In this document: positions 1-64,000 of the stretch, one piece after another
Layout of the letters: every line of letters starts with the position of its first letter
How positions within the stretch are numbered: the first letter of the stretch is position 1
DNA from: Selaginella moellendorffii
Lineage: Eukaryota > Plantae > Lycopodiophyta
NCBI RefSeq assembly: GCF_000143415.4
Contig: NW_003314313.1
Location: 957,430-1,021,429, forward strand
DNA: 64,000 nt
Reading direction: 5' to 3'
The notes under the pieces: model-generated
Databases searched by the model: none
What the model was told of the DNA's origin: nothing
The model's input: only the letters and a program-made list of their open reading frames with translations
Translations under genes and position numbers: made by a program

Positions 1-281
1 ACTCATCATCTTGAAAGCTCGTTGCAATCACTGGAACTTCATGCTTTCTCTTTGGATTTGGAGCTCACCACCTTTAAACGTCATGTCCAACTCAAAGAGA
101 CAAATACAGTGGAGAATGGCTATGGCTTCCATCAATCTCAAACAGAGCCTCCATCCATACCTCCAAAAGATTGAAAATGGCTAGGAAATCCAAGAAGAAC
201 AGATGGATTCTCGGCTTAAAATAATGGTTTCATAGGTCAGCAATGGCAACTAAGTCCACTGCTAGAAGTAAAGGCAAGTGA

Positions 282-2705
282 ATGGCTGCTTTCTCGCCCC
301 CGCCCAGACTCTTGCTGCTCAAGCCACTGTCGCTGTCCAACGGCAGCACTCGTGTCGCGCCACCGCCGCCCTCTCTCGTGGCGTCTTGGAGATCATCCCT
401 CCTCAAATCCAGAAACCAGGTAAAGTTCTCTTTTTTTGCTTCAAGCTTGGTTTTCTAGAGATTGAAAGAGGAGAACCTTGTAGACTACTCGCAATTCCAT
501 GGATATGGAGCAGCCGCTAGTCGATGGCGATGCTCCGCCAGATCGATTCAAGGAGACCAACTGGAGAGCTGTCACACTTCCGTAAGTCCACCTGTCTGTG
601 GATTAAAATGTGAAGTCCATGTATCTTTTGGATGCTAGATTTTTGTTTCCAGCTCTGGGTGGGCTCTTGTTTGGCTATGATATTGGAGCAACCTCTGGAG
701 CTTCCATATCTTTGACGGTAAGTTCCCTTTTGCCTTTGTGGAGAAGGAAAAACGAGTCTAAATTATCTTCGGAATTGCTTGATTTCTTGCAGTCTCCAGA
801 GCTGAGTGGCACAGATTGGTACCAGCTTACGTCGATTCAAACGGGGCTAGTGGTAAGTTTGTCAAGTTTTTTCTTTTTTCTTTTTTCTTGGCAAGGAAAC
901 CTTTTTTCTTTTTCCAGGTGAGTGGTTCACTCTATGGAGCTTTGCTGGGATCCATTCTAGCATACAATGTCGCAGATAGGCTTGGTATGTTCATGCCTGT
1001 TTTCCTCTCAATTCCATTCAACTGTTTTCCTTTTTTCGTTTTGGTTTGTGAAGGACGACGAAAGGAGCTTATCTCCGCTGCTGCTATATACTGCATTGGA
1101 TCACTAGTCACAGGTCTAGCTCCAAACTTTCCTGTCATTCTCGCTGGAAGGCTGGCTTTTGGATTTGGCATTGGACTGGTAGGCAAACAAACACAAGTTT
1201 TCTCGAAATGTCCTGAGAAGTTTATTCATCTTTCTTTTCTCTCACGCAGGCAATGCATGGAGCACCAATGTACATCTCCGAAACATCACCATCTAAAGTA
1301 CGAGGGACACTTGTATCTCTGAAGGAAGCCTTCATAGTTCTTGGCATTTTGGTAAGCAAGCCACCACCTTCTTTCGTGTTTTAAGCCACTTTTTGCAGCT
1401 TGGATATCTAGCCGGCAGCGTAGAAATCTCCACTGTCGGAGGCTGGCGATGGATGTACGCATTCGCGGCACCGATCGCGATCATCATGGGAATTGGGATG
1501 TGGTGGCTGCCACCCTCGCCGCGATGGCTACTCTTGCGAGCGGTGCAAGGCAAAGGTGACATGAGCGAGCTCACGCGACAGGCTTGCGAGGCTTTCAAGA
1601 GGCTTGGAGGGGGATCAAGCAACATCACCCAAGAGGCTGTGGATTTGCAAGTGGATGAAACTGTCAAGTCGCTGGAGAGCTTGAGCAGGGAATCTGAGAG
1701 CGCGCAGCAAAGCGTCTGGGAGTTGTTCCGAGGAGGCAACTTGAAAACTTTGACGATTGGAACCGGCTTGGTCTTTTTCCAACAGGTTTGTTTTCTTTGT
1801 TCATGCTCGAGCAAAGTTTCATATTTTGTTCTGGTTTCTCTGGGATGTTTCTTTCAGGTGACTGGCCAGCCAAGCGTCCTATACTATGCAGCCACGATCC
1901 TCCAGGTGAGTGGCAGCATGTCCTTTAGTTTCTTTTTCGTTTTCTGAGTGAAACTTCGATCCAGAGTGCTGGATTTGCTGCTGCAACGGATGCAACACGA
2001 GTCTCGGTTCTACTGGGTGTTTTCAAGGTTTGTTTTTCTCTTATAACTTTTGCCGAAAAACTTCGAATTGTAACAGCTTATTATGACTGGAGTTGCGGTT
2101 TTCAACGTTGATAAACTCGGACGAAGGCCTCTACTAATCGGTGGTGTCAGCGGCATTGTAAAGTTTCTCGCTTTTCTCTACCTCTCCGTGAAGATCTAAC
2201 ACGAAAATCCCGCAGGTTGTGAGCTTGTTCATGCTGGCGTCTTTCTTTGTCTTCGGAAAGGGCCTCTCGTTTCTCGCAGTCATTGCGTTGCTTCTCTACG
2301 TTGGTTGCTACCAGGTAAATCCCCTGTGCATCTTGTGATCATGTGCTTCATCTAACTTCTTGGAGCAAACAGATATCATTTGGCCCGATTTCATGGCTCA
2401 TGATCTCGGAAATTTTCCCACTTAGAACACGGGGTCGAGCTCTCAGCATCTCGACTCTTGTCAACTTCGCAGCCAATGCTTTAGTCGCACTGGCATACTC
2501 ACCACTACAGGTAAAGAGTATTCTTTCTCGAAACAAATAACCAATCAATCAAACCACGCAGGAACTTTTGGGAGCGCCTCTGACTTTCGTGGGATTTGGA
2601 GTGATTGGAATCGTGGCGCTCGTCTTCATTGTTTCCACGGTCCCAGAGACAAAGGGACTAAGCCTGGAAGAGATAGAACAGCAGCTCTTCGCGAGTAAGC
2701 AGTGA
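282..2705 (+). CDS. MFS sugar-porter, VGT/D-xylose-proton-symporter-like, probably plastid-targeted (multi-exon)
   Basis: Spliced reading: MAAFSPPPRLLLLKPLSLSNGSTRVAHRRPLSWRL (transit-peptide-like), FLFPALGGLLFGYDIGATSGA, GRRKELI, APMYISETSPSKVRGTLVSLKE, GWRWMY, FQQVTGQPSVLYYA, SFGPISWLMISEIFPLRTRGR, VPETKGLSLEEIEQQLFASKQ* (TGA 2703-2705). Many short GT-AG introns. Confidence 0.92.
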
Positions 2706-2735
2706 GTGATAGAATGTCATCTGAAAGTATAAAAT

Positions 2736-4414
2736 CTAACTTTTCCATCTTTTGTTTTGATGGGAAGCTTGTAAACAAGAAGCTCTGTGCAGTGATCCTT
2801 TGAGACAGATATTTATTCTTCCATCGCTAAACCTTCCTCCAAAAACTAATCCCAAAAAACTAGAAAAGAGATATGGGGTGACCTTGAATTTTTCGCGTTT
2901 GTTTTCTTGGAGCTCGTGTACGTGATCTTCATGCTCTTCGTTTTCACCGTGCTCCAAGTTTGGTGCTGCTGGATCAGCAACACTCTCTTCTCCCTGGCAC
3001 ACATCACACGCATCGATTCAATCCAAAAACTTGACTGCAAAGTTATCCCACCTTGTTCCTGTTGCCATCCCACGTAAAGGCAAACTCGTCCTCTTTTTCA
3101 GCAGCAGCAGCAATATCTTGCAGAACATCTTCCAAAAGGTTCTCGTACTCCAAATCTGCAAACGAAAAACTCAGTCGAAGAATGCAACGAGCTAAAACAG
3201 ATTCACCTCTGTCTTGTTAGAGGCTGACTTGCGATAAACGCCGCGGATTTTGACGTCCATCTCTGCTGTACTTGTTGTTGATCTGTCTGCGTGACTTGCC
3301 AGGTATTAGCCGCTGGATGAGATCAAAATCAGTCCCAAACTGCTCAACAGCCTGCAAGAAAAATAACTTGATAAGAAAGGAAAAACCTCGGAGGCTCCTT
3401 ACCTTTTAGTAGAGTTCCGTCTCTTCAGGCCTCCATCTCTCGTTGGCTGCGGTGCTGCTTCGGTAGTTCACCTTCCTGTGCGTTTCGTCTATGCGCCTGT
3501 AAGTCGCAGGGTCCTCCTCATTCAAGGCCCTGGCATCTATCGTCAAACTTTTGGGATTCGATGGCAATGCTCCCATTGATGATCCTCACTTGTGGAGCAA
3601 CGTTTACTCTGTACAATCCAAGAAAACAATCTTATCGATACACAAGAGCATCTTATGTCTCAGCTACTTACTCCTTCTGTATTCTCGTGACAGGAATACT
3701 CTCTTCCGGCTTTTGAACTTTTTCCTTTTTCTCCTGAACAGAACCAAGATCACAGTAAGAAAGTTTTCAGAAACTAGAGCTACAAAGTGTCTTACTTTCT
3801 TCATCCTCTTCCTTTGCCTCGGTGATTTTGATGAAATCTCTCAAGAACGCCTCTTTGATTAATGTCGGCAAGTCGATACTCACAGCTGGATGTACAATCA
3901 AAACCACGTCAAAAGGAAACGTAAGAGTTTTCTACCTGGCTCTTGTTTCTTGCGTGAAACCGACCGCTTGTTTCTCTTTGCCTTTGAACACTCGCTGGTA
4001 CAAGTTTCAGTGCGCTAAAACACAAGAGGAGAGGAAAAGTAAAACAAGAAACAAGAAGAAGAAGACGTACCGATGAGGGCATAACCAGATCTGGCACTGG
4101 AGCCGGCGGTGCCAAAGTTGGCACAGAGTCACTTGGTGCTTCTTGCAGAGATAGAGGTTCTTCGCACTGATGATCGACTATTGCATCCAATTCCACCTCG
4201 CTCAAAGTTTCGAGAGGGATTTCTGGATCTTTCTTCTCGGGCACTCTCTCCTCTTGAGCTGGCGTTTTGATTTCGCACTCTCTACGAGGTCGGAGCTTCA
4301 CTTTTGGATGAAAGGCGGAAGCGCGACTAGCTACAAAAAATAGTCATTCTCCCGTGAAGACCTAGCGCAGCGCTACATACCATTGCCGCGCCCGCCTCGA
4401 GCGCTTGCCAGCAT
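2736..4414 (-). pseudogene. Bdp1 / TFIIIB B''-like SANT-domain gene, apparently disabled
   Basis: Minus-strand exons read VAPQVRIINGSIAI../SLTIDARALNEED..ERWRPEETELY*K/AVEQFGTDFDLIQRLIPGKSRRQINNKY, matching the Bdp1 Myb/SANT motif. Lesions: frameshift near 3550-3560, in-frame TAA at 3406-3408 and 3217-3219. ATG at 4414 is tentative; 3' end uncertain. Confidence 0.72.
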
Positions 4415-4423
4415 TGCGCCCAA

Positions 4424-4438
4424 GAACCCTAAACCCTA
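4424..4438 (+). promoter_or_regulatory. Telo-box-like motifs (AACCCTAAACCCTAG) between the divergent Bdp1-like and GulLO-like genes
   Basis: Two overlapping AACCCTA units next to the Bdp1-like start; motif match only. Confidence 0.35.
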
Positions 4439-4721
4439 GAAGAGGCTATTATTTGACATGTTTTGTTGCCACATAAACTGTCTAATAACGTGGGATATTA
4501 AATTAGATTGAGCCAACATGATCCGATGATCCACGCGGTGTGAACTCCATTTTCCTGCTTGGTGAGATCTCCTCCGCTTTGATAACCTTTGACTTTAAGC
4601 ATCAATCATGCTATTTCCTATTAGTTTTCAACCTCTTCTCGCGGCTTGGAGCAGCAGAGCACTTTCGAAAACTCTATAGATGTTCTTCGCGCTCATCAGA
4701 TAGATTCCACAACGAACGAGA

Positions 4722-6658
4722 ATGTTGCTGGCGCTTGCTCTTGCTATCCCGCTGCTGCTGCTGGCGGACGCGTTTCCTCCGGATCCAGCTTTTTGCGACG
4801 ACTCTGGAGATTGTTTCATCACCAATGCGTATAGGACATGGAACACCAGACAGGTAGATTCATCACCTCTCCAGAGAAAACAATTCTTCTCATGATCGAT
4901 TCGATCCAAAAGGTTTGCAGAGTTTCTCAGATCGTGTATCCATCCAACGAGGAGGAGCTCCTGGAAGCCGTGGGCTATGGAGCCAAGAACAAGCTCAAGA
5001 TGAAAGCCGTGACCAAGTCTAGTCACAGCCTTCCTCCACTGGCATGCCCAGGAGATGGCGCCGCCGCTGGCCTCCTCGCCATTAGCACCGCCAACTACAG
5101 CCGCGGGATTGCCGTGGACGTGGCGTCCAAGGCGGTGGAAGTGGATGGCGGCGCGCAGCTCCAGGCGGTGCTCGACGAGGCCGCGCGGCATGGCCTGGCA
5201 CTGGCCGCGTCTCCCTATTGGAATGGCCTCTCCGTCGCTGGAATCCTCAGCACTGGATCCCATGGGAGCTCCTGGAGTGGCAAAGGAGGAGCTCTCCATG
5301 ATCACGTCCTCAAGCTTCGCATGGTGGTACCGTCCGGGAAGAATTTCTCCTCTTCTTCCTCACACAACGAATTTGCGAAGATCGTCACTCTCACCCCCGG
5401 CGATGGCGATCTCTTCTACGCCGCGATCGTCTCACTTGGAACGATGGGAGTCATCTCAAAGGTCTTTTCTCACTCGAGCTCTCGATTTTCTTCTTGATCT
5501 AGCACTGGCATCTTCGCAATCGATCAATTCTATCCATTATAGGTGACGCTGGAGCTGGAGCCCATGTTTAAGCGATTGATCACCAACGTGGGCCTGGAAG
5601 ACAAGATCGTGGCGTTTGGGAACGAGCACGAATTCGGCGACGTGATCTGGTACCCGTCCAAGCGAGAGGCCGTCTACCGGATCGACGATCGCGTCCTTGT
5701 CGACATACCCGGCGATGGAGTCAATGATTTCATCGGCTTCCAGCCCACATTGGCGCCTGCCATCGTCGCCCAAAGAGCTCTCGGTAAGAACCTTAGCCAG
5801 GATTCCTGAAACTAATGCTTATCGATCCCGACAGAGGAGACGCTGGAGGCGACGCGATCCTCCATTGGCAAGTGCAGCGCATCACAGACACAAGTATCGC
5901 TACTCCAAAGCCTGGGCTACGGCCTCAAGAACACACGTAGCCTAGGGCTCTTCACGGGCTACCCAGTGGTGGGATTCCAGCACAAAATCCAGACCGCCGG
6001 TGGCTGCCAAGATTCCGCGTCGAGGCTGCTCATCTGTGGCTGGGATTCCGCCAAGAATGCGCTCTTCTACCTCGAATCAGGCATCACAATCCCAGCCCAG
6101 AGCATCGCGGCCTTCATCGCGGACGTGAAGCATCTGAGAGATTCCCACCCAGATGCCGGGGCCTTGTGCGGGATCGACCTCTACACTGGTGTCCTTTTGC
6201 GCTACGTGGCCGCATCGCGGGCGTTGCTCGGCAAGCCATTCGACGGGGTGGATGTGGGGCTTACGTACTACCGGTCACGAAATGGGAGTGTCCCGCGGCT
6301 CAACATGGACCTGTGGCAAGAGGTGGAACAGATGGCCATTTCTAAGTACGGAGGCGTTCCTCACTGGGGGAAAAACACACCGGTCACCTTCTCGAATCTT
6401 GGGACTGGCAGCTCTCCAGTGCTGGAGAGATTTGTGGGAGCGATGAGGAGGATGGATCCAGATGGGCTCTTCTCCAGCACCTGGAGCGATCGACTTCTTG
6501 GCATCCAAGCTTTTGGAACTGTAATGGCAGCTGGGTGTGCATTAGAGGGTTTGTGCATTTGTGCAAGGGATGAGCACTGCGCACCAGAAAAAAGTTATTA
6601 CTGTCGGCCAGGGAGAGTTTTCACAGCTGCTAGGGTGTGCAGATATGAAAATGCTTGA
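4722..6658 (+). CDS. L-gulonolactone oxidase-like FAD-linked oxidase (plant GulLO/ALO family), secreted; 4 exons
   Basis: Exon 1 (missed by the ORF track) reads MLLALALAIPLLLLADAFPPDPAFCDDSGDCFITNAYRTW (signal peptide plus the family PPxP..C..C..TNAY motif). Then YPSNEEEL, SHSLPPLAC, PYWNGLSVAGILSTGSHGSS, PHWGKN, DPDGLFSS and the Cys-rich tail GCALEGLCIC..HCAP..YYCRPG. Confidence 0.92.
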
Positions 6659-7499
6659 TTACACCAAGGACTGATCAAACAGAAGTATAGCAATTTTGTT
6701 GTTGAGTAGTAATTAATATTTTAAACGTTATGGTTTATATAGCCCATTAGCATAGCAATGAATATGTGCCTATTATATGTTATATATTTACATATGTGTG
6801 GATTTAGTTTTTTCATTTTGAGTTGCATGCAAAAATATTATGCACACAACACTATATAACCAATCAAAATGTGATTGTATATATAATATTTTTTTCATAG
6901 AATATGCCATGTATGGATGGGGCATAACATTTCAGATTGTCACGCAAAACTAATATCACATCATCTCATACAATATGACATCACCATGAATTTAGTGATG
7001 TTTTTTTTCCTTCTCAATTTTATATTATTGAGTGCAAATTTCTGATCTCTTAATTGTGACCATCTTTCTTGTAATTATACTTTATTTCTTATGGCTTAGA
7101 AGTGTATTTCAATTGCAGTCAAAACCACCGTGCTTTAACTGCTCTTGCAAGTGCCTCACATTTCTTGTGGCTTATTTGTGGTCTATCACATTAATTTAGG
7201 TTAGTACAAAGGTGAACACAATCAATTGGAGCGCAAAGGTGAGAACAAAGCTTTTCTTTGGGTTCTTAGAGTGTTGAGTATGGTAGTGCTTTTAACAAAC
7301 AAGTGGATCATGTTATAGTTGCAATTCTATTGATTTCTTGTGTTCTTAATCATATGTATAGCTTTTTGGAATTGTAGTGGTTTATTTCATTTAACACATT
7401 ACAAAGCAATAATGTAAGCCTTTTTTTCTTGGATTTTTGCTTCTTCATTTATGATTTATGGTTGTTTCAGTGATTGTGTTGGGTTTATAATGTAACATT

Positions 7500-7699
7500 T
7501 ACTAATAACACTTTATTGCACTTCAGCACCACTTGGCTTGTTTGGATTTTTATTTTTATTATATTTTTATGATATATTTGATATTTATAATTGTATACAC
7601 ACACAAATAAATAAATAAATATTTATTTATTTATTTATGTGTGTGTGTATATCTATAATAAGCCAACTGGTGCTAAAGTGCAATAAAGTATTATTAGTA
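7500..7699. repeat. ~200 bp palindromic (foldback/MITE-like) element
   Basis: 7501-7540 ACTAATAACACTTTATTGCACTTCAGCACCACTTGGCTTG is the near-perfect reverse complement of ~7660-7698. An inner palindrome TATACACACACAAATAAATAAATAAAT|ATTTATTTATTTATTTATGTGTGTGTGTATA is centred at 7620/7621. Confidence 0.8.
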
Positions 7700-7847
7700 C
7701 TTCATTTTCTCTAACTTTATTCTCTAGATATTATTATATCCACCATAGTAAAACAAATATAACAACTGTTAAAGTTTTAATTTTAAATTTTTTATTTAAA
7801 AATAATTATAAATAATAATACCTAATCATAAATTAATATCTATAATC

Positions 7848-8180
7848 ATGAATTATTATTTATTATTTATAGTTATATTAAATTTTACAATTGGTATATT
7901 ATCTGATGAGCCATGTGGTGGATGGATTAATACTTGTAAAATTCTAACACTTGAGCCTTTGTACTTAAGTGTTAGTGTAAGTTGTAAGAAAATTGATAAA
8001 TCTTGGCATCCATCCATTTTTGTAATTGGTCTTTGTAGTTATGAAATTTTATATTGTAATTTGTATCCAGAAAGGAAAGAAAATAATTTAATTTGTCATG
8101 ATTCTCAAGGACAGGAACTTAAACTTAATAAACTTGCAGGAAATAATGATGGGCATGTTATTTGTTGCTCACCTCCATAA
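7848..8180 (+). CDS. Small secreted Cys-rich protein, divergent cyanovirin-N homologue (CVNH)-like lectin
   Basis: Intact 110-aa intronless ORF in very AT-rich DNA, with a hydrophobic signal peptide and 8 Cys. CxxWxxTC..VSCKKIDKSW resembles the first CVNH repeat; LICHDSQGQ..LKLNKLAGNNDGHVIC matches the CVNH LxCxxxxG..LNxxxGNxDGxL motif. Confidence 0.62.
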   Translation: MNYYLLFIVILNFTIGILSDEPCGGWINTCKILTLEPLYLSVSVSCKKIDKSWHPSIFVIGLCSYEILYCNLYPERKENNLICHDSQGQELKLNKLAGNNDGHVICCSPP

Positions 8181-8464
8181 CAAGAGCCAACATTATTTTC
8201 TCCATAATATTTAGTATTTTTATTTATTTATAATTATTTTATAAGATTATTTTTACATTTACTAATTTTAAATAATTTTATATCTATATAAGGTTTTTAA
8301 ATAATTATATATATTACAAATGTTTATTTTTTTATAATAGTTTTGAGTATGGTAAGCAATTTGTGATGATAGTTTTTAGGAAGAGGTACACCTCCCAAAA
8401 AGGGAAGTACTTGTAGTTTGGCAAAAAATTATACAAACCTATAAAATTTATAAAATATAAACAC

Positions 8465-8495
8465 ATATGTATGTATGTATGTGTGTGTGTGTGTG

Positions 8496-8580
<85 letters not shown>
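8465..8580. repeat. Compound microsatellite (TATG)n(TG)n(TA)n
   Basis: Directly visible. Confidence 0.98.
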
Positions 8581-8582
<2 letters not shown>

Positions 8583-10503
8583 AATATTCGTATTAATTCC
8601 CCAAGCAATAGTGTATCAGAGGCTAGAATTTTTCTTTTTAAACAAATCTTTGAAACTTAATTTTGTGATGGGAAGGAGGAAAGAAATATTTTTTCTCTAT
8701 AATTTTTCAAATTTTCACTTTTAAATGTTATTTATGATGTCCACAATCATATCCTCTAAAATGATCTAGCTTGGGACATATACAAACTTTTATTTTACAT
8801 CATACTTTCTAAATGCCATAGTAGCTTTGCTTATGAAAAATAGAAGAAAGTTTAAAATCTTCCTCTAAATAAACTTCTTTCAAATACAACTCTTTTTATT
8901 GTAACTCCATTAGAAATCATCTCATATTTATCTAGTTTTTTCTTCTGCACTTAATGCAAAACTACAAGATAAGATATTTGTAGCGCACCTGAATTTGGAG
9001 CCGAACTCCAAGCCCGTTGCACTACGAAACGAGGGTCCGGTACAATCCCATGAGCACCAACTCCCCGTATCCAGCACCTGCACGCAAAATGGTGTCAGAC
9101 GGAGTCTGGCACAATTTTGGCATACCGGTGGCCTAACGTGAGGAGGAGGGTACTCTACCGACTAGAGCAGCATGGAGCTTGGGCTTAGACCCAAGCTGGA
9201 CGCAGAACAAGGAGCGACACAACCCAGCGGGAGCCAAACTAATGTCTCAGGTGGTCGGACATGCATTCCAACCACTATCCCTACTATACATTTGGAACCC
9301 CCCACAGCCCCCCTCCTTTGAGGGACACACGCTTTGGGCTTTCACCCCAAGCTTCCCTTAGTACCAGGAGTTAGTATCTGGGACAAGTCCGAAACTTACT
9401 AAATATGGAATGGCCTTAGATTGCGAATTTGGACACGGGACGAACACTATTGTGTTCAGGACGATCTCTACATTCTGTAGATATGCCAAATCAGAAAATC
9501 TAGACACTTTCCATAAATAGCATATGGGACCGAAATGAGACCAACACTAAGGGCATGATAGCGAGGGTGTTTGGCAGACACGGTAAGCTATCATCAATTG
9601 AATATTGAGGGACTAGTCTCAATATCACGAGGGTTCCCAACACTAGCAAGTGCAAGTCAGCGAATGAGTTTCTCTAACCAAGTCAAGTATGTTTGACAAA
9701 TAGCATGTAAGAATTCCGTCCTTATGCTCATCTGATCAAGTGCACATGCGATGACCAGTTTCTCAACTAGCTTGAGTGGAGACGATAAAAGGGACCAGCA
9801 GTACCGACCTCCTGCCGTTGTGGCAGTAAGGAAAGAGTGCCCATAAGGACTGGCCAACAAGTATCTTTCGATACCCGAAGTCACATTCGCGACACTCTCC
9901 CCCCCTTGGGGAAGATTGACGTCCTCGTCGATGCATACCTGAGTCTAATAAACCGTCAAGGAAACAACTTCGAAAGTTAACGGAAAGCACACTATGTGGG
10001 AAATACACCGACTTAAATGAGTTATGGAACGCCCTCTCCTCTACGTCCAAAGACGTTAAGACCCAGACACCCTCCGGCCGTCGCCGACAAGGAAATGACC
10101 AACGGAGTTAGCCACCCTTGCTGCTCCGAGTACCACTCAGCTTACAAAGGAATGATACATCCCTGCCCGCAGGGATATAGGGAGAAGGCCAGAGGCCCAA
10201 CTTCCCCTGAGCAAGAAATCAACCCCGTCGGGAAGATTTAGACAACTATTATAAACTAGCAGATTAAGTTGTTTACACGACCACGCCCCTTTTGCAAAAG
10301 TGAGTCATCGAGAGAGAGGCGGGGACTTGTGATCAGTCTATAATAATTATCCCCACGGTTATGGATTGGACCCATGCACCGAAGTGCCGAAGTCAACCTG
10401 CCAAAACTGACCCAAGTACAAATGATCGAGAGAAATGACACTTTGAGTGATAGAAATATTTTACTTTATTAATTTGCAAGATATATTACAAGATTTACAA
10501 AAG

Positions 10504-13500
10504 CTAGGCTTTATTACTATTCTCATACTCCGTGACAAGCTCACGAGCATGGGTAAGATTACTAAGAGGTTCCCAAGTTGATTCACAAGTCGGGTAACCT
10601 TTCCACTTAACTAGATATTCCTTTGTACGACCACCACGTTTCCGGCGACAAGCCAGAATGCTTTCAACTTCGTATTCAGGTTCACCGTCCACAACATCTG
10701 GTGGAGGACGAATCTCCCCTTGACGTGCATCATCCATAGTGTAAGGAGCCAATAGATTGGCATGAAATACATTATGAACATTAGACATCTCCGTAGGTAG
10801 ATCCAACCGATAGGATACATCACCAAGATGTTTTAACACCCGATAGGGTCCAACATATCTCAGCAAGAGCTTCCGAGACAAAGAACCCTTAATATTCAAG
10901 TTTCGGGAAGATAGCCACACCTGATCTCCCACTTGATAGGATACATCCCGACGATGCTGATCCTTATCACGTCGATACCTATCCTGAGCTTTGCCCATTG
11001 CCGCAGTAGCTCTAGACCAACCTTGGCGTAGCTGTTCCGCATAAGTTTCAACGGCTGGGACCAACACTTCGGTCATTGGTTTTGGGACAACGATCTATTG
11101 AGGCACCCCACGAGCATTTCCTTGCAGCATCTCCCATGGAGAACAGCCTATAGCGCTGTGAAATGTGTTGTTATAACATATTTCTGCTGTATCCAAATGC
11201 TCAACCCAGTCGCGTTGGTCCGCCGTGACATAGTACCACAGATAATCCTCAACTTGAGCATTCACACGTTCGGTCTGCCCATCAGTTTGAGGATGATAAG
11301 CTGTATTAAACTTCAACTTGGTACTGAACAACTGGAATAGTGTGCCCTAAAACTTCCCCGTAAACCTCGAATCCCTATCCGAGATCATCTCTTCAGGAAG
11401 ACCACGAACCCGCACTACTTCATGGAAAAAGAGCTTTGCTACTTGTTTCGCATTCACTGTTCCCACAGTTGGAATGAAGTGTGCAATCTTCGACAACCGA
11501 TCCACAACCACCATCAAAGTATCATAACCCTTAGATTTCGGCAAGCAAGTGACGAAATCAAGTGTCACACTCTGAAATGGCCATGCCGGTGCTAGAATGC
11601 ACTGCAACTTTCCAGCCTGCTTCTCAGTTCTACGCTTACATTGCTGGCATATAGGGCAGGAACGGACATAATCCGCTACATCACCTTCCATACCAGCCCA
11701 GAAAAATCCCTTTTTCAACGAAGCAAGAGTCTTTTGTTGTCCACCATGTCCCGCTGCTGGAACATCATGATGTTCCCGCAGAAATAACTGCTGCAGATCC
11801 TTAGAGGGAAGATACAATCTTTCTTGCTTATAGAATATAAGCCCATCCCGAACTGAGAAGTGAAGCTTCGCATTAGTGCGACTAGCAACTTTCGCTGCTT
11901 CGCTACCAGGGCTCTGCTTCAACAACCCCGCATGGCATAAGATTGCCTTCGCCAATGGATCATTTCCATATGAAGTCCGAATGTCCTCCGACCAGTCCGA
12001 ACTGATGGCTGATATTGCTCGGAACTGAGCCTGTCGACTCAATGCATCCGGAACAATATTGTCTTTACCAGGTTTATATATGATTTCGATATCATATCTA
12101 GCAAGATTCTCTTGCCAACGCCTGCTTCGGCGTAAGCTTAGGCTGCGTAGCAAAGTAACTTAGTGTTACTATTTGTATAAACCTTGGTGTGTCCACCCAA
12201 GTAGTGTCTCCAGTGTTCCATGGCCGACACTATAGCAAACATCCCTTTCTCATGCGTTGGCCATCTTCGTTGAGTTTCATCCAATTTCTTGGAGTAGAAC
12301 GCAACGGGACAACCATGTCGCCTTAGCGTAACACCAACCGCTTTGTCACAATCTTGCTGCAACACGGCACCGATAGCATAGCCAGATGCATCACAATGCA
12401 CTTCGAAAGGTTTATCAAGATCTGGGATCCTGAGAATAGGAACCGTAGTCAAGATCTCCTTCAACCGTGCAAAATCACGCTGGCAAGCTGGTGTCCAATG
12501 AAACGGAATACTACTCTTCGTCAACTCAGTCAATGGAAGAGCAATCCTTGCAAAATTGCGGACAAACTTGCGATAGTATCCCGCCAAACCGAGAAAGGAT
12601 CGAACATCTGATACAATGGTTGGAACTTCCCAGGACTTCACTGCTTCCACCTTCTTTAGATCGACTTCAATCAGGCCACCACCAACTATATGTCCGAGAA
12701 AGTTTACGCACAATTGTCCAAAAGCGCATTTACTTTCTTTAGCATACAGTTTGTGTTCGCGCAACTTCTGAAACACCAGCTCCAAGTGTTTCAAATGATC
12801 CTCCAACGTTTCACTAAAGACTAGAACATCGTCGATATATAGGACAACAAATGCATCCAAATAATCTCCGAATATTCTATCCATCATAGTGCTGAATGTT
12901 GCTGGAGCATTGCATAACCTGAACGGCATAACAAAGAACTCATAAGATCCGTACCGAGTCTTAAAGGCTGTCTTCTCCACATCTTGATCCCCCACCCGTA
13001 TCTGATGATACCTAGACCGCAAATCAAGTTGCGTAAAATACTTAGCCTTTAAGAGTTGGTCAAACAAGTCATCAATGCGAAGCAAAGGATAACTGTTTTT
13101 AACAGTGATTTTATTGAGTGCCCAATAGTCAATACACATCCTCATGGTTCCGTCCTTTTTCATAACGAAGAGGACCGGTGCTCCATAAGGTGACTTGCTT
13201 GGTCGGATATGACCTTTGTCAAGAAGCTCCGTGAGTTGCTTCTTGAGTTCAGCCATCTCTTTGATGTTCAACCAATATAGAGCTTTCGTAGGTGGTTTAG
13301 AACCCGGAATAACCTCAATCCAATGATCAACCTCACGGCTAGGAGGTAGCCCTAGCGGCAAATCCTTCGGGAAGATATCCTGATTCCTCGCCAACAACTC
13401 CAATATCTTCTTTGGTACAGGATCAACCCCGTCACCAATTCGAATTGAGTCACCAATACCCTCAGCTTCCATCACTTGAACCCAAAAGGTTTGACATCCC

Positions 13501-14162
13501 CTCTTAGCTACTTTTTGAGCGGCCCTCGTAGTCAGGAACTTTGCATCCCAATCTTTTGAGGAACGCTTTTGCAATTGAAAGGATACATCAGGATGTCCTT
13601 CTGACTTCAACGTGATACGACTTTGTCCAGCACCATAAATCCCTTTTATATACTTGTTGAAGAAATCTATACCAAACACCATCTGAAAATCTGGTATCTT
13701 CAACACTACCAAGTCCACTCTTTCTTTCCACTTGGATATCTTTATTGGAACATCACTCACAAACTTTCTGGCTACTTGCCCACCTTCCGCAAACCGGAAG
13801 TGCATAGGCGACATTTGCTCAGCATTCAATCCTAACAACTTAACTAAGTCTTCGGATATCACACTATGCGTAGCTCCCGTGTCAATCATCACTCGGATTC
13901 GGTGTCCACAGACAAAGCCTACCAGATACATCAACGGATCAGTGTTTGCATTGACTGCAAGAAAAGCTTGAGGAAAGCAACGAAAGTTACTCACCTCTTC
14001 TTCCTCATAGTCTGCATTGACCAACTCGTCAACCCCTTCAGTTTCACCACCACCGTCTTCCCTCATGACATTAACCCAAGACCTTGTCTTATGCTTGTTG
14101 GGACATTCCGAGGACCTATGTCCTGACTTTCCACAATGGAAGCAATGACCCACACTACCCAT
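10504..14162 (-). pseudogene. pol: Element A zinc knuckle-protease-RT-RNaseH-integrase-chromodomain
   Basis: [14 protein letters not shown]; [12 protein letters not shown]; YIDDVLV; [14 protein letters not shown]; HDVPAAGHGG..CPICQQCK; TAYHPQTDGQTERVN; YVGPYRV; EYEVESIL..YLVKWKGYP..STWEP. Frameshift near 12150 and stops at 11347 and 11095. Confidence 0.95.
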
Positions 14163-14189
14163 TCCGCTAGGAGCAGGTTTTGCAGGTTG

Positions 14190-15047
14190 CTACTGCTTGT
14201 ACCCACCAGGAGGAGGAACAGAGGGCCTAGGACCAGAAGAAGCTGCTGGTGGTCTCCAACCACCACCACCTTTATTCACCGTAGCTTGTGAGCCCCCAGG
14301 GCGGTACCTACTTTCCACCCTTTGTTTCCGATCACCTTTCTTATTCCCAGAATTCCTATTCTTATCTGAGTTACCAGCATAAGGTTGCTGATATTGTTCC
14401 ATGAGCGAGTGACTAAAGGCAACTTGCTGCGCTGCCTCCTTACACTCCAGGTATGTCTTCGGCTTAAACTTCAAGATCTCATTACGAGAAAGTGAACTTA
14501 AACCCTCCAAGAAATAACTCCGAGCATCTTCGTCACTCATATTTGCAATCATAATGTGCTTTTGAGCAAACGCATTAACGTAATGCATAAGGTCCCCTCG
14601 CTGCTTTAACCGCCACAACTCTGCGCGAAGTCTCAGACCAAGATCATCTAACAAGTATTCCTTACGGATACGAGACCGCATCTTGGTCCAACTTCTAGTC
14701 TGCCCTTTTTCAGTACACACCTGGCGCCACCAAGTTTTGGCATGATCGGTGAGAAAGGATTGCGCGCACACAACTTTCGTACGATCATCTACGTCTGCTG
14801 CTATGAAATAGTTTTCCATATTGTAGACCCACTCTTCCAAAACTTGATAGTCCCACATGCCTCTGAAATTGGGTGGTTTTGGAGGCTTGAACTTTAAAAC
14901 TCGTGCAACCGGGGGCGGCTGCAGAACTTCATCGTCCTTAGAACTAGAGAAGGAGTCCGGTTGCTTAGGCTTGGCTGGTTTAGCTGCCTCAGCTTCTTTC
15001 TTCCTCTTCTTGTTCTCCTTCTTCAATTTGCGAATCTCCTTTCGCAA
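14190..15047 (-). pseudogene. gag: Element A gag (capsid); further in-frame stops upstream to ~15215
   Basis: KPPNFRG..LEEWVYNMENYF..AQSFLTDHAKTWW..LRAELWRLKQRGDLMHYVNAF is a retrotransposon gag signature. A TAG at 14190 separates it, in frame, from the CCHC knuckle. Confidence 0.9.
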
Positions 15048-16849
15048 ATTCTCGATCTCGACTTCATGAGCCGTGTGCTACAGTGCTGCAGCATTTAGCT
15101 CATCCTCTTTCGACTCGGCCTCAGCCCCTTCTGCAGCATCTCTAGTAGGAGTTTCCTCCTCTTAATTCGCCCGTCTAGAGGTTTCAGCGTCATCAGCATG
15201 GTTCCTCTTCACCATCCTGCTAGCTGCATGCATGCCTCTATCAGTAACTGAACATGCGTACAACGTTGTTACCCAATGGTGCTATCCAACTAATCCTACA
15301 CAGGTCGCTTCGGATCTACTAGAAAAGTCTCTGCGTATGCAACTTGAGTCAGAAAATCCGACAAAAGTTGGGTAGAAATTGCTAAGACAATTCCTCTGAT
15401 ACCAAATGTAGCGCACCTGAATTTGGAGCCAAACTCCAAGCCCGTTGCGTTACGAAACGAGGGTCCGGTACAATCCCACGAGCACTAGCTCCCCGTATCC
15501 AGCACCTGCACGCAAAATGGTGTCAGACGGAGTCTGGCACAATTTTGGCATACCGGTGGCCTAACGCGAGGAGGAGGGTACTCCACCGACTAGAGCAGCG
15601 TGGAGCTTGGGCTTAGACCCAAGCCGGACGCAGAACAAGGAGCGACACAGCCTAGCGGGAGCCAAACTAATGTCTCAGGTGGTCGGACATGCATTCCAAC
15701 CACTATCCCTACTATACATGTGGAACCCCCCACAGCCCCCCCCCCCCCCCCCCCCCCTTGAGGGACACACGCTTTGGGCTTTCACCCCAAGCCTCCCTTA
15801 GTACCAGGAGTTAGTCTCTGAGACAAGTCCGAAACTTACTAAATATGGAATGGCCTTAGATTGCGAATTTGGACACGGGACGAACACCATTGTGTTCAGG
15901 CCGATCTCTACATTACGTAGATATGCCAAATGAGCGAATCTAGACACTTTCCATAAATAGCATATGGGACCGAAATGAGACCAACACTAAGGGCATGATA
16001 GCGAGGGTGTTTGGCAGACACGGTAAGCTATCATCAATCGAATATTGAGGGACTAGTCTCAATATCACGGGGGTTCCCAACACTAGCAAGTGCAAGTCAG
16101 CGAATGAGTTTCTCTAACCAGGTCAAGTATGCTTGACAAATAGCATGTAGGAATTCCGTCCTTATGCTCATTTGGTCAAGTGCATATGCGATGACCAGTT
16201 TCTCAACTAGCTTGAGTGGAGACCATAAAAGGGACCAGCAGTACCGACCTCCTACCGTCGTGGCAGTAAGGAAAGAGTGCCCGTAAGGACTGGCCGACAA
16301 GTATCTTTCAATACCCGAAGTCACATTCGCGACAATATTGCATGATGCTACCAATTGTAATTCCTCTCACTAGACTGATCTTGTGTACTCTCTTCCAATG
16401 GTATGCATTTGATAATCTTGCCACCCAAGCTGTATCATCACTTTCTCATTTTAATAAATGGTTTCCATTTTTTCCTTCCTTTGATCAATTTAGGCTTTAT
16501 ATACATTCCTTGTTTCATGTGTGTTTCTTATGCTTGGAATGTTGAATATATTGATGGATAGAGTGATCAATCAAATTTGTTATTATCAAGATGATATGAA
16601 TGAGGTTGTTGGAGAGATGGGGGAGAAGTTGAGTATGCTATGGTGTGGATTCATGAGCACATCAAACCCCTAATAGGATTATTTAGATACATGATTATTC
16701 TAATTTTATATAAGTTGTTACTAAATATCCAAGCATACTTTAGATATATCTATTACCATGAATTAATAAATTATAAAATAATAAATGTATTCCTCTTATC
16801 TATATAGAATAATATTTAAGCATGTTTAATGAGGTGAAAATATAACTTA

Positions 16850-19800
16850 TGTGAGGGCCAAGTGTACGACTACGATGCTGTATACTAATATTAGCATAGT
16901 GGGATTTTGGTAACCGTCGGATTGGTTTCAATCCGAACCACTCGCTCCTATATATAAGCTAGGGTTTTTGGGCTAATTAATATGCACATTTTCTATATTC
17001 CCTTTCCATATTCCAAACATTCACATTGGTGGAGGTGAGGGGCACTTTTGATTGTCCCTAGGGAGTGTTTGGATTTGGGATTTCAATTTAGATCTAGCTT
17101 TTGCATTGTCTAGATCTAGCTTTTTCCATTTCCTTTATTTTGTTCTTTTCTTTCAGGATTTTGGTTTAGATCTAGCTTTTTGCATTGTCTAGATCTACCA
17201 TTTCCTTCTAGCTTTTTGTCATTTCTCTTCTTTTGCTCTTTCTTTTTCATTCATCTCAATAGCAGATCAGCAATCTCCTTCTTTGACTCTGGAGCAGCAG
17301 TTGGTACAATTGCTTGATACTATGCGCTTGCATTGAACAACCAAACTCAGTTGATGGTAGTGTTCACGACACATGGTATAACTCCTCCTGCTCTTGGTGC
17401 CAATCCTCACGTTCAGCCGGAGTTCTTTCGTAGGAATCCTGGGGATGATGTGTACCATTGGTTCGATCATTTTATGGTGATTGCCACATATCATTCTTGG
17501 GATGATGCTCGACGGAGATTGGAGTGTTCTCCTGGAAGTTTTCAAACACGTCTTCGGACATACTGATGACTGTGATGATGCCTTTCAACAATTGCATTAT
17601 CTTTGCCAAGGGCCATTTGAGTCAGTGATGCAATTTGGAGTTCGTTTCCAAAGTCTTTTGCTTCATGCAGAGCTAAATATGTCGGAGCGGATAGCACTAG
17701 GAATGTTGTGGCTAGCACTTCATCAAGATCTTGGCGGACTTGTGCATGCACTTGCTCCTACCACCCTTGACGATGCTCTTCACTTGGCACAACGTTATGA
17801 GACGTCGCCTCTTCCACTTCTTATTGTACGTTCTTCAGCTCCACTTCCTATGAGTGATGGTCCTATTCCAATGGAGGTTGATGCTATTGCTACTCGAGTC
17901 CAAGGACAAGGGCGAGGACGTGGTCGTGGCCGTGATGTTCATTGCTGGGCGTGTGATGAAGTTGGTTATACTTATCGGCATTGTTGGCGCTTTCCGGATT
18001 GGCGACCTCCATTTCTTGGGTGGAGACCTTGGCATTAGCAACGTCCCATTGGTGCTGCTGCGGTGGAAGGTTTTGACACTGAGGTGCATCCGGGAAACGA
18101 GGAGTCGTGCAAGTAACGGAGGGACCTTGCACGAATAAGTTAGTGATCCCTCCATCTTTCTTTCGGGAGTATCATCAGGGGGTTCACTCGGCACCGGTTC
18201 ATCCAGTGTTTACTTTCCAAGCTCGTTTTTATAACAAGAGGTCTTCTATTATTCTCTCCGTGTTGGTTGATACAAGTTTGAGTTTATCTTCTATTGCTCG
18301 CCCTGTTACCACACGTTGTCATCTACACTTGCGTCATGCGGCAGATCTAGTTTTCATTCTTTATGGCAACAGCCGTACACATGCATGTGCACAACATGAG
18401 GCAGACCTGTTTGTGTGTGTGGGCGATCTCGAGCTTGAGTTGCAATCGTTGCGGGTGGTGTCGAGTCAAGCTTTTGACCTCATTCTTGGTATGGATTGGT
18501 TGCAGCACAATCATGCCAAGTGTGACTTTGAGGCTTCTCCCCCTTGTCTCATACTTCCTTATGTTTCATCCATTCCTCTCACTTTCGTACCTCTTCGTCC
18601 CTCTACTTCTACGTCTGCTTCCATTACTTTTGTTCCCCCACTATTTCCTTCTATGTTTCCATCTTGTTTTGCTCTTCCCTTTTCTGATCCCTCCGATGAT
18701 CTTTGTGTTGCAGCTATTGACCGGCTCATGAAGGAGTATTCTGATCTCTTTGAATTTGACTTATTGTCTGGGGCCAAGATTACCACACATCATCTAATTC
18801 CAACCAGGGATGCTCGTCCAATCAAGGTTCCTGTTCGTCGTCGGTCACCCAAGGAGATCCAGATTTTACGTGCAAATGTCAAGAAGATGTTGGAGAAGGG
18901 TGTTATTTGGAAGTCGCGGAGTCCTTGGGCATGTGAACCTCATCTTGTGACGAAGCCTGATGAGAGTATTCGTTTCTGCATTTGACTATCGTCCATTAAA
19001 TGAAGTGACGATCCCGGATGTGTACCCTCTTCCTCACACTACTGATCTCTTGGATTGTCTAAGGCGAAGTCGTTGGTTCACCAAGCTCGATCTTGCTTCT
19101 GGGTACTGGCAAGTACCGATGGCCGAAAAAGATATTCCTAAGACTGCTTTTCATACACTGTTTGGTTTGTACGAGTTCTTGGTGATGCCGTTTAGTTTGA
19201 ACAATGCTCCAGCAACTTTCCAGCGGATGATGGATGAGGTTCTTTGTGATATGCCAGAGGTGACTGCTGACTTCATTGATGATGTCTTGATTCACTCAGA
19301 GGGGATATGGGAGGAGCACATTCGTGATGTGTGTAAAGTGTTGGATCAGCTATGGGACATTGGTTTAAAGCTGAAGCAGTCAAAGTGTGTGTTTGGGTCC
19401 AAGGACACAACTTATCTTGTGTACCGTATTTCTTGTGAAGGTTTGCAAGTTGATCCTGACAAACTTGTAGCCGTTCTAAAGTTCCCTACTCCGAAGTGCG
19501 TGAATGATGTGCAGTGCTTCCTGGGCAAGGTGCAATATCTCGGTCATTTTGTGGATCATCTTTCTAATCGCACTGCACCATTGCGAGCGTTGCTAAAGTC
19601 ATCAATGTCATCTTTCATCTGGTCTTTAGCTTATGAGTGGGCGTTTGTGGATCTCAAAGAGCTGTTGACGACTCCTCTAGTTTTGGCATATCCTAACTAC
19701 ACTCGACCTTTTATTTTGCACGTAGATGCTTCTAATATTAGTCTTGGAGGTGTGTTGATGCAAGAAAGCCCGAATGCGCCTGATTAGCGTCATCCCATTG

Positions 19801-21780
19801 CATATATAAGTAGTACATTACAACCAGCAAAGATGAACTACTCCACGATAGAGAAGGAGTGTTTAGTGGTAGTTTGGGGTTTCGAGAAACTTCATGCATA
19901 TCTACATGGTTCTCAGACGTTACTTGAAGGTGACCATGCTGCCGTTACTTCATTATTGAAACGGAAAAACCTGGTTGGTCGTACTGCTCGGTGGGCTTTA
20001 AAGCTTCAAATATATAATTTTGATGTTGTTCATCGCTCAGGGAGTTCTATGGCTGATACTGATGCCCTTTCTCGAGCTCCTCTTCCTTCTCCACTCTCTT
20101 CTCATGTTTCTGATGAGCCTGTTGTTCTAGCATCTGTGGATTTTTTAGATGAGGATTTTATGCCATTGACGGTTGCTATACTTGACGTTCAATGTCTACA
20201 AGGCACAGAGCAAGATGTACCTTCTCTTGATGAGGTTCGCAAGGCTCAAAAGATTGAGCCGTGGATTCGAAGGCTTTGAGATGCATTTGAGAATCCTGCA
20301 TCACTTGCTAATGACTTGCCTTTTTGGCATTTACATTCTCAATATTGTCTTGAAGATGTCCTTCTTTATTTTGTGGGGATGGATCCTGATGATCATTTAC
20401 GGCTGGTGGTGCCTTCTATCTTTATTCCGCGGTTTCTCCATGCCTACCATGATTCTCCTGTTCTAGGTGGGCATATGGGACATCGTCGTGTGAGCGAGAA
20501 GCTGCGCAGGTCTTTCTATTGGCCAGAGATGCGAGGTGATATTATCCGGTATATGCGTAGCTGCATTTAATGCCAAGCTCGTAATACTCCCCCTTGTGCT
20601 GTGGAAGGACTGTTGGAGTCAATTGCAATTTCCCGTCCGTTTGAGTTGGTGGCGTTTGATCTTATGGGACCTTTTCCACGGTCGATTGCTGGCAATGAGT
20701 ATGTTATTATTGCTTCTGACTACTTGACTCGTTGGATGGAAGTTGGTGCTCTTGCTAGTGCCTCGGCAACTGCTATTGGATATTTCCTACTCAATTGAGT
20801 GGTGTTCCAGCATTCTTGTCCAGAGCAGATTCTTTTGGATAATGGTCTTGCATTTATGGCTGAGGCATTTCATGTTTTGACATCTCGGTTGGGGATACGC
20901 CACACTTTCACGAGTGCTTATCATCCACAATCAGACGGTCTGGTGGAACGGCTCGTTCGGACATTCAAAGGGATGATTGTGAAGTATGTGAACTTTCAAT
21001 ATTCGGATTGGGATGGTTATTTGCCGTCTCTTCGGTATGCCTATGTCACAGGGGTGCAGAGTTCTATTGGTGCTTCACCATATAAACTTTTATATGGTCA
21101 TGATCTAATATTACCAACAGAGTTGGGTTTACCTTCATAATTGCCACGAGCTCCCAATGCTAGATCGTGGGATCAATATTTGACGAGCATTTTTCCACTT
21201 GTCCGAGCAGAGTCTACCGAACACTTAGGCCATGTACAACAACGGTACTACAACTCCCATCATCGTCCACCTGCGGAATACAAAGTGGATGATTTGGTGT
21301 TAGTCCATTTTCCCTATCTTATGGTACGTGGTTTATCTAAGGGGCTCCTTGCACAGTGGAAAGGACCATATTGGGTGTTGCGGCAAGTTAGACCACAAGT
21401 TTATGAGGTTTGACATGACATTCAGCAAGCCGATCCTCTGGAGATTGTGCATGTGCAGCAGTTGAAACGCTTCATACAAAGGGATCAAGAGTAGTTAATA
21501 CCATCTACAGATCCACCAATGCCTCCTCTTGACGTTCCTCTAGATCCTGGCTTGTCTACAAGAGAACCCTGATGGCCTTCCATTATTCCGAGAGGAGGGG
21601 ATGATGTGAGGGCCAAGTGTACGGTTACGATGCTGTATACTAATATTAGTATAGTGGGATTTTGGTAACTGTTGGATTGGTTTCAATCCGGACCACTCGC
21701 TCTTGTATATAAGCTAGGGTTTTTGGGCTAATTGATATGCACATTTTCTATATTCCCTTTCTATATTCCAAGCACTCACA
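16850..21780 (+). mobile_element. Element B: Ty3/gypsy non-chromovirus with 176-bp LTRs, degenerate
   Basis: LTRs 16850-17025 and 21605-21780, TSD CTTA, PBS TGGTGGAGGTGAGGGG (tRNA-Ala-like), PPT AGAGGAGGGG at 21591-21600. Confidence 0.95.
17300..21490 (+). pseudogene. Element B gag-pol remnants
   Basis: PIPMEVDAI and the degenerate knuckle CWACDEVGYTYRHC; VLVDTS..DLILGMDWL protease; LDLASGYWQV..FIDDVLI RT; LHVDAS..YSTIEKECL RNase H; HDSPVLGGHMG and SAYHPQSDGLVER integrase; WKGPY. No chromodomain; many stops and frameshifts. Confidence 0.92.
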
Positions 21781-21939
21781 CTTAGAGCTTCAAGGAACTA
21801 ATCATTTGTAATTGCAACTTATTAGAGTGAGATAAGAAATAGTTAATAATCCTGGATCCCACTCTCCCAACCACTACTTTCTAGGCTTCCCACTTGCCAA
21901 GGCTCTGTATAACTATTAAAATGCTCATTTATATCTAAC

Positions 21940-24900
21940 TATAGTATATATGGTTTTTACCCTTTACCTATGGTAATTTAACCATTAGACATGTTGAACC
22001 ACTAAATGAAAGGATAGAGATAAACTCCTAAGCATACAATCAAGGAGTGAAAGAATAAAAAGATGGAGAAACTCTTGAGTATACAACCAAGGGGCAAAGC
22101 AACTAGAGCACAGGAAACAATCCTAAACCACTCAACATCCTAATGGGAACAAGAAGATGGAGTAACTCTTGAGTATACAACCAATGAGCGAAGGAACTTG
22201 AATTTGGACTTCCAAGAGGTCACTCAACTCAGTATTATTTAAACCTAATGACACTTCACTTTTAAGTATCACAAGATCTTTAACAAATTAAAAAAAAAGT
22301 ACACTTTTATTCATTAACCTTTTCCTTTTATATATGAACTTTTTTGGACCGTATCTCAAGTTGTTCTTTTTAGCTACTTATAGTTGGATATAAAAAAAAT
22401 CTAGAATGCACAATCTATAACTAGCTATTCTTGAAGTTAAAGAGGCAAGAAGCTACATCTAGCCATGAACTTAAAATAATTGACTTCTCTTGTATTGAGG
22501 CTCATAAAGTAGCATAATCTATGATAAGGAAGTCTACTGTCAACTCGTACTTATGCACTAGAGCTCAAATGTCTTAGCAAATCTCCATTAAGGTTTTGAG
22601 GACAACCTTTGAATGCTCCTTGATTTCAAAGTCTACTTATTGAGCTAGTATTGAAGAGTGGATATTCATGGCTAAGCAAGAGTCGACATGTGCCTCCACA
22701 TCAACACCTGCAATCATTGTCGAGATGATAAAGGCACCTAGATCAATAGCAACTCTGGCATTGATAATTGGAATGGGAGCTATGTTTAGGGTTGGAGAAG
22801 AAGCCACACCACCTAGAGCACACACTAAAGTCTCAAGTTGCAACCAAAATTTTGAGAATTAATGACAAAGTGCATTGACAGTCATTGTAACCAGTATTGC
22901 CAAGACTTGATCGATGATATGCTTGGGTAGCCATATGGCATCACAAAGGTCCCTTCTAATGGCATGCTTGCAAAGTTTGGAGCATATGAAAACACAATAT
23001 CTCAAGATATAAACAAGGATGCTTATATTTGCAAATAACTTCAAGAAAGGTAACTTGCAAGCAATAATAGTTGAAGGGGAAAAACTCACTAGTCTAACTC
23101 CTCAATAACAATGTGTTGCTCTCTTTGAATCTGTGTCGAAACCTTAGTTATCAACTTCCTTGCAACATAGATGGTGTTCACCGGAATTTACCACAATCAT
23201 TCACCAATGGTGCCTTAATGGCTTGCTACTAGAGTGTCTTATGGTAATCTATGGAGGATGAAGCAAAAATTGAGTTGTCTACAAATGGGTATTATGGGCC
23301 TTGATAATTTTGCAATGCATGAGGGATTTTGCTTACACTTTAGACTTGCCAACTGTAAAGAACTAACTCTTTAAGGTGTTGTAAGCTAAAGGATCCTTGA
23401 CATTATAACCAAAACGATAAAAAGATCATTGGATAAGACTGAATCCAAGGTTAAGTCCTAGATAGAGTTTAAAATTGAGTTCGAGACCGAGTTGAATATT
23501 AATAAAAGTCATGGGTGCTATAAGGGGTTCCAAAAGTATAGTAGAGTTAATAAGGCTAAGGACTTAGTCTTGAAAATAATCTTTAGTGGTGTTTCCAAAC
23601 TGAGTTAAGGTTGGGATTGAGGGTTAATAGCCTTGGGAGCATGAGCTTGAAGAGTGCTAGAGAGGCTCCTCAAAGAAATGTTCATGACTAACTCCCACTC
23701 CCAAAAGGGAAACTAACTATAATTTTCTTAACTCATATAGAGTGATGTCCCATTTGAGTACCATAAAGTTCATTAGTCCCTACCCCTTTCTAAGGGCTTG
23801 GGCTTTCCTTTCGGGATGGAGGTAGGGTGATATACTTATACCAAGCTATTAGACTATTGTGTTTCCCTTGGTATCCTGGACTAAAAAATGCACTAAAGGC
23901 TTGGGATGTAGAGAGTCCTATGAATAAGCTTTGCATACCATGGGATATTAGGAATCTTGAGGTTTGGTGTGTTTGGCTGCTTGTGCATGCATGGAGTGTA
24001 GTTGAACCTTAAGTCTAATTTAACTTAAAGATGGGGATTGGGAAAGAATTTGGGAATTTATGAAGAATTGGTTAATACTCTATTACTTGTGTAGTAAGTA
24101 GTTAAACCTAAGTACGTGTAGTGCACAACATCAACTCAAGACTCTATCCAACTCAATTGCTTTAGCCCCAAGATGTTAACATCCCTTTCGAGCCGCATCA
24201 TATAAACTATTTATTAAGGTTTAAACCAACCGAAATCAATTCCAACCCCTTAATTAGTTTGTATTGGCTTATGAAAATGGAATGGTTTTTGAGCAAAGTG
24301 ACTAACAAATCAACCATTGGAAAAGCCTAAGAAAATTTGTGGAAAAAATTCTTTTCCATCCTAGAGAAAGAATGACTCTCAGTTTAGAAATGTAAACTTT
24401 CAAAATTTAACCAACTTCTTCCTACCAACAACTTCACATAGATTCACCTCAACATTAATTTTTATGGCCCAACAACATTTTTAAACATTGAACATCTTGC
24501 CCATATTTTCGATATCCGACGTCGACATCCACAAAATGTAAAATGAACATCCAAAGCTTAATCATGAAAACCATATATTTGGATATCCATATTGCATTAA
24601 CACTCTTCTTTAATCACCTTCAAAATCCAATGTGAAGCCAAAACACTAACAAGAAAAATGACATGAAAATCAATGTTTAAGGAAAATTCCTCATCACTTA
24701 AAATAATAATACCACTTCTACTAACATAAGTGATAGCAATGTTAATGCCTCAATTACACACCTTTTCCATTCATTAATCTACTCCAAGTGCTAATGGATA
24801 AACCAATAAGCTATGGCAAGTGAATGCTATAACCCTTTTCAACACTTTAATGAAAAATCCTCAAGGAACCAACTTAAACTTAACATAATAGATTATTATT

Positions 24901-27330
24901 AAGAACTTAGTCAAGGCTACTTCAATGTTACTATTTGCAAGTAGACTAGCTTCACCATCAACCACTTTAGGGTTAATCATCGTTTAACCAAGCAACTTTG
25001 TAAACACATTGCTCACTATTATATAGATATAATATAAAATCACAATGACTTGATCATCAATCAAAAAATATCACGAGCAATGCCCATGTCACTACTACAA
25101 AGGTTTATATGAGTATCAAGTCCTAACTAGATTTGATAAAATGCAACATAAATGCCACACTCCACCAATAGAGATTTACAACATCTAACACCATTAACTT
25201 TTGTTCACAACATTAAAAAAGAATTAAGCATTATAACCCAAGTTTTCAATAGCAAGCCTAAACAAAATGGTATAACACTTCACCTATCCATCCCTTGACT
25301 CACCACTTGTAAGACCATCATAATCAGCATGCATCAAAATAAAGATTCTTAATTGCATAATGTGAATACGAGCAAATGAATTAACACTTCGTTGCAAATC
25401 ATCTCTCCAAGAAGAGAAGATGATTTATATGTTTAATCCTTCATCCTTGACAATTCTTTTTTCGGTCTAATCTTTTGACCAAACCTCAAGCTTGCTTTTA
25501 CACTATTTTCAATCCAATCCAAAAAAAGTTTATGAGAGAGCACAACTTTAACTACTTGAACCAATAGACTAATCCCTACAATCTTGGTTGATCCACTTGT
25601 AATCATGCATAGGAAGAATCTATTAGTGCCATGCTAAATAGTTACAAACCAGCCTATTTGCCACTCTTAGCAAACCTAGGGAAGGTTTATTTTTACCCAC
25701 GGTACAAGGAACAACACATGGTAACCACCGATAAGTTAATGTTAATTTTGCCAACTCAGAGTGTAACCTCAAGTTGCTAATGTGCCTCACTCACTAGCCC
25801 AAGTGCAAACTCTTGCAAATGGAATAACTCAATCCTTCTTATGAGCCCAAGAGCAAGCTCACATAATATGGTACAAAAAGGTAACCAAATCCATACCCAA
25901 GGAATGAATATGAAGTTTTAGGACTCAAATGTGTACCCACTCGGATCATTGTTTTCATCTTTGCATATATAACAAGACTAGTTGCCCAATCTCATTGGAT
26001 AGTACTCACTGAGACGTATTCTCTAATACCAAATGTAGCACATATGGTTTTCACCCTTTATCCTATGGTGATTTACTTTAGGATAACCACAAAGCGGAAC
26101 CTAAACCCATCATATGCCATGTGTTATATGCCATATGCTATATGCCACATGTCCAAAGGATAGTGGTGCAGAACTCGAGTTTTAAGCCCTTGGGCCACTG
26201 AACGAAGGAACGGAACTAAACTCCCAAACATAGAGCCAAGGAGTGAAAGAACCAAAGCATGGAGTGACTCATGAGTGTACAACTCAAGGAGCAAAAGGAC
26301 AAGAGTAGTCTTAGAGCATCCAACATCCCAATGCTAGAATCAGCATGCAAAATGAAACTAAATGATATTTGGCACTACTTTGGTATACCGGTGGCCTAAC
26401 ATGAGGATATAGGTACTCCACCAACTAGCATGGTATAGAACTTGGGCTTAGACTCAAGCTAGATGCAAAACAAAGATAAGCACACAAGCTAGAGCTAAAC
26501 TATGCCTCAAGTTAGTCAGCTATACCTGAATTACCCACTATCCCTACTATATATTTCAAACCCCCCATAACTTCCCCTCCTGAGGAACATATGGCTTTTG
26601 GATTTTCATTTGTGTCACGAGTCAAACTTCTAAACTCCTCCCTTCTCAAGAGCACCCTTCTAGCATCACGTAAGAGTCATTCTTTGACAAGGCAATACAA
26701 GGCATAGCTTCTTCCAGATTGTTCTCGATCGTATCATTAGTCATGAGAATCCCACTTGATGGCTGTGCTTTGGGCTTTCACCCTTAGCCACCCTTAGTAC
26801 TAAGAGTTAGTTTTTTGGGATAAGCTCGAAACTTACTAAATATAGAATGTCCCTAGATTGCGAATTTGGACACAAGACAAACACTGTTGTGTTCAAGACA
26901 ATCTCTATATTCCGTAAATATGCCAAATGAGTAAATCTAGACACTTTCCATAAATAGCATTTGGGACTAGAATGAGACTAACATAAAAGGCATGTTAGTG
27001 AGGGTGTTTAACAAATACAGTAAACTATCATTTTGTGAGTATTGAGGGATCAAGCTCAATATCATAAGGGTTCCCAATATTAGCAAGTGCAAGTCAATAA
27101 ATGAGTTCTTTAACCAAGTTAAGTATGCTTCATTAATAACACTTAGGAATTCCATTCTTATGCTCATCTGGTCAAGTGCACACATGAAGACTAGTTTCTC
27201 AACTAGCTTAGATGGAGATTGATAAAGGATCTACCAATAACAACCTCTTGCTATTGTGGCAGTAAGGAAAGAATATCTGAAAGGATTAGCCAATAAATAA
27301 TTTTTGATACCCAAAGTTACATTCGCGACA
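21940..27330 (-). mobile_element. Element C: old, degenerate LTR element of the D family
   Basis: 5' LTR 26034-27330 with PBS (rc CTCTAATACCA at 26021-26031). 25220-26030 is the reverse complement of the D leader (32430-33230). A partial LTR remnant lies at ~21940-22190, and a decayed protease-like motif IAGVDVEAHVDSCLAMNI at ~22660-22720. No convincing TSD. Confidence 0.75.
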
Positions 27331-27420
27331 GTAAGACCAAGTTAAAGTTAATACGATAGACAGGAACCTTAACAAAAGAACTTAGCTAAGTGAGGAAGGT
27401 TCCGTGCGTTCGGCTCAGAT

Positions 27421-27520
27421 NNNNNNNNNNNNNNNNNNNNNNNNNNNNNNNNNNNNNNNNNNNNNNNNNNNNNNNNNNNNNNNNNNNNNNNNNNNNNNNN
27501 NNNNNNNNNNNNNNNNNNNN
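27421..27520. other. Assembly gap
   Basis: 100 N. Confidence 1.
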
Positions 27521-28679
27521 AGTTTAAAGTGATATCATAAATTAGTCCACCATCCAAATCCTAAAGATTTATGCTGAAAAGGTTGGTCAAGCTAATATTC
27601 TTGTTTAAAAGTTGGTGAAGACATGCTACAAGATAATTCATGAGTTGTTGGTTCAATGGAATGACTATTCCATAGATGAGGCTATATAGAAAACTGAGGA
27701 TAATATGCCAAGTGTTTTTGAGTTTCAACTAATCTTGGATGATATTCATGAGGAAGAGGAAAATTGAGTTTTATAGTTGTATTATTATATGATTTGAGCT
27801 ATTGCTCCATTCTCATTCTTTTATTTCCATGACTATATTGTCACGTGAGCTTTCTTTCTTTTATGGTCATTTATCACAACATTGGTATTACTATTTACAC
27901 ATTTTTTCTTTAGAGTTAAATTGCCTTAGATTCCTTTCATATGAGGCTTTTTCAACTTCATAAAACTACTGGTTCATAACCATAGAAATGTTCTAAGAAT
28001 ATTCTAAAGTATAGGGCCTAGGGTTTTATCTTTTGTGTTTTTATCATGGTAATTTTTACGAAAAATTGGCATCTCTAACATTATTTTCAATATAGAATTT
28101 TCAATTTTTTTCTAGATAAAGTCTTTGGAATGCTATTGTGAGTTTAAATCTTAAAAAATTTTAAGCTTTCTTGTACTTAAAGCATAGACTTAGAACTTAT
28201 AGAAAATCCTCAAATAAATTTTAGGTTGTGCAATTTTTGTGTAGTTTATGCAATAATCACTTTTCCAATTTCAATGCTTTGACTTCTAACCTATTTTATA
28301 TGATTTTTCAAGTTTAAACTTATAGTTTTTGAGAGCTTGCTCCACCTCTTATAGTTAGCTTTGATTCCTACCTTGTCCATAGCTAATCTTAACAAACTAC
28401 TTTGATGCCTTAACTTTTAAACTCTCAAATTTAGCCAATGAAAAGTGATTCAAATGACTTAAAAAAGAGCTAGGAAAGGGAAAGTATTGACACTAAAGGA
28501 GATAGGGATGGTCCAAAGTTGAGTTGACCTTAATTGAGATCAATTTAATGCCAGTCATATATGTTTATAAATAAAATGCATGATAAAAAATATAAGCTTT
28601 TGATTAATCTTAAAATGCAAAATTTAATTTGTTATCAATGTATTTTTAATATGATCCATATAACAGAACTCAATTTCTA

Positions 28680-28904
28680 NNNNNNNNNNNNNNNNNNNNN
28701 NNNNNNNNNNNNNNNNNNNNNNNNNNNNNNNNNNNNNNNNNNNNNNNNNNNNNNNNNNNNNNNNNNNNNNNNNNNNNNNNNNNNNNNNNNNNNNNNNNNN
28801 NNNNNNNNNNNNNNNNNNNNNNNNNNNNNNNNNNNNNNNNNNNNNNNNNNNNNNNNNNNNNNNNNNNNNNNNNNNNNNNNNNNNNNNNNNNNNNNNNNNN
28901 NNNN
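28680..28904. other. Assembly gap
   Basis: N run. Confidence 1.
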
Positions 28905-29559
28905 ATCTATTTTACAAGAATAAAAAACCTTTCCTGAAATAAAAACACTTAAACTCCTTATTTTATGTTGAAGGTAACCATTTATTCAAACTTACCTCCA
29001 ACTTAGCCAAAACTAGTTTATATATGAATTAGTTCAATCAAATATGATTCCTACTGAAAATTAGTTTAGTTAAGGTTCAGTGAAAATTAATTAATTTTGC
29101 TACAGGTGAGGGGGTTATAAGATTCTCATGAGGCTACTTTCTTTATGTCAAAGTCATAAACTACCATCTACTTAAAGGTTAAAGATCTAAGTTTAATTTG
29201 CCATAGATTTTTTGAACTTTTAAATACTCACTATTAAGGTTTGAGAGCTCAAAAGTGGTCTATGCTCAAGGAGATGATCACTCTCAATTATGTAAATCTC
29301 TTGGATGATATAAAGTATAAAGAGGGTGGATTTATATGGAAAAATATAGCAATACAAGTCACAAGATTTAAAATTTATTTTTAAGAATTAAGATGAAAAC
29401 TTAATGCATGGGCCTCTTGCTTCCTCTGCCACACAATTGATTTCAATTAAATACTTGGTGAGGATCAAAAGAGCATTAGAAAGAGAGGTGTTGCATGATA
29501 GGACAAAATATAATTATTAGTTAACAAAATTGATTTATGTGAACTTTTTAGATTTTTCA

Positions 29560-30070
29560 TCAAAAGTTACTTATTCTTTCTTTACAACCAAGATGGCAAG
29601 AGGTTGGTATTATTAGTTTTTTTTTATCAATCTCTTTTATTCAAGTGTTAGTAAACTATATTTAGTATCTATACTTAACCAGGTGAGAATAAAGAAGGAA
29701 TTCTTAAGTGTTTACTTAGCCAAACATTCGTAGCTTGGTTTGTTAGTTTTCTTTTACTCTATTTTGCACTAGTTTGTTAAGAACCCTCAAGGATGAAGCA
29801 TTAATCCTTCAATATCACTATGTAATATTTTACCATGTTCGTTAAATACACTCACTATCATGCCCTATATGTTGGTCATATTCAATCTCATTAGTTATTT
29901 ATGGAAAATGTATATCTATAGAATGTAAAGATTGTAATGAATATAATGGTGTTATTCCCATGTTTAAATTAGCAATTTAATACCATTTCATATTTAATAA
30001 GTTTTCATGATTGTCCTAAAGATTAACTCTTGGGAGTGAGGTGAAAGCCCAAAACATAGGGGAGGACAAG
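29560..30070 (+). mobile_element. Heavily decayed LTR fragment of the A/C/D U3 type
   Basis: Collinear similarity to 31305-31860 (GGCAAGAGGTTGGTATT, TTCAAGTGTTAGTAAA, CACTCACTATCATGCCCT, GGTGAAAGCCCAAA). Confidence 0.75.
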
Positions 30071-33000
30071 GTTTGTGAAGTATAAAAGGTTGAAATATGG
30101 ATTCAAGGTTTTGCGATGGGTTTGAGAATTTTACATAACTTATTAATGACTTACCATTTCGAAATTTACATTCTCAATATAGCCTTGAAGACGATCTTTT
30201 TTATTTTGTGAGGATGGATTCGGATGATCATTTATGGTTAGTGGTGTCTTCAATTTTTATTCCACACTTTTTCCATGTCTACTATAATTCTTCTATTTTA
30301 GGCAGGTATATGGGACATTATCATGTGACTGAGAAATTACACAAGTATTTTTATTGGCTGGAAATGTGCCGTGATATTATTCAATATGTATATAGTTATA
30401 TTTAGTGCCAAACTCGTAATATTCTCCCTCATGTTATGGAAAGACAATTAGAGTCAATTGTAGAGTCTCATTTGTTTGAGTTAGTGGTGTTTCATATGAT
30501 AAGACCTTTTCTACGGTCAATTGTTGGTAATAAGTATATTATTATTGCGTTTGATTACTTGACTTGCTAGGTAGAAGTCGGTGCTTTTACTAATGTGTCT
30601 ATAATTACTGTTAGATACTTCCTTTTCAATTAAATGGTGTTTTAACATTTATGTTTAAAGTAAATTCTCTCAAATAATGGTCTTACATTTATGGGTGAAA
30701 CATTTCACATTTTAACATTTCGGCTAGGGATATGCCACACTTTCATAAGTGCTTATCATCCACAGACGTCTAAATGGTTTAGTGGAAATGGCTCATTCAA
30801 ACCTTCAAAATGATGATCGTGAAGTACATAAACTGTCAACATTCGGATTGGGATAGTCATTTGCCATTTCTTTAATATGCATATGTCACAAGGGTATAAA
30901 GTTTTGTTAGTGCTTCACTATTGAAATTTTTTTTAGTCATGATCTAATACTACTATGGAAGTTGAGTTTACCTTTATTATTGTCATGAGTTGCCCGATGT
31001 AAGTCTTGAGGATCAATATTTGATGAGAATTCTTCCATTTTTCTGAGCAAAGTCTACTGAACATTTAGTGGTATATACAATTAGGATAACAATGGCATTA
31101 CAACTCCCATCATTATTCACCTCGTAAAGTACAAAGTGAACAATTTAGTATTAGTTTGTTTTCTCAATCTTATGGTACATAGTCTATCTTATAGTACATA
31201 GTTTTCCTAAGGCTTCTTGCTTAGTGGAAGGGACCATATCATATGTTGTAGCAAGTTGGACCACAAATTTATAAGGTTTGATGTCGCAAATGTGACTTCG
31301 GGTATCGAAAGTTACCTGTCAGTTGTGCTTTCGGATATTCTTTCCTTACTACCACGGCAAGAGGTCGGTATTGCTAAGACCCTTTATCAATCCTTCTTAT
31401 TCAAGTGTTAGTAAATTGAACTTTGTATCTATACTTGGTTGGACGAGCATAAGGATAGAATTCCTAAGTGTCTATTTAGCCAAGTATACTTGGCCCAGCT
31501 TGTTAGTTCTCTTTTGTTCTATTTTGCACTGTCTTGCACTGGCTTGACAAGAACCCTTGCATAGTGAAACAAGTCCCTCAATATCGCTGGATGATAGTTT
31601 GCCGTGTCTACTAAACACCCTTGTTATCATGCCCTTTGTGTTAGTCTCACTTTGGTCCTAAATGCTATTTATGGAAAGTGTCTAGATTTGCTCATTTGGC
31701 ATATCTACAAAATGTAGAGATTGTCCTGAATATAATGGTGTTCATCCCGTGTTTAAATTCACAATCTAAAGACATTCCATATTTAGTAAATTTCAAGCTT
31801 GTCCTAGAGACTAACTCTTGGTACTAAGGGAGGCTTGGGGTCCAAAGCGTGTATTTCTAAAGGGGGGGAGGGGCGGCCATGGGGGATTCCAAATATATAG
31901 TAGGGTTAGTGGGTAGGTCAGGTATGGTTGACCAACCTAAAGCATAATCTAGCTTTCATTTATGTGTCTATTCTTGTTCTGCATCCGACTTGGGTCTAAG
32001 CCCAAGTTCAATTCTATACTAGCTAGTGGAGTACCTATATCTTTACGTTAGGCCATCGGTATACTGAAATAGTGCTAGACTCTGTTTGGCTTCGTTTTGC
32101 ATGTTGGTTTTGGCATTAGAATGTTGGATACTCTAGGATTGTTCCAAATTGCTCTGCGCTCTTGTTCCTTCACTTCTTGGGTTGTACACTTGGGAGTCAT
32201 TCCGTGCTCCAATATCATTGCTCCTTGGCTCCATGCTTGGGAGTTTGGTACCGTTCCTTTGTTTAGTGACCCAAGGGCCTGAAACTCAGGTTCTGCACCA
32301 TTGTTCTTTAGACACGTGGCATGTGACACGTGGCATATGGAAGGTTTAGGTTCTGCTTCGTGGTTATCCTATGGTAAATCACCATAGGATAAAGGGTAAA
32401 AACCATGTGCGCTACATTTGGTATCAAAGAATAAGTCTCAACAAATACTATCTAATGAGATTGGGTAACTAGTCTCATTGCATATGCAGAAATGAAAAGG
32501 ATGATCCAAGTGGGTACACGTTTGGGTGCAAAAGCCTCGCATTTGTTCCTTGGGTATGGATTTTGGTTACCTTTTGTACCGTATTATATGAGTTTGCTCT
32601 TAAGATGGATGTGAGATGTTCCGTTTGCATGAGTTTATACTTGGGCTTGTAAGTGAGGCACATTAGCAACTCAAAGTTACACTTTACGTTAGTAGGATTA
32701 ATATTAGTCTATCGGTGGTTTCATGAGTGGTTCCTTATACCATGGGTGAAAGTAAACCTTCTCTAGGTTTGTTATAAGTGGCAAATAAGCTAGTTTGTAA
32801 TTGTTTAGCACTACACTAATAGATCCTTCTTAGACATGATTATGAGTGGATCAATCAAGACTATAGGGATTAGTCTATTGGTTCAAGTAGTCATTACCAT
32901 ACTCTCTCATAAACTTTTCTTGGATTGAACTGAAAGCAGTGTGAACGCAAGCTTGACGTTTGGTAAAAGATGAGACCAAAAAGAGAATTGTCAAGGACAA

Positions 33001-33885
33001 AGGATCAAACATATAAATCATTTTTTCTTCTTAGAGAAATGATTTGTAACGAGGTGTCAACTCATTGCCCGTGTTCACATTATGCAATCAAAAGTCCCTA
33101 CCTTGATGCATGTTGGAAGTGATGGTCTTGTAAGTAGTGAGTTGTGGGATGGATAGCGATGAAGCGTTGAACTATTTTGTCTAAGCTTGCTATTAGAAGA
33201 CTTGGGTTATAATGCTTAATTCTTTTTCGGGGAACCTTGTTGATGCTTGTAAGCGATTAATTTTTCCATTCTACTTTAGTCACTTAACCACATCTTTGAC
33301 CACTTGGAGGAGTCTCATTCACAACCTCCTTAAGTCCAATTCAGGACTTGGGACTTGCTAGCCCCGAGGATGGCATCCATGCCACTCATCCCTTGCACTT
33401 AGTCCAAGTGCTCCACGTGTCCGGTCCCAAGACCGGCACCCAAAGGTACCACTAACATATCAGCCCATTACACTAAGGCCATGCCCTTTGCCGGCTCTAG
33501 TTCCCCCGGGAGATCAATTGGCCGATGCTCCCAGTCCAAGTGTGGGTGGCACTACCTACTTGGATACCAGGTGTGGCTCAATGGAACCTCGCTCTAAGCC
33601 CATGGCTAGAGCACTTAAAGGCGGAAGGTGGGGAGAGTACCCAAGGGGCTTGCGTAGTGTGAGACACAAAATCCCTAGGCCCCAAAGTGGAGCCGGAAGG
33701 GCGCCACATGGTAGTGGCCGAAGCGAGAGCCAAACGAGCGTAACACGTTTGGACCAAAAGCTCCGACTTGAAAAGTCAAGAGCGGGAGTGGAACTCCCAA
33801 CGAAGTGCTCAAGGAACGAGCACGAAGCGAGCAAAAGGCGAGGCTCCAAAAAGGGACCCAAAAGGACCAACACATGACACGTGGG

Positions 33886-34562
33886 AGTGTCCGAGATGGA
33901 CTCGAGTTGGAGTCCGAAGTGGAGTCCGAGATGGACCCGAGTTGGAGTCCGAAATGGAGTCCGAGATGGACCCGAGATGGAGTCCGAGATGGAGTCCGAA
34001 GTGGAGTCCGAGGTGGACCCGAGATGGACCCGAGTTGGAGTCCGAAGTGGAGTCCGAGATGGACCTGAGATGGAGTCCGAGATGGAGTCCGAAGTGGAGT
34101 CCGAGGTGGACCCGAGATGGACCCGAGTTGGAGTCCGAAGTGGAGTCCGAGATGGACCCGAGATGGAGTCCGAGATGGAGTCCGAGATGGAGTCCGAGGT
34201 GGACCCGAGATGGACCCGAGTTGGAGTCCAAAGTGGAGTCCGAGATGGACCCGAGATGGAGTCCGAGATGGAGTCCGAGATGGAGTCCGAGGTGGACCCG
34301 AGATGGACCCGAAATGGAGTCCGAGATGGAGTCCGAGATGGACCCGAGATGGACCCGAGATGGAGTCCGAGATGGAGTCCGAGATGGAGTCCGAGATGGA
34401 GTCCGAAGTCGAGACCGAGACCGGGACCGAGACCGAGACCGAGACCGAGATCGGGAACGAGACCGAGACCGAGGCCGAGGCCGAGCCCGAGCCCGAGCCC
34501 GAGTCCGAGTCCGAATCCGAGTCCGAGTCCGAGTCCGAGTCCGAGTCCGAGTCCGAGTCCGG
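33886..34562 (+). repeat. LTR-internal minisatellite (GGAGTCCGAGAT/GGACCCGAGAT; 93-bp higher-order unit) followed by hexamer runs
   Basis: Directly visible. Near-identical copy at 39862-40538; shorter decayed inverted copies at ~41998-42350 and ~47630-48097. Confidence 0.97.
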
Positions 34563-37500
34563 AGCCTGAGAGGGTGACATCTCAAAGCGTTCGTCTCCCA
34601 GACCCTGGGGGGTTTGGTGAGCTCCAAAAGTATAGTAAGGGGGAGGACTGCAGTGGAGCCAGTTTGGCCAGGAAAGGCCAGTTTGGCCCAGGAAGGCCGG
34701 ACCCAGTGTTGGGTGATGAGCTGCCCACTGGGAAGTCCAAGACTAGAGTGAACACGGACCGACAAGCGGGGTAGCTTGGTGAAGTGTTCAAGAGCCGGCT
34801 CTAGTTCCCCCGGGAGATCGACTGGCCGATGCTCCCAGTCCAAGTGTGGGTGGCACTACCTACTTGGATACCAAGCGTGGCTCAATGGAACCTCGCTCTA
34901 AGCCCATGGCTAGAGCACCTAAAGGCGATAGGTGGGGAGAGTACCCAGGTGGCTCGCGTAAGGCCACGGTGTTCCGAAATGTTGTCCCAAAGGCCCAGAC
35001 TGTGGAAAGGAAGAGGAGCAGTCCTCTGGGGTAGTGACCAAGGACACAGTCATGTGGTGAGGAAGTCCCAGAGGACCGTGGGACTTAGTGGTCGGGCCTG
35101 TGGGCCTCGATCCAGTGGCAGTGTTGGCAAACACGGCCAGGGGCAAAAAGGGACTTGGTAGGAACTGACAAAGGGACTTTGGGGAAGGCAATTCCCCAGG
35201 TCTGTGGGCATCCTAAGGATGCTAAGGAGTGGATCTAGGATGACCACTCGTGGACACATGGCCAAGTCTTGGAGAGACGAGGTGGTGATGCAAGTGGTGT
35301 TGAACCACTAGTGCAGCAAAGGTGAATGGGCATGGCCTTAGCGTAACGGGCCGAGATGTCAGTGGTACCTTTGGGTGTCGGTCTCGGGACCGGACACGTG
35401 GAGCACTTGGACCAGGTGCAAGTGTGGAGTGGCATGGATGCCATTCTTGGGGCTAGCAAGTCCCAAGTCCTGAATTGGACTGATGGAGGTTGTGAATGAG
35501 ACTCCTCGAAGTGGTCAGAGGTGTGGTTAAGTGACTAAAGTAAAATGGAAAATTTAGTCGCTTACAATTTGGTATCGGAGCTGTTCCTTAGTCCGACTTT
35601 TATTGGTGCTCAAGTATATCACCACTAGTGTTGGCATCGGAAGGTCCGAGGAGTGGGCCTATCCTTGAGGAGTAGCAAGTCGGGAAGACATGGCTCTCCA
35701 TTACAGTTCATGTGTGAACTTGTAGACGAGGTGGTGGATAGAAAAGGGCCAATAATGGAACGACTTTGGGATCTTGGGAACAGTATATGGTTTTCCTCAA
35801 AAGAGTTGAGGATGTGATCCAGATGAGCGTTTGACTTAGCAAACTGGCTAATGTAGTTGTGATAAACAACTACAGTTGGGATCACGGGAAAGATAAAGAC
35901 TCCAAAGCAATAAAGGAGTCACAAGATTTTCCTCGTATAGTTGAGGTTGGTGCTCATGAATGTGAGACCAGAAGTAATGACCGTGGGAGGTCAAATATGG
36001 AAGAGGACTCAAGTCCTTGAAAAGGTAGCCGGGGCTACCTCTAATAAATGCTGGAACAACCCAAGGAGTTGGGGGTGTATTAAGTGGATGAGTTGGTGTT
36101 CTCATCACATGGACAAGTAGTCCTAAGGGGCAAAGGTTGCCCCCAGAGAACAAAATCAAGTGTCGGAGTAACACTTGTGAAAATAGTTCTTTTGAGTAGG
36201 ACAGGAATGCAAGAAGTGTATTCCAGTGAGCTAGTGCCTCACAAGTAGGACCTTACGGGTCTGTGGATTAACCAAGTCCAAAATTGCTGGATGACTCAAG
36301 TAGAGTCAACGGATGGTCCTAAAAGGACTGATGGAAGCATTTGGACTGAGGTGTGTTGTACCCCACAAAGGATGGGGGGGGGGGATCATAGGATCCAAGG
36401 ATGAGAACAGAGGGTATCTCATCAATGGCAAAATATGCCATGCTAAAGTTATGGGAAAGGTGTTCCCAGAAGAAAACAACTCTGACATAAAGTTGTGTGT
36501 GACCTCTATGGTGTAGTGCTAACGGATGGTTGGCATGAGAAAGAGCGGTGTTGGTCTTGGCAAAGACATAGACACGAAGGGGAAATGTCATAGAGGTAGG
36601 CTCGTGGAGCCGATGGTGTGGAGACACCAAATGTGCCAAGGTGTGATACCTTGAGGCTATGTTGGTGGGTTCATGAGAACCCCTTGCCAAAGGAATCCCA
36701 ATGGAATCGGGAATAGCATAGCCTAAGCTGCAGAGCATGCAGTTGGAGTGTGGTGACCCAGATAATGATGGAGGTGTGAAAGCACCAAGCAATGAGTTGT
36801 AGGACTTGACAACTATGAGGCAACTAAGCAAGAGGTGCAAAATAACTGGTTAAACGGGTAGAAGGTAGCTACCCAAGACTTCTTAATAGCATAAGGAAGT
36901 TGGATATACCCTTACGGGGGACAAGTTGCTTGTGTTGCGATATAGTAAGTCAATGTCATAAAAGGAAATACTCATTGTCAAGAAAGCCATCATTGGGACA
37001 TCCGGACACTCTAGAACACCAGAAGGTGGTGTTTGATGTCGCGAGGGCAATGGATAAAGCCCAAGGGACTAAGTCCCTAGCGAACGATGGATAGAAGGTG
37101 CTATCCAAATGTCCAAGGTTGCGGAGACAGGAGAGGACTGTCTACCCGGATTGGACAAAGCCAAAAATGGAATTTTGGCAAGGCTAGTGATGGGCATGTA
37201 ACGGCCCATAAGCAACAATGTAATCCCAGTGTGTGGGATTATAAGGTGAGCATACCCAGATTGAGGAACCACTCCCTAGGCTATTGGGTAGGTCCATCCC
37301 TAAGAATACTTGCTAAAGCATGATAGAAAGTGCAAAGCTATCCTCCTGGTCTGGAGGAGAATGACCGAAGGAAAGGTGTGAAGCCAAAAGCAAGTAGTAT
37401 TGGGATGGAATTGAACCATAGAAATCAAAGGGCATATCCAACAGTGGTTATGAAAGTTGGGAGTGGAGAATCAAGAGGGTGCTCGAGGATGTTGTTGCTA

Positions 37501-38044
37501 GCAACTGTGATGCCATGGAGAGTCTAAAATATGGAATTGTCCATGTTAGACTATATGGCAACTATAAAGCTTGCGAAAGGGGAGGCCTTAGCAAGCTGAG
37601 GGACAGAGTTCCTTCAAGGTTCCCAAAGACGATTCTAGGTAGCGTAGTACCTAGAAAGGCCAAGTGTAAATGGTTCATGGAACGCGCGAAATCAGAGTGG
37701 CGCAGCAGAAGCGTGGTCTTGAAGCTTGCCATGAGGCAAGGCTATCAAGGTTAGGGAAGTAGTTCCCGAGTGTTCAAAGAGAGGGCTTTGAACGAAAGTC
37801 GATGGTCAAGGACTTTCACGCTTATGCAGGAACCATGTTACAATGGTCGGAGGACTTGCCAAGTGAGATTGGCACGTCGGGGGAACAAAGACCCTAGTTG
37901 AAGGTGATAACTTCAAAAAGGGTGGGCCATGGGGCCGAGCATGGAGGAGTCCATGCATGATCACAGACATGTCAAGTGAGAGGACTTGGCAGTGTGGAGG
38001 AACTAGGTTCCTAAGCTGTGATCTGTAGCGCGCTTTAAAAATAG

Positions 38045-38466
38045 GTTGGTGCACCGGCGTGGGGAGTCACGCCAGGCATCTAGTGTGATGCCGTCCGTAG
38101 ATGCATATACGGAGGTTGGGTTCGAGTCCCGACCCTCTAGTGCTTGGGTTCGAGTCCCAAATCACTAGGGCGTGGTGATGGTTTGGAATATGAGGACACT
38201 CATATTTCGGTGGTCATGGACTCTCAGTGGGGAGACTGGTTTGGGCACACCGCCAAGCGAGGGATGCCTCGGAGTCGTGATGCACGGTTAGATTGCTTAG
38301 TGTGAAAGCTCAGCATATCTAACTTGAACACTTTGGTGCAAGTGGCACCGAGGTCGTGGTGAGTGAGATGGGGACACCTAATCTCAGTTGCTATGAACCC
38401 TTGGCCGTAAGGGCTAGCTTGGGTGCACCGCCAAGTGTGGGGGATGCCCCCGGGGTTATAGTCAAC
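38045..38466 (+). ncRNA. Candidate structured cis-RNA domain in the E-family interior
   Basis: More than ten consecutive stem-loops, two tRNA T-arm-like hairpins and two covarying copies of a four-stem motif. Conserved in E2 (rc ~43783-44206). Transcription is not shown. Confidence 0.5.
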
Positions 38467-39861
38467 AACTTGGAGGTCTAGAAGACCAAGTACCTCTTGG
38501 CAACTCTGTTAAGGTGCCAAGGTGAGATCACTAGGTGATCTTATGGCCAGAAAAGGACAAGGTCCTTGGTTGGCTAAGGAATGAAGTTCCTGGTTCAAAA
38601 TGTTGAAATTGAACTGTTTAAGGTGGTGTGGCTTGGTCGTGATAACCAAGTGGGAAGAGCACCTAAGGGAAATAAACTATGTCCGTGCGATGGCATAGTG
38701 AGTCCGAAGAAAGTAGTCTCTATAAAAGACCCATGGGAGGGTCACGAAGTTGGGCCATGGATAGAGCCCATAGCAGAAGATGCTAAAGAGACGTACTAGG
38801 GGTGAACATCCTCCGGACTTGGCAAAGAAGAGTCTTTGCTATGGAACCGAAAGGAAACCTCAAAAATGGAGGTAGCGATCCTATGTTGCTTGGTGCAACA
38901 ATCCAAGGATAGGAGCAAAAGATGAGTGCCCAAGATAGGGCCGTGGAATCCATTGGAAAGAATCCAAGTGGCAAAGTTAGCCAAGGAACACTAAGGCGGT
39001 TGATGCTAACGGATTGCGGAAAAAGAAGTGGAATTCCAAGGATGGATTCCCAAGTGCTCCAATTTGGTGAAGGAAAGGCTCCAAGTGAGGGAGCAACTAA
39101 GTAGCCAAAAGATAGGGCCGTGGACAGCCCTAGCACAAATAATGATAAATGGAACGTAATGCCAATGGTGGCACAAAAATAGAAAAGAGGATGAGGGTGC
39201 CCTCGAGTAGAGAACTTCCTAGGAGGGGAAGTGGAGTTGCACAAAATGTGCAAGGCAAGGTGTCAGAGACACCTAGAAAATTGACTTCGAGAAGTCAAAA
39301 GTAAACGTTCCAAAGTGCAAAGGTAGATCAATGGAATCTGTGACTACTCAAGAATGAGTAGTGGAATTGAGTTAGAGAGGGTGCCTCTAACGGGTTTAGC
39401 GAGAACTAAACCAATAAACGGAAAGAACCACCCCAAGTGGTCCAACCAGTTTCTAAGTTGGAGAGACTATCTTCCTTAGAGGATGGACAAGGCATGGTGA
39501 GCCTTCGGGGTAAAACCATAGACAAATATTGGCCGGGTGCCAAGGATGGGAATGGTAATACCTGCGAGTGTTACTTTATAAAAGGGTTTACCGTTCGATG
39601 AGGACATCGAACTTCGTCTATGGGTGGTGGAGTTGTGAGACACAAAATCCCTAGGCCCCAAAGTGGAGCCGGAAGGGCGCCACATGGTAGTGGCCGAAGC
39701 GAGAGCCAAACGAGCGTAACACGTTTGGACCAAAAGCTCCGACTTGAAAAGTCAAGAGCGGGAGTGGAACTCCCAACGAAGTGCTCAAGGAACGAGCACG
39801 AAGCGAGCAAAAGGCGAGGCTCCAAAAAGGGACCCAAAAGGACCAACACATGACACGTGGG

Positions 39862-40538
39862 AGTGTCCGAGATGGACTCGAGTTGGAGTCCGAAGTGGAG
39901 TCCGAGATGGACCCGAGTTGGAGTCCGAAATGGAGTCCGAGATGGACCCGAGATGGAGTCCGAGATGGAGTCCGAAGTGGAGTCCGAGGTGGACCCGAGA
40001 TGGACCCGAGTTGGAGTCCGAAGTGGAGTCCGAGATGGACCTGAGATGGAGTCCGAGATGGAGTCCGAAGTGGAGTCCGAGGTGGACCCGAGATGGACCC
40101 GAGTTGGAGTCCGAAGTGGAGTCCGAGATGGACCCGAGATGGAGTCCGAGATGGAGTCCGAGATGGAGTCCGAGGTGGACCCGAGATGGACCCGAGTTGG
40201 AGTCCAAAGTGGAGTCCGAGATGGACCCGAGATGGAGTCCGAGATGGAGTCCGAGATGGAGTCCGAGGTGGACCCGAGATGGACCCGAAATGGAGTCCGA
40301 GATGGAGTCCGAGATGGACCCGAGATGGACCCGAGATGGAGTCCGAGATGGAGTCCGAGATGGAGTCCGAGATGGAGTCCGAAGTCGAGACCGAGACCGG
40401 GACCGAGACCGAGACCGAGACCGAGATCGGGAATGAGACCGAGACCGAGGCCGAGGCCGAGCCCGAGCCCGAGCCCGAGTCCGAGTCCGAATCCGAGTCC
40501 GAGTCCGAGTCCGAGTCCGAGTCCGAGTCCGAGTCCGG
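39862..40538 (+). repeat. Second copy of the LTR minisatellite (E1 3' LTR)
   Basis: Same array as 33886-34562. Confidence 0.97.
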
Positions 40539-43500
40539 AGCCTGAGAGGGTGAAAGCCCAAAGCGTTCGTCTCCCAGACCCTGGGGGGTTTGGTGAGCTC
40601 CAAAAGTATAGTAAGGGGGAGGACTGCAGTGGAGCCAGTTTGGCCAGGAAAGGCCAGTTTGGCCCAGGAAGGCCGGACCCAGTGTTGGGTGATGAGCTGC
40701 CCACTGGGAAGTCCAAGACTAGAGTGAACACGGACCGACAAGCGGGGTAGCTTGGTGAAGTGTTCAAGAGCCGGCTCTAGTTCCCCCGGGAGATCGACTG
40801 GCCGATGCTCCCAGTCCAAGTGTGGGTGGCACTACCTACTTGGATACCAAGCGTGGCTCAATGGAACCTCGCTCTAAGCCCATGGCTAGAGCACCTAAAG
40901 GCGATAGGTGGGGAGAGTACCCAGGTGGCTCGCGTAAGGCCACGGTGTTCCGAAATGTTGTCCCAAAGGCCCAGACTGTGGAAAGGAAGAGGAGCAGTCC
41001 TCTGGGGTAGTGACCAAGGACACAGTCATGTGGTGAGGAAGTCCCAGAGGACCGTGGGACTTAGTGGTCGGGCCTGTGGGCCTCGATCCAGTGGCAGTGT
41101 TGGCAAACACGGCCAGGGGCAAAAAGGGACTTGGTAGGAACTGACAAAGGGACTTTGGGGAAGGCAATTCCCCAGGTCTGTGGGCATCCTAAGGATGCTA
41201 AGGAGTGGATCTAGGATGACCACTCGTGGACACATGGCCAAGTCTTGGAGAGACGAGGTGGTGATGCAAGTGGTGTTGAACCACTAGTGCAGCAAAGGTG
41301 AATGGGCATGGCCTTAGCGTAACGGGCCGAGATGTCAGTGGTACCTTTGGGTGTCGGTCTCGGGACCGGACACGTGGAGCACTTGGACCAGGTGCAAGTG
41401 TGGAGTGGCATGGATGCCATTCTTGGGGCTAGCAAGTCCCAAGTCCTGAATTGGACTGATGGAGGTTGTGAATGAGACTCCTCGAAGTGGTCAGAGGTGT
41501 GGTTAAGTGACTAAAGTAAAATGGAAAATTTAGTCGCTTACACGTAGGCCCACGGTATTCCGAAATGTTGTGCCAATGGTGGAAAGGAGGAGGAGCAATC
41601 CTCTAGTGTAGTGACTAAGGATACAGTCACATGGTGAGGAAGTCTTAGAGGACTATGGGACTTAGTGGTCGGGCCTGTGGGCCTTGATCTAGTGGCAGTG
41701 TCGGCGAACATGGCCATGGACAGAAAAGGGGTTTGGTATGAACTGATAAAGGGATATTGGGGAAGGCTATTCCCCATGTTTGTAGGCATCCTAAGGATGC
41801 TAAGGAGTAGATTTGGGTTGACCACTCGTGGACGGATGGCCCAGTCTTGGAGAGATGGGATTGTGATGCAAGTGGTATTGGGTCTGGCCTTTCCTAGCCA
41901 AACTAGCTCCACTGCAGTCCTCCCCCTTACTATACTTTTGGAGCTCACCAAACCCCCCAGGGTCTGGGAGACGAACGCTTTGGGCTTTCACCCTCTCAGA
42001 CTCGAACTCGGACTCGGAGTCGGAGTCGGACTCGAACTCGGACTCGAACTCAGACTCGGACTCGGGCTCGGGCTCGGTCTCGGTCTCGGTCCCGGTCTCG
42101 GTCCCGGTCTCGGTCGCGGTCTCGGTCCCGGTCTCGGTCTCGACCTCAGACTCCATCTTGGGTCCATCTCGGGTCCATCTCGGACTCCATCTCGGACTCC
42201 ATCTCAGACTCCATCTCGGGTCCATCTCGGACTCCATCTCAAGTCCATCTTGGACTCCATCTCAGACTCCATCTCGGGTCCATCTCGGACTCCATCTCAA
42301 GTCCATCTCGGACTCCATCTCAGACTCCATCTCAGGTCCATCTCGGACTCTGCCATGTGTCATGTGTTGGTCCTCTTGTGTCCCTTTTCTAGAGACTCAC
42401 TTATTGCTTGCTTCGTGCTTGTTCCTTGAGCACTTCGTTGGGAGTTCCACTCCCACTCTCGACCTTTCAAGTCGGAGCTTTTAGTCCAAATGTGTTACGT
42501 TCGTTTGGTTTTCGCTTCAGCCACTACCACATGGCACCCTTCACTTTGGGGCCTAGGGATTTTGTGTCTCACAACTCCACCACCCATAGACAAAGTTCGA
42601 TGTCCTCATCGAATGGCAAGCCCTTTTATAAAGTAACACCCGCATGTATTACCATTTCCATCCTTGGCACCCAGCCAATATTTGTCTATGGTTTGACACC
42701 AAAGGCTCACCATGCCTTGTCCATTCTCTAAGGAGTATAGTCTCTCTAACATAGAGACTCACTCGACCACCTGGGGTGGTTTGCTCCCTTTTATTGGTTC
42801 AGTTCCCACTAAACCTATTAGAGACACCCTCTCTAACTCAATTCCACTACTCATTTTCGAGTAGTCTCAGATTCCATTGACATAACCTTTGCACTTGGAA
42901 CTTTTAATTTTGACTTCTCAGAGTCAATTTCCTAGGTGTCTCCAACACCTTATGTTGCACATGGTGCAACTCCACTTCCCTATCCTATGAAGTTTTTTAC
43001 TTGAGGGTACCATCATCCTCTCTTCGATATTATGCCACCTTTTGCACTAAGTTCTAGTTATCATAATTGGTGCTAGGGTTGCCCACGGCCCTATTATTTG
43101 GCTACCTTACCACTCCCCCCTTTGGAGCATCCACTTTCGCCAAATCGGAACAGTTGGGAATCCATCCTTGGGGAAACATTGCCTTTTCCACAATCCGTTA
43201 GCACCCAACACGTTAGTGTTTTCAACTTAACTTTGCCATTTGGTTTCTTTCCCATGATTCTCATGGCTCTTTTCTTAGCCATTAGTCTTTTGCTCCTATC
43301 TTTGATTGTTTTCTTAGCCACTAGTCTTTTGCTCCTATCCTTGATTGTTGCACCCAGCAACATAGGATCGCTACCTCTATTTTTGAGGTTTCCTTTCGGT
43401 TCCATAGCAAACACTTTGCTTTGCCAAGTCTAGAGGGTGTTCACCCCTAGTACGTCTTTTTAACATTTTCTGTTGTGGGCTCTATTCATGGCCCAACTTT

Positions 43501-46500
43501 TTGAGACCCTCCCTTGATCTTTTATAGAGACTACTTTCCTTGGATTTACTATGCTATAGCATTGACATAGCTCATTTCTTTTAGGTGTTCTTCCCACTTG
43601 GTCACCTTGACCAAGCCACACCTTTATCAATAGTTCAAATCAACACTTTGAACTGAGAATCACATTTCTTAACCTAAACAAAGACCTTGTCCTTGTTTAG
43701 CCACAAGATCACCTAGTGATCTCATCTTGACCCCTTAATAGGTCTATCAATAGGAACTAAGTCTTCCAGACCCTTCTAAGTTGTTGACTATGACCCCGGG
43801 GGCATCCCCCACACTTGGCGGTGCACCCAAGCCAGCCCTTCCAGCCAAGGATCCATAGCAATTGAGATTTAGGTGTCCCCATCTCATTCACCACATCCTT
43901 AGTGCCCTTTGCACCAAAGTGTTCAAGTTAGATATACCGAGCTTTCACTCTAAGCAATCTAACCGTGCATCACGACTCCGGGGCATCCCCTGTTTGGCGG
44001 TGTGCCCAAGCCAATCTCCTCATTGAGAGTCCATGACCACCGAAATATGAGTGTCCTCATATTCCAAACCATCACTACACCCTAGTGATTTGGGACTCGA
44101 ACCCAAGCACTAGAGGGTTGGGACTCGAACCCAACCTCCGTATATGCATCTACAGACGGCATCACCCTAGATGCCTGACGTGACTCCCCACACCGGTGCA
44201 CCAACTTATACTTGAAGTGCGCTATAGATCACAACTTAGGAACCTAGTTCCCCCGCACTGCCAAGTCCTCTCACTTAACAAGTCTGTGATCATACATGGA
44301 CTCTTCCATGCTCGGCCCCATGGGCCACCCCTTTTGAAGTTAGCACCTTCAACTAGGGGATTTGTCCCCCTGACTTGCCAATCTCACTTAGCAAGTCATC
44401 TGGCCACCGTAACATGGTTCATGCATAAGCGTGAAAGTCCTTAACCATTGACTTTTGTTCAAAGCCCTCTCTTTGAACACTCGGGAACTACTTCCCCAAC
44501 CTTGATAGCCTCGCCTCATGGCCAGCTTCAAGACCACGCTTCTACTGTGCCACTCTGATTTTGCGCACTCTAGGAACCATTTACACTTGGCCTTTCTAGG
44601 TACTAAACTACCTAGAATCGTCTTTAGGAACTTGAAGGGATTCTATCCCTTAGCTTGCTAAGGCCTCTCCTTTTGCAAGCTTTCCAATTGCTATATAGTC
44701 TAGCATGGACAATTCCATGCTTTAGACTCTTCATGGCACCATAGTTGCTAGTAACAATACACTCGAGCGCCCACTTGATTCTCCACTCCCAACTGACATA
44801 ACTACCCTTGGTTATGCTCTTTGATTCCTATGGTTTGGTTCTATCCCTTTACTACTTACTTTTGGCCTCACACATTTCCTTCAGTTATTCGCCTTCAAAC
44901 TAGAAGGGTAGCTTTGCACTTTCTACCATACCTTAGCAAGTATTCTTAGGGATGAACTTACCCGACAGCTTAGGGAGTGGTTCCTCAATCTAGGTATGCT
45001 CACTTTATAATCCCACACACCAGGATTAACGTTGCTACATATGAGCCTTTATATGCCCATCACTAGCCCTGCCAAAATTCCATTTTTGCTTTTATCTGAT
45101 TCGGATAGACAGACTCTTTCCATCTTTGCAACCTTGGACATTTGGATAGCACCTTCTATCCATCACTCAATAGGGACTTAATCCCTTGGGCATTATCTAT
45201 TGCCTTTGCGACATCAAACACCACCTCCAGGTGTTCTAAAGTGTTTGGGTGTCTCAATGATGGCCTCTTTGACAATGAGCATTCCCCTTTTCAACATTGA
45301 CGTATTATATCGCAATATAAGCAATTTATCTCCTATAAGGGTATATCTAACTTCTTTATGCCATTAAGAAATCTTGGGTAGCTACCTTCTACCAGTTTAA
45401 CAAATTATTTTGCACCTTTTGCTTAGTTGCCTCATAGTTGTCAAGTCTTACAACTCATTGCTTGGTGCTTCCACATCTCCATCATTATCTGGGTCACCAC
45501 ACTCCAACCACATGCCTTCCAGCTTAGGCCATGCCATTACCATTTCCATTGGGATTCCTTTGGAAGGGGTTCTCATGAACCTGCCAACTTGACCTCAAGG
45601 CAGCATGCCTTGGCACATTCGGTGTTTTCACACTATCAGCTCCACGAGCCTACCTCTATGATACTTCTTACTTGTGTCTAGGTCTTTGCCAAAGACCAAT
45701 ATGGTTGTCTCTTATGCCAACTATCAGTTAGCACTACACTATAGTGTTCACACACAACTTTATGCCAAAGTTGCTTTCTTTTGGGGAACACTTTTCCCAC
45801 GATTTTAGTATGGCACATTTTGCCATCGATGAGATACCCTTTGTTCTCATACTTGGATCCTATGATCCCCCCCATCCTTTGTAGGGTACAACACACCTCA
45901 GTCTAAATGCTTCCATCAATCCTTTAGGATTATTCTTTGACTCTATTTGAATCATCCAGCTTTTTGGATTTTATCATCCGACGACCCGTGAGGTCCTACC
46001 TTTGAGGTGCTAGCTCACTGGAAACAACTTCTTGTATTCAGGTCCTACTCACAAGGACCATCTTTGCAAGTGTTACTTCGACATTTGATTTGTTCTCTTA
46101 GGGCAACCTTTTGCCCCTTAGGACCACTTGTCCATGTAATGAGAATACCAACTCATCCTCTGAGTACACCCCCAACTCCTTGGGTTGTTCCAGCATTTAT
46201 TAGAGGTAGCCCTGGCTACCATTTCAAGGACTTGTGTCCTCTTCTGTATTTGACCTCCCATGGTCATCAATTCCGATCTCAAAGTTATGAGCACCAGCCT
46301 CAACTATATGAGGGTAATCTTGTGACTCCTTTATTGTTTTGGAGTTTGCATCTTTCCCGTGATCTCAACTATAGTTGTTTACCACAACTACATTAGCCCA
46401 TTTTCTGCATCAAACGCTCATCTGAATCACATCCTCAACTCTCTGAGGAAACACTTATACTGTTCCCAAGATCCCAAAGTCATTCCGTTACTAGCCCTTT

Positions 46501-49500
46501 TCCATCCACCACATCGTGCACAAGTTCACGCATGAACTTGAGTGGAGAGTTATGTCCTCTCGACATGCTACTCCTCGAGGATAAGTCCATATCTAGGACC
46601 TTCCAATTTCAATACAAGTGGTGATATACTTAGCCACCAATAAGATTCGGACTAAGGAACAGCTCTGATACCAAGTTGTAAGCAACTAATTTTTCTATTC
46701 TACTTTAGTCATTTAACCACACCTCCAACCACTTAGAGGAGTCTCACTCACAACCTCCGTAAGTCTTATTTTGGACTTAGGGACTTGCTAGCCCCAAGAA
46801 TGGCATCCATGCCACTCAACAATTGCACTTGGTCTAATTGCTCCATGTGTCCGATCCCATGACCAACACCCAAGGTACCACCAACATACCAGTCCGTTAT
46901 GCTAGGCCATGCCCATTCACTTTGGTCACATCGGTGGTCCAACACCACCTACATTGCAATCCTGTCTCTCCAAGACTGGGCCTTCTGTCCATGGGTGGTC
47001 ATCCTAGATCCACTCCTTAGCATCCTTAGGATGCCCACAGACATGTTCTCCAACATCCCTTTGTCAGTTCCTGCCAAGTCCCTTCTTCCGTCCATGGCCA
47101 TGTTCGCCAACATTGCCACTAGATCAAGGCTCGTAGGCCTAGCCACTAAGTTCCATTGTCCTCTAGGACTTCCTCACCATGTGACCGTATCCGTAGTCAC
47201 TACACTAGAGGACTGCTCCTCCTCCTTTCCCCCATTTGGGACTTCGGGACAACATTTCGGAACACCTGTGGATACTCTCCCCACCTTCTGCCTTTAGGTG
47301 CTCTAGCCATGGGCTTAGAGCGAGGTTCCATTGAGCCACACTAGGTATCCAAGTAGGTAGTGCCACCCACACTTGGACTGGGAGCATCGGCCAGTCGATC
47401 TCCCGGGGGAACTAGAGCCGGCTCTTGAACACTTCACCAAGCTACCCCGCTTGTCGATCTGTGTTCACTCTAGTCTTGGACTTCCCAATAGGCAACTCAT
47501 CACCCAACACTGGGTATAGCCTTTCTAGGCCAAACTGGCTCCATTGCTGTCCTCCGCCCTACTATACTTTTGGAGCTCACCAAACCCCCTAGGGTTTGGG
47601 AGACGAATGCTTTGGGCTTTCACCCTCTTGGACTCAGACTTGGACTTGGACTCGGCCTCGGCCTCGGTCTTGGTCCCAGTTCCAGTCTCAGTCTTAGTCT
47701 CGGTCTCGGTCCCGATCTCAGTCCCAGTCTCGGTCTCCATCTCAGGTCCTTCTCAGACTCCATCTTAGATTCCATCTCGGGTCCATCTTGGACTCCATCT
47801 CAGACTCTATCTCGGTCCATCTTGGACTCCATCTCGGACTCCATCTTGGGTCCATCTCGGACTCCATCTCGGGTCCATCTCAGGCTCCATCTCAAACTCC
47901 ATCTTGGGTCCATTTCGGACTCCATCTTGGGTCCATCTTAGACTCCATCTCGGACTCCATCTTGGGTCCATCTCGGGTCCATCTCGAACTCCATCTCGGA
48001 CTCCATCACAAACTCCATCTCGGGTCTATCTCGGACTCCATCTCAGACTCCATCTCAAGTCCATCTCGGACTCCATCTCGGGTCCATCTTGGACTCTGCC
48101 ACATGTCATGTGTTGGTCCTCTTGTGTCCCTTTTCTAGAGACTCACTTATTGCTTGCTTCATGCTTGTTCCTTGAGCACTTCGTTGGGAGTTCCACTCCT
48201 GCTCTTGACTTTTCAAGTCGAAACTTTTAATCCAAACATGTTAAGCTCGTTTGGTTTTCGCTTCAGCCACTACCACATGGCACCCTTCCGGCTCCACTTT
48301 GGGGCCTAGGGATTTTATTGATATTGGTGGTTTCTGTACTCTAATACTAGTTTATCAAATGATAACTTGCTTAGGATACTTTTATGTTCTAATATATTTA
48401 GTCACTGATAATTAAGTCTCTATGGTATCATTGTCTATGACTTTGATATTATCCATCTATTGATCTTTGAGTTTGGGCCAATATAGGCAGACTAGCTTCG
48501 GCACTTCGTGAAATCTTTAGTCATGGGGTAGCTATTGTTAACTAGTCACATCACTTGCCTCTTTGTTGATGTTCCTTATTCGATTATAAAGGGTGTGACT
48601 GTGTAAACAACTCTAACTGCTTATTTACAATAGTCTATCTAAACCTTACTGACAGGTTTGGTTTCTTTGCTCATAAGGGTTAGGGCCTCTGACTTTTCTC
48701 TCTATGTCCCTACAAGCAAGGGCGTATCACACTTTTGTAAGTTGGGTGACACCCAGAGCAGCAAGGGTGGCTGACTGTATTGGTCATTTCTTTGTCAGTG
48801 ACAGCCAAAAGGTAGCGCATCCGTGTTAGACAAAGAGGTTACCCTAACTCATTTAAGTTGGTGCATTTATCACATAGTGTGATCACTGTGAACTTTTTCT
48901 AAAGTTGTTTCCTTGCCAATGGTCTAGACTGGAGTATGCATCGACGAGGATGTCAATTTTCTCTAAAGGGGGGAGAGTGTTATGAATATGACTTTGGGTA
49001 TCGAAAGTTACTTGTTAGTTGTCCTTTCAGATATTCTTTCCTTACTACCACAATGGAAGGAGGTCGGTATTGCTGGGACCCTTTATCAATCCCTCTTGTT
49101 AAAGTGTTAGTAAGTTGGACTTTGCATCTATACTTGGCTGGATGAGCATAAGGACAAATTCCTAAATGTCTATTTAGCCAAGTATATTTGGCCCGACTTG
49201 TTAGTTCTCTTTTGCTTTGTCTTGCACTGGCTTGACAAAAAACTTTGCGTATTGAAACTAGTCCCTCAATATCACTGGATGATAGTTTACCGTGTCTGCT
49301 AAACACCCTCACTATCATGCCCTTTGTGTTAGTCTCATTTTAGTCCCAAATGCTATTTATGGAAAGTGTCTAGATTTGTTTATCTATGAAATGTAGAGAT
49401 TGTCCTAAACACAATGGTGTTCATCCCGTGTCCAAATCCGCAATCTAAGGACATTCCATATTTAATAAGTTTGGAGTTTGTCCCAGAGACTAACTCTTGG

Positions 49501-50432
49501 TACTAAGGGAGGCTTGGGGTCCAAAGCGTGTGTTCCTAACTAGGGGGGGGAGGGGCGGCCATGGGGGGTTCCAAATGTATAGTAGGGTTAGTGGGTAGGT
49601 CAGGCATAGTTGACCAATCTAAAGCATAATTTAGCTCCCGTTTACATGCATATCTTTGTTCTGCATCTGCTTGGGTCTAAGCTCAAGTTCCATTCCATAC
49701 TAGCTGGTGGAGTACTCATATCTTTACATTAGGGCACCAATATACTAAAATAGTGCCAAACTCCATTTGGCTTTGTTTTGCGTGCTGGTCTTGGCATTGG
49801 GATGTTAGATACTCTAGGATTGTTTCAAATTGCTCTGCACTCCTGTTCTTTCACTCCCTAGGCTGTACACTTGGGAGTCATTTTGTGCTCCAGTGCCATT
49901 GCTTCTTGGCTCCATGCTTGGGAGTTTTGTACTGTTCCTTTGTTCAATGGCACAAGGCCCTATAACTTAGGTTCTACACCACTGTCCTTTGGACACATAG
50001 TATGTGACACATGGCACATAAAGGGTTTAGGTTCTACTTCGTGATTATCTTATGGTAAATCATTATAGGATAAAAGGTAAAAACCACATGCACTACATTT
50101 GACATGATATTCAATGGACTGATCCTTTAGAAATTATGCATATGTAGTACTTGAAACAGTTCGTACAAAAGGATCATGAATAACTAGTACCACCTACAGA
50201 TCCACCAATATGCTATAATTTATAGCACAGCAATTAAATATACTTGAAGTTCTTGAGATGTCTCTTGGTAGTGGTGGAAGCATATTGGTGGATTGGTACT
50301 AGTTAAAGCTAGTAAATAGCTTTAGCTTTATTAAGCTAATAAAAATAAGAATTATTCTATTAATATGAATTATTATTTATTAGCTTTAGTAATAAGCTGG
50401 TTAAGCTAGTAAGCTTTAGCTTTATTATTTAT

Positions 50433-51471
50433 CAGCAAATGCAAATGCCACTATTGTGGGAATGGCAAGGGGAAGCATGATGGTTATAAGTATCTCCTCT
50501 GCAAGGAACAATTAAAGGAGGGTTAAGTGGTGCTTGTGATGTGGTGGACATTAGCTTGAGCAAACTCTAAAAGAAGTTAGAGGTTAAAGTTTATAAAATA
50601 TAAATATGCTATAATTTATAACACAGCAATTAAAACCTTAACACTTGTTAATTGATATGAATAGAAAAGTACTAATAACATTTGCTTTGCTCTTGCCACA
50701 TGTTTGCCACATCAAAACAAATTTAAAATGCACTACATCTAAATAAAATACTATTTAAACATGTTTGATGAGGTTTATTATATAGGAGAACTATTGACAT
50801 TAATCAATTATAATACAAATATAAAACATTTTAGTTGCTTAAGCAAACCTGTAGAGGGATAGTGGATATACCTAGAATATGCTTGGTATACTACCATTTA
50901 ATGGTTGAAAATAATTCAGATTAATCTCGTGTTTATAAATATAAACATGTTTATATTTTAATCTTTCTTAAGAACCTTTAAGTAAATTCAATATAACTAA
51001 AGCTAATAAATAATAATTCTTATTTTTAGTAGAAATTAAAACCTTAATACTTGTTAATTGATATGAATAGTGAAGTACTAATAAAATTTAATGATAAAAA
51101 TGTGTGAAGTGCTAATAAAAATGTAAAACGTATCTAAAATATTAAGAAAATGTTAGTATTCAATTATATTGCATAAGAAAATCTATAAGAGAAGCTAAAG
51201 TCTAATCAAGAACCAGACTAGGGTGGTAGTGGTGGATGCATGAGTATATCAATAATTTGATGGTAGAATCTTCAAGTATATTCTAGGTATGTTCAATTGC
51301 TGTGTTATAAATTATAGCATATTTATATGTTATAAACTTTAACCTCTAACTTCTGTCCACCACATCACAAGTACCACTTAACCCTCCTTTAATTGTTCCT
51401 TGCAGAGGAGATACTTATAACCATCATGCTTCCCCTTGCCATGCCCACAATAGTGGCATTTGCATTTGCTG
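50433..51471. repeat. Inverted repeat, ~180-200 bp arms with ~660 bp AT-rich spacer
   Basis: 50433-50631 is the reverse complement of 51295-51471 apart from a ~22-bp insertion in the left arm. Confidence 0.9.
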
Positions 51472-52700
51472 CAAATATCATTGCATAACTAAGGAAGAAC
51501 TTGTTTCAAAACTGGTTGGATGGGCCATTGTTCCACTAATAATGTTGCTGCACTGGTGTTCTATAATTTCTGAGCCATTGAAGGCATATGTCCAAGCAAT
51601 AATTGGCAAAATATCCATCATATTTCTGATGTCACTAACAAACAAGTGTGTCTCCTTCGAAGGTGATGCATGGTTTCTACCTTTTGACATTGAACATGCA
51701 TAGATCAGAGAAAAAGTGCAAAAGGACAATGAATATTGTACATTGTGGCCTAGCCTAGTGCATACTTTGTGGCTCATTTTGCCTCATGAATGTATAATTC
51801 TTCACAATGTCAAATGCTGTGAGCATAGAACCAACAGATAAATTGCTCTTTAATTGCTTAAATTGGTTGTCTTACCATCTCGCAATATGAGCATATGGCA
51901 CATAACTGTAAGCTGTTTCCAGAAAGTATTGACCAATTTGGTCCTAGTAGTCTTTCTAGTTTCTAGAACCATACAAGATAGATTGTGCTATGTAGATCTA
52001 CTATGTAACATCTTGACTGTCTATGAGCGACTGATCAATAGGACAGATGGAGCAAGGTTGGTGAAGACATGTTGCAAAACAATTCAAAAGTTGTTGGTTC
52101 AATAGAATGGATATTCCATCATAAAAACTAAGGATAACATGAAAAGAGTGTTTCCAAGTTTCAATTATACATTCCTGAGGAAAAGGAAAATTAAGTTTTA
52201 TAATTATAATTTGCCCCCTACCCCCATTGTCCCTGACAAGTATTTGCAAGACTGCCCTCTTCACAGCTCATTGATCATTACTTCAATCCAGACTTTGAAG
52301 GCAATGCATGACATTCCTAAGTGCCACATCAGTGGAATTTGCTCGAAGTCCATGATAATGTCTTGCTTCACTTTTATAGAATAATGCTTTGTGTCTGGTT
52401 GTGGGGAATGTGGGCATTAGAAGGAAGCAGATAGTGGCCCTAATTTCCCTTCTTGCCTTACTTCACCAATCCCACCTGCATTTCTTCAGGATGCCTCCAC
52501 TTGGGAAAAACTATCTATACAGCTATGCCTCATAGAAAAGATATATGCCGTCTTTTCATTTGTTGCATGTGTTTCAAACCAAGTTATGCACAAGGACTGG
52601 AGCAGAGCCCATTCTTGCACTCGATCAAAAGAGACCCAAGAGCAGAAGCTAGCTGCTCCGCTTGGTCCATGAGTTGGTTCCGGAATCATAGATCCAGGTG
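51420..52700 (-). pseudogene. Heavily decayed PLS-PPR-like pseudogene
   Basis: Scattered minus-strand fragments (FDRVQEW, MLTAF, IIAWTYAFNG) resemble the neighbouring PPR motifs. There is no continuous frame and the boundaries are vague. Confidence 0.35.
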
Positions 52701-53336
52701 GCTAAGCCTTTCTGCTGCCACCTAAACAAGACAAGCTTGAAGCAGCCAGGGACGCATGGATCATGAGCCACTACATACTAGATGCAAGCTAAGTATTTAT
52801 TCTGGATGGGAGCATGGACTTGGGTGTAGTGCCCTGCAGGAGCTGTAGAAGCATAAGATCGGCCCATGGTGAGGGAGCACAGCACTCGAGGTTGTAGCTT
52901 GGCGGGATGCAGCCACAGCTAGAACTTGATGCTCGTAGCCGATGACTTTTGCAGGATCGCCAACCTGTTCATTTGGAGCCAACGCTCCTACGGAGACAAA
53001 AACAAATAATTAGCTTTTATTTAAAAAGGGAATCTTCTTCAAATATCCAGATTGATTCTATATTTGCTTTTTGAGAGCCATTAAATTAGATAACCGTTAA
53101 ATCTAATACGTCCATTCATAATCTAACGGTTGGCGATGAGAGTAGAGGACTCAAGGTTTGTGTCGCAATGAAGAGAATGCTTTCGGGTCCAAGGTTTACG
53201 TAGCGTCCTCGCTGGTGAATCTGGTCGTGGTGAGAAGCTCTGGGTTACTCAGGGCCCCCGACACCTTGCTTGCAAGGGTATGAGCAATAGCAATACGTCA
53301 ACACCCACAACTTGTTGAAAGTCAAAAAAAGTCAAA

Positions 53337-55270
53337 TGGAGTTCAGAACAAAAGGAGGAGAAAGCGTACGCGAACCAGATTCTACTTTGATGGTAGCTTA
53401 TGCAATGTCCATCACGGAATCTCCTCCAATTCCTTCGACTCTCCCGTTTCTCAAGAACAAAGCTTTCTATGCCCAACAGATCCGGTCTTCTGCAGCATCC
53501 AAGGATCCAAGCCAGGCCAAGAGACTCCACGAGGAAATCCTTGGGACTCATCTCTGGGACAATCGCTACATCAGCAATCTCCTCATCGAGATGTATGGAA
53601 AGTGTGGAAGCGTGGACAGAGCACTTGACGTGTTTCATAGGATCCCTCTGCCAAACTCCTTCTCGTGGAACATCATGATAGCCGCATACATCCAGAACGG
53701 GCAGCTCCAAGAAGCTGAGAAGATGTTTGCAAGAATGCCGGTTAAGAACGTTGTCTCGTGGAATGCGATGGTAACGGCATATGCTCATTTTGGGCAGATG
53801 GAGCAAGCGGTTGAAACTTTTGAAAGCATGCCCGAGAAGGACACAACGTCCTACAACGCAATGCTTACGGCATTAACAGAGAGAGGCGAAATGAGAAAAG
53901 TGGAAGAGTTCTTTGAGAAAATCCCACACAAAGATCCGGTGTCTTGGAGTATAATTGTTACTGCTTATGCCCAAGCTGGGCATATGGGAAAAGCTCTGGA
54001 GTTTCTTGAGAGAATGCCGGGGGTGTGTGTCTTCGCCTGGAACGCTCTCCTGTCGGGCTACACAATCCATGGAAGGATTGACGATGCGAAAAAATTGTTT
54101 GAGAGAATGCCACAGCGCGACTCTGTGTCATGGAACACTCTCATGTCGGCATACGCTCAGCTTGGTCGATTTGCCGAGGCCAAGTCTCTGTTTGATCGGA
54201 CTCCACAGCGCAACCTCGTCTCGTGGAACATTATGATCAATGCGTATGCAGTGAATCGCCAGCCTCACGAAGCACACCGCGTTCTGGATCGAATGCCGAG
54301 AAAAGACTCTACCTCGTGGAACGCAGTGATGGGAGCCTATGCACAGAATGGCCTCCCGGAAGAAGCCAAGCTCATATTTGATAGAATGCCGTCCAAAAAC
54401 TCCATCTCCTGGACGATCATGGTGGTGGCCTACGCGAAATCCGGCAACGTAGAACTCGCGAGGAGTTTCTTCGACAAAATCTCTCACCGAAACTTGGTCT
54501 GCTGGAACACGATGATCACGGCATACTCCCAGCACGGACAAGCCCGGCAAGCCTTCACTCTACTGGGATCCATGGATTTGGATGGCACCAAACCCGACAA
54601 TATCACTCTTGTCGCAGTCTTGGACGCCTGTGCCAGTTCCAACGCGTTGTCGGACGGTCGGATGGTCCACGACATGGCGGCAAGCGACAACGGTCTGCTA
54701 GATCCTGTCGTGGAGAGCGCGCTCATCAACATGTACTCCCGCTGTGGCTGCCTGGGAGAAGCCCGACAGGTGTTTGAGAGCTCGGTGGATCGAGACGTGG
54801 TGGTGTGGACAACAATGGTGACGGCCTATGCGCAAAGCGGGCATACCAAGGAGACGATCGAGCTCTTCCTGGCGATGGTGTGTGACGGCCTTCCACCGGA
54901 CCCGATAACATTCACTGCGGTCTTGTCGGCGTGTAGCCATGCCGGAAAACTCGATGTAGCATTGGAGTTCTTCGTGACAATGGTTGGAGATTTCGGTACC
55001 TCGGCTCAGAGGGATCACTACAGCATCATGGTCGATCTGCTGGGACGATCCGGGAGGACGGCAGAGGCGCGAGAGCTCATGGATTCTATGCCATGCGAGC
55101 CTGATGATATTGCATGGACGACGCTTCTCGGGGCGTGTAAGACGCACGGAGACGCGAACCGAGGAGCCGGAGTGGTGGAGCGTCTGTATCGCAAGAGGCC
55201 GGATGTGTCGTCAACTTACACTCTCGCGTCTGGATTGGTGAGAGGAGGAGTAGCTCCGATCGATCGATGA
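53337..55270 (+). CDS. PLS-class pentatricopeptide repeat protein with truncated E extension, no DYW
   Basis: Intronless ORF: NLLIEMYGKCG, tandem ~31-aa F.RMP.RN.VSWN.M..AYAQ.G repeats, ITFTAVLSACSHAG, HYSIMVDLLGRSG, MPCEPDDIAWTTLLGACKTHG. True start uncertain (53337, 53389 or 53405). Confidence 0.93.
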
Positions 55271-57843
55271 TCGTGGTGTTTGAAGAGATTCGCGAGCATC
55301 ACGTATGGAGCTGAGTCTGTGGGACTCAATCCCGCCGCTCGCTGAGCAGCTCGCAAGCCGAGGTCGCGATTTTCGCTGCCACCGTCAAGCCGGCATGCGC
55401 TCAGCACGCTCGTCCAGGCGGCAGCGTCTGGCTCAAAAGGCATGGATCTTATGAGCTCTTCGACGTCGCGAAGTTTTCCAGCTCGAGCGAGGACGTCGAT
55501 GATGCAGCTATACATCTCCAGAGTGGGAGTGATGGAGTAATTGTGGAGCATCGCTCCAAACAGTGCGAGGCCATCGTCAAGCATCCCACCGTGAGCGCAT
55601 GCCGAGACGGTGGCCTTGAAAGTCACCTGGTCTGGAGAGTTTCCTTGGAGCTCCATGGCCTGGAGATACTCCATGGCGAGATCGAGCTGCCCGTTATCAG
55701 CGTGAGCCGCGACTACGGCAGTGTAGAGAACGGTGTCTCGGGCTTCCATCCCCTGGAAGATATTCATTGCTTCGTCCAGCCCTCCACACTTCCCATAGAA
55801 GCTCACGAGCGAGCTTCCGAGCTCTGGGGAGCGGCTGATGCTGGTGAGCGAGATCTCACTGTGGATCAATCGCCCGTCGTCCAGAGCTCCCAAACCAGCG
55901 CAGGCATCGACGGCGGCAGCGTAAGTCAGCTCGTCGATCGCCACCGATTCCTCGCCCCTCATTCTCCGAAAGAGCTCCACGGCCAGTCTCATATGCCCGT
56001 TACGGGCATACGCTCCAACCATAGCGTTCCAGGTGAGAGTGTTTCGATCGGTCATGCTATCAAAGACTCTTCTCGCTTCTTCGACGCTGCCCACTTGTCC
56101 ATAGCCGGTGATCATCGCATTGCACGCTGCTGGAGAGTGCCGTGGCATTCTCTCAAATACATCCCTTGCTTTGTCGAGATGACCATTCGCGGCATAGGCT
56201 CCAAGCATCGCATTCCAGGCCGCGAGATCTTTCTCAGGCATGGCATCAAAAGTCCGTCTAGCACTAGCAAGATCGCGTAGCTCACCGTACATGGTGATCA
56301 TAGTTGTCCACGAAACCACGTCCCGGAGAGGCATTTTAGAAAAGAGACTTTCAGCTTGCAAAACATGCCCACTCTGGGCATATGCAGAAATGATCGAGTT
56401 CCACGATGCTGTATCCCGCATTGGCATTCTATCAAACAGCCCTCTCGCCTCGTCGACGAATCCAGCCTGAGAGAGCGCCGCTATAAGGCAATTCCACGAG
56501 ATTGGATCGCGCTCCGGCATCTCCAGAAAGAGATCTATCGCCTCGTCCAGAAGCCCGTTCCCGGCAAATCCCGCAACCATGGCATTCCAAGACACGAGAT
56601 TCCTCTGCGGCATCTTCACGAACACCTCCCTCGCCTCCTCCACGAAGCCTCGCTCGCAAAATCCCACCAAGAGCGCCGTCCACGACACGGAGTCGTGCTC
56701 CGGCATCGCCTCTTCGACCGTGCGCCTCGCCACGTCTAAGCTTCCGTGCTGCGAATATCCCACAACCATTGAGTTGTACGACACGAGATCCCTCTCTTGC
56801 ATTGCGGAGGAGAAGAGCTTCTCAGCCTCGTCCAAGCTTTGGTTGTGTACGTACGCCGCAAGCATCGAGTTCCACGAGACGATGTCCGGCTCTGGGATGC
56901 CGTCGAAGATCAGCTTGGCATCCGCGAGATGCCCTGGCCTATGGGTGTACGCTGCGATCATCGCGTTCCAGGTGACGTTGTTCGTCCCGGGCATCTTTTC
57001 CAGGAGCGACAGTGCCTCGTCCACAAGGCCGTGGTGGGCGATTGTGCTGAGGAGCGTGTTAAACGAGATGAGATCCTTCTGGGGCATTTGCTCAAACACA
57101 GTTCTCGCCTGGGAGATCTGGTTGCTCTGCGAGAACGCGCAAAGTAGAGTGTTCCACGAGACGAGATTGTGCTGTGGCATCCGATTGAAAGCTTCTGCGA
57201 CGCTGGAGGTTTTTCCGGCTTGGCAGTAGGCACTCAAGAGAGTGTTCCACGACACAATGTCTCGCTCCTTCATCGCTTGAAACAACGTTTCCACGCCATG
57301 AAAATGCCCCAGCCGGGCATTTGCCGCAAGCATGATATTCCAAGTTACTGTGTCCTGCTGTGGCATTTTTTCAAACAAACTCATGGCCTCTTTCTCATGC
57401 CCAGCTTGTGTATAGGCTGATATCATTGAGTTCCATGAGACCACCACTCTTGGTTCCGGCATCAAATCAAAAAGTTGACGTGCTTCTTCAAGATGCCCTT
57501 TTTGGGCATGTGCGGTGATCATGGTGTTCCACGAGACTGAGTTTCTTACGGGCATCTTGTCAAAAATCTTCTTTGCCTGCTCGAGGCGATTGTTAAGGAC
57601 AAAAACAGATAACATGATGTTCCAGCTGAAAACATTCGGCTGGATTGTGTGCTCGAACACCTTTTGTGCATCTGTCACGCTCCCGCATTTGCCATACATG
57701 TCTATGAGGAGGTTTGAAAGGTAGAGCTTGCCGCTGTGCTCGCCAGCAGCGATGGATTCGTGTATTTGCCTTCCCTCGAAGAGATTCCTCTTTTTCCCGC
57801 ATTGCCGTAGCAAATCGGCATACTCGGACACTGAACAAGACAT
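55216..57843 (-). CDS. PLS-class PPR protein (875 aa) with truncated E extension, no DYW
   Basis: Same architecture with about 20 short repeats, VTFKATVSACAHGG, YSCIIDVLARAG, MPFEPDAAAWTSVLSAC and SAPYVMLANL. Confidence 0.95.
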   Translation of the reverse strand: MSCSVSEYADLLRQCGKKRNLFEGRQIHESIAAGEHSGKLYLSNLLIDMYGKCGSVTDAQKVFEHTIQPNVFSWNIMLSVFVLNNRLEQAKKIFDKMPVRNSVSWNTMITAHAQKGHLEEARQLFDLMPEPRVVVSWNSMISAYTQAGHEKEAMSLFEKMPQQDTVTWNIMLAANARLGHFHGVETLFQAMKERDIVSWNTLLSAYCQAGKTSSVAEAFNRMPQHNLVSWNTLLCAFSQSNQISQARTVFEQMPQKDLISFNTLLSTIAHHGLVDEALSLLEKMPGTNNVTWNAMIAAYTHRPGHLADAKLIFDGIPEPDIVSWNSMLAAYVHNQSLDEAEKLFSSAMQERDLVSYNSMVVGYSQHGSLDVARRTVEEAMPEHDSVSWTALLVGFCERGFVEEAREVFVKMPQRNLVSWNAMVAGFAGNGLLDEAIDLFLEMPERDPISWNCLIAALSQAGFVDEARGLFDRMPMRDTASWNSIISAYAQSGHVLQAESLFSKMPLRDVVSWTTMITMYGELRDLASARRTFDAMPEKDLAAWNAMLGAYAANGHLDKARDVFERMPRHSPAACNAMITGYGQVGSVEEARRVFDSMTDRNTLTWNAMVGAYARNGHMRLAVELFRRMRGEESVAIDELTYAAAVDACAGLGALDDGRLIHSEISLTSISRSPELGSSLVSFYGKCGGLDEAMNIFQGMEARDTVLYTAVVAAHADNGQLDLAMEYLQAMELQGNSPDQVTFKATVSACAHGGMLDDGLALFGAMLHNYSITPTLEMYSCIIDVLARAGKLRDVEELIRSMPFEPDAAAWTSVLSACRLDGGSENRDLGLRAAQRAAGLSPTDSAPYVMLANLFKHHDHRSIGATPPLTNPDARV

Positions 57844-57965
57844 CGGAAAAGTGTGATCTTGTCGACGCCAGGAATTCGTGAGATTCTTCTTATTACGTTA
57901 CAGCTACTCCCTCTCTCTCGATCCGGCTATAAGACCTCCGGGAAATGCCACAGCCTTGGTGGCAA

Positions 57966-59003
57966 ATGGCTCGTCAGGAAATGTCTCTCGTATCCTTCCT
58001 CCGCAGCAATGGAATCACTCACGTCCTCCGGAACGACGAATCACAGGTAAAAGCCTCCTATACTTTAGAACGGGGACAAACGTATGATACTGTATCTTCT
58101 TCTTTGTGACCTTCACTTGGAAAGGTGGAGACTAAGGTGCTCGAAGGAAAGATCGTTGGCTTGCTCTTCTCGGTGGAATCAAACAAGTCATGCAGCAACT
58201 TCGTCAACAAGCTGCTGGGTATCTACGATGAAATCCAAAAGATTTCCACCGCTGGCGCTGGTGGTGTTGGATTCGAAGTGGTGTTTGTTTCGGGTGACAC
58301 GGATGAGGCGAGCTTCAAGCAATCCATGAAGAAAATGCCTTGGCTGGCACTACCGTTCGACGTCAAAGGAGCTACGACTGCGAAGCTAGCTCGACGTTTC
58401 AAAGTGGAAGTGATGCCAAGCTTGGTCCTTGTTGGTTCCAATGGAACAACATTGCTATCGAGGTATGGTTACAGCTTGGTCACCAGGTTTGGGTCGAAGG
58501 CTTTTCCTTTCACGCAAGAACACATCCGAGACCTGGAAAAAGTGGAGGATCAAAACGCCAGCAAGCTTCCCGTGGAACTCAAAGATGGAGCGCACGAGCA
58601 TGTCTTGCTGCTGGTGAAAGACCCCTATGACAACGCAATGTTTACTTGTGACAAATGCCAGGAGGATGGGTGTGGATGGTGCTACCATTGCAAGGAATGC
58701 TCCTACGATCTACACTTGGACTGCATCAAACCAGTCCCCAAAACACCTGTGAAGGAGATCAAGGATGCGAAGGATCAGATCAAGGATAAAAAGGATCAGA
58801 TCAAGGATGCAATGGATCAGATCAAGGATTCTCCATCCACGCAAATTGAAGGCAAAGCTGGTGCCATGATGGACACTTTCAAGCAAAGAAAAGGATCTAC
58901 GAGCGTTGCCCTCATTAGTGTCGTTCTGATTCTTCTCACATTGTTATGGGTTCTTGGTTTTCTTGGACGAAAGTTCTTCCTCGAGAAGAAGAATGCTGCA
59001 TAA
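57966..59003 (+). CDS. Nucleoredoxin-like protein: single Trx-like domain + C1 (DC1) zinc finger + C-terminal TM helix
   Basis: Exon 1 (MARQE)MSLVSFLRSNGITHVLRNDESQ, intron ~58047-58124, then VETKVLEGKIVGLLFS..FEVVFVSGD..MPWLALPF..AFPFT, HEHVL..CDKC..YHCKECSYDLHLDC, IKDxxDQ repeats and a hydrophobic tail. In-frame ATGs at 57945, 57966 and 57981. Confidence 0.85.
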
Positions 59004-59209
59004 AATTCACTATAAAATTCATAACAGATAATTAATTTTAGCACTTCCAATTTCAGTTTAAGATGATTTGCAAATGTTTATCATAAGTGGTAAAAAATGA
59101 GATTTTGCTCGCTTTATATTCACATAAAAGCATGGAAAATGCTATGCTATGCTTGTGATATACTCCATGGTGGTATACAAGATCCCATAATAGTTTTCAT
59201 ACTTCAAAC

Positions 59210-60032
59210 ATGGAAGGACCCATTTTGTCACTCATTGCAACTGAAGAGCGTGACTATGTCATTAGAAATGACGGATCCAAGGTGAAAGAAATGGATATAA
59301 TCATCTAAGTAACTCTATTTCCAGGTGAGCATCCAAAGCCTCCAAGGATTCAAGTGCTATGGCTTGGCCTTCGTCGCACACTGGTATCCAACAGCTCGAG
59401 CGTTTGTGGACAAGCATCTGATCCCTCTCTACGAGCAAATCCGCGCCAGGCATGGCAAGAGATCGATCGAGATCATCTTTGTCTCGGACGACGTGAACTA
59501 CATCGAGTTCATGGAGTTCTTCCAGACGATGCCTTGGCTCGCACTGCCATTCCAAGACAGGAGGACGGAATTGATTCTTAGCACCAAGCTAAACGTCCAA
59601 AGCATACCTGCGTTTGCAATCTTTGATGGCGATGGCAAGCTCTTGTTTAGAGAAGGCCGAAGCGTGATACTGCGCCATGGATCGCGAGCTTATCCCTTCA
59701 CTCCACACCACGTCTCCAAGCTTGACGTGATCCAGCGAAAGCGAGCCTCCAAACTTCCAGCGGACGTGAAGCATCCACAGCACGAGCATACGCTCGATCT
59801 CGTCCGCGACTGGTATGACAACTTTGGGATGTTCGTTTGTGACGCTTGCTTGGACGAAGGAAACGGCTGGTTCTACCACTGCGAGAGGTGCTCCTGGGAT
59901 TTGCATCCTGCCTGTGCAAATCCAAAGTTTGATCTACAGAAGAGCGGCAGTACTGATTTTCGATGCTACTGCTATAGAGCAAACATCTTCAAGAAAATGC
60001 TAAAGTTACAGCCAAAGGAGACGTTGACGTAG
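59210..60032 (+). CDS. Nucleoredoxin-like protein 2: single Trx-like domain + C1 zinc finger
   Basis: Exon 1 MEGPILSLIATEERDYVIRNDGSK, intron 59282-59324, then IEIIFVSDD..MPWLALPFQD..GSRAYPFT, HPQHEHTL..CDAC..YHCERCSWDLHPAC. Confidence 0.88.
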
Positions 60033-60044
60033 TTCTCGTCTCTC

Positions 60045-61040
60045 TATAGGGATTTGGGAATTTTCTGTAAACAGCAACTATCTCCTTCTGTTCGTGTGAC
60101 ACTAGTCTTTTGTATCTTTATGACCAAATGAGCAGTGCTTCTTGAGCTAAAGCAATGCATGGATTTGCATTTAGTAACTATACGAAGCCCTCCAGGAGTG
60201 ATGCCAAATTTTTAGAAATCTCTTAGAGAGAACTTCACGAGACTGGAGTTCCATTACTAACTCCAATGTACCTGACTCTTTTGAGTCGCAAATCGAAAAG
60301 AATTTGTACTTCCAAGCCGTCTACAGCGTCAGACAGTGCAAGACGCTGTAGACGGGCAAGGAACTGCTTTCACACTAGAAACTCTCATTCNNNNNNNNNN
60401 NNNNNNNNNNNNNNNNNNNNNNNNNNNNNNNNNNNNNNNNNNNNNNNNNNNNNNNNNNNNNNNNNNNNNNNNNNNNNNNNNNNNNNNNNNNNNNNNNNNN
60501 NNNNNNNNNNNNNNNNNNNNNNNNNNNNNNNNNNNNNNNNNNNNNNNNNNNNNNNNNNNNNNNNNNNNNNNGTAATTTAATAAAAAATTTAATTTACTAG
60601 AAATGATAAGAATTATATATAAATTATAAACACAAGATTAATCTTGGGTAGAAATAAATTATAAAATTTAATCTAAATGAATAACAGCTTTTAAATTGTA
60701 AAACATCCCAGAATATTTAAACATATTCTCTTAGCCAGTAGAAATAATCTATAAAAGTTCAAATATAAAAGAAGAGTATAAATCTCCGTTCACTAACTTT
60801 GTCTCAGGTGACTTAAAACTATAAAGTGTGGAGTTCTTGGAGACTGCCCTCTGCTCAGTGGAATCAATACCTGAACTTGGAAACATGGAAGAGAATTTTG
60901 CCAGCTCAAGCAAAGCAAGCCACTTTGGTTGCTATCCCTGGTAACAATGGAATGAAATGCTAGATATCATGGATTCACTTTAGCTCATCGAATCCTGCCA
61001 AGAGTAATAGATCGGGCACGTGAGAGCCACAGCCATGCCA
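60045..61040 (-). pseudogene. Decayed duplicate of the Tas-like AKR gene (spans a gap)
   Basis: 60045-60090, 60140-60223 and 60245-60370 match 61675-61727, 61860-61945 and 62460-62597. 61028-61040 CACAGCCATGC matches the AKR start at 63320-63330. Confidence 0.72.
60391..60571. other. Assembly gap
   Basis: N run. Confidence 1.
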
Positions 61041-61339
61041 ACAGAACCATCCATTCGAACAACTAGAACAATGCCTCGTTGCTGGCCCAAACTCTAAAAA
61101 CGAAGGGAGAAAGATCACTATACTGATCTCGTTGCTCTATATTCCATCCCAAACAGTGAGGTGTTTGATACAGCTGCATTGCATGCTCCCCATTAGAAAT
61201 CATCAAGAATGCTACTAAGAAAAAGAATACAAAGAGCCTGCTTATAGCCCTTTGAAATGGAGATGAATCTTGAAGGTTCTTCCTTCCATTTCTTTTGCAA
61301 GCACCAAAATTTCCAAGCATTTGCAATGCGATCAGCTCT

Positions 61340-61665
61340 GGCCGGAGTGTGATACTGCGCCATGGATTGGGAGCTTATCCTTGCAGCCCCCCAGCAAGAC
61401 CTTCCGCAAGATCGCCATAGCCTGAGAGCTCGTGTCCATCAACACCCCTGCACACCAAGTCTCCAATCTTCACGTGATCCAGCGAAAGTAAGCCTCCAAA
61501 CTTCCAGCGGACTTGAGCACACGCTGGATTTCGTCCGGCATCTGGTATGAACACTTTGGGAGGATACAAGCACCTCTGGAAGTGGTAGAACCAGCCATAG
61601 CGTCCAAGCCCTGTGCAAATCCAAAGTTTGATCTACACGAGAGCAAATAAGGAGACGTCGACGTA
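61340..61665 (+). pseudogene. Decayed 3' fragment of nucleoredoxin-like gene 2
   Basis: Matches 59655-60032 with a stop, indels and a micro-inversion (61569-61596 is the rc of GGCTGGTTCTACCACT..GAGGTGCT). Confidence 0.85.
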
Positions 61666-61677
61666 GTTCTCGTTTCT

Positions 61678-63328
61678 CTACGGAGCTGGATTCGGGAATC
61701 TGCTGTGAACAGCATCTATCTCCTCCACCATTTCATCTGTTAGTGTGATAGCAGCTGCTTTCACTATATCCATTAGCTGATAGTCCTTTGTAGCTCCAAT
61801 CACAGCACTTGCAACCAGTGGATGCCTTAGTACAAAACCTGACCAAAAGAGAAGTTTTTCTTGAGCTCAAGCAATACATGGATTTGCGTTGTAGGCACCT
61901 ATAGCAAGCTCCACGGGGGTGATGCCATAATTCTTAGAAATCTCTACGTATGCCTGAAACGAAATAGTTTGGAAGAAAATCCGAAATGTACGTACCTTGA
62001 CAGCCGGTAACAGATTGGGTTTTCCAAGATCATACCGGCATTCTGCCTCGGTGTAGCGTCCTGTATTAGTGTTTTTCTACGTTAGAGAAAGAAGATTGCG
62101 TAGTGACCTTTATAAAGATTTAAACGAGCATCAGCCGGACCTCCACCATCTTCAAGATATTTCGCAGTTAGCAAACCCATTGCCAAAGGACTGTAAGCCA
62201 GGAGGTTTATGCTGAAAAAACAAAGAAGAACACTGTTTACAGTCTACAAAGGTGATAAGCTTTTACCTTTCGTGATGGCAGCATTCGGCGAGACCATAAT
62301 CAAAGGTTCGACACAGGAGGCTATATGCATTCTGTTGCAGAGGGTTAGAATCCTCCACTTGGGCATATATAAACTTCTTCTTCTCCACTTACTTGGATCG
62401 ATAAAACTCGAGGCAGCCTGTTCCCGCGAGAAGCCCGGCAGAATTCCATGAGACCGTAAGGAGTTTCATTGCTAACTCCAATGTATCTTATCTGTTCAAC
62501 CAGTTCTGTTGAGTGGCAAATCGAAAAGGATTTGTACCTTGCCAGCGTCTACAGCGTCAGACAAAGCTTGCAGCTGCTCGTCCACAGGAACTGCTTTGAT
62601 ACGGCGTGAAGGATCGTAATCAACTTCTCCAAACATCGGTGTATAGCTATAGAAAATTCCCATTCTCAAGCAAAGCACACAAGCATAAAATGTTTTACTC
62701 ACCGATCAGGCCAATGTATCTGATAGAGATCAATATGATCCAAGCAAAGTCGCTGCAAGCTGCACGAAGGAACAAAAACCATGCCAGTAAGAACAATGGT
62801 ATGAGAAGTAAAACCTTGTGTCAATAGCCGCCTTGATATTATTCTTGTCCAAAGAGTGTGGTCCTCCACGAATCCAAGTCATTTGTCCCGAAGGCCCAGC
62901 TACCTTAGAAAAAACTTAGAACCATGAAATGAAAGAATTTTGCTAGCTCGAGAAAAGCAAGCTCACCTTGGTCGCTATCACAATCTTGTCCCTGGCAATG
63001 TTACTCTCTCTGATCCATCGACCGAGGTAGACCTCACTCTTTCCATGAGTTTGAGCTCTTTGAGGCACCGGGTACCTGCGAGCAAGGAGCAAAGGAAACG
63101 ATCGAAAGCAAAGAAATGCTGGTTTTACATCTCTGCCGTGTCGAAGAAGTTGATTCCAGCTTGTGTAGCGATGCTCAAGAGCTTGGCGGATTCACTATAG
63201 CTGTTCTGCTCACCAAATGTCATGGTTCCTGCCAGGAGCGCGCGAGATACGTGAGAATCAATCCAACGGGCTCACCAACCTAGGCAGAGCTTCGACACGG
63301 AGAGATCCGGCGCGAGAACCACAGCCAT
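61678..63328 (-). CDS. Tas-like aldo-keto reductase (multi-exon)
   Basis: MAVVLAPDLSVSKLCLG/TMTFGEQNS..GINFFDTAEM/YPVPQ..IVIATK/..IDLYQIHWPDR/YTPMFGE..IRYIGVSNETPYG..NAYSLLCR..LLAYSPLAMGLLTAKY..SAVIGAT..IDAVHSRFPNPAP* (TAG 61678-61680). Confidence 0.92.
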
Positions 63329-63338
63329 GCTAACACGA

Positions 63339-63348
63339 AAACCCTAAT
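63339..63348 (+). promoter_or_regulatory. Telo-box AAACCCTAA in the 103-bp divergent AKR/PPR spacer
   Basis: Exact motif match only. Confidence 0.35.
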
Positions 63349-63431
63349 GGAATAGAAATAGGAAAAATGCCCAGGCTGGGCATCTAGACATTCTTGTTTG
63401 GCACCAGTATGATCACAGAAGAGCTGGCTAA

Positions 63432-64000
63432 ATGCCCGACGCAGTGGCTGATCTTGCCACTCGCCTCCGATGTTGCTCCTGCATTGTGGCCGGAGAGCAA
63501 ATCCACAGGGAGATCAAAGCATCCGCTCTCGAGCACAACAGGTACCTTGCAAACTTGCTCGTCCAAATGTATGGCAAGCTTGATAGATTGGGCGAAGCAC
63601 GCGCTGTCTTTGATAGCATCCACGCTCCCGATGCCTTCTCTTGGAGTATTATGATCGCGTGCTACACGAAAGGCGGCGAGATCGAAGCTGCGAGGCGCCT
63701 TTTTGATGCTGCTGGGACTGATCCGGGGGTCGTGTCATGGAACACCATGATCACGGCATATGCCCGAATTGGGGATCTCAGCGAGGCCAAGAAGCTTTTC
63801 CAGAAAATGCCGAATCCCAATGCTGTTACGTGGACGGCGATCCTCACAGCAGTTGCGGAGAACAGCTCGCTCCAGGAAACGCGAGAACTTTTTGATGCAA
63901 TGCCAGAGAGAAATCTTTCATCGTGGAACGTAATGCTTAATGCATATGCCCGAACTGGGCACTTGGGAGAATCTGAAAACTTGTTCTGCACTTGCCCTGA
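63432..64000 (+). CDS. PLS-class PPR protein, 5' part (runs off the window)
   Basis: MPDAVADLATRLRCC..GEQIHREI..NRYLANLLVQMYGK..ARAVFDSIHAPDAFSWSIMI..VVSWNTMITAYARIG; open to the window end. Confidence 0.9.
   Translation, partial: MPDAVADLATRLRCCSCIVAGEQIHREIKASALEHNRYLANLLVQMYGKLDRLGEARAVFDSIHAPDAFSWSIMIACYTKGGEIEAARRLFDAAGTDPGVVSWNTMITAYARIGDLSEAKKLFQKMPNPNAVTWTAILTAVAENSSLQETRELFDAMPERNLSSWNVMLNAYARTGHLGESENLFCTCP

What the first reader, a model, noticed from the sequence alone, without database searches (positions are those of the whole stretch)
38045..38466. Dense, conserved structured-RNA core inside a protein-free mobile element
Seen: back-to-back hairpins GGCGTG/CACGCC (38056-73), GGCATC/GATGCC (38075-92), TCCGTA/TACGGA (38094-113), two T-arm-like hairpins and GGAATATGAG-gaca-CTCATATTTC. 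These are followed by two diverged copies of one four-stem motif (38213-38281 and 38387-38466): closing stem; TCTC/GAGA vs CCCTT/AAGGG; GTTTGG-gcacaccg-CCAAGC vs GCTTGG-gtgcaccg-CCAAGT; GAGG-gatg-CCTC vs GGGG-gatg-CCCC. Stems differ in sequence between copies but keep pairing, while the loops CACCG and GATG are fixed. In E2 this block looks better conserved than its flanks, and most (not all) changes keep pairing or fall in loops. One loop contains the palindrome GTGCAC, the same hexamer as an HIV-1 dimer-initiation loop. Known: LARDs carry structured non-coding interiors. Inference: this is a packaging/dimerisation scaffold or an undescribed structured ncRNA that lets the element use a helper's particles.
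Basis: partly seen in the sequence, partly recalled or inferred. Interest (0 to 1): 0.8.

Follow-up and report, generated by a model that had tools for sequence, protein, structure and literature searches.

The report
Covarying RNA domain in hairpin-tiled retrotransposon
A young, very abundant, protein-less jumping gene of a land plant has a 4-kb body made of about 100 short RNA hairpins, and the flagged 422 bases are its most stable part, holding a duplicated four-way-junction RNA domain whose stems changed sequence but kept pairing, which suggests the RNA fold is under selection.

Summary
The 422 nt fold far better than shuffles (z -7.4).

The two "four-stem motifs" are diverged tandem copies of a ~100-nt domain (38185-38285 and 38363-38466). 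Each is a GACA-loop hairpin followed by a 14-bp closing helix around three hairpins. Across the four copies in E1 and E2, 98.5% of pair cells stay paired. Ten of 33 pairs changed on both sides, against 0-3 in slid controls. The fold is specific to the + strand.

The block is not a unique structured island. The whole 4067-nt interior of this non-coding LTR element is tiled by about 96 perfect short hairpins, 4-6 times the density of the LTRs and the rest of the window. The element has 1.9-kb LTRs 99.8% identical, a CGTAG target duplication, an iMet-type primer site, and no ORF, Pfam or Rfam match. The flagged block lies in the most stable, best conserved stretch (about 37.5-38.5 kb).

The family is very abundant in genomic DNA and almost silent in two RNA-seq runs. 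A packaging or dimerisation role is plausible but untested.

This scan has already noted the same family on other DNA of this genome. It is a LARD-type element with an undescribed RNA domain.

The parts
33653..33657 (+). Target-site duplication CGTAG, left copy (right copy at 41543-41547)
33658..35566 (+). E1 5' LTR, 1909 bp, TG...CA ends, 99.8% identical to the 3' LTR. It carries 12/23/35-nt tandem repeats. Its hairpin density is at background level.
35570..35581 (+). Primer-binding site TGGTATCGGAGC, one mismatch from the initiator-Met type
   Evidence: the PBS type is from my own knowledge
35567..39633 (+). Non-coding interior, 4067 nt, tiled by about 96 perfect hairpins (5-8 bp stems, 3-12 nt loops) with purine-rich, C-poor loops and linkers
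37691..37717 (+). 27-nt stretch that looks like the 5' acceptor strand plus D arm of the primer tRNA (initiator Met)
   Evidence: The identity is recalled from memory. It is supported only by the logic of the PBS complement and by a wheat small RNA with the same first 17 bases.
37939..38030 (+). Possible third, strongly diverged copy of the domain architecture: a GGAG-loop hairpin, then a closing helix around two hairpins
   Evidence: (E = 0.25, for the E2 counterpart only)
38048..38055 (+). Self-complementary octamer GGTGCACC at the 5' edge of the block
38056..38113 (+). Three back-to-back 6-bp hairpins. The first two look like tandem duplicates that differ by two compensated pairs. The third has the loop GATGCATA, which contains the palindrome ATGCAT.
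38114..38170 (+). Two T-arm-like hairpins with the loop TTCGAGT. The second sits on top of an 8-bp helix, giving a minihelix-like shape.
   Evidence: No tRNA call or tRNA model hit.
38185..38285 (+). Domain copy A: GACA-loop hairpin, then a 14-bp closing helix around three hairpins (four-way junction)
38286..38362 (+). Spacer with two hairpins between the domain copies
38363..38466 (+). Domain copy B. Its third hairpin has the loop GTGCACCG, which contains the palindrome GTGCAC at 38423-38428.
39622..39632 (+). Polypurine tract GGGTGGTGGAG, immediately before the 3' LTR
39634..41542 (+). E1 3' LTR
43783..44205 (-). Counterpart of the block in E2, the older inverted copy (interior 42574-46676)

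Best explanation
Shown: the block lies in the most stable and best conserved stretch of the genomic RNA of a very abundant, non-autonomous, protein-less LTR retrotransposon of LARD type in a land plant.

Shown: its whole 4-kb interior is a chain of short hairpins. Inside the block is a tandemly duplicated ~100-nt domain: a GACA-loop hairpin followed by a four-way junction.

Shown for this domain only: the helices kept their pairing while their sequences diverged. That points to selection on the fold of the + strand transcript in the replicating lineage.

Inferred: the fold acts in cis when the RNA is copied by a helper element's proteins. It would offer many exposed purine-rich (G-rich) loops and specific junction domains for the helper's Gag/nucleocapsid to select the RNA. 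Two loop palindromes (ATGCAT, GTGCAC) could start kissing-loop dimerisation. Individual inserted copies then decay neutrally.
For: Element anatomy:
- LTRs 99.8% identical, TSD CGTAG, PBS and PPT present.
- No coding capacity.

Structure against chance:
- z is -7.4 for the block.
- z is -3.5 to -10.6 for every 422-nt window of the interior.
- For 150-nt windows, mean z is about 0 in genes and other DNA and about -1 in a gypsy interior.
- 170 perfect 5-bp hairpins against 28.7 +/- 6.3 in shuffles.
- 12-16 hairpins per kb against 2-5 per kb elsewhere, LTRs included.

Covariation between domain copies A and B, and between E1 and E2:
- 33 pairs, 98.5% of cells paired.
- 10 pairs changed on both sides, against 0-3 in slid controls.
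- 0 of 500 shuffles reach the observed covariation score.
- Three further compensated pairs between E1 and E2 inside the block.
- 13 of 17 single changes in the block keep pairing, against 105 of 243 in the whole interior.

Strand:
- Consensus energy is -31.1 kcal/mol on the + strand and -16.7 on the - strand. G-U pairs are conserved in all four copies.
- Loops and linkers hold only 6-8% C but 74-77% purines.

Age:
- The young copy E1 is more structured (mean z -2.6/-3.2) than the old copy E2 (-1.7/-2.0, LTRs about 88% identical).

Success as a parasite:
- 92,695 DNA contigs of one run lie on the interior.
Against: - Only two full copies could be read. The covariation therefore rests on one ancient duplication plus one E1/E2 split, about two independent contrasts.
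- Over the whole interior, E1 against E2 shows no excess of double changes over slid controls (24 against 17-32). More than half of single changes break pairs.
- Stem divergence of about 9% against 16.5% elsewhere is what ascertainment on perfect stems plus neutral decay would give.
- z-scores are equally negative on both strands, because the stems are mostly perfect Watson-Crick.
- No result touches packaging, dimerisation or a helper.
- The domain lies 2.6 kb from the PBS, not in a 5' leader.
- Two RNA-seq runs give only 8 and 11 reads.
- The number of loop palindromes is within chance for the interior as a whole.
Confidence: 0.5

Rival explanations
1. The fold is selected for a generic property rather than for a specific signal. 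A compact chain of short hairpins could shield a non-coding genomic RNA from small-RNA-guided cleavage and from nucleases, or keep it compact enough to be packaged. The duplicated domain would then be just the most stable part.
For: Hairpins tile the whole interior rather than one site, with very diverse stems and loops and no dominant loop motif. Stems of 5-8 bp are too short for Dicer-type processing (general knowledge). Purine-only linkers prevent long-range misfolding.
Against: The conserved loop sequences (GACA, CACCG, GATG) and the conserved G-U pairs and bulge in both domain copies suggest specific recognition rather than generic stability. The block is better conserved than its flanks.
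Confidence: 0.25
2. The hairpins are a mutational by-product. Reverse-transcriptase or replication template switching, together with local duplication, would create and repair short inverted repeats in a sequence free of coding constraint, with no function for the fold.
For: Template switching is documented to create and maintain perfect hairpins, including apparent compensatory changes (PMC8794818). Here the stems are overwhelmingly perfect Watson-Crick, while stems with one G-U or A-C are at chance level. z-scores are alike on both strands. The whole-interior E1/E2 pattern is near neutral. Tandem duplication of modules is evident.
Against: The equally non-coding LTRs of the same element have background hairpin density. 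The closing helix keeps three G-U pairs and a bulge in all four copies, which arm-to-arm copying would erase. Loops and linkers are strongly strand-asymmetric. In perfect stems, wobble-forming transitions outnumber A-C-forming ones 63 to 24. The young copy is more structured than the old one.
Confidence: 0.15
3. The block is a captured small-RNA gene (tRNA, SINE or tRNA-like structure) that works as a Pol III unit or a tRNA mimic, as in Cassandra or Helenus elements.
For: There are two hairpins with the T-loop sequence TTCGAGT. A 27-nt stretch 330 nt upstream of the block looks like the 5' part of the primer tRNA. There is a weak Tymovirus TLS hit (12.4 bits, E = 5.9). Helenus exists in Selaginella moellendorffii (PMC10886601).
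Against: ARAGORN finds no tRNA. No tRNA model hit at E <= 10, and the TLS hit is far below its gathering score of 40 bits. The pieces lie in the interior of a 7.9-kb element, not in short LTRs.
Confidence: 0.05

Closest known systems
LARDs (large retrotransposon derivatives, e.g. Sukkula of barley; Kalendar et al. 2004, as cited in PMC7215508)
   Same: An LTR element several kb long with a PBS and PPT, no protein-coding capacity, high copy number, and an internal domain reported to specify conserved RNA secondary structure.
   Different: The LTRs are 1.9 kb rather than about 4.5 kb, and the element is in a non-seed plant. No sequence comparison with Triticeae LARDs was run here. Here the interior is resolved as a chain of about 100 perfect hairpins plus a defined covarying four-way-junction domain. 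I could not read the 2004 paper, so I cannot say whether barley LARDs are built the same way.
Retroviral packaging and dimerisation signals (HIV-1 Psi SL1-SL3, the DIS kissing loop, gammaretroviral GACG double hairpin)
   Same: Clustered stem-loops with exposed purine-rich loops (GGAG occurs 4 times among 35 tetraloops). Six-base palindromes sit in 8-nt loops with a flanking purine or purines.
   Different: The position is 2.6 kb from the PBS rather than in the leader. There is no sequence or model similarity. Function is untested. This resemblance is recalled from my own knowledge and is a lead, not a test.
Dispersed packaging-signal hairpins of ssRNA viruses (MS2, STNV type)
   Same: Many short hairpins spread along the whole genomic RNA.
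   Different: Those hairpins share a coat-protein-binding loop motif. No dominant loop motif is seen here: GTG is 2.2-fold enriched in loops, which is not robust after multiple testing.
Cassandra / Helenus TRIMs and retrozymes (non-autonomous LTR elements that carry a small structured RNA)
   Same: A non-autonomous LTR element whose non-coding RNA carries a recognisable structured module.
   Different: Those are elements under 1.5 kb whose module (5S, tRNA or hammerhead) sits in the LTR (PMC10886601, PMC7215508). Here no 5S, tRNA or hammerhead model matches, and the module is in a 4-kb interior.

Membership tests
LTR retrotransposon | Two direct LTRs with TG..CA ends, flanked by a target-site duplication | tested here: met
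   1909-bp LTRs, 99.8% identical; TG/CA ends; 5-bp TSD CGTAG
LTR retrotransposon | Primer-binding site after the 5' LTR and polypurine tract before the 3' LTR | tested here: met
   TGGTATCGGAGC at 35570-81; GGGTGGTGGAG at 39622-32
LARD | No gag/pol coding capacity in an internal domain of several kb | tested here: met
   The longest ORF is 173 aa. Ten ORFs gave no Pfam hit at E <= 1. tblastn with gypsy gag/pol gave no E-value below 0.8. Two ORFs had no relatives in the protein word search.
LARD | Conserved internal domain with conserved RNA secondary structure | tested here: met
   For the duplicated domain. For the rest of the interior, conservation between only two copies is inconclusive.
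LARD | High copy number and mobilisation in trans by an autonomous partner | tested here: inconclusive
   Abundance is met: 92,695 contigs laid. No partner was identified. The gypsy elements in the window lack the domain. Earlier scan notes claim an autonomous carrier, but I could not read that DNA.
TRIM / Cassandra / Helenus | Element under about 1.5 kb with short LTRs that carry a 5S or tRNA unit | tested here: not met
   The element is 7.9 kb with 1.9-kb LTRs. No 5S or tRNA match.
Retrozyme | Hammerhead ribozyme in the LTRs | tested here: not met
   No Rfam family at gathering score in the window.
tRNA or viral tRNA-like structure | Cloverleaf or TLS fold recognised by covariance models | tested here: not met
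   ARAGORN found 0 genes. No tRNA hit at E <= 10. Tymo_tRNA-like scored 12.4 bits against a gathering score of 40.
Kissing-loop dimer initiation site (HIV-1 DIS type) | Self-complementary hexamer exposed in a hairpin loop and conserved among copies | tested here: inconclusive
   ATGCAT and GTGCAC lie in 8-nt loops and are identical in E2. However, 2 observed against 0.96 expected over all loops gives P = 0.24.
Kissing-loop dimer initiation site (HIV-1 DIS type) | RNA dimerises through the loop | not testable with these tools
   Needs native-gel or SHAPE dimer assays.

The most novel reading that the evidence does not exclude
The GACA hairpin plus four-way junction would be a portable recognition domain that both the autonomous helper and its protein-less parasites carry. 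It would be the actual handle by which non-autonomous LTR retrotransposons are selected into helper particles. The hairpin-tiled body with G-rich loops would then be an evolved high-avidity binding surface for nucleocapsid. This would give the first defined, testable cis-signal for the hijacking of a helper by a plant LARD.
Probability: 0.3. Interest if true: 0.75.

Novelty: new variant of a known kind. Interest (0 to 1): 0.55.

Why it matters
How protein-less LTR retrotransposons (LARDs and TRIMs) get themselves packaged and copied by a helper's machinery is still largely a matter of assumption. A conserved RNA structure in LARDs has been asserted since 2004, but to my knowledge without a defined motif.

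This element offers a concrete, small (~100 nt), covarying domain with conserved loops, present twice in the element. It sits in an RNA that is almost entirely short hairpins. That makes the question testable by probing, Gag/NC binding, dimerisation assays, and genome-wide covariance searches for the helper.

If the hairpins instead turn out to be a by-product of template switching, the element would be a striking natural example of that mutational process.

Tried and rejected
- Rfam at gathering score and at relaxed E-values gave nothing meaningful.
- ARAGORN found no tRNA.
- Protein routes to more copies all failed. ORFs from the interior and the LTRs have no relatives and no exact records. 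The gypsy Pol of the window finds only relatives at 57% identity or less from other organisms, so no same-genome loci could be fetched.
- The first metagenome scan, with a 23-mer of the GACA hairpin, gave 0 hits.
- The second metagenome scan, with a degenerate 20-mer of hairpin 3, gave 26 loci. The covariance model matches only the 20-mer itself in them, so these are chance hits. The viral contig scan gave 0 hits.
- A G-U versus A-C test on stems with one internal mismatch was underpowered: 7 against 1 for stems with 3 flanking pairs, and no difference for stems with 2.
- A whole-interior test for compensatory change between E1 and E2 gave no excess of double changes. I therefore do not claim covariation for the interior as a whole.
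- I looked for the loop CACCG pairing with a CGGTG next to copy A as a possible pseudoknot. Copy B has no counterpart, so I dropped the idea.
- The motif GCACCG is not enriched in the window: 18 matches against 12.7 expected.
- Kalendar et al. 2004 could not be read.
- The plant initiator tRNA sequence could not be confirmed from a held source. Only a wheat small RNA whose first 17 bases match the stretch was found.

Full report
**Setting.** The window is land-plant DNA: PPR genes, nucleoredoxin-like genes and gypsy elements are present. The block 38045-38466 lies inside element E1, which has these features:
- Two 1909-bp LTRs (33658-35566 and 39634-41542), 99.8% identical, with TG...CA ends.
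- A 5-bp target duplication, CGTAG.
- A primer-binding site, TGGTATCGGAGC, three bases after the 5' LTR.
- A polypurine tract before the 3' LTR.

The 4067-nt interior has no ORF above 173 aa. Its ten longest ORFs gave no Pfam hit at E <= 1. tblastn with the gag-pol of the window's gypsy elements found no trace. There is no Rfam family and no tRNA.

A second copy, E2, lies inverted next to E1, with its interior at 46676..42574. It is about 85% identical to E1. Its LTRs are only about 88% alike over the part that aligns cleanly. So E1 is a very recent insertion and E2 an old one.

**The observation.** The block folds at -196.3 kcal/mol against -153.4 +/- 5.8 for dinucleotide shuffles. That is z -7.4 on the + strand and -5.6 on the - strand.

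Identity to E2 is 90-92% for 37567-38366, against 82-89% upstream and 72-85% downstream. Family-level depth in a DNA run is also high here and drops after 38486.

**The block is not an island.** Perfect hairpins (stem of at least 6 bp, loop 3-12 nt) occur as follows:

| Region | Hairpins per kb |
|---|---|
| E1 interior | 12-16 |
| E2 interior | 9-14 |
| Rest of the window, including the LTRs of the same elements | 2-5 |

The E1 interior holds 96 non-overlapping perfect hairpins with 5-8 bp stems. It has 170 perfect 5-bp hairpins against 28.7 +/- 6.3 in shuffles, and 33 perfect 7-bp hairpins against 1.6.

Every 422-nt window of the interior has z between -3.5 and -10.6. The strongest stretch is about 37527-38650, which is also the most G+C-rich. 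For 150-nt windows the mean z values are:

| Region | Mean z (+ strand / - strand of the window) |
|---|---|
| E1 interior | -2.6 / -3.2 |
| E2 interior | -2.0 / -1.7 (the window's - strand is E2's sense strand) |
| Gypsy interior | about -1 |
| Genes and other DNA | about 0 |

Loops and linkers are purine-rich and hold only 6-8% C, so nearly all C is paired. That composition is typical of natural structured RNAs read on the + strand (general knowledge).

**The duplicated domain.** A relaxed self-comparison showed that 38190-38276 resembles the E2 counterpart of 38380-38466. Aligning 38185-38285 (copy A), 38363-38466 (copy B) and their E2 counterparts gives about 65-70% identity between A and B (my estimate from the alignment).

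RNAalifold predicts one common fold:
- a hairpin with a GACA loop;
- a 14-bp closing helix with a conserved bulge and three conserved G-U pairs;
- three hairpins enclosed by that helix, two of which keep the loop motifs CACCG and GATG.

Of the 33 pairs, 10 changed on both sides while staying paired, five of them in the closing helix. In total, 98.5% of the 131 cells are standard pairs. Partners slid by 1-3 columns give 0-3 such pairs and 29-47% pairing. No shuffle out of 500 reaches the observed covariation score.

The reverse strand gives -16.7 kcal/mol against -31.1 for the + strand. At this divergence, unselected helices would have lost about half their pairs. This is the main evidence that the + strand RNA fold has been maintained in the replicating lineage.

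A covariance model of the domain finds only these four copies in the window. It also gives one weak hit (E = 0.25) just upstream in E2, matching E1 37939-38030, which has a similar hairpin-plus-junction layout.

**E1 against E2.** Inside the block there are 32 substitutions:
- 19 lie in pairs and keep pairing. These include three compensated pairs: 38227/38236, 38260/38269 and 38396/38457.
- 6 break pairs. These include one U-G to C-A double change.
- 7 are unpaired.

Thirteen of 17 single changes in pairs preserve pairing, against 105 of 243 over the whole interior. The compensated pairs and the A/B comparison go beyond that.

Over the whole interior the comparison is weak. Double changes number 24, against 17-32 in slid controls, although 16 of the 24 remain canonical, against about 8 in controls. 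More than half of single changes break pairs. Lower divergence in stems (8.9% against 16.5%) is expected from choosing stems that are perfect in one copy.

In perfect stems, wobble-forming transitions outnumber A-C-forming ones 63 to 24. This asymmetry fades when the full MFE structure is used.

I read this as neutral decay of the old copy E2 laid over a structure that is kept in the active lineage. The young copy being more structured fits that reading. With two copies it remains an inference.

**Abundance and expression.** One DNA run puts 92,695 contigs on the interior at 85% likeness or more, with many deletion joints. Two RNA-seq runs of the same species give only 8 and 11 reads from about 9 million records each.

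One run of uncertain type holds a 2.6-kb contig in which the LTR end is joined directly to 37870-39324. That is a deletion derivative which keeps the block but lacks the primer-binding site.

**Mechanism.** What is shown is a selected RNA fold in a non-coding, highly successful LTR element. What is inferred is its use. The most economical reading is a cis-acting signal for the helper's Gag/nucleocapsid and for RNA dimerisation. The points in its favour are:
- G-rich exposed loops; GGAG is the commonest tetraloop.
- Conserved junction domains present in two copies.
- Two loop palindromes, ATGCAT and GTGCAC, both inside the block and identical in E2.

Two palindromes against 0.96 expected over all loops is not significant, and no helper was found.

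The rivals are generic shielding or compaction of the RNA, a template-switching by-product (PMC8794818), and a captured small-RNA unit. The last is disfavoured by the negative tRNA and Rfam tests.

**Known relatives and earlier notes.** LARDs are described as protein-less LTR elements whose internal domain specifies conserved RNA secondary structure (PMC7215508, citing Kalendar 2004). This element meets those criteria.

The same scan has already flagged the same kind of hairpin-tiled element, probably this family, on other pieces of this genome:
- s1-337345, s1-402665 and s1-398746. One follow-up names the organism as Selaginella moellendorffii, which I did not verify.
- Two first-reader notes (s1-348973, s1-332889) describe a "GACA hairpin + four-way junction" domain. 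They say it is shared with autonomous elements and is single in one family. I could not read that DNA, so these are leads only.

**Searches outside the window.** Searches for the domain in metagenome and viral contigs found only chance matches.

**Verdict.** This is a real, covarying RNA domain in the most stable stretch of a hairpin-tiled LARD-type element. The kind is known. The domain itself is undescribed, and its function is still untested.

Noticed in passing
window 37691-37717: A 27-nt stretch in the sense orientation looks like the 5' acceptor strand plus D arm of the initiator tRNA-Met, the same tRNA the PBS is complementary to. It is conserved in E2 with 2 changes. The identification is from memory. 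A wheat small RNA shares its first 17 bases (PMC5411081).
   Followed up: partly
window 33830-34620 and 39810-40600: The LTRs carry a long array of 12/23/35-nt tandem repeats followed by a dinucleotide-like tract. These give long spurious ORFs on both strands and strongly negative fold z-scores on the + strand.
   Followed up: no
window 33247-33657 and 41543-41880: Inverted and direct fragments of the same LTR family flank E1. E2's 3' LTR appears truncated near 41880. E1 and E2 together sit inside an older element whose LTR-like repeats are 31289-32420 and 48985-50101 (85% identical).
   Followed up: partly
window 8979-16334 (- strand): A gypsy-type element with gag, PR-RT-RNase H and integrase ORFs, LTRs about 95% alike and an iMet-type PBS. 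It lacks the RNA domain and is not hairpin-rich. A second, degraded gypsy lies at about 17-22 kb.
   Followed up: partly
window 38038 (run X16): A contig of a possibly RNA-derived run carries a 26-nt A-rich insertion at the A-rich linker just before the block. It also joins the LTR end directly to 37870, so it is a deletion derivative without a PBS. The A-rich linker might be a relic poly(A) junction of a captured sequence.
   Followed up: no
window 53312-57843 and 58125-60032: Two long PPR ORFs on opposite strands overlap by about 55 bp at their ends. Next to them are two tandem thioredoxin-like plus C1-domain (nucleoredoxin-like) ORFs.
   Followed up: no
E1 interior hairpin loops: The trinucleotide GTG is 2.2-fold and ATG 1.65-fold over-represented in hairpin loops relative to loop composition. 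GGAG is the commonest tetraloop (4 of 35). This could be a nucleocapsid-type motif, but it is not robust after multiple testing.
   Followed up: partly
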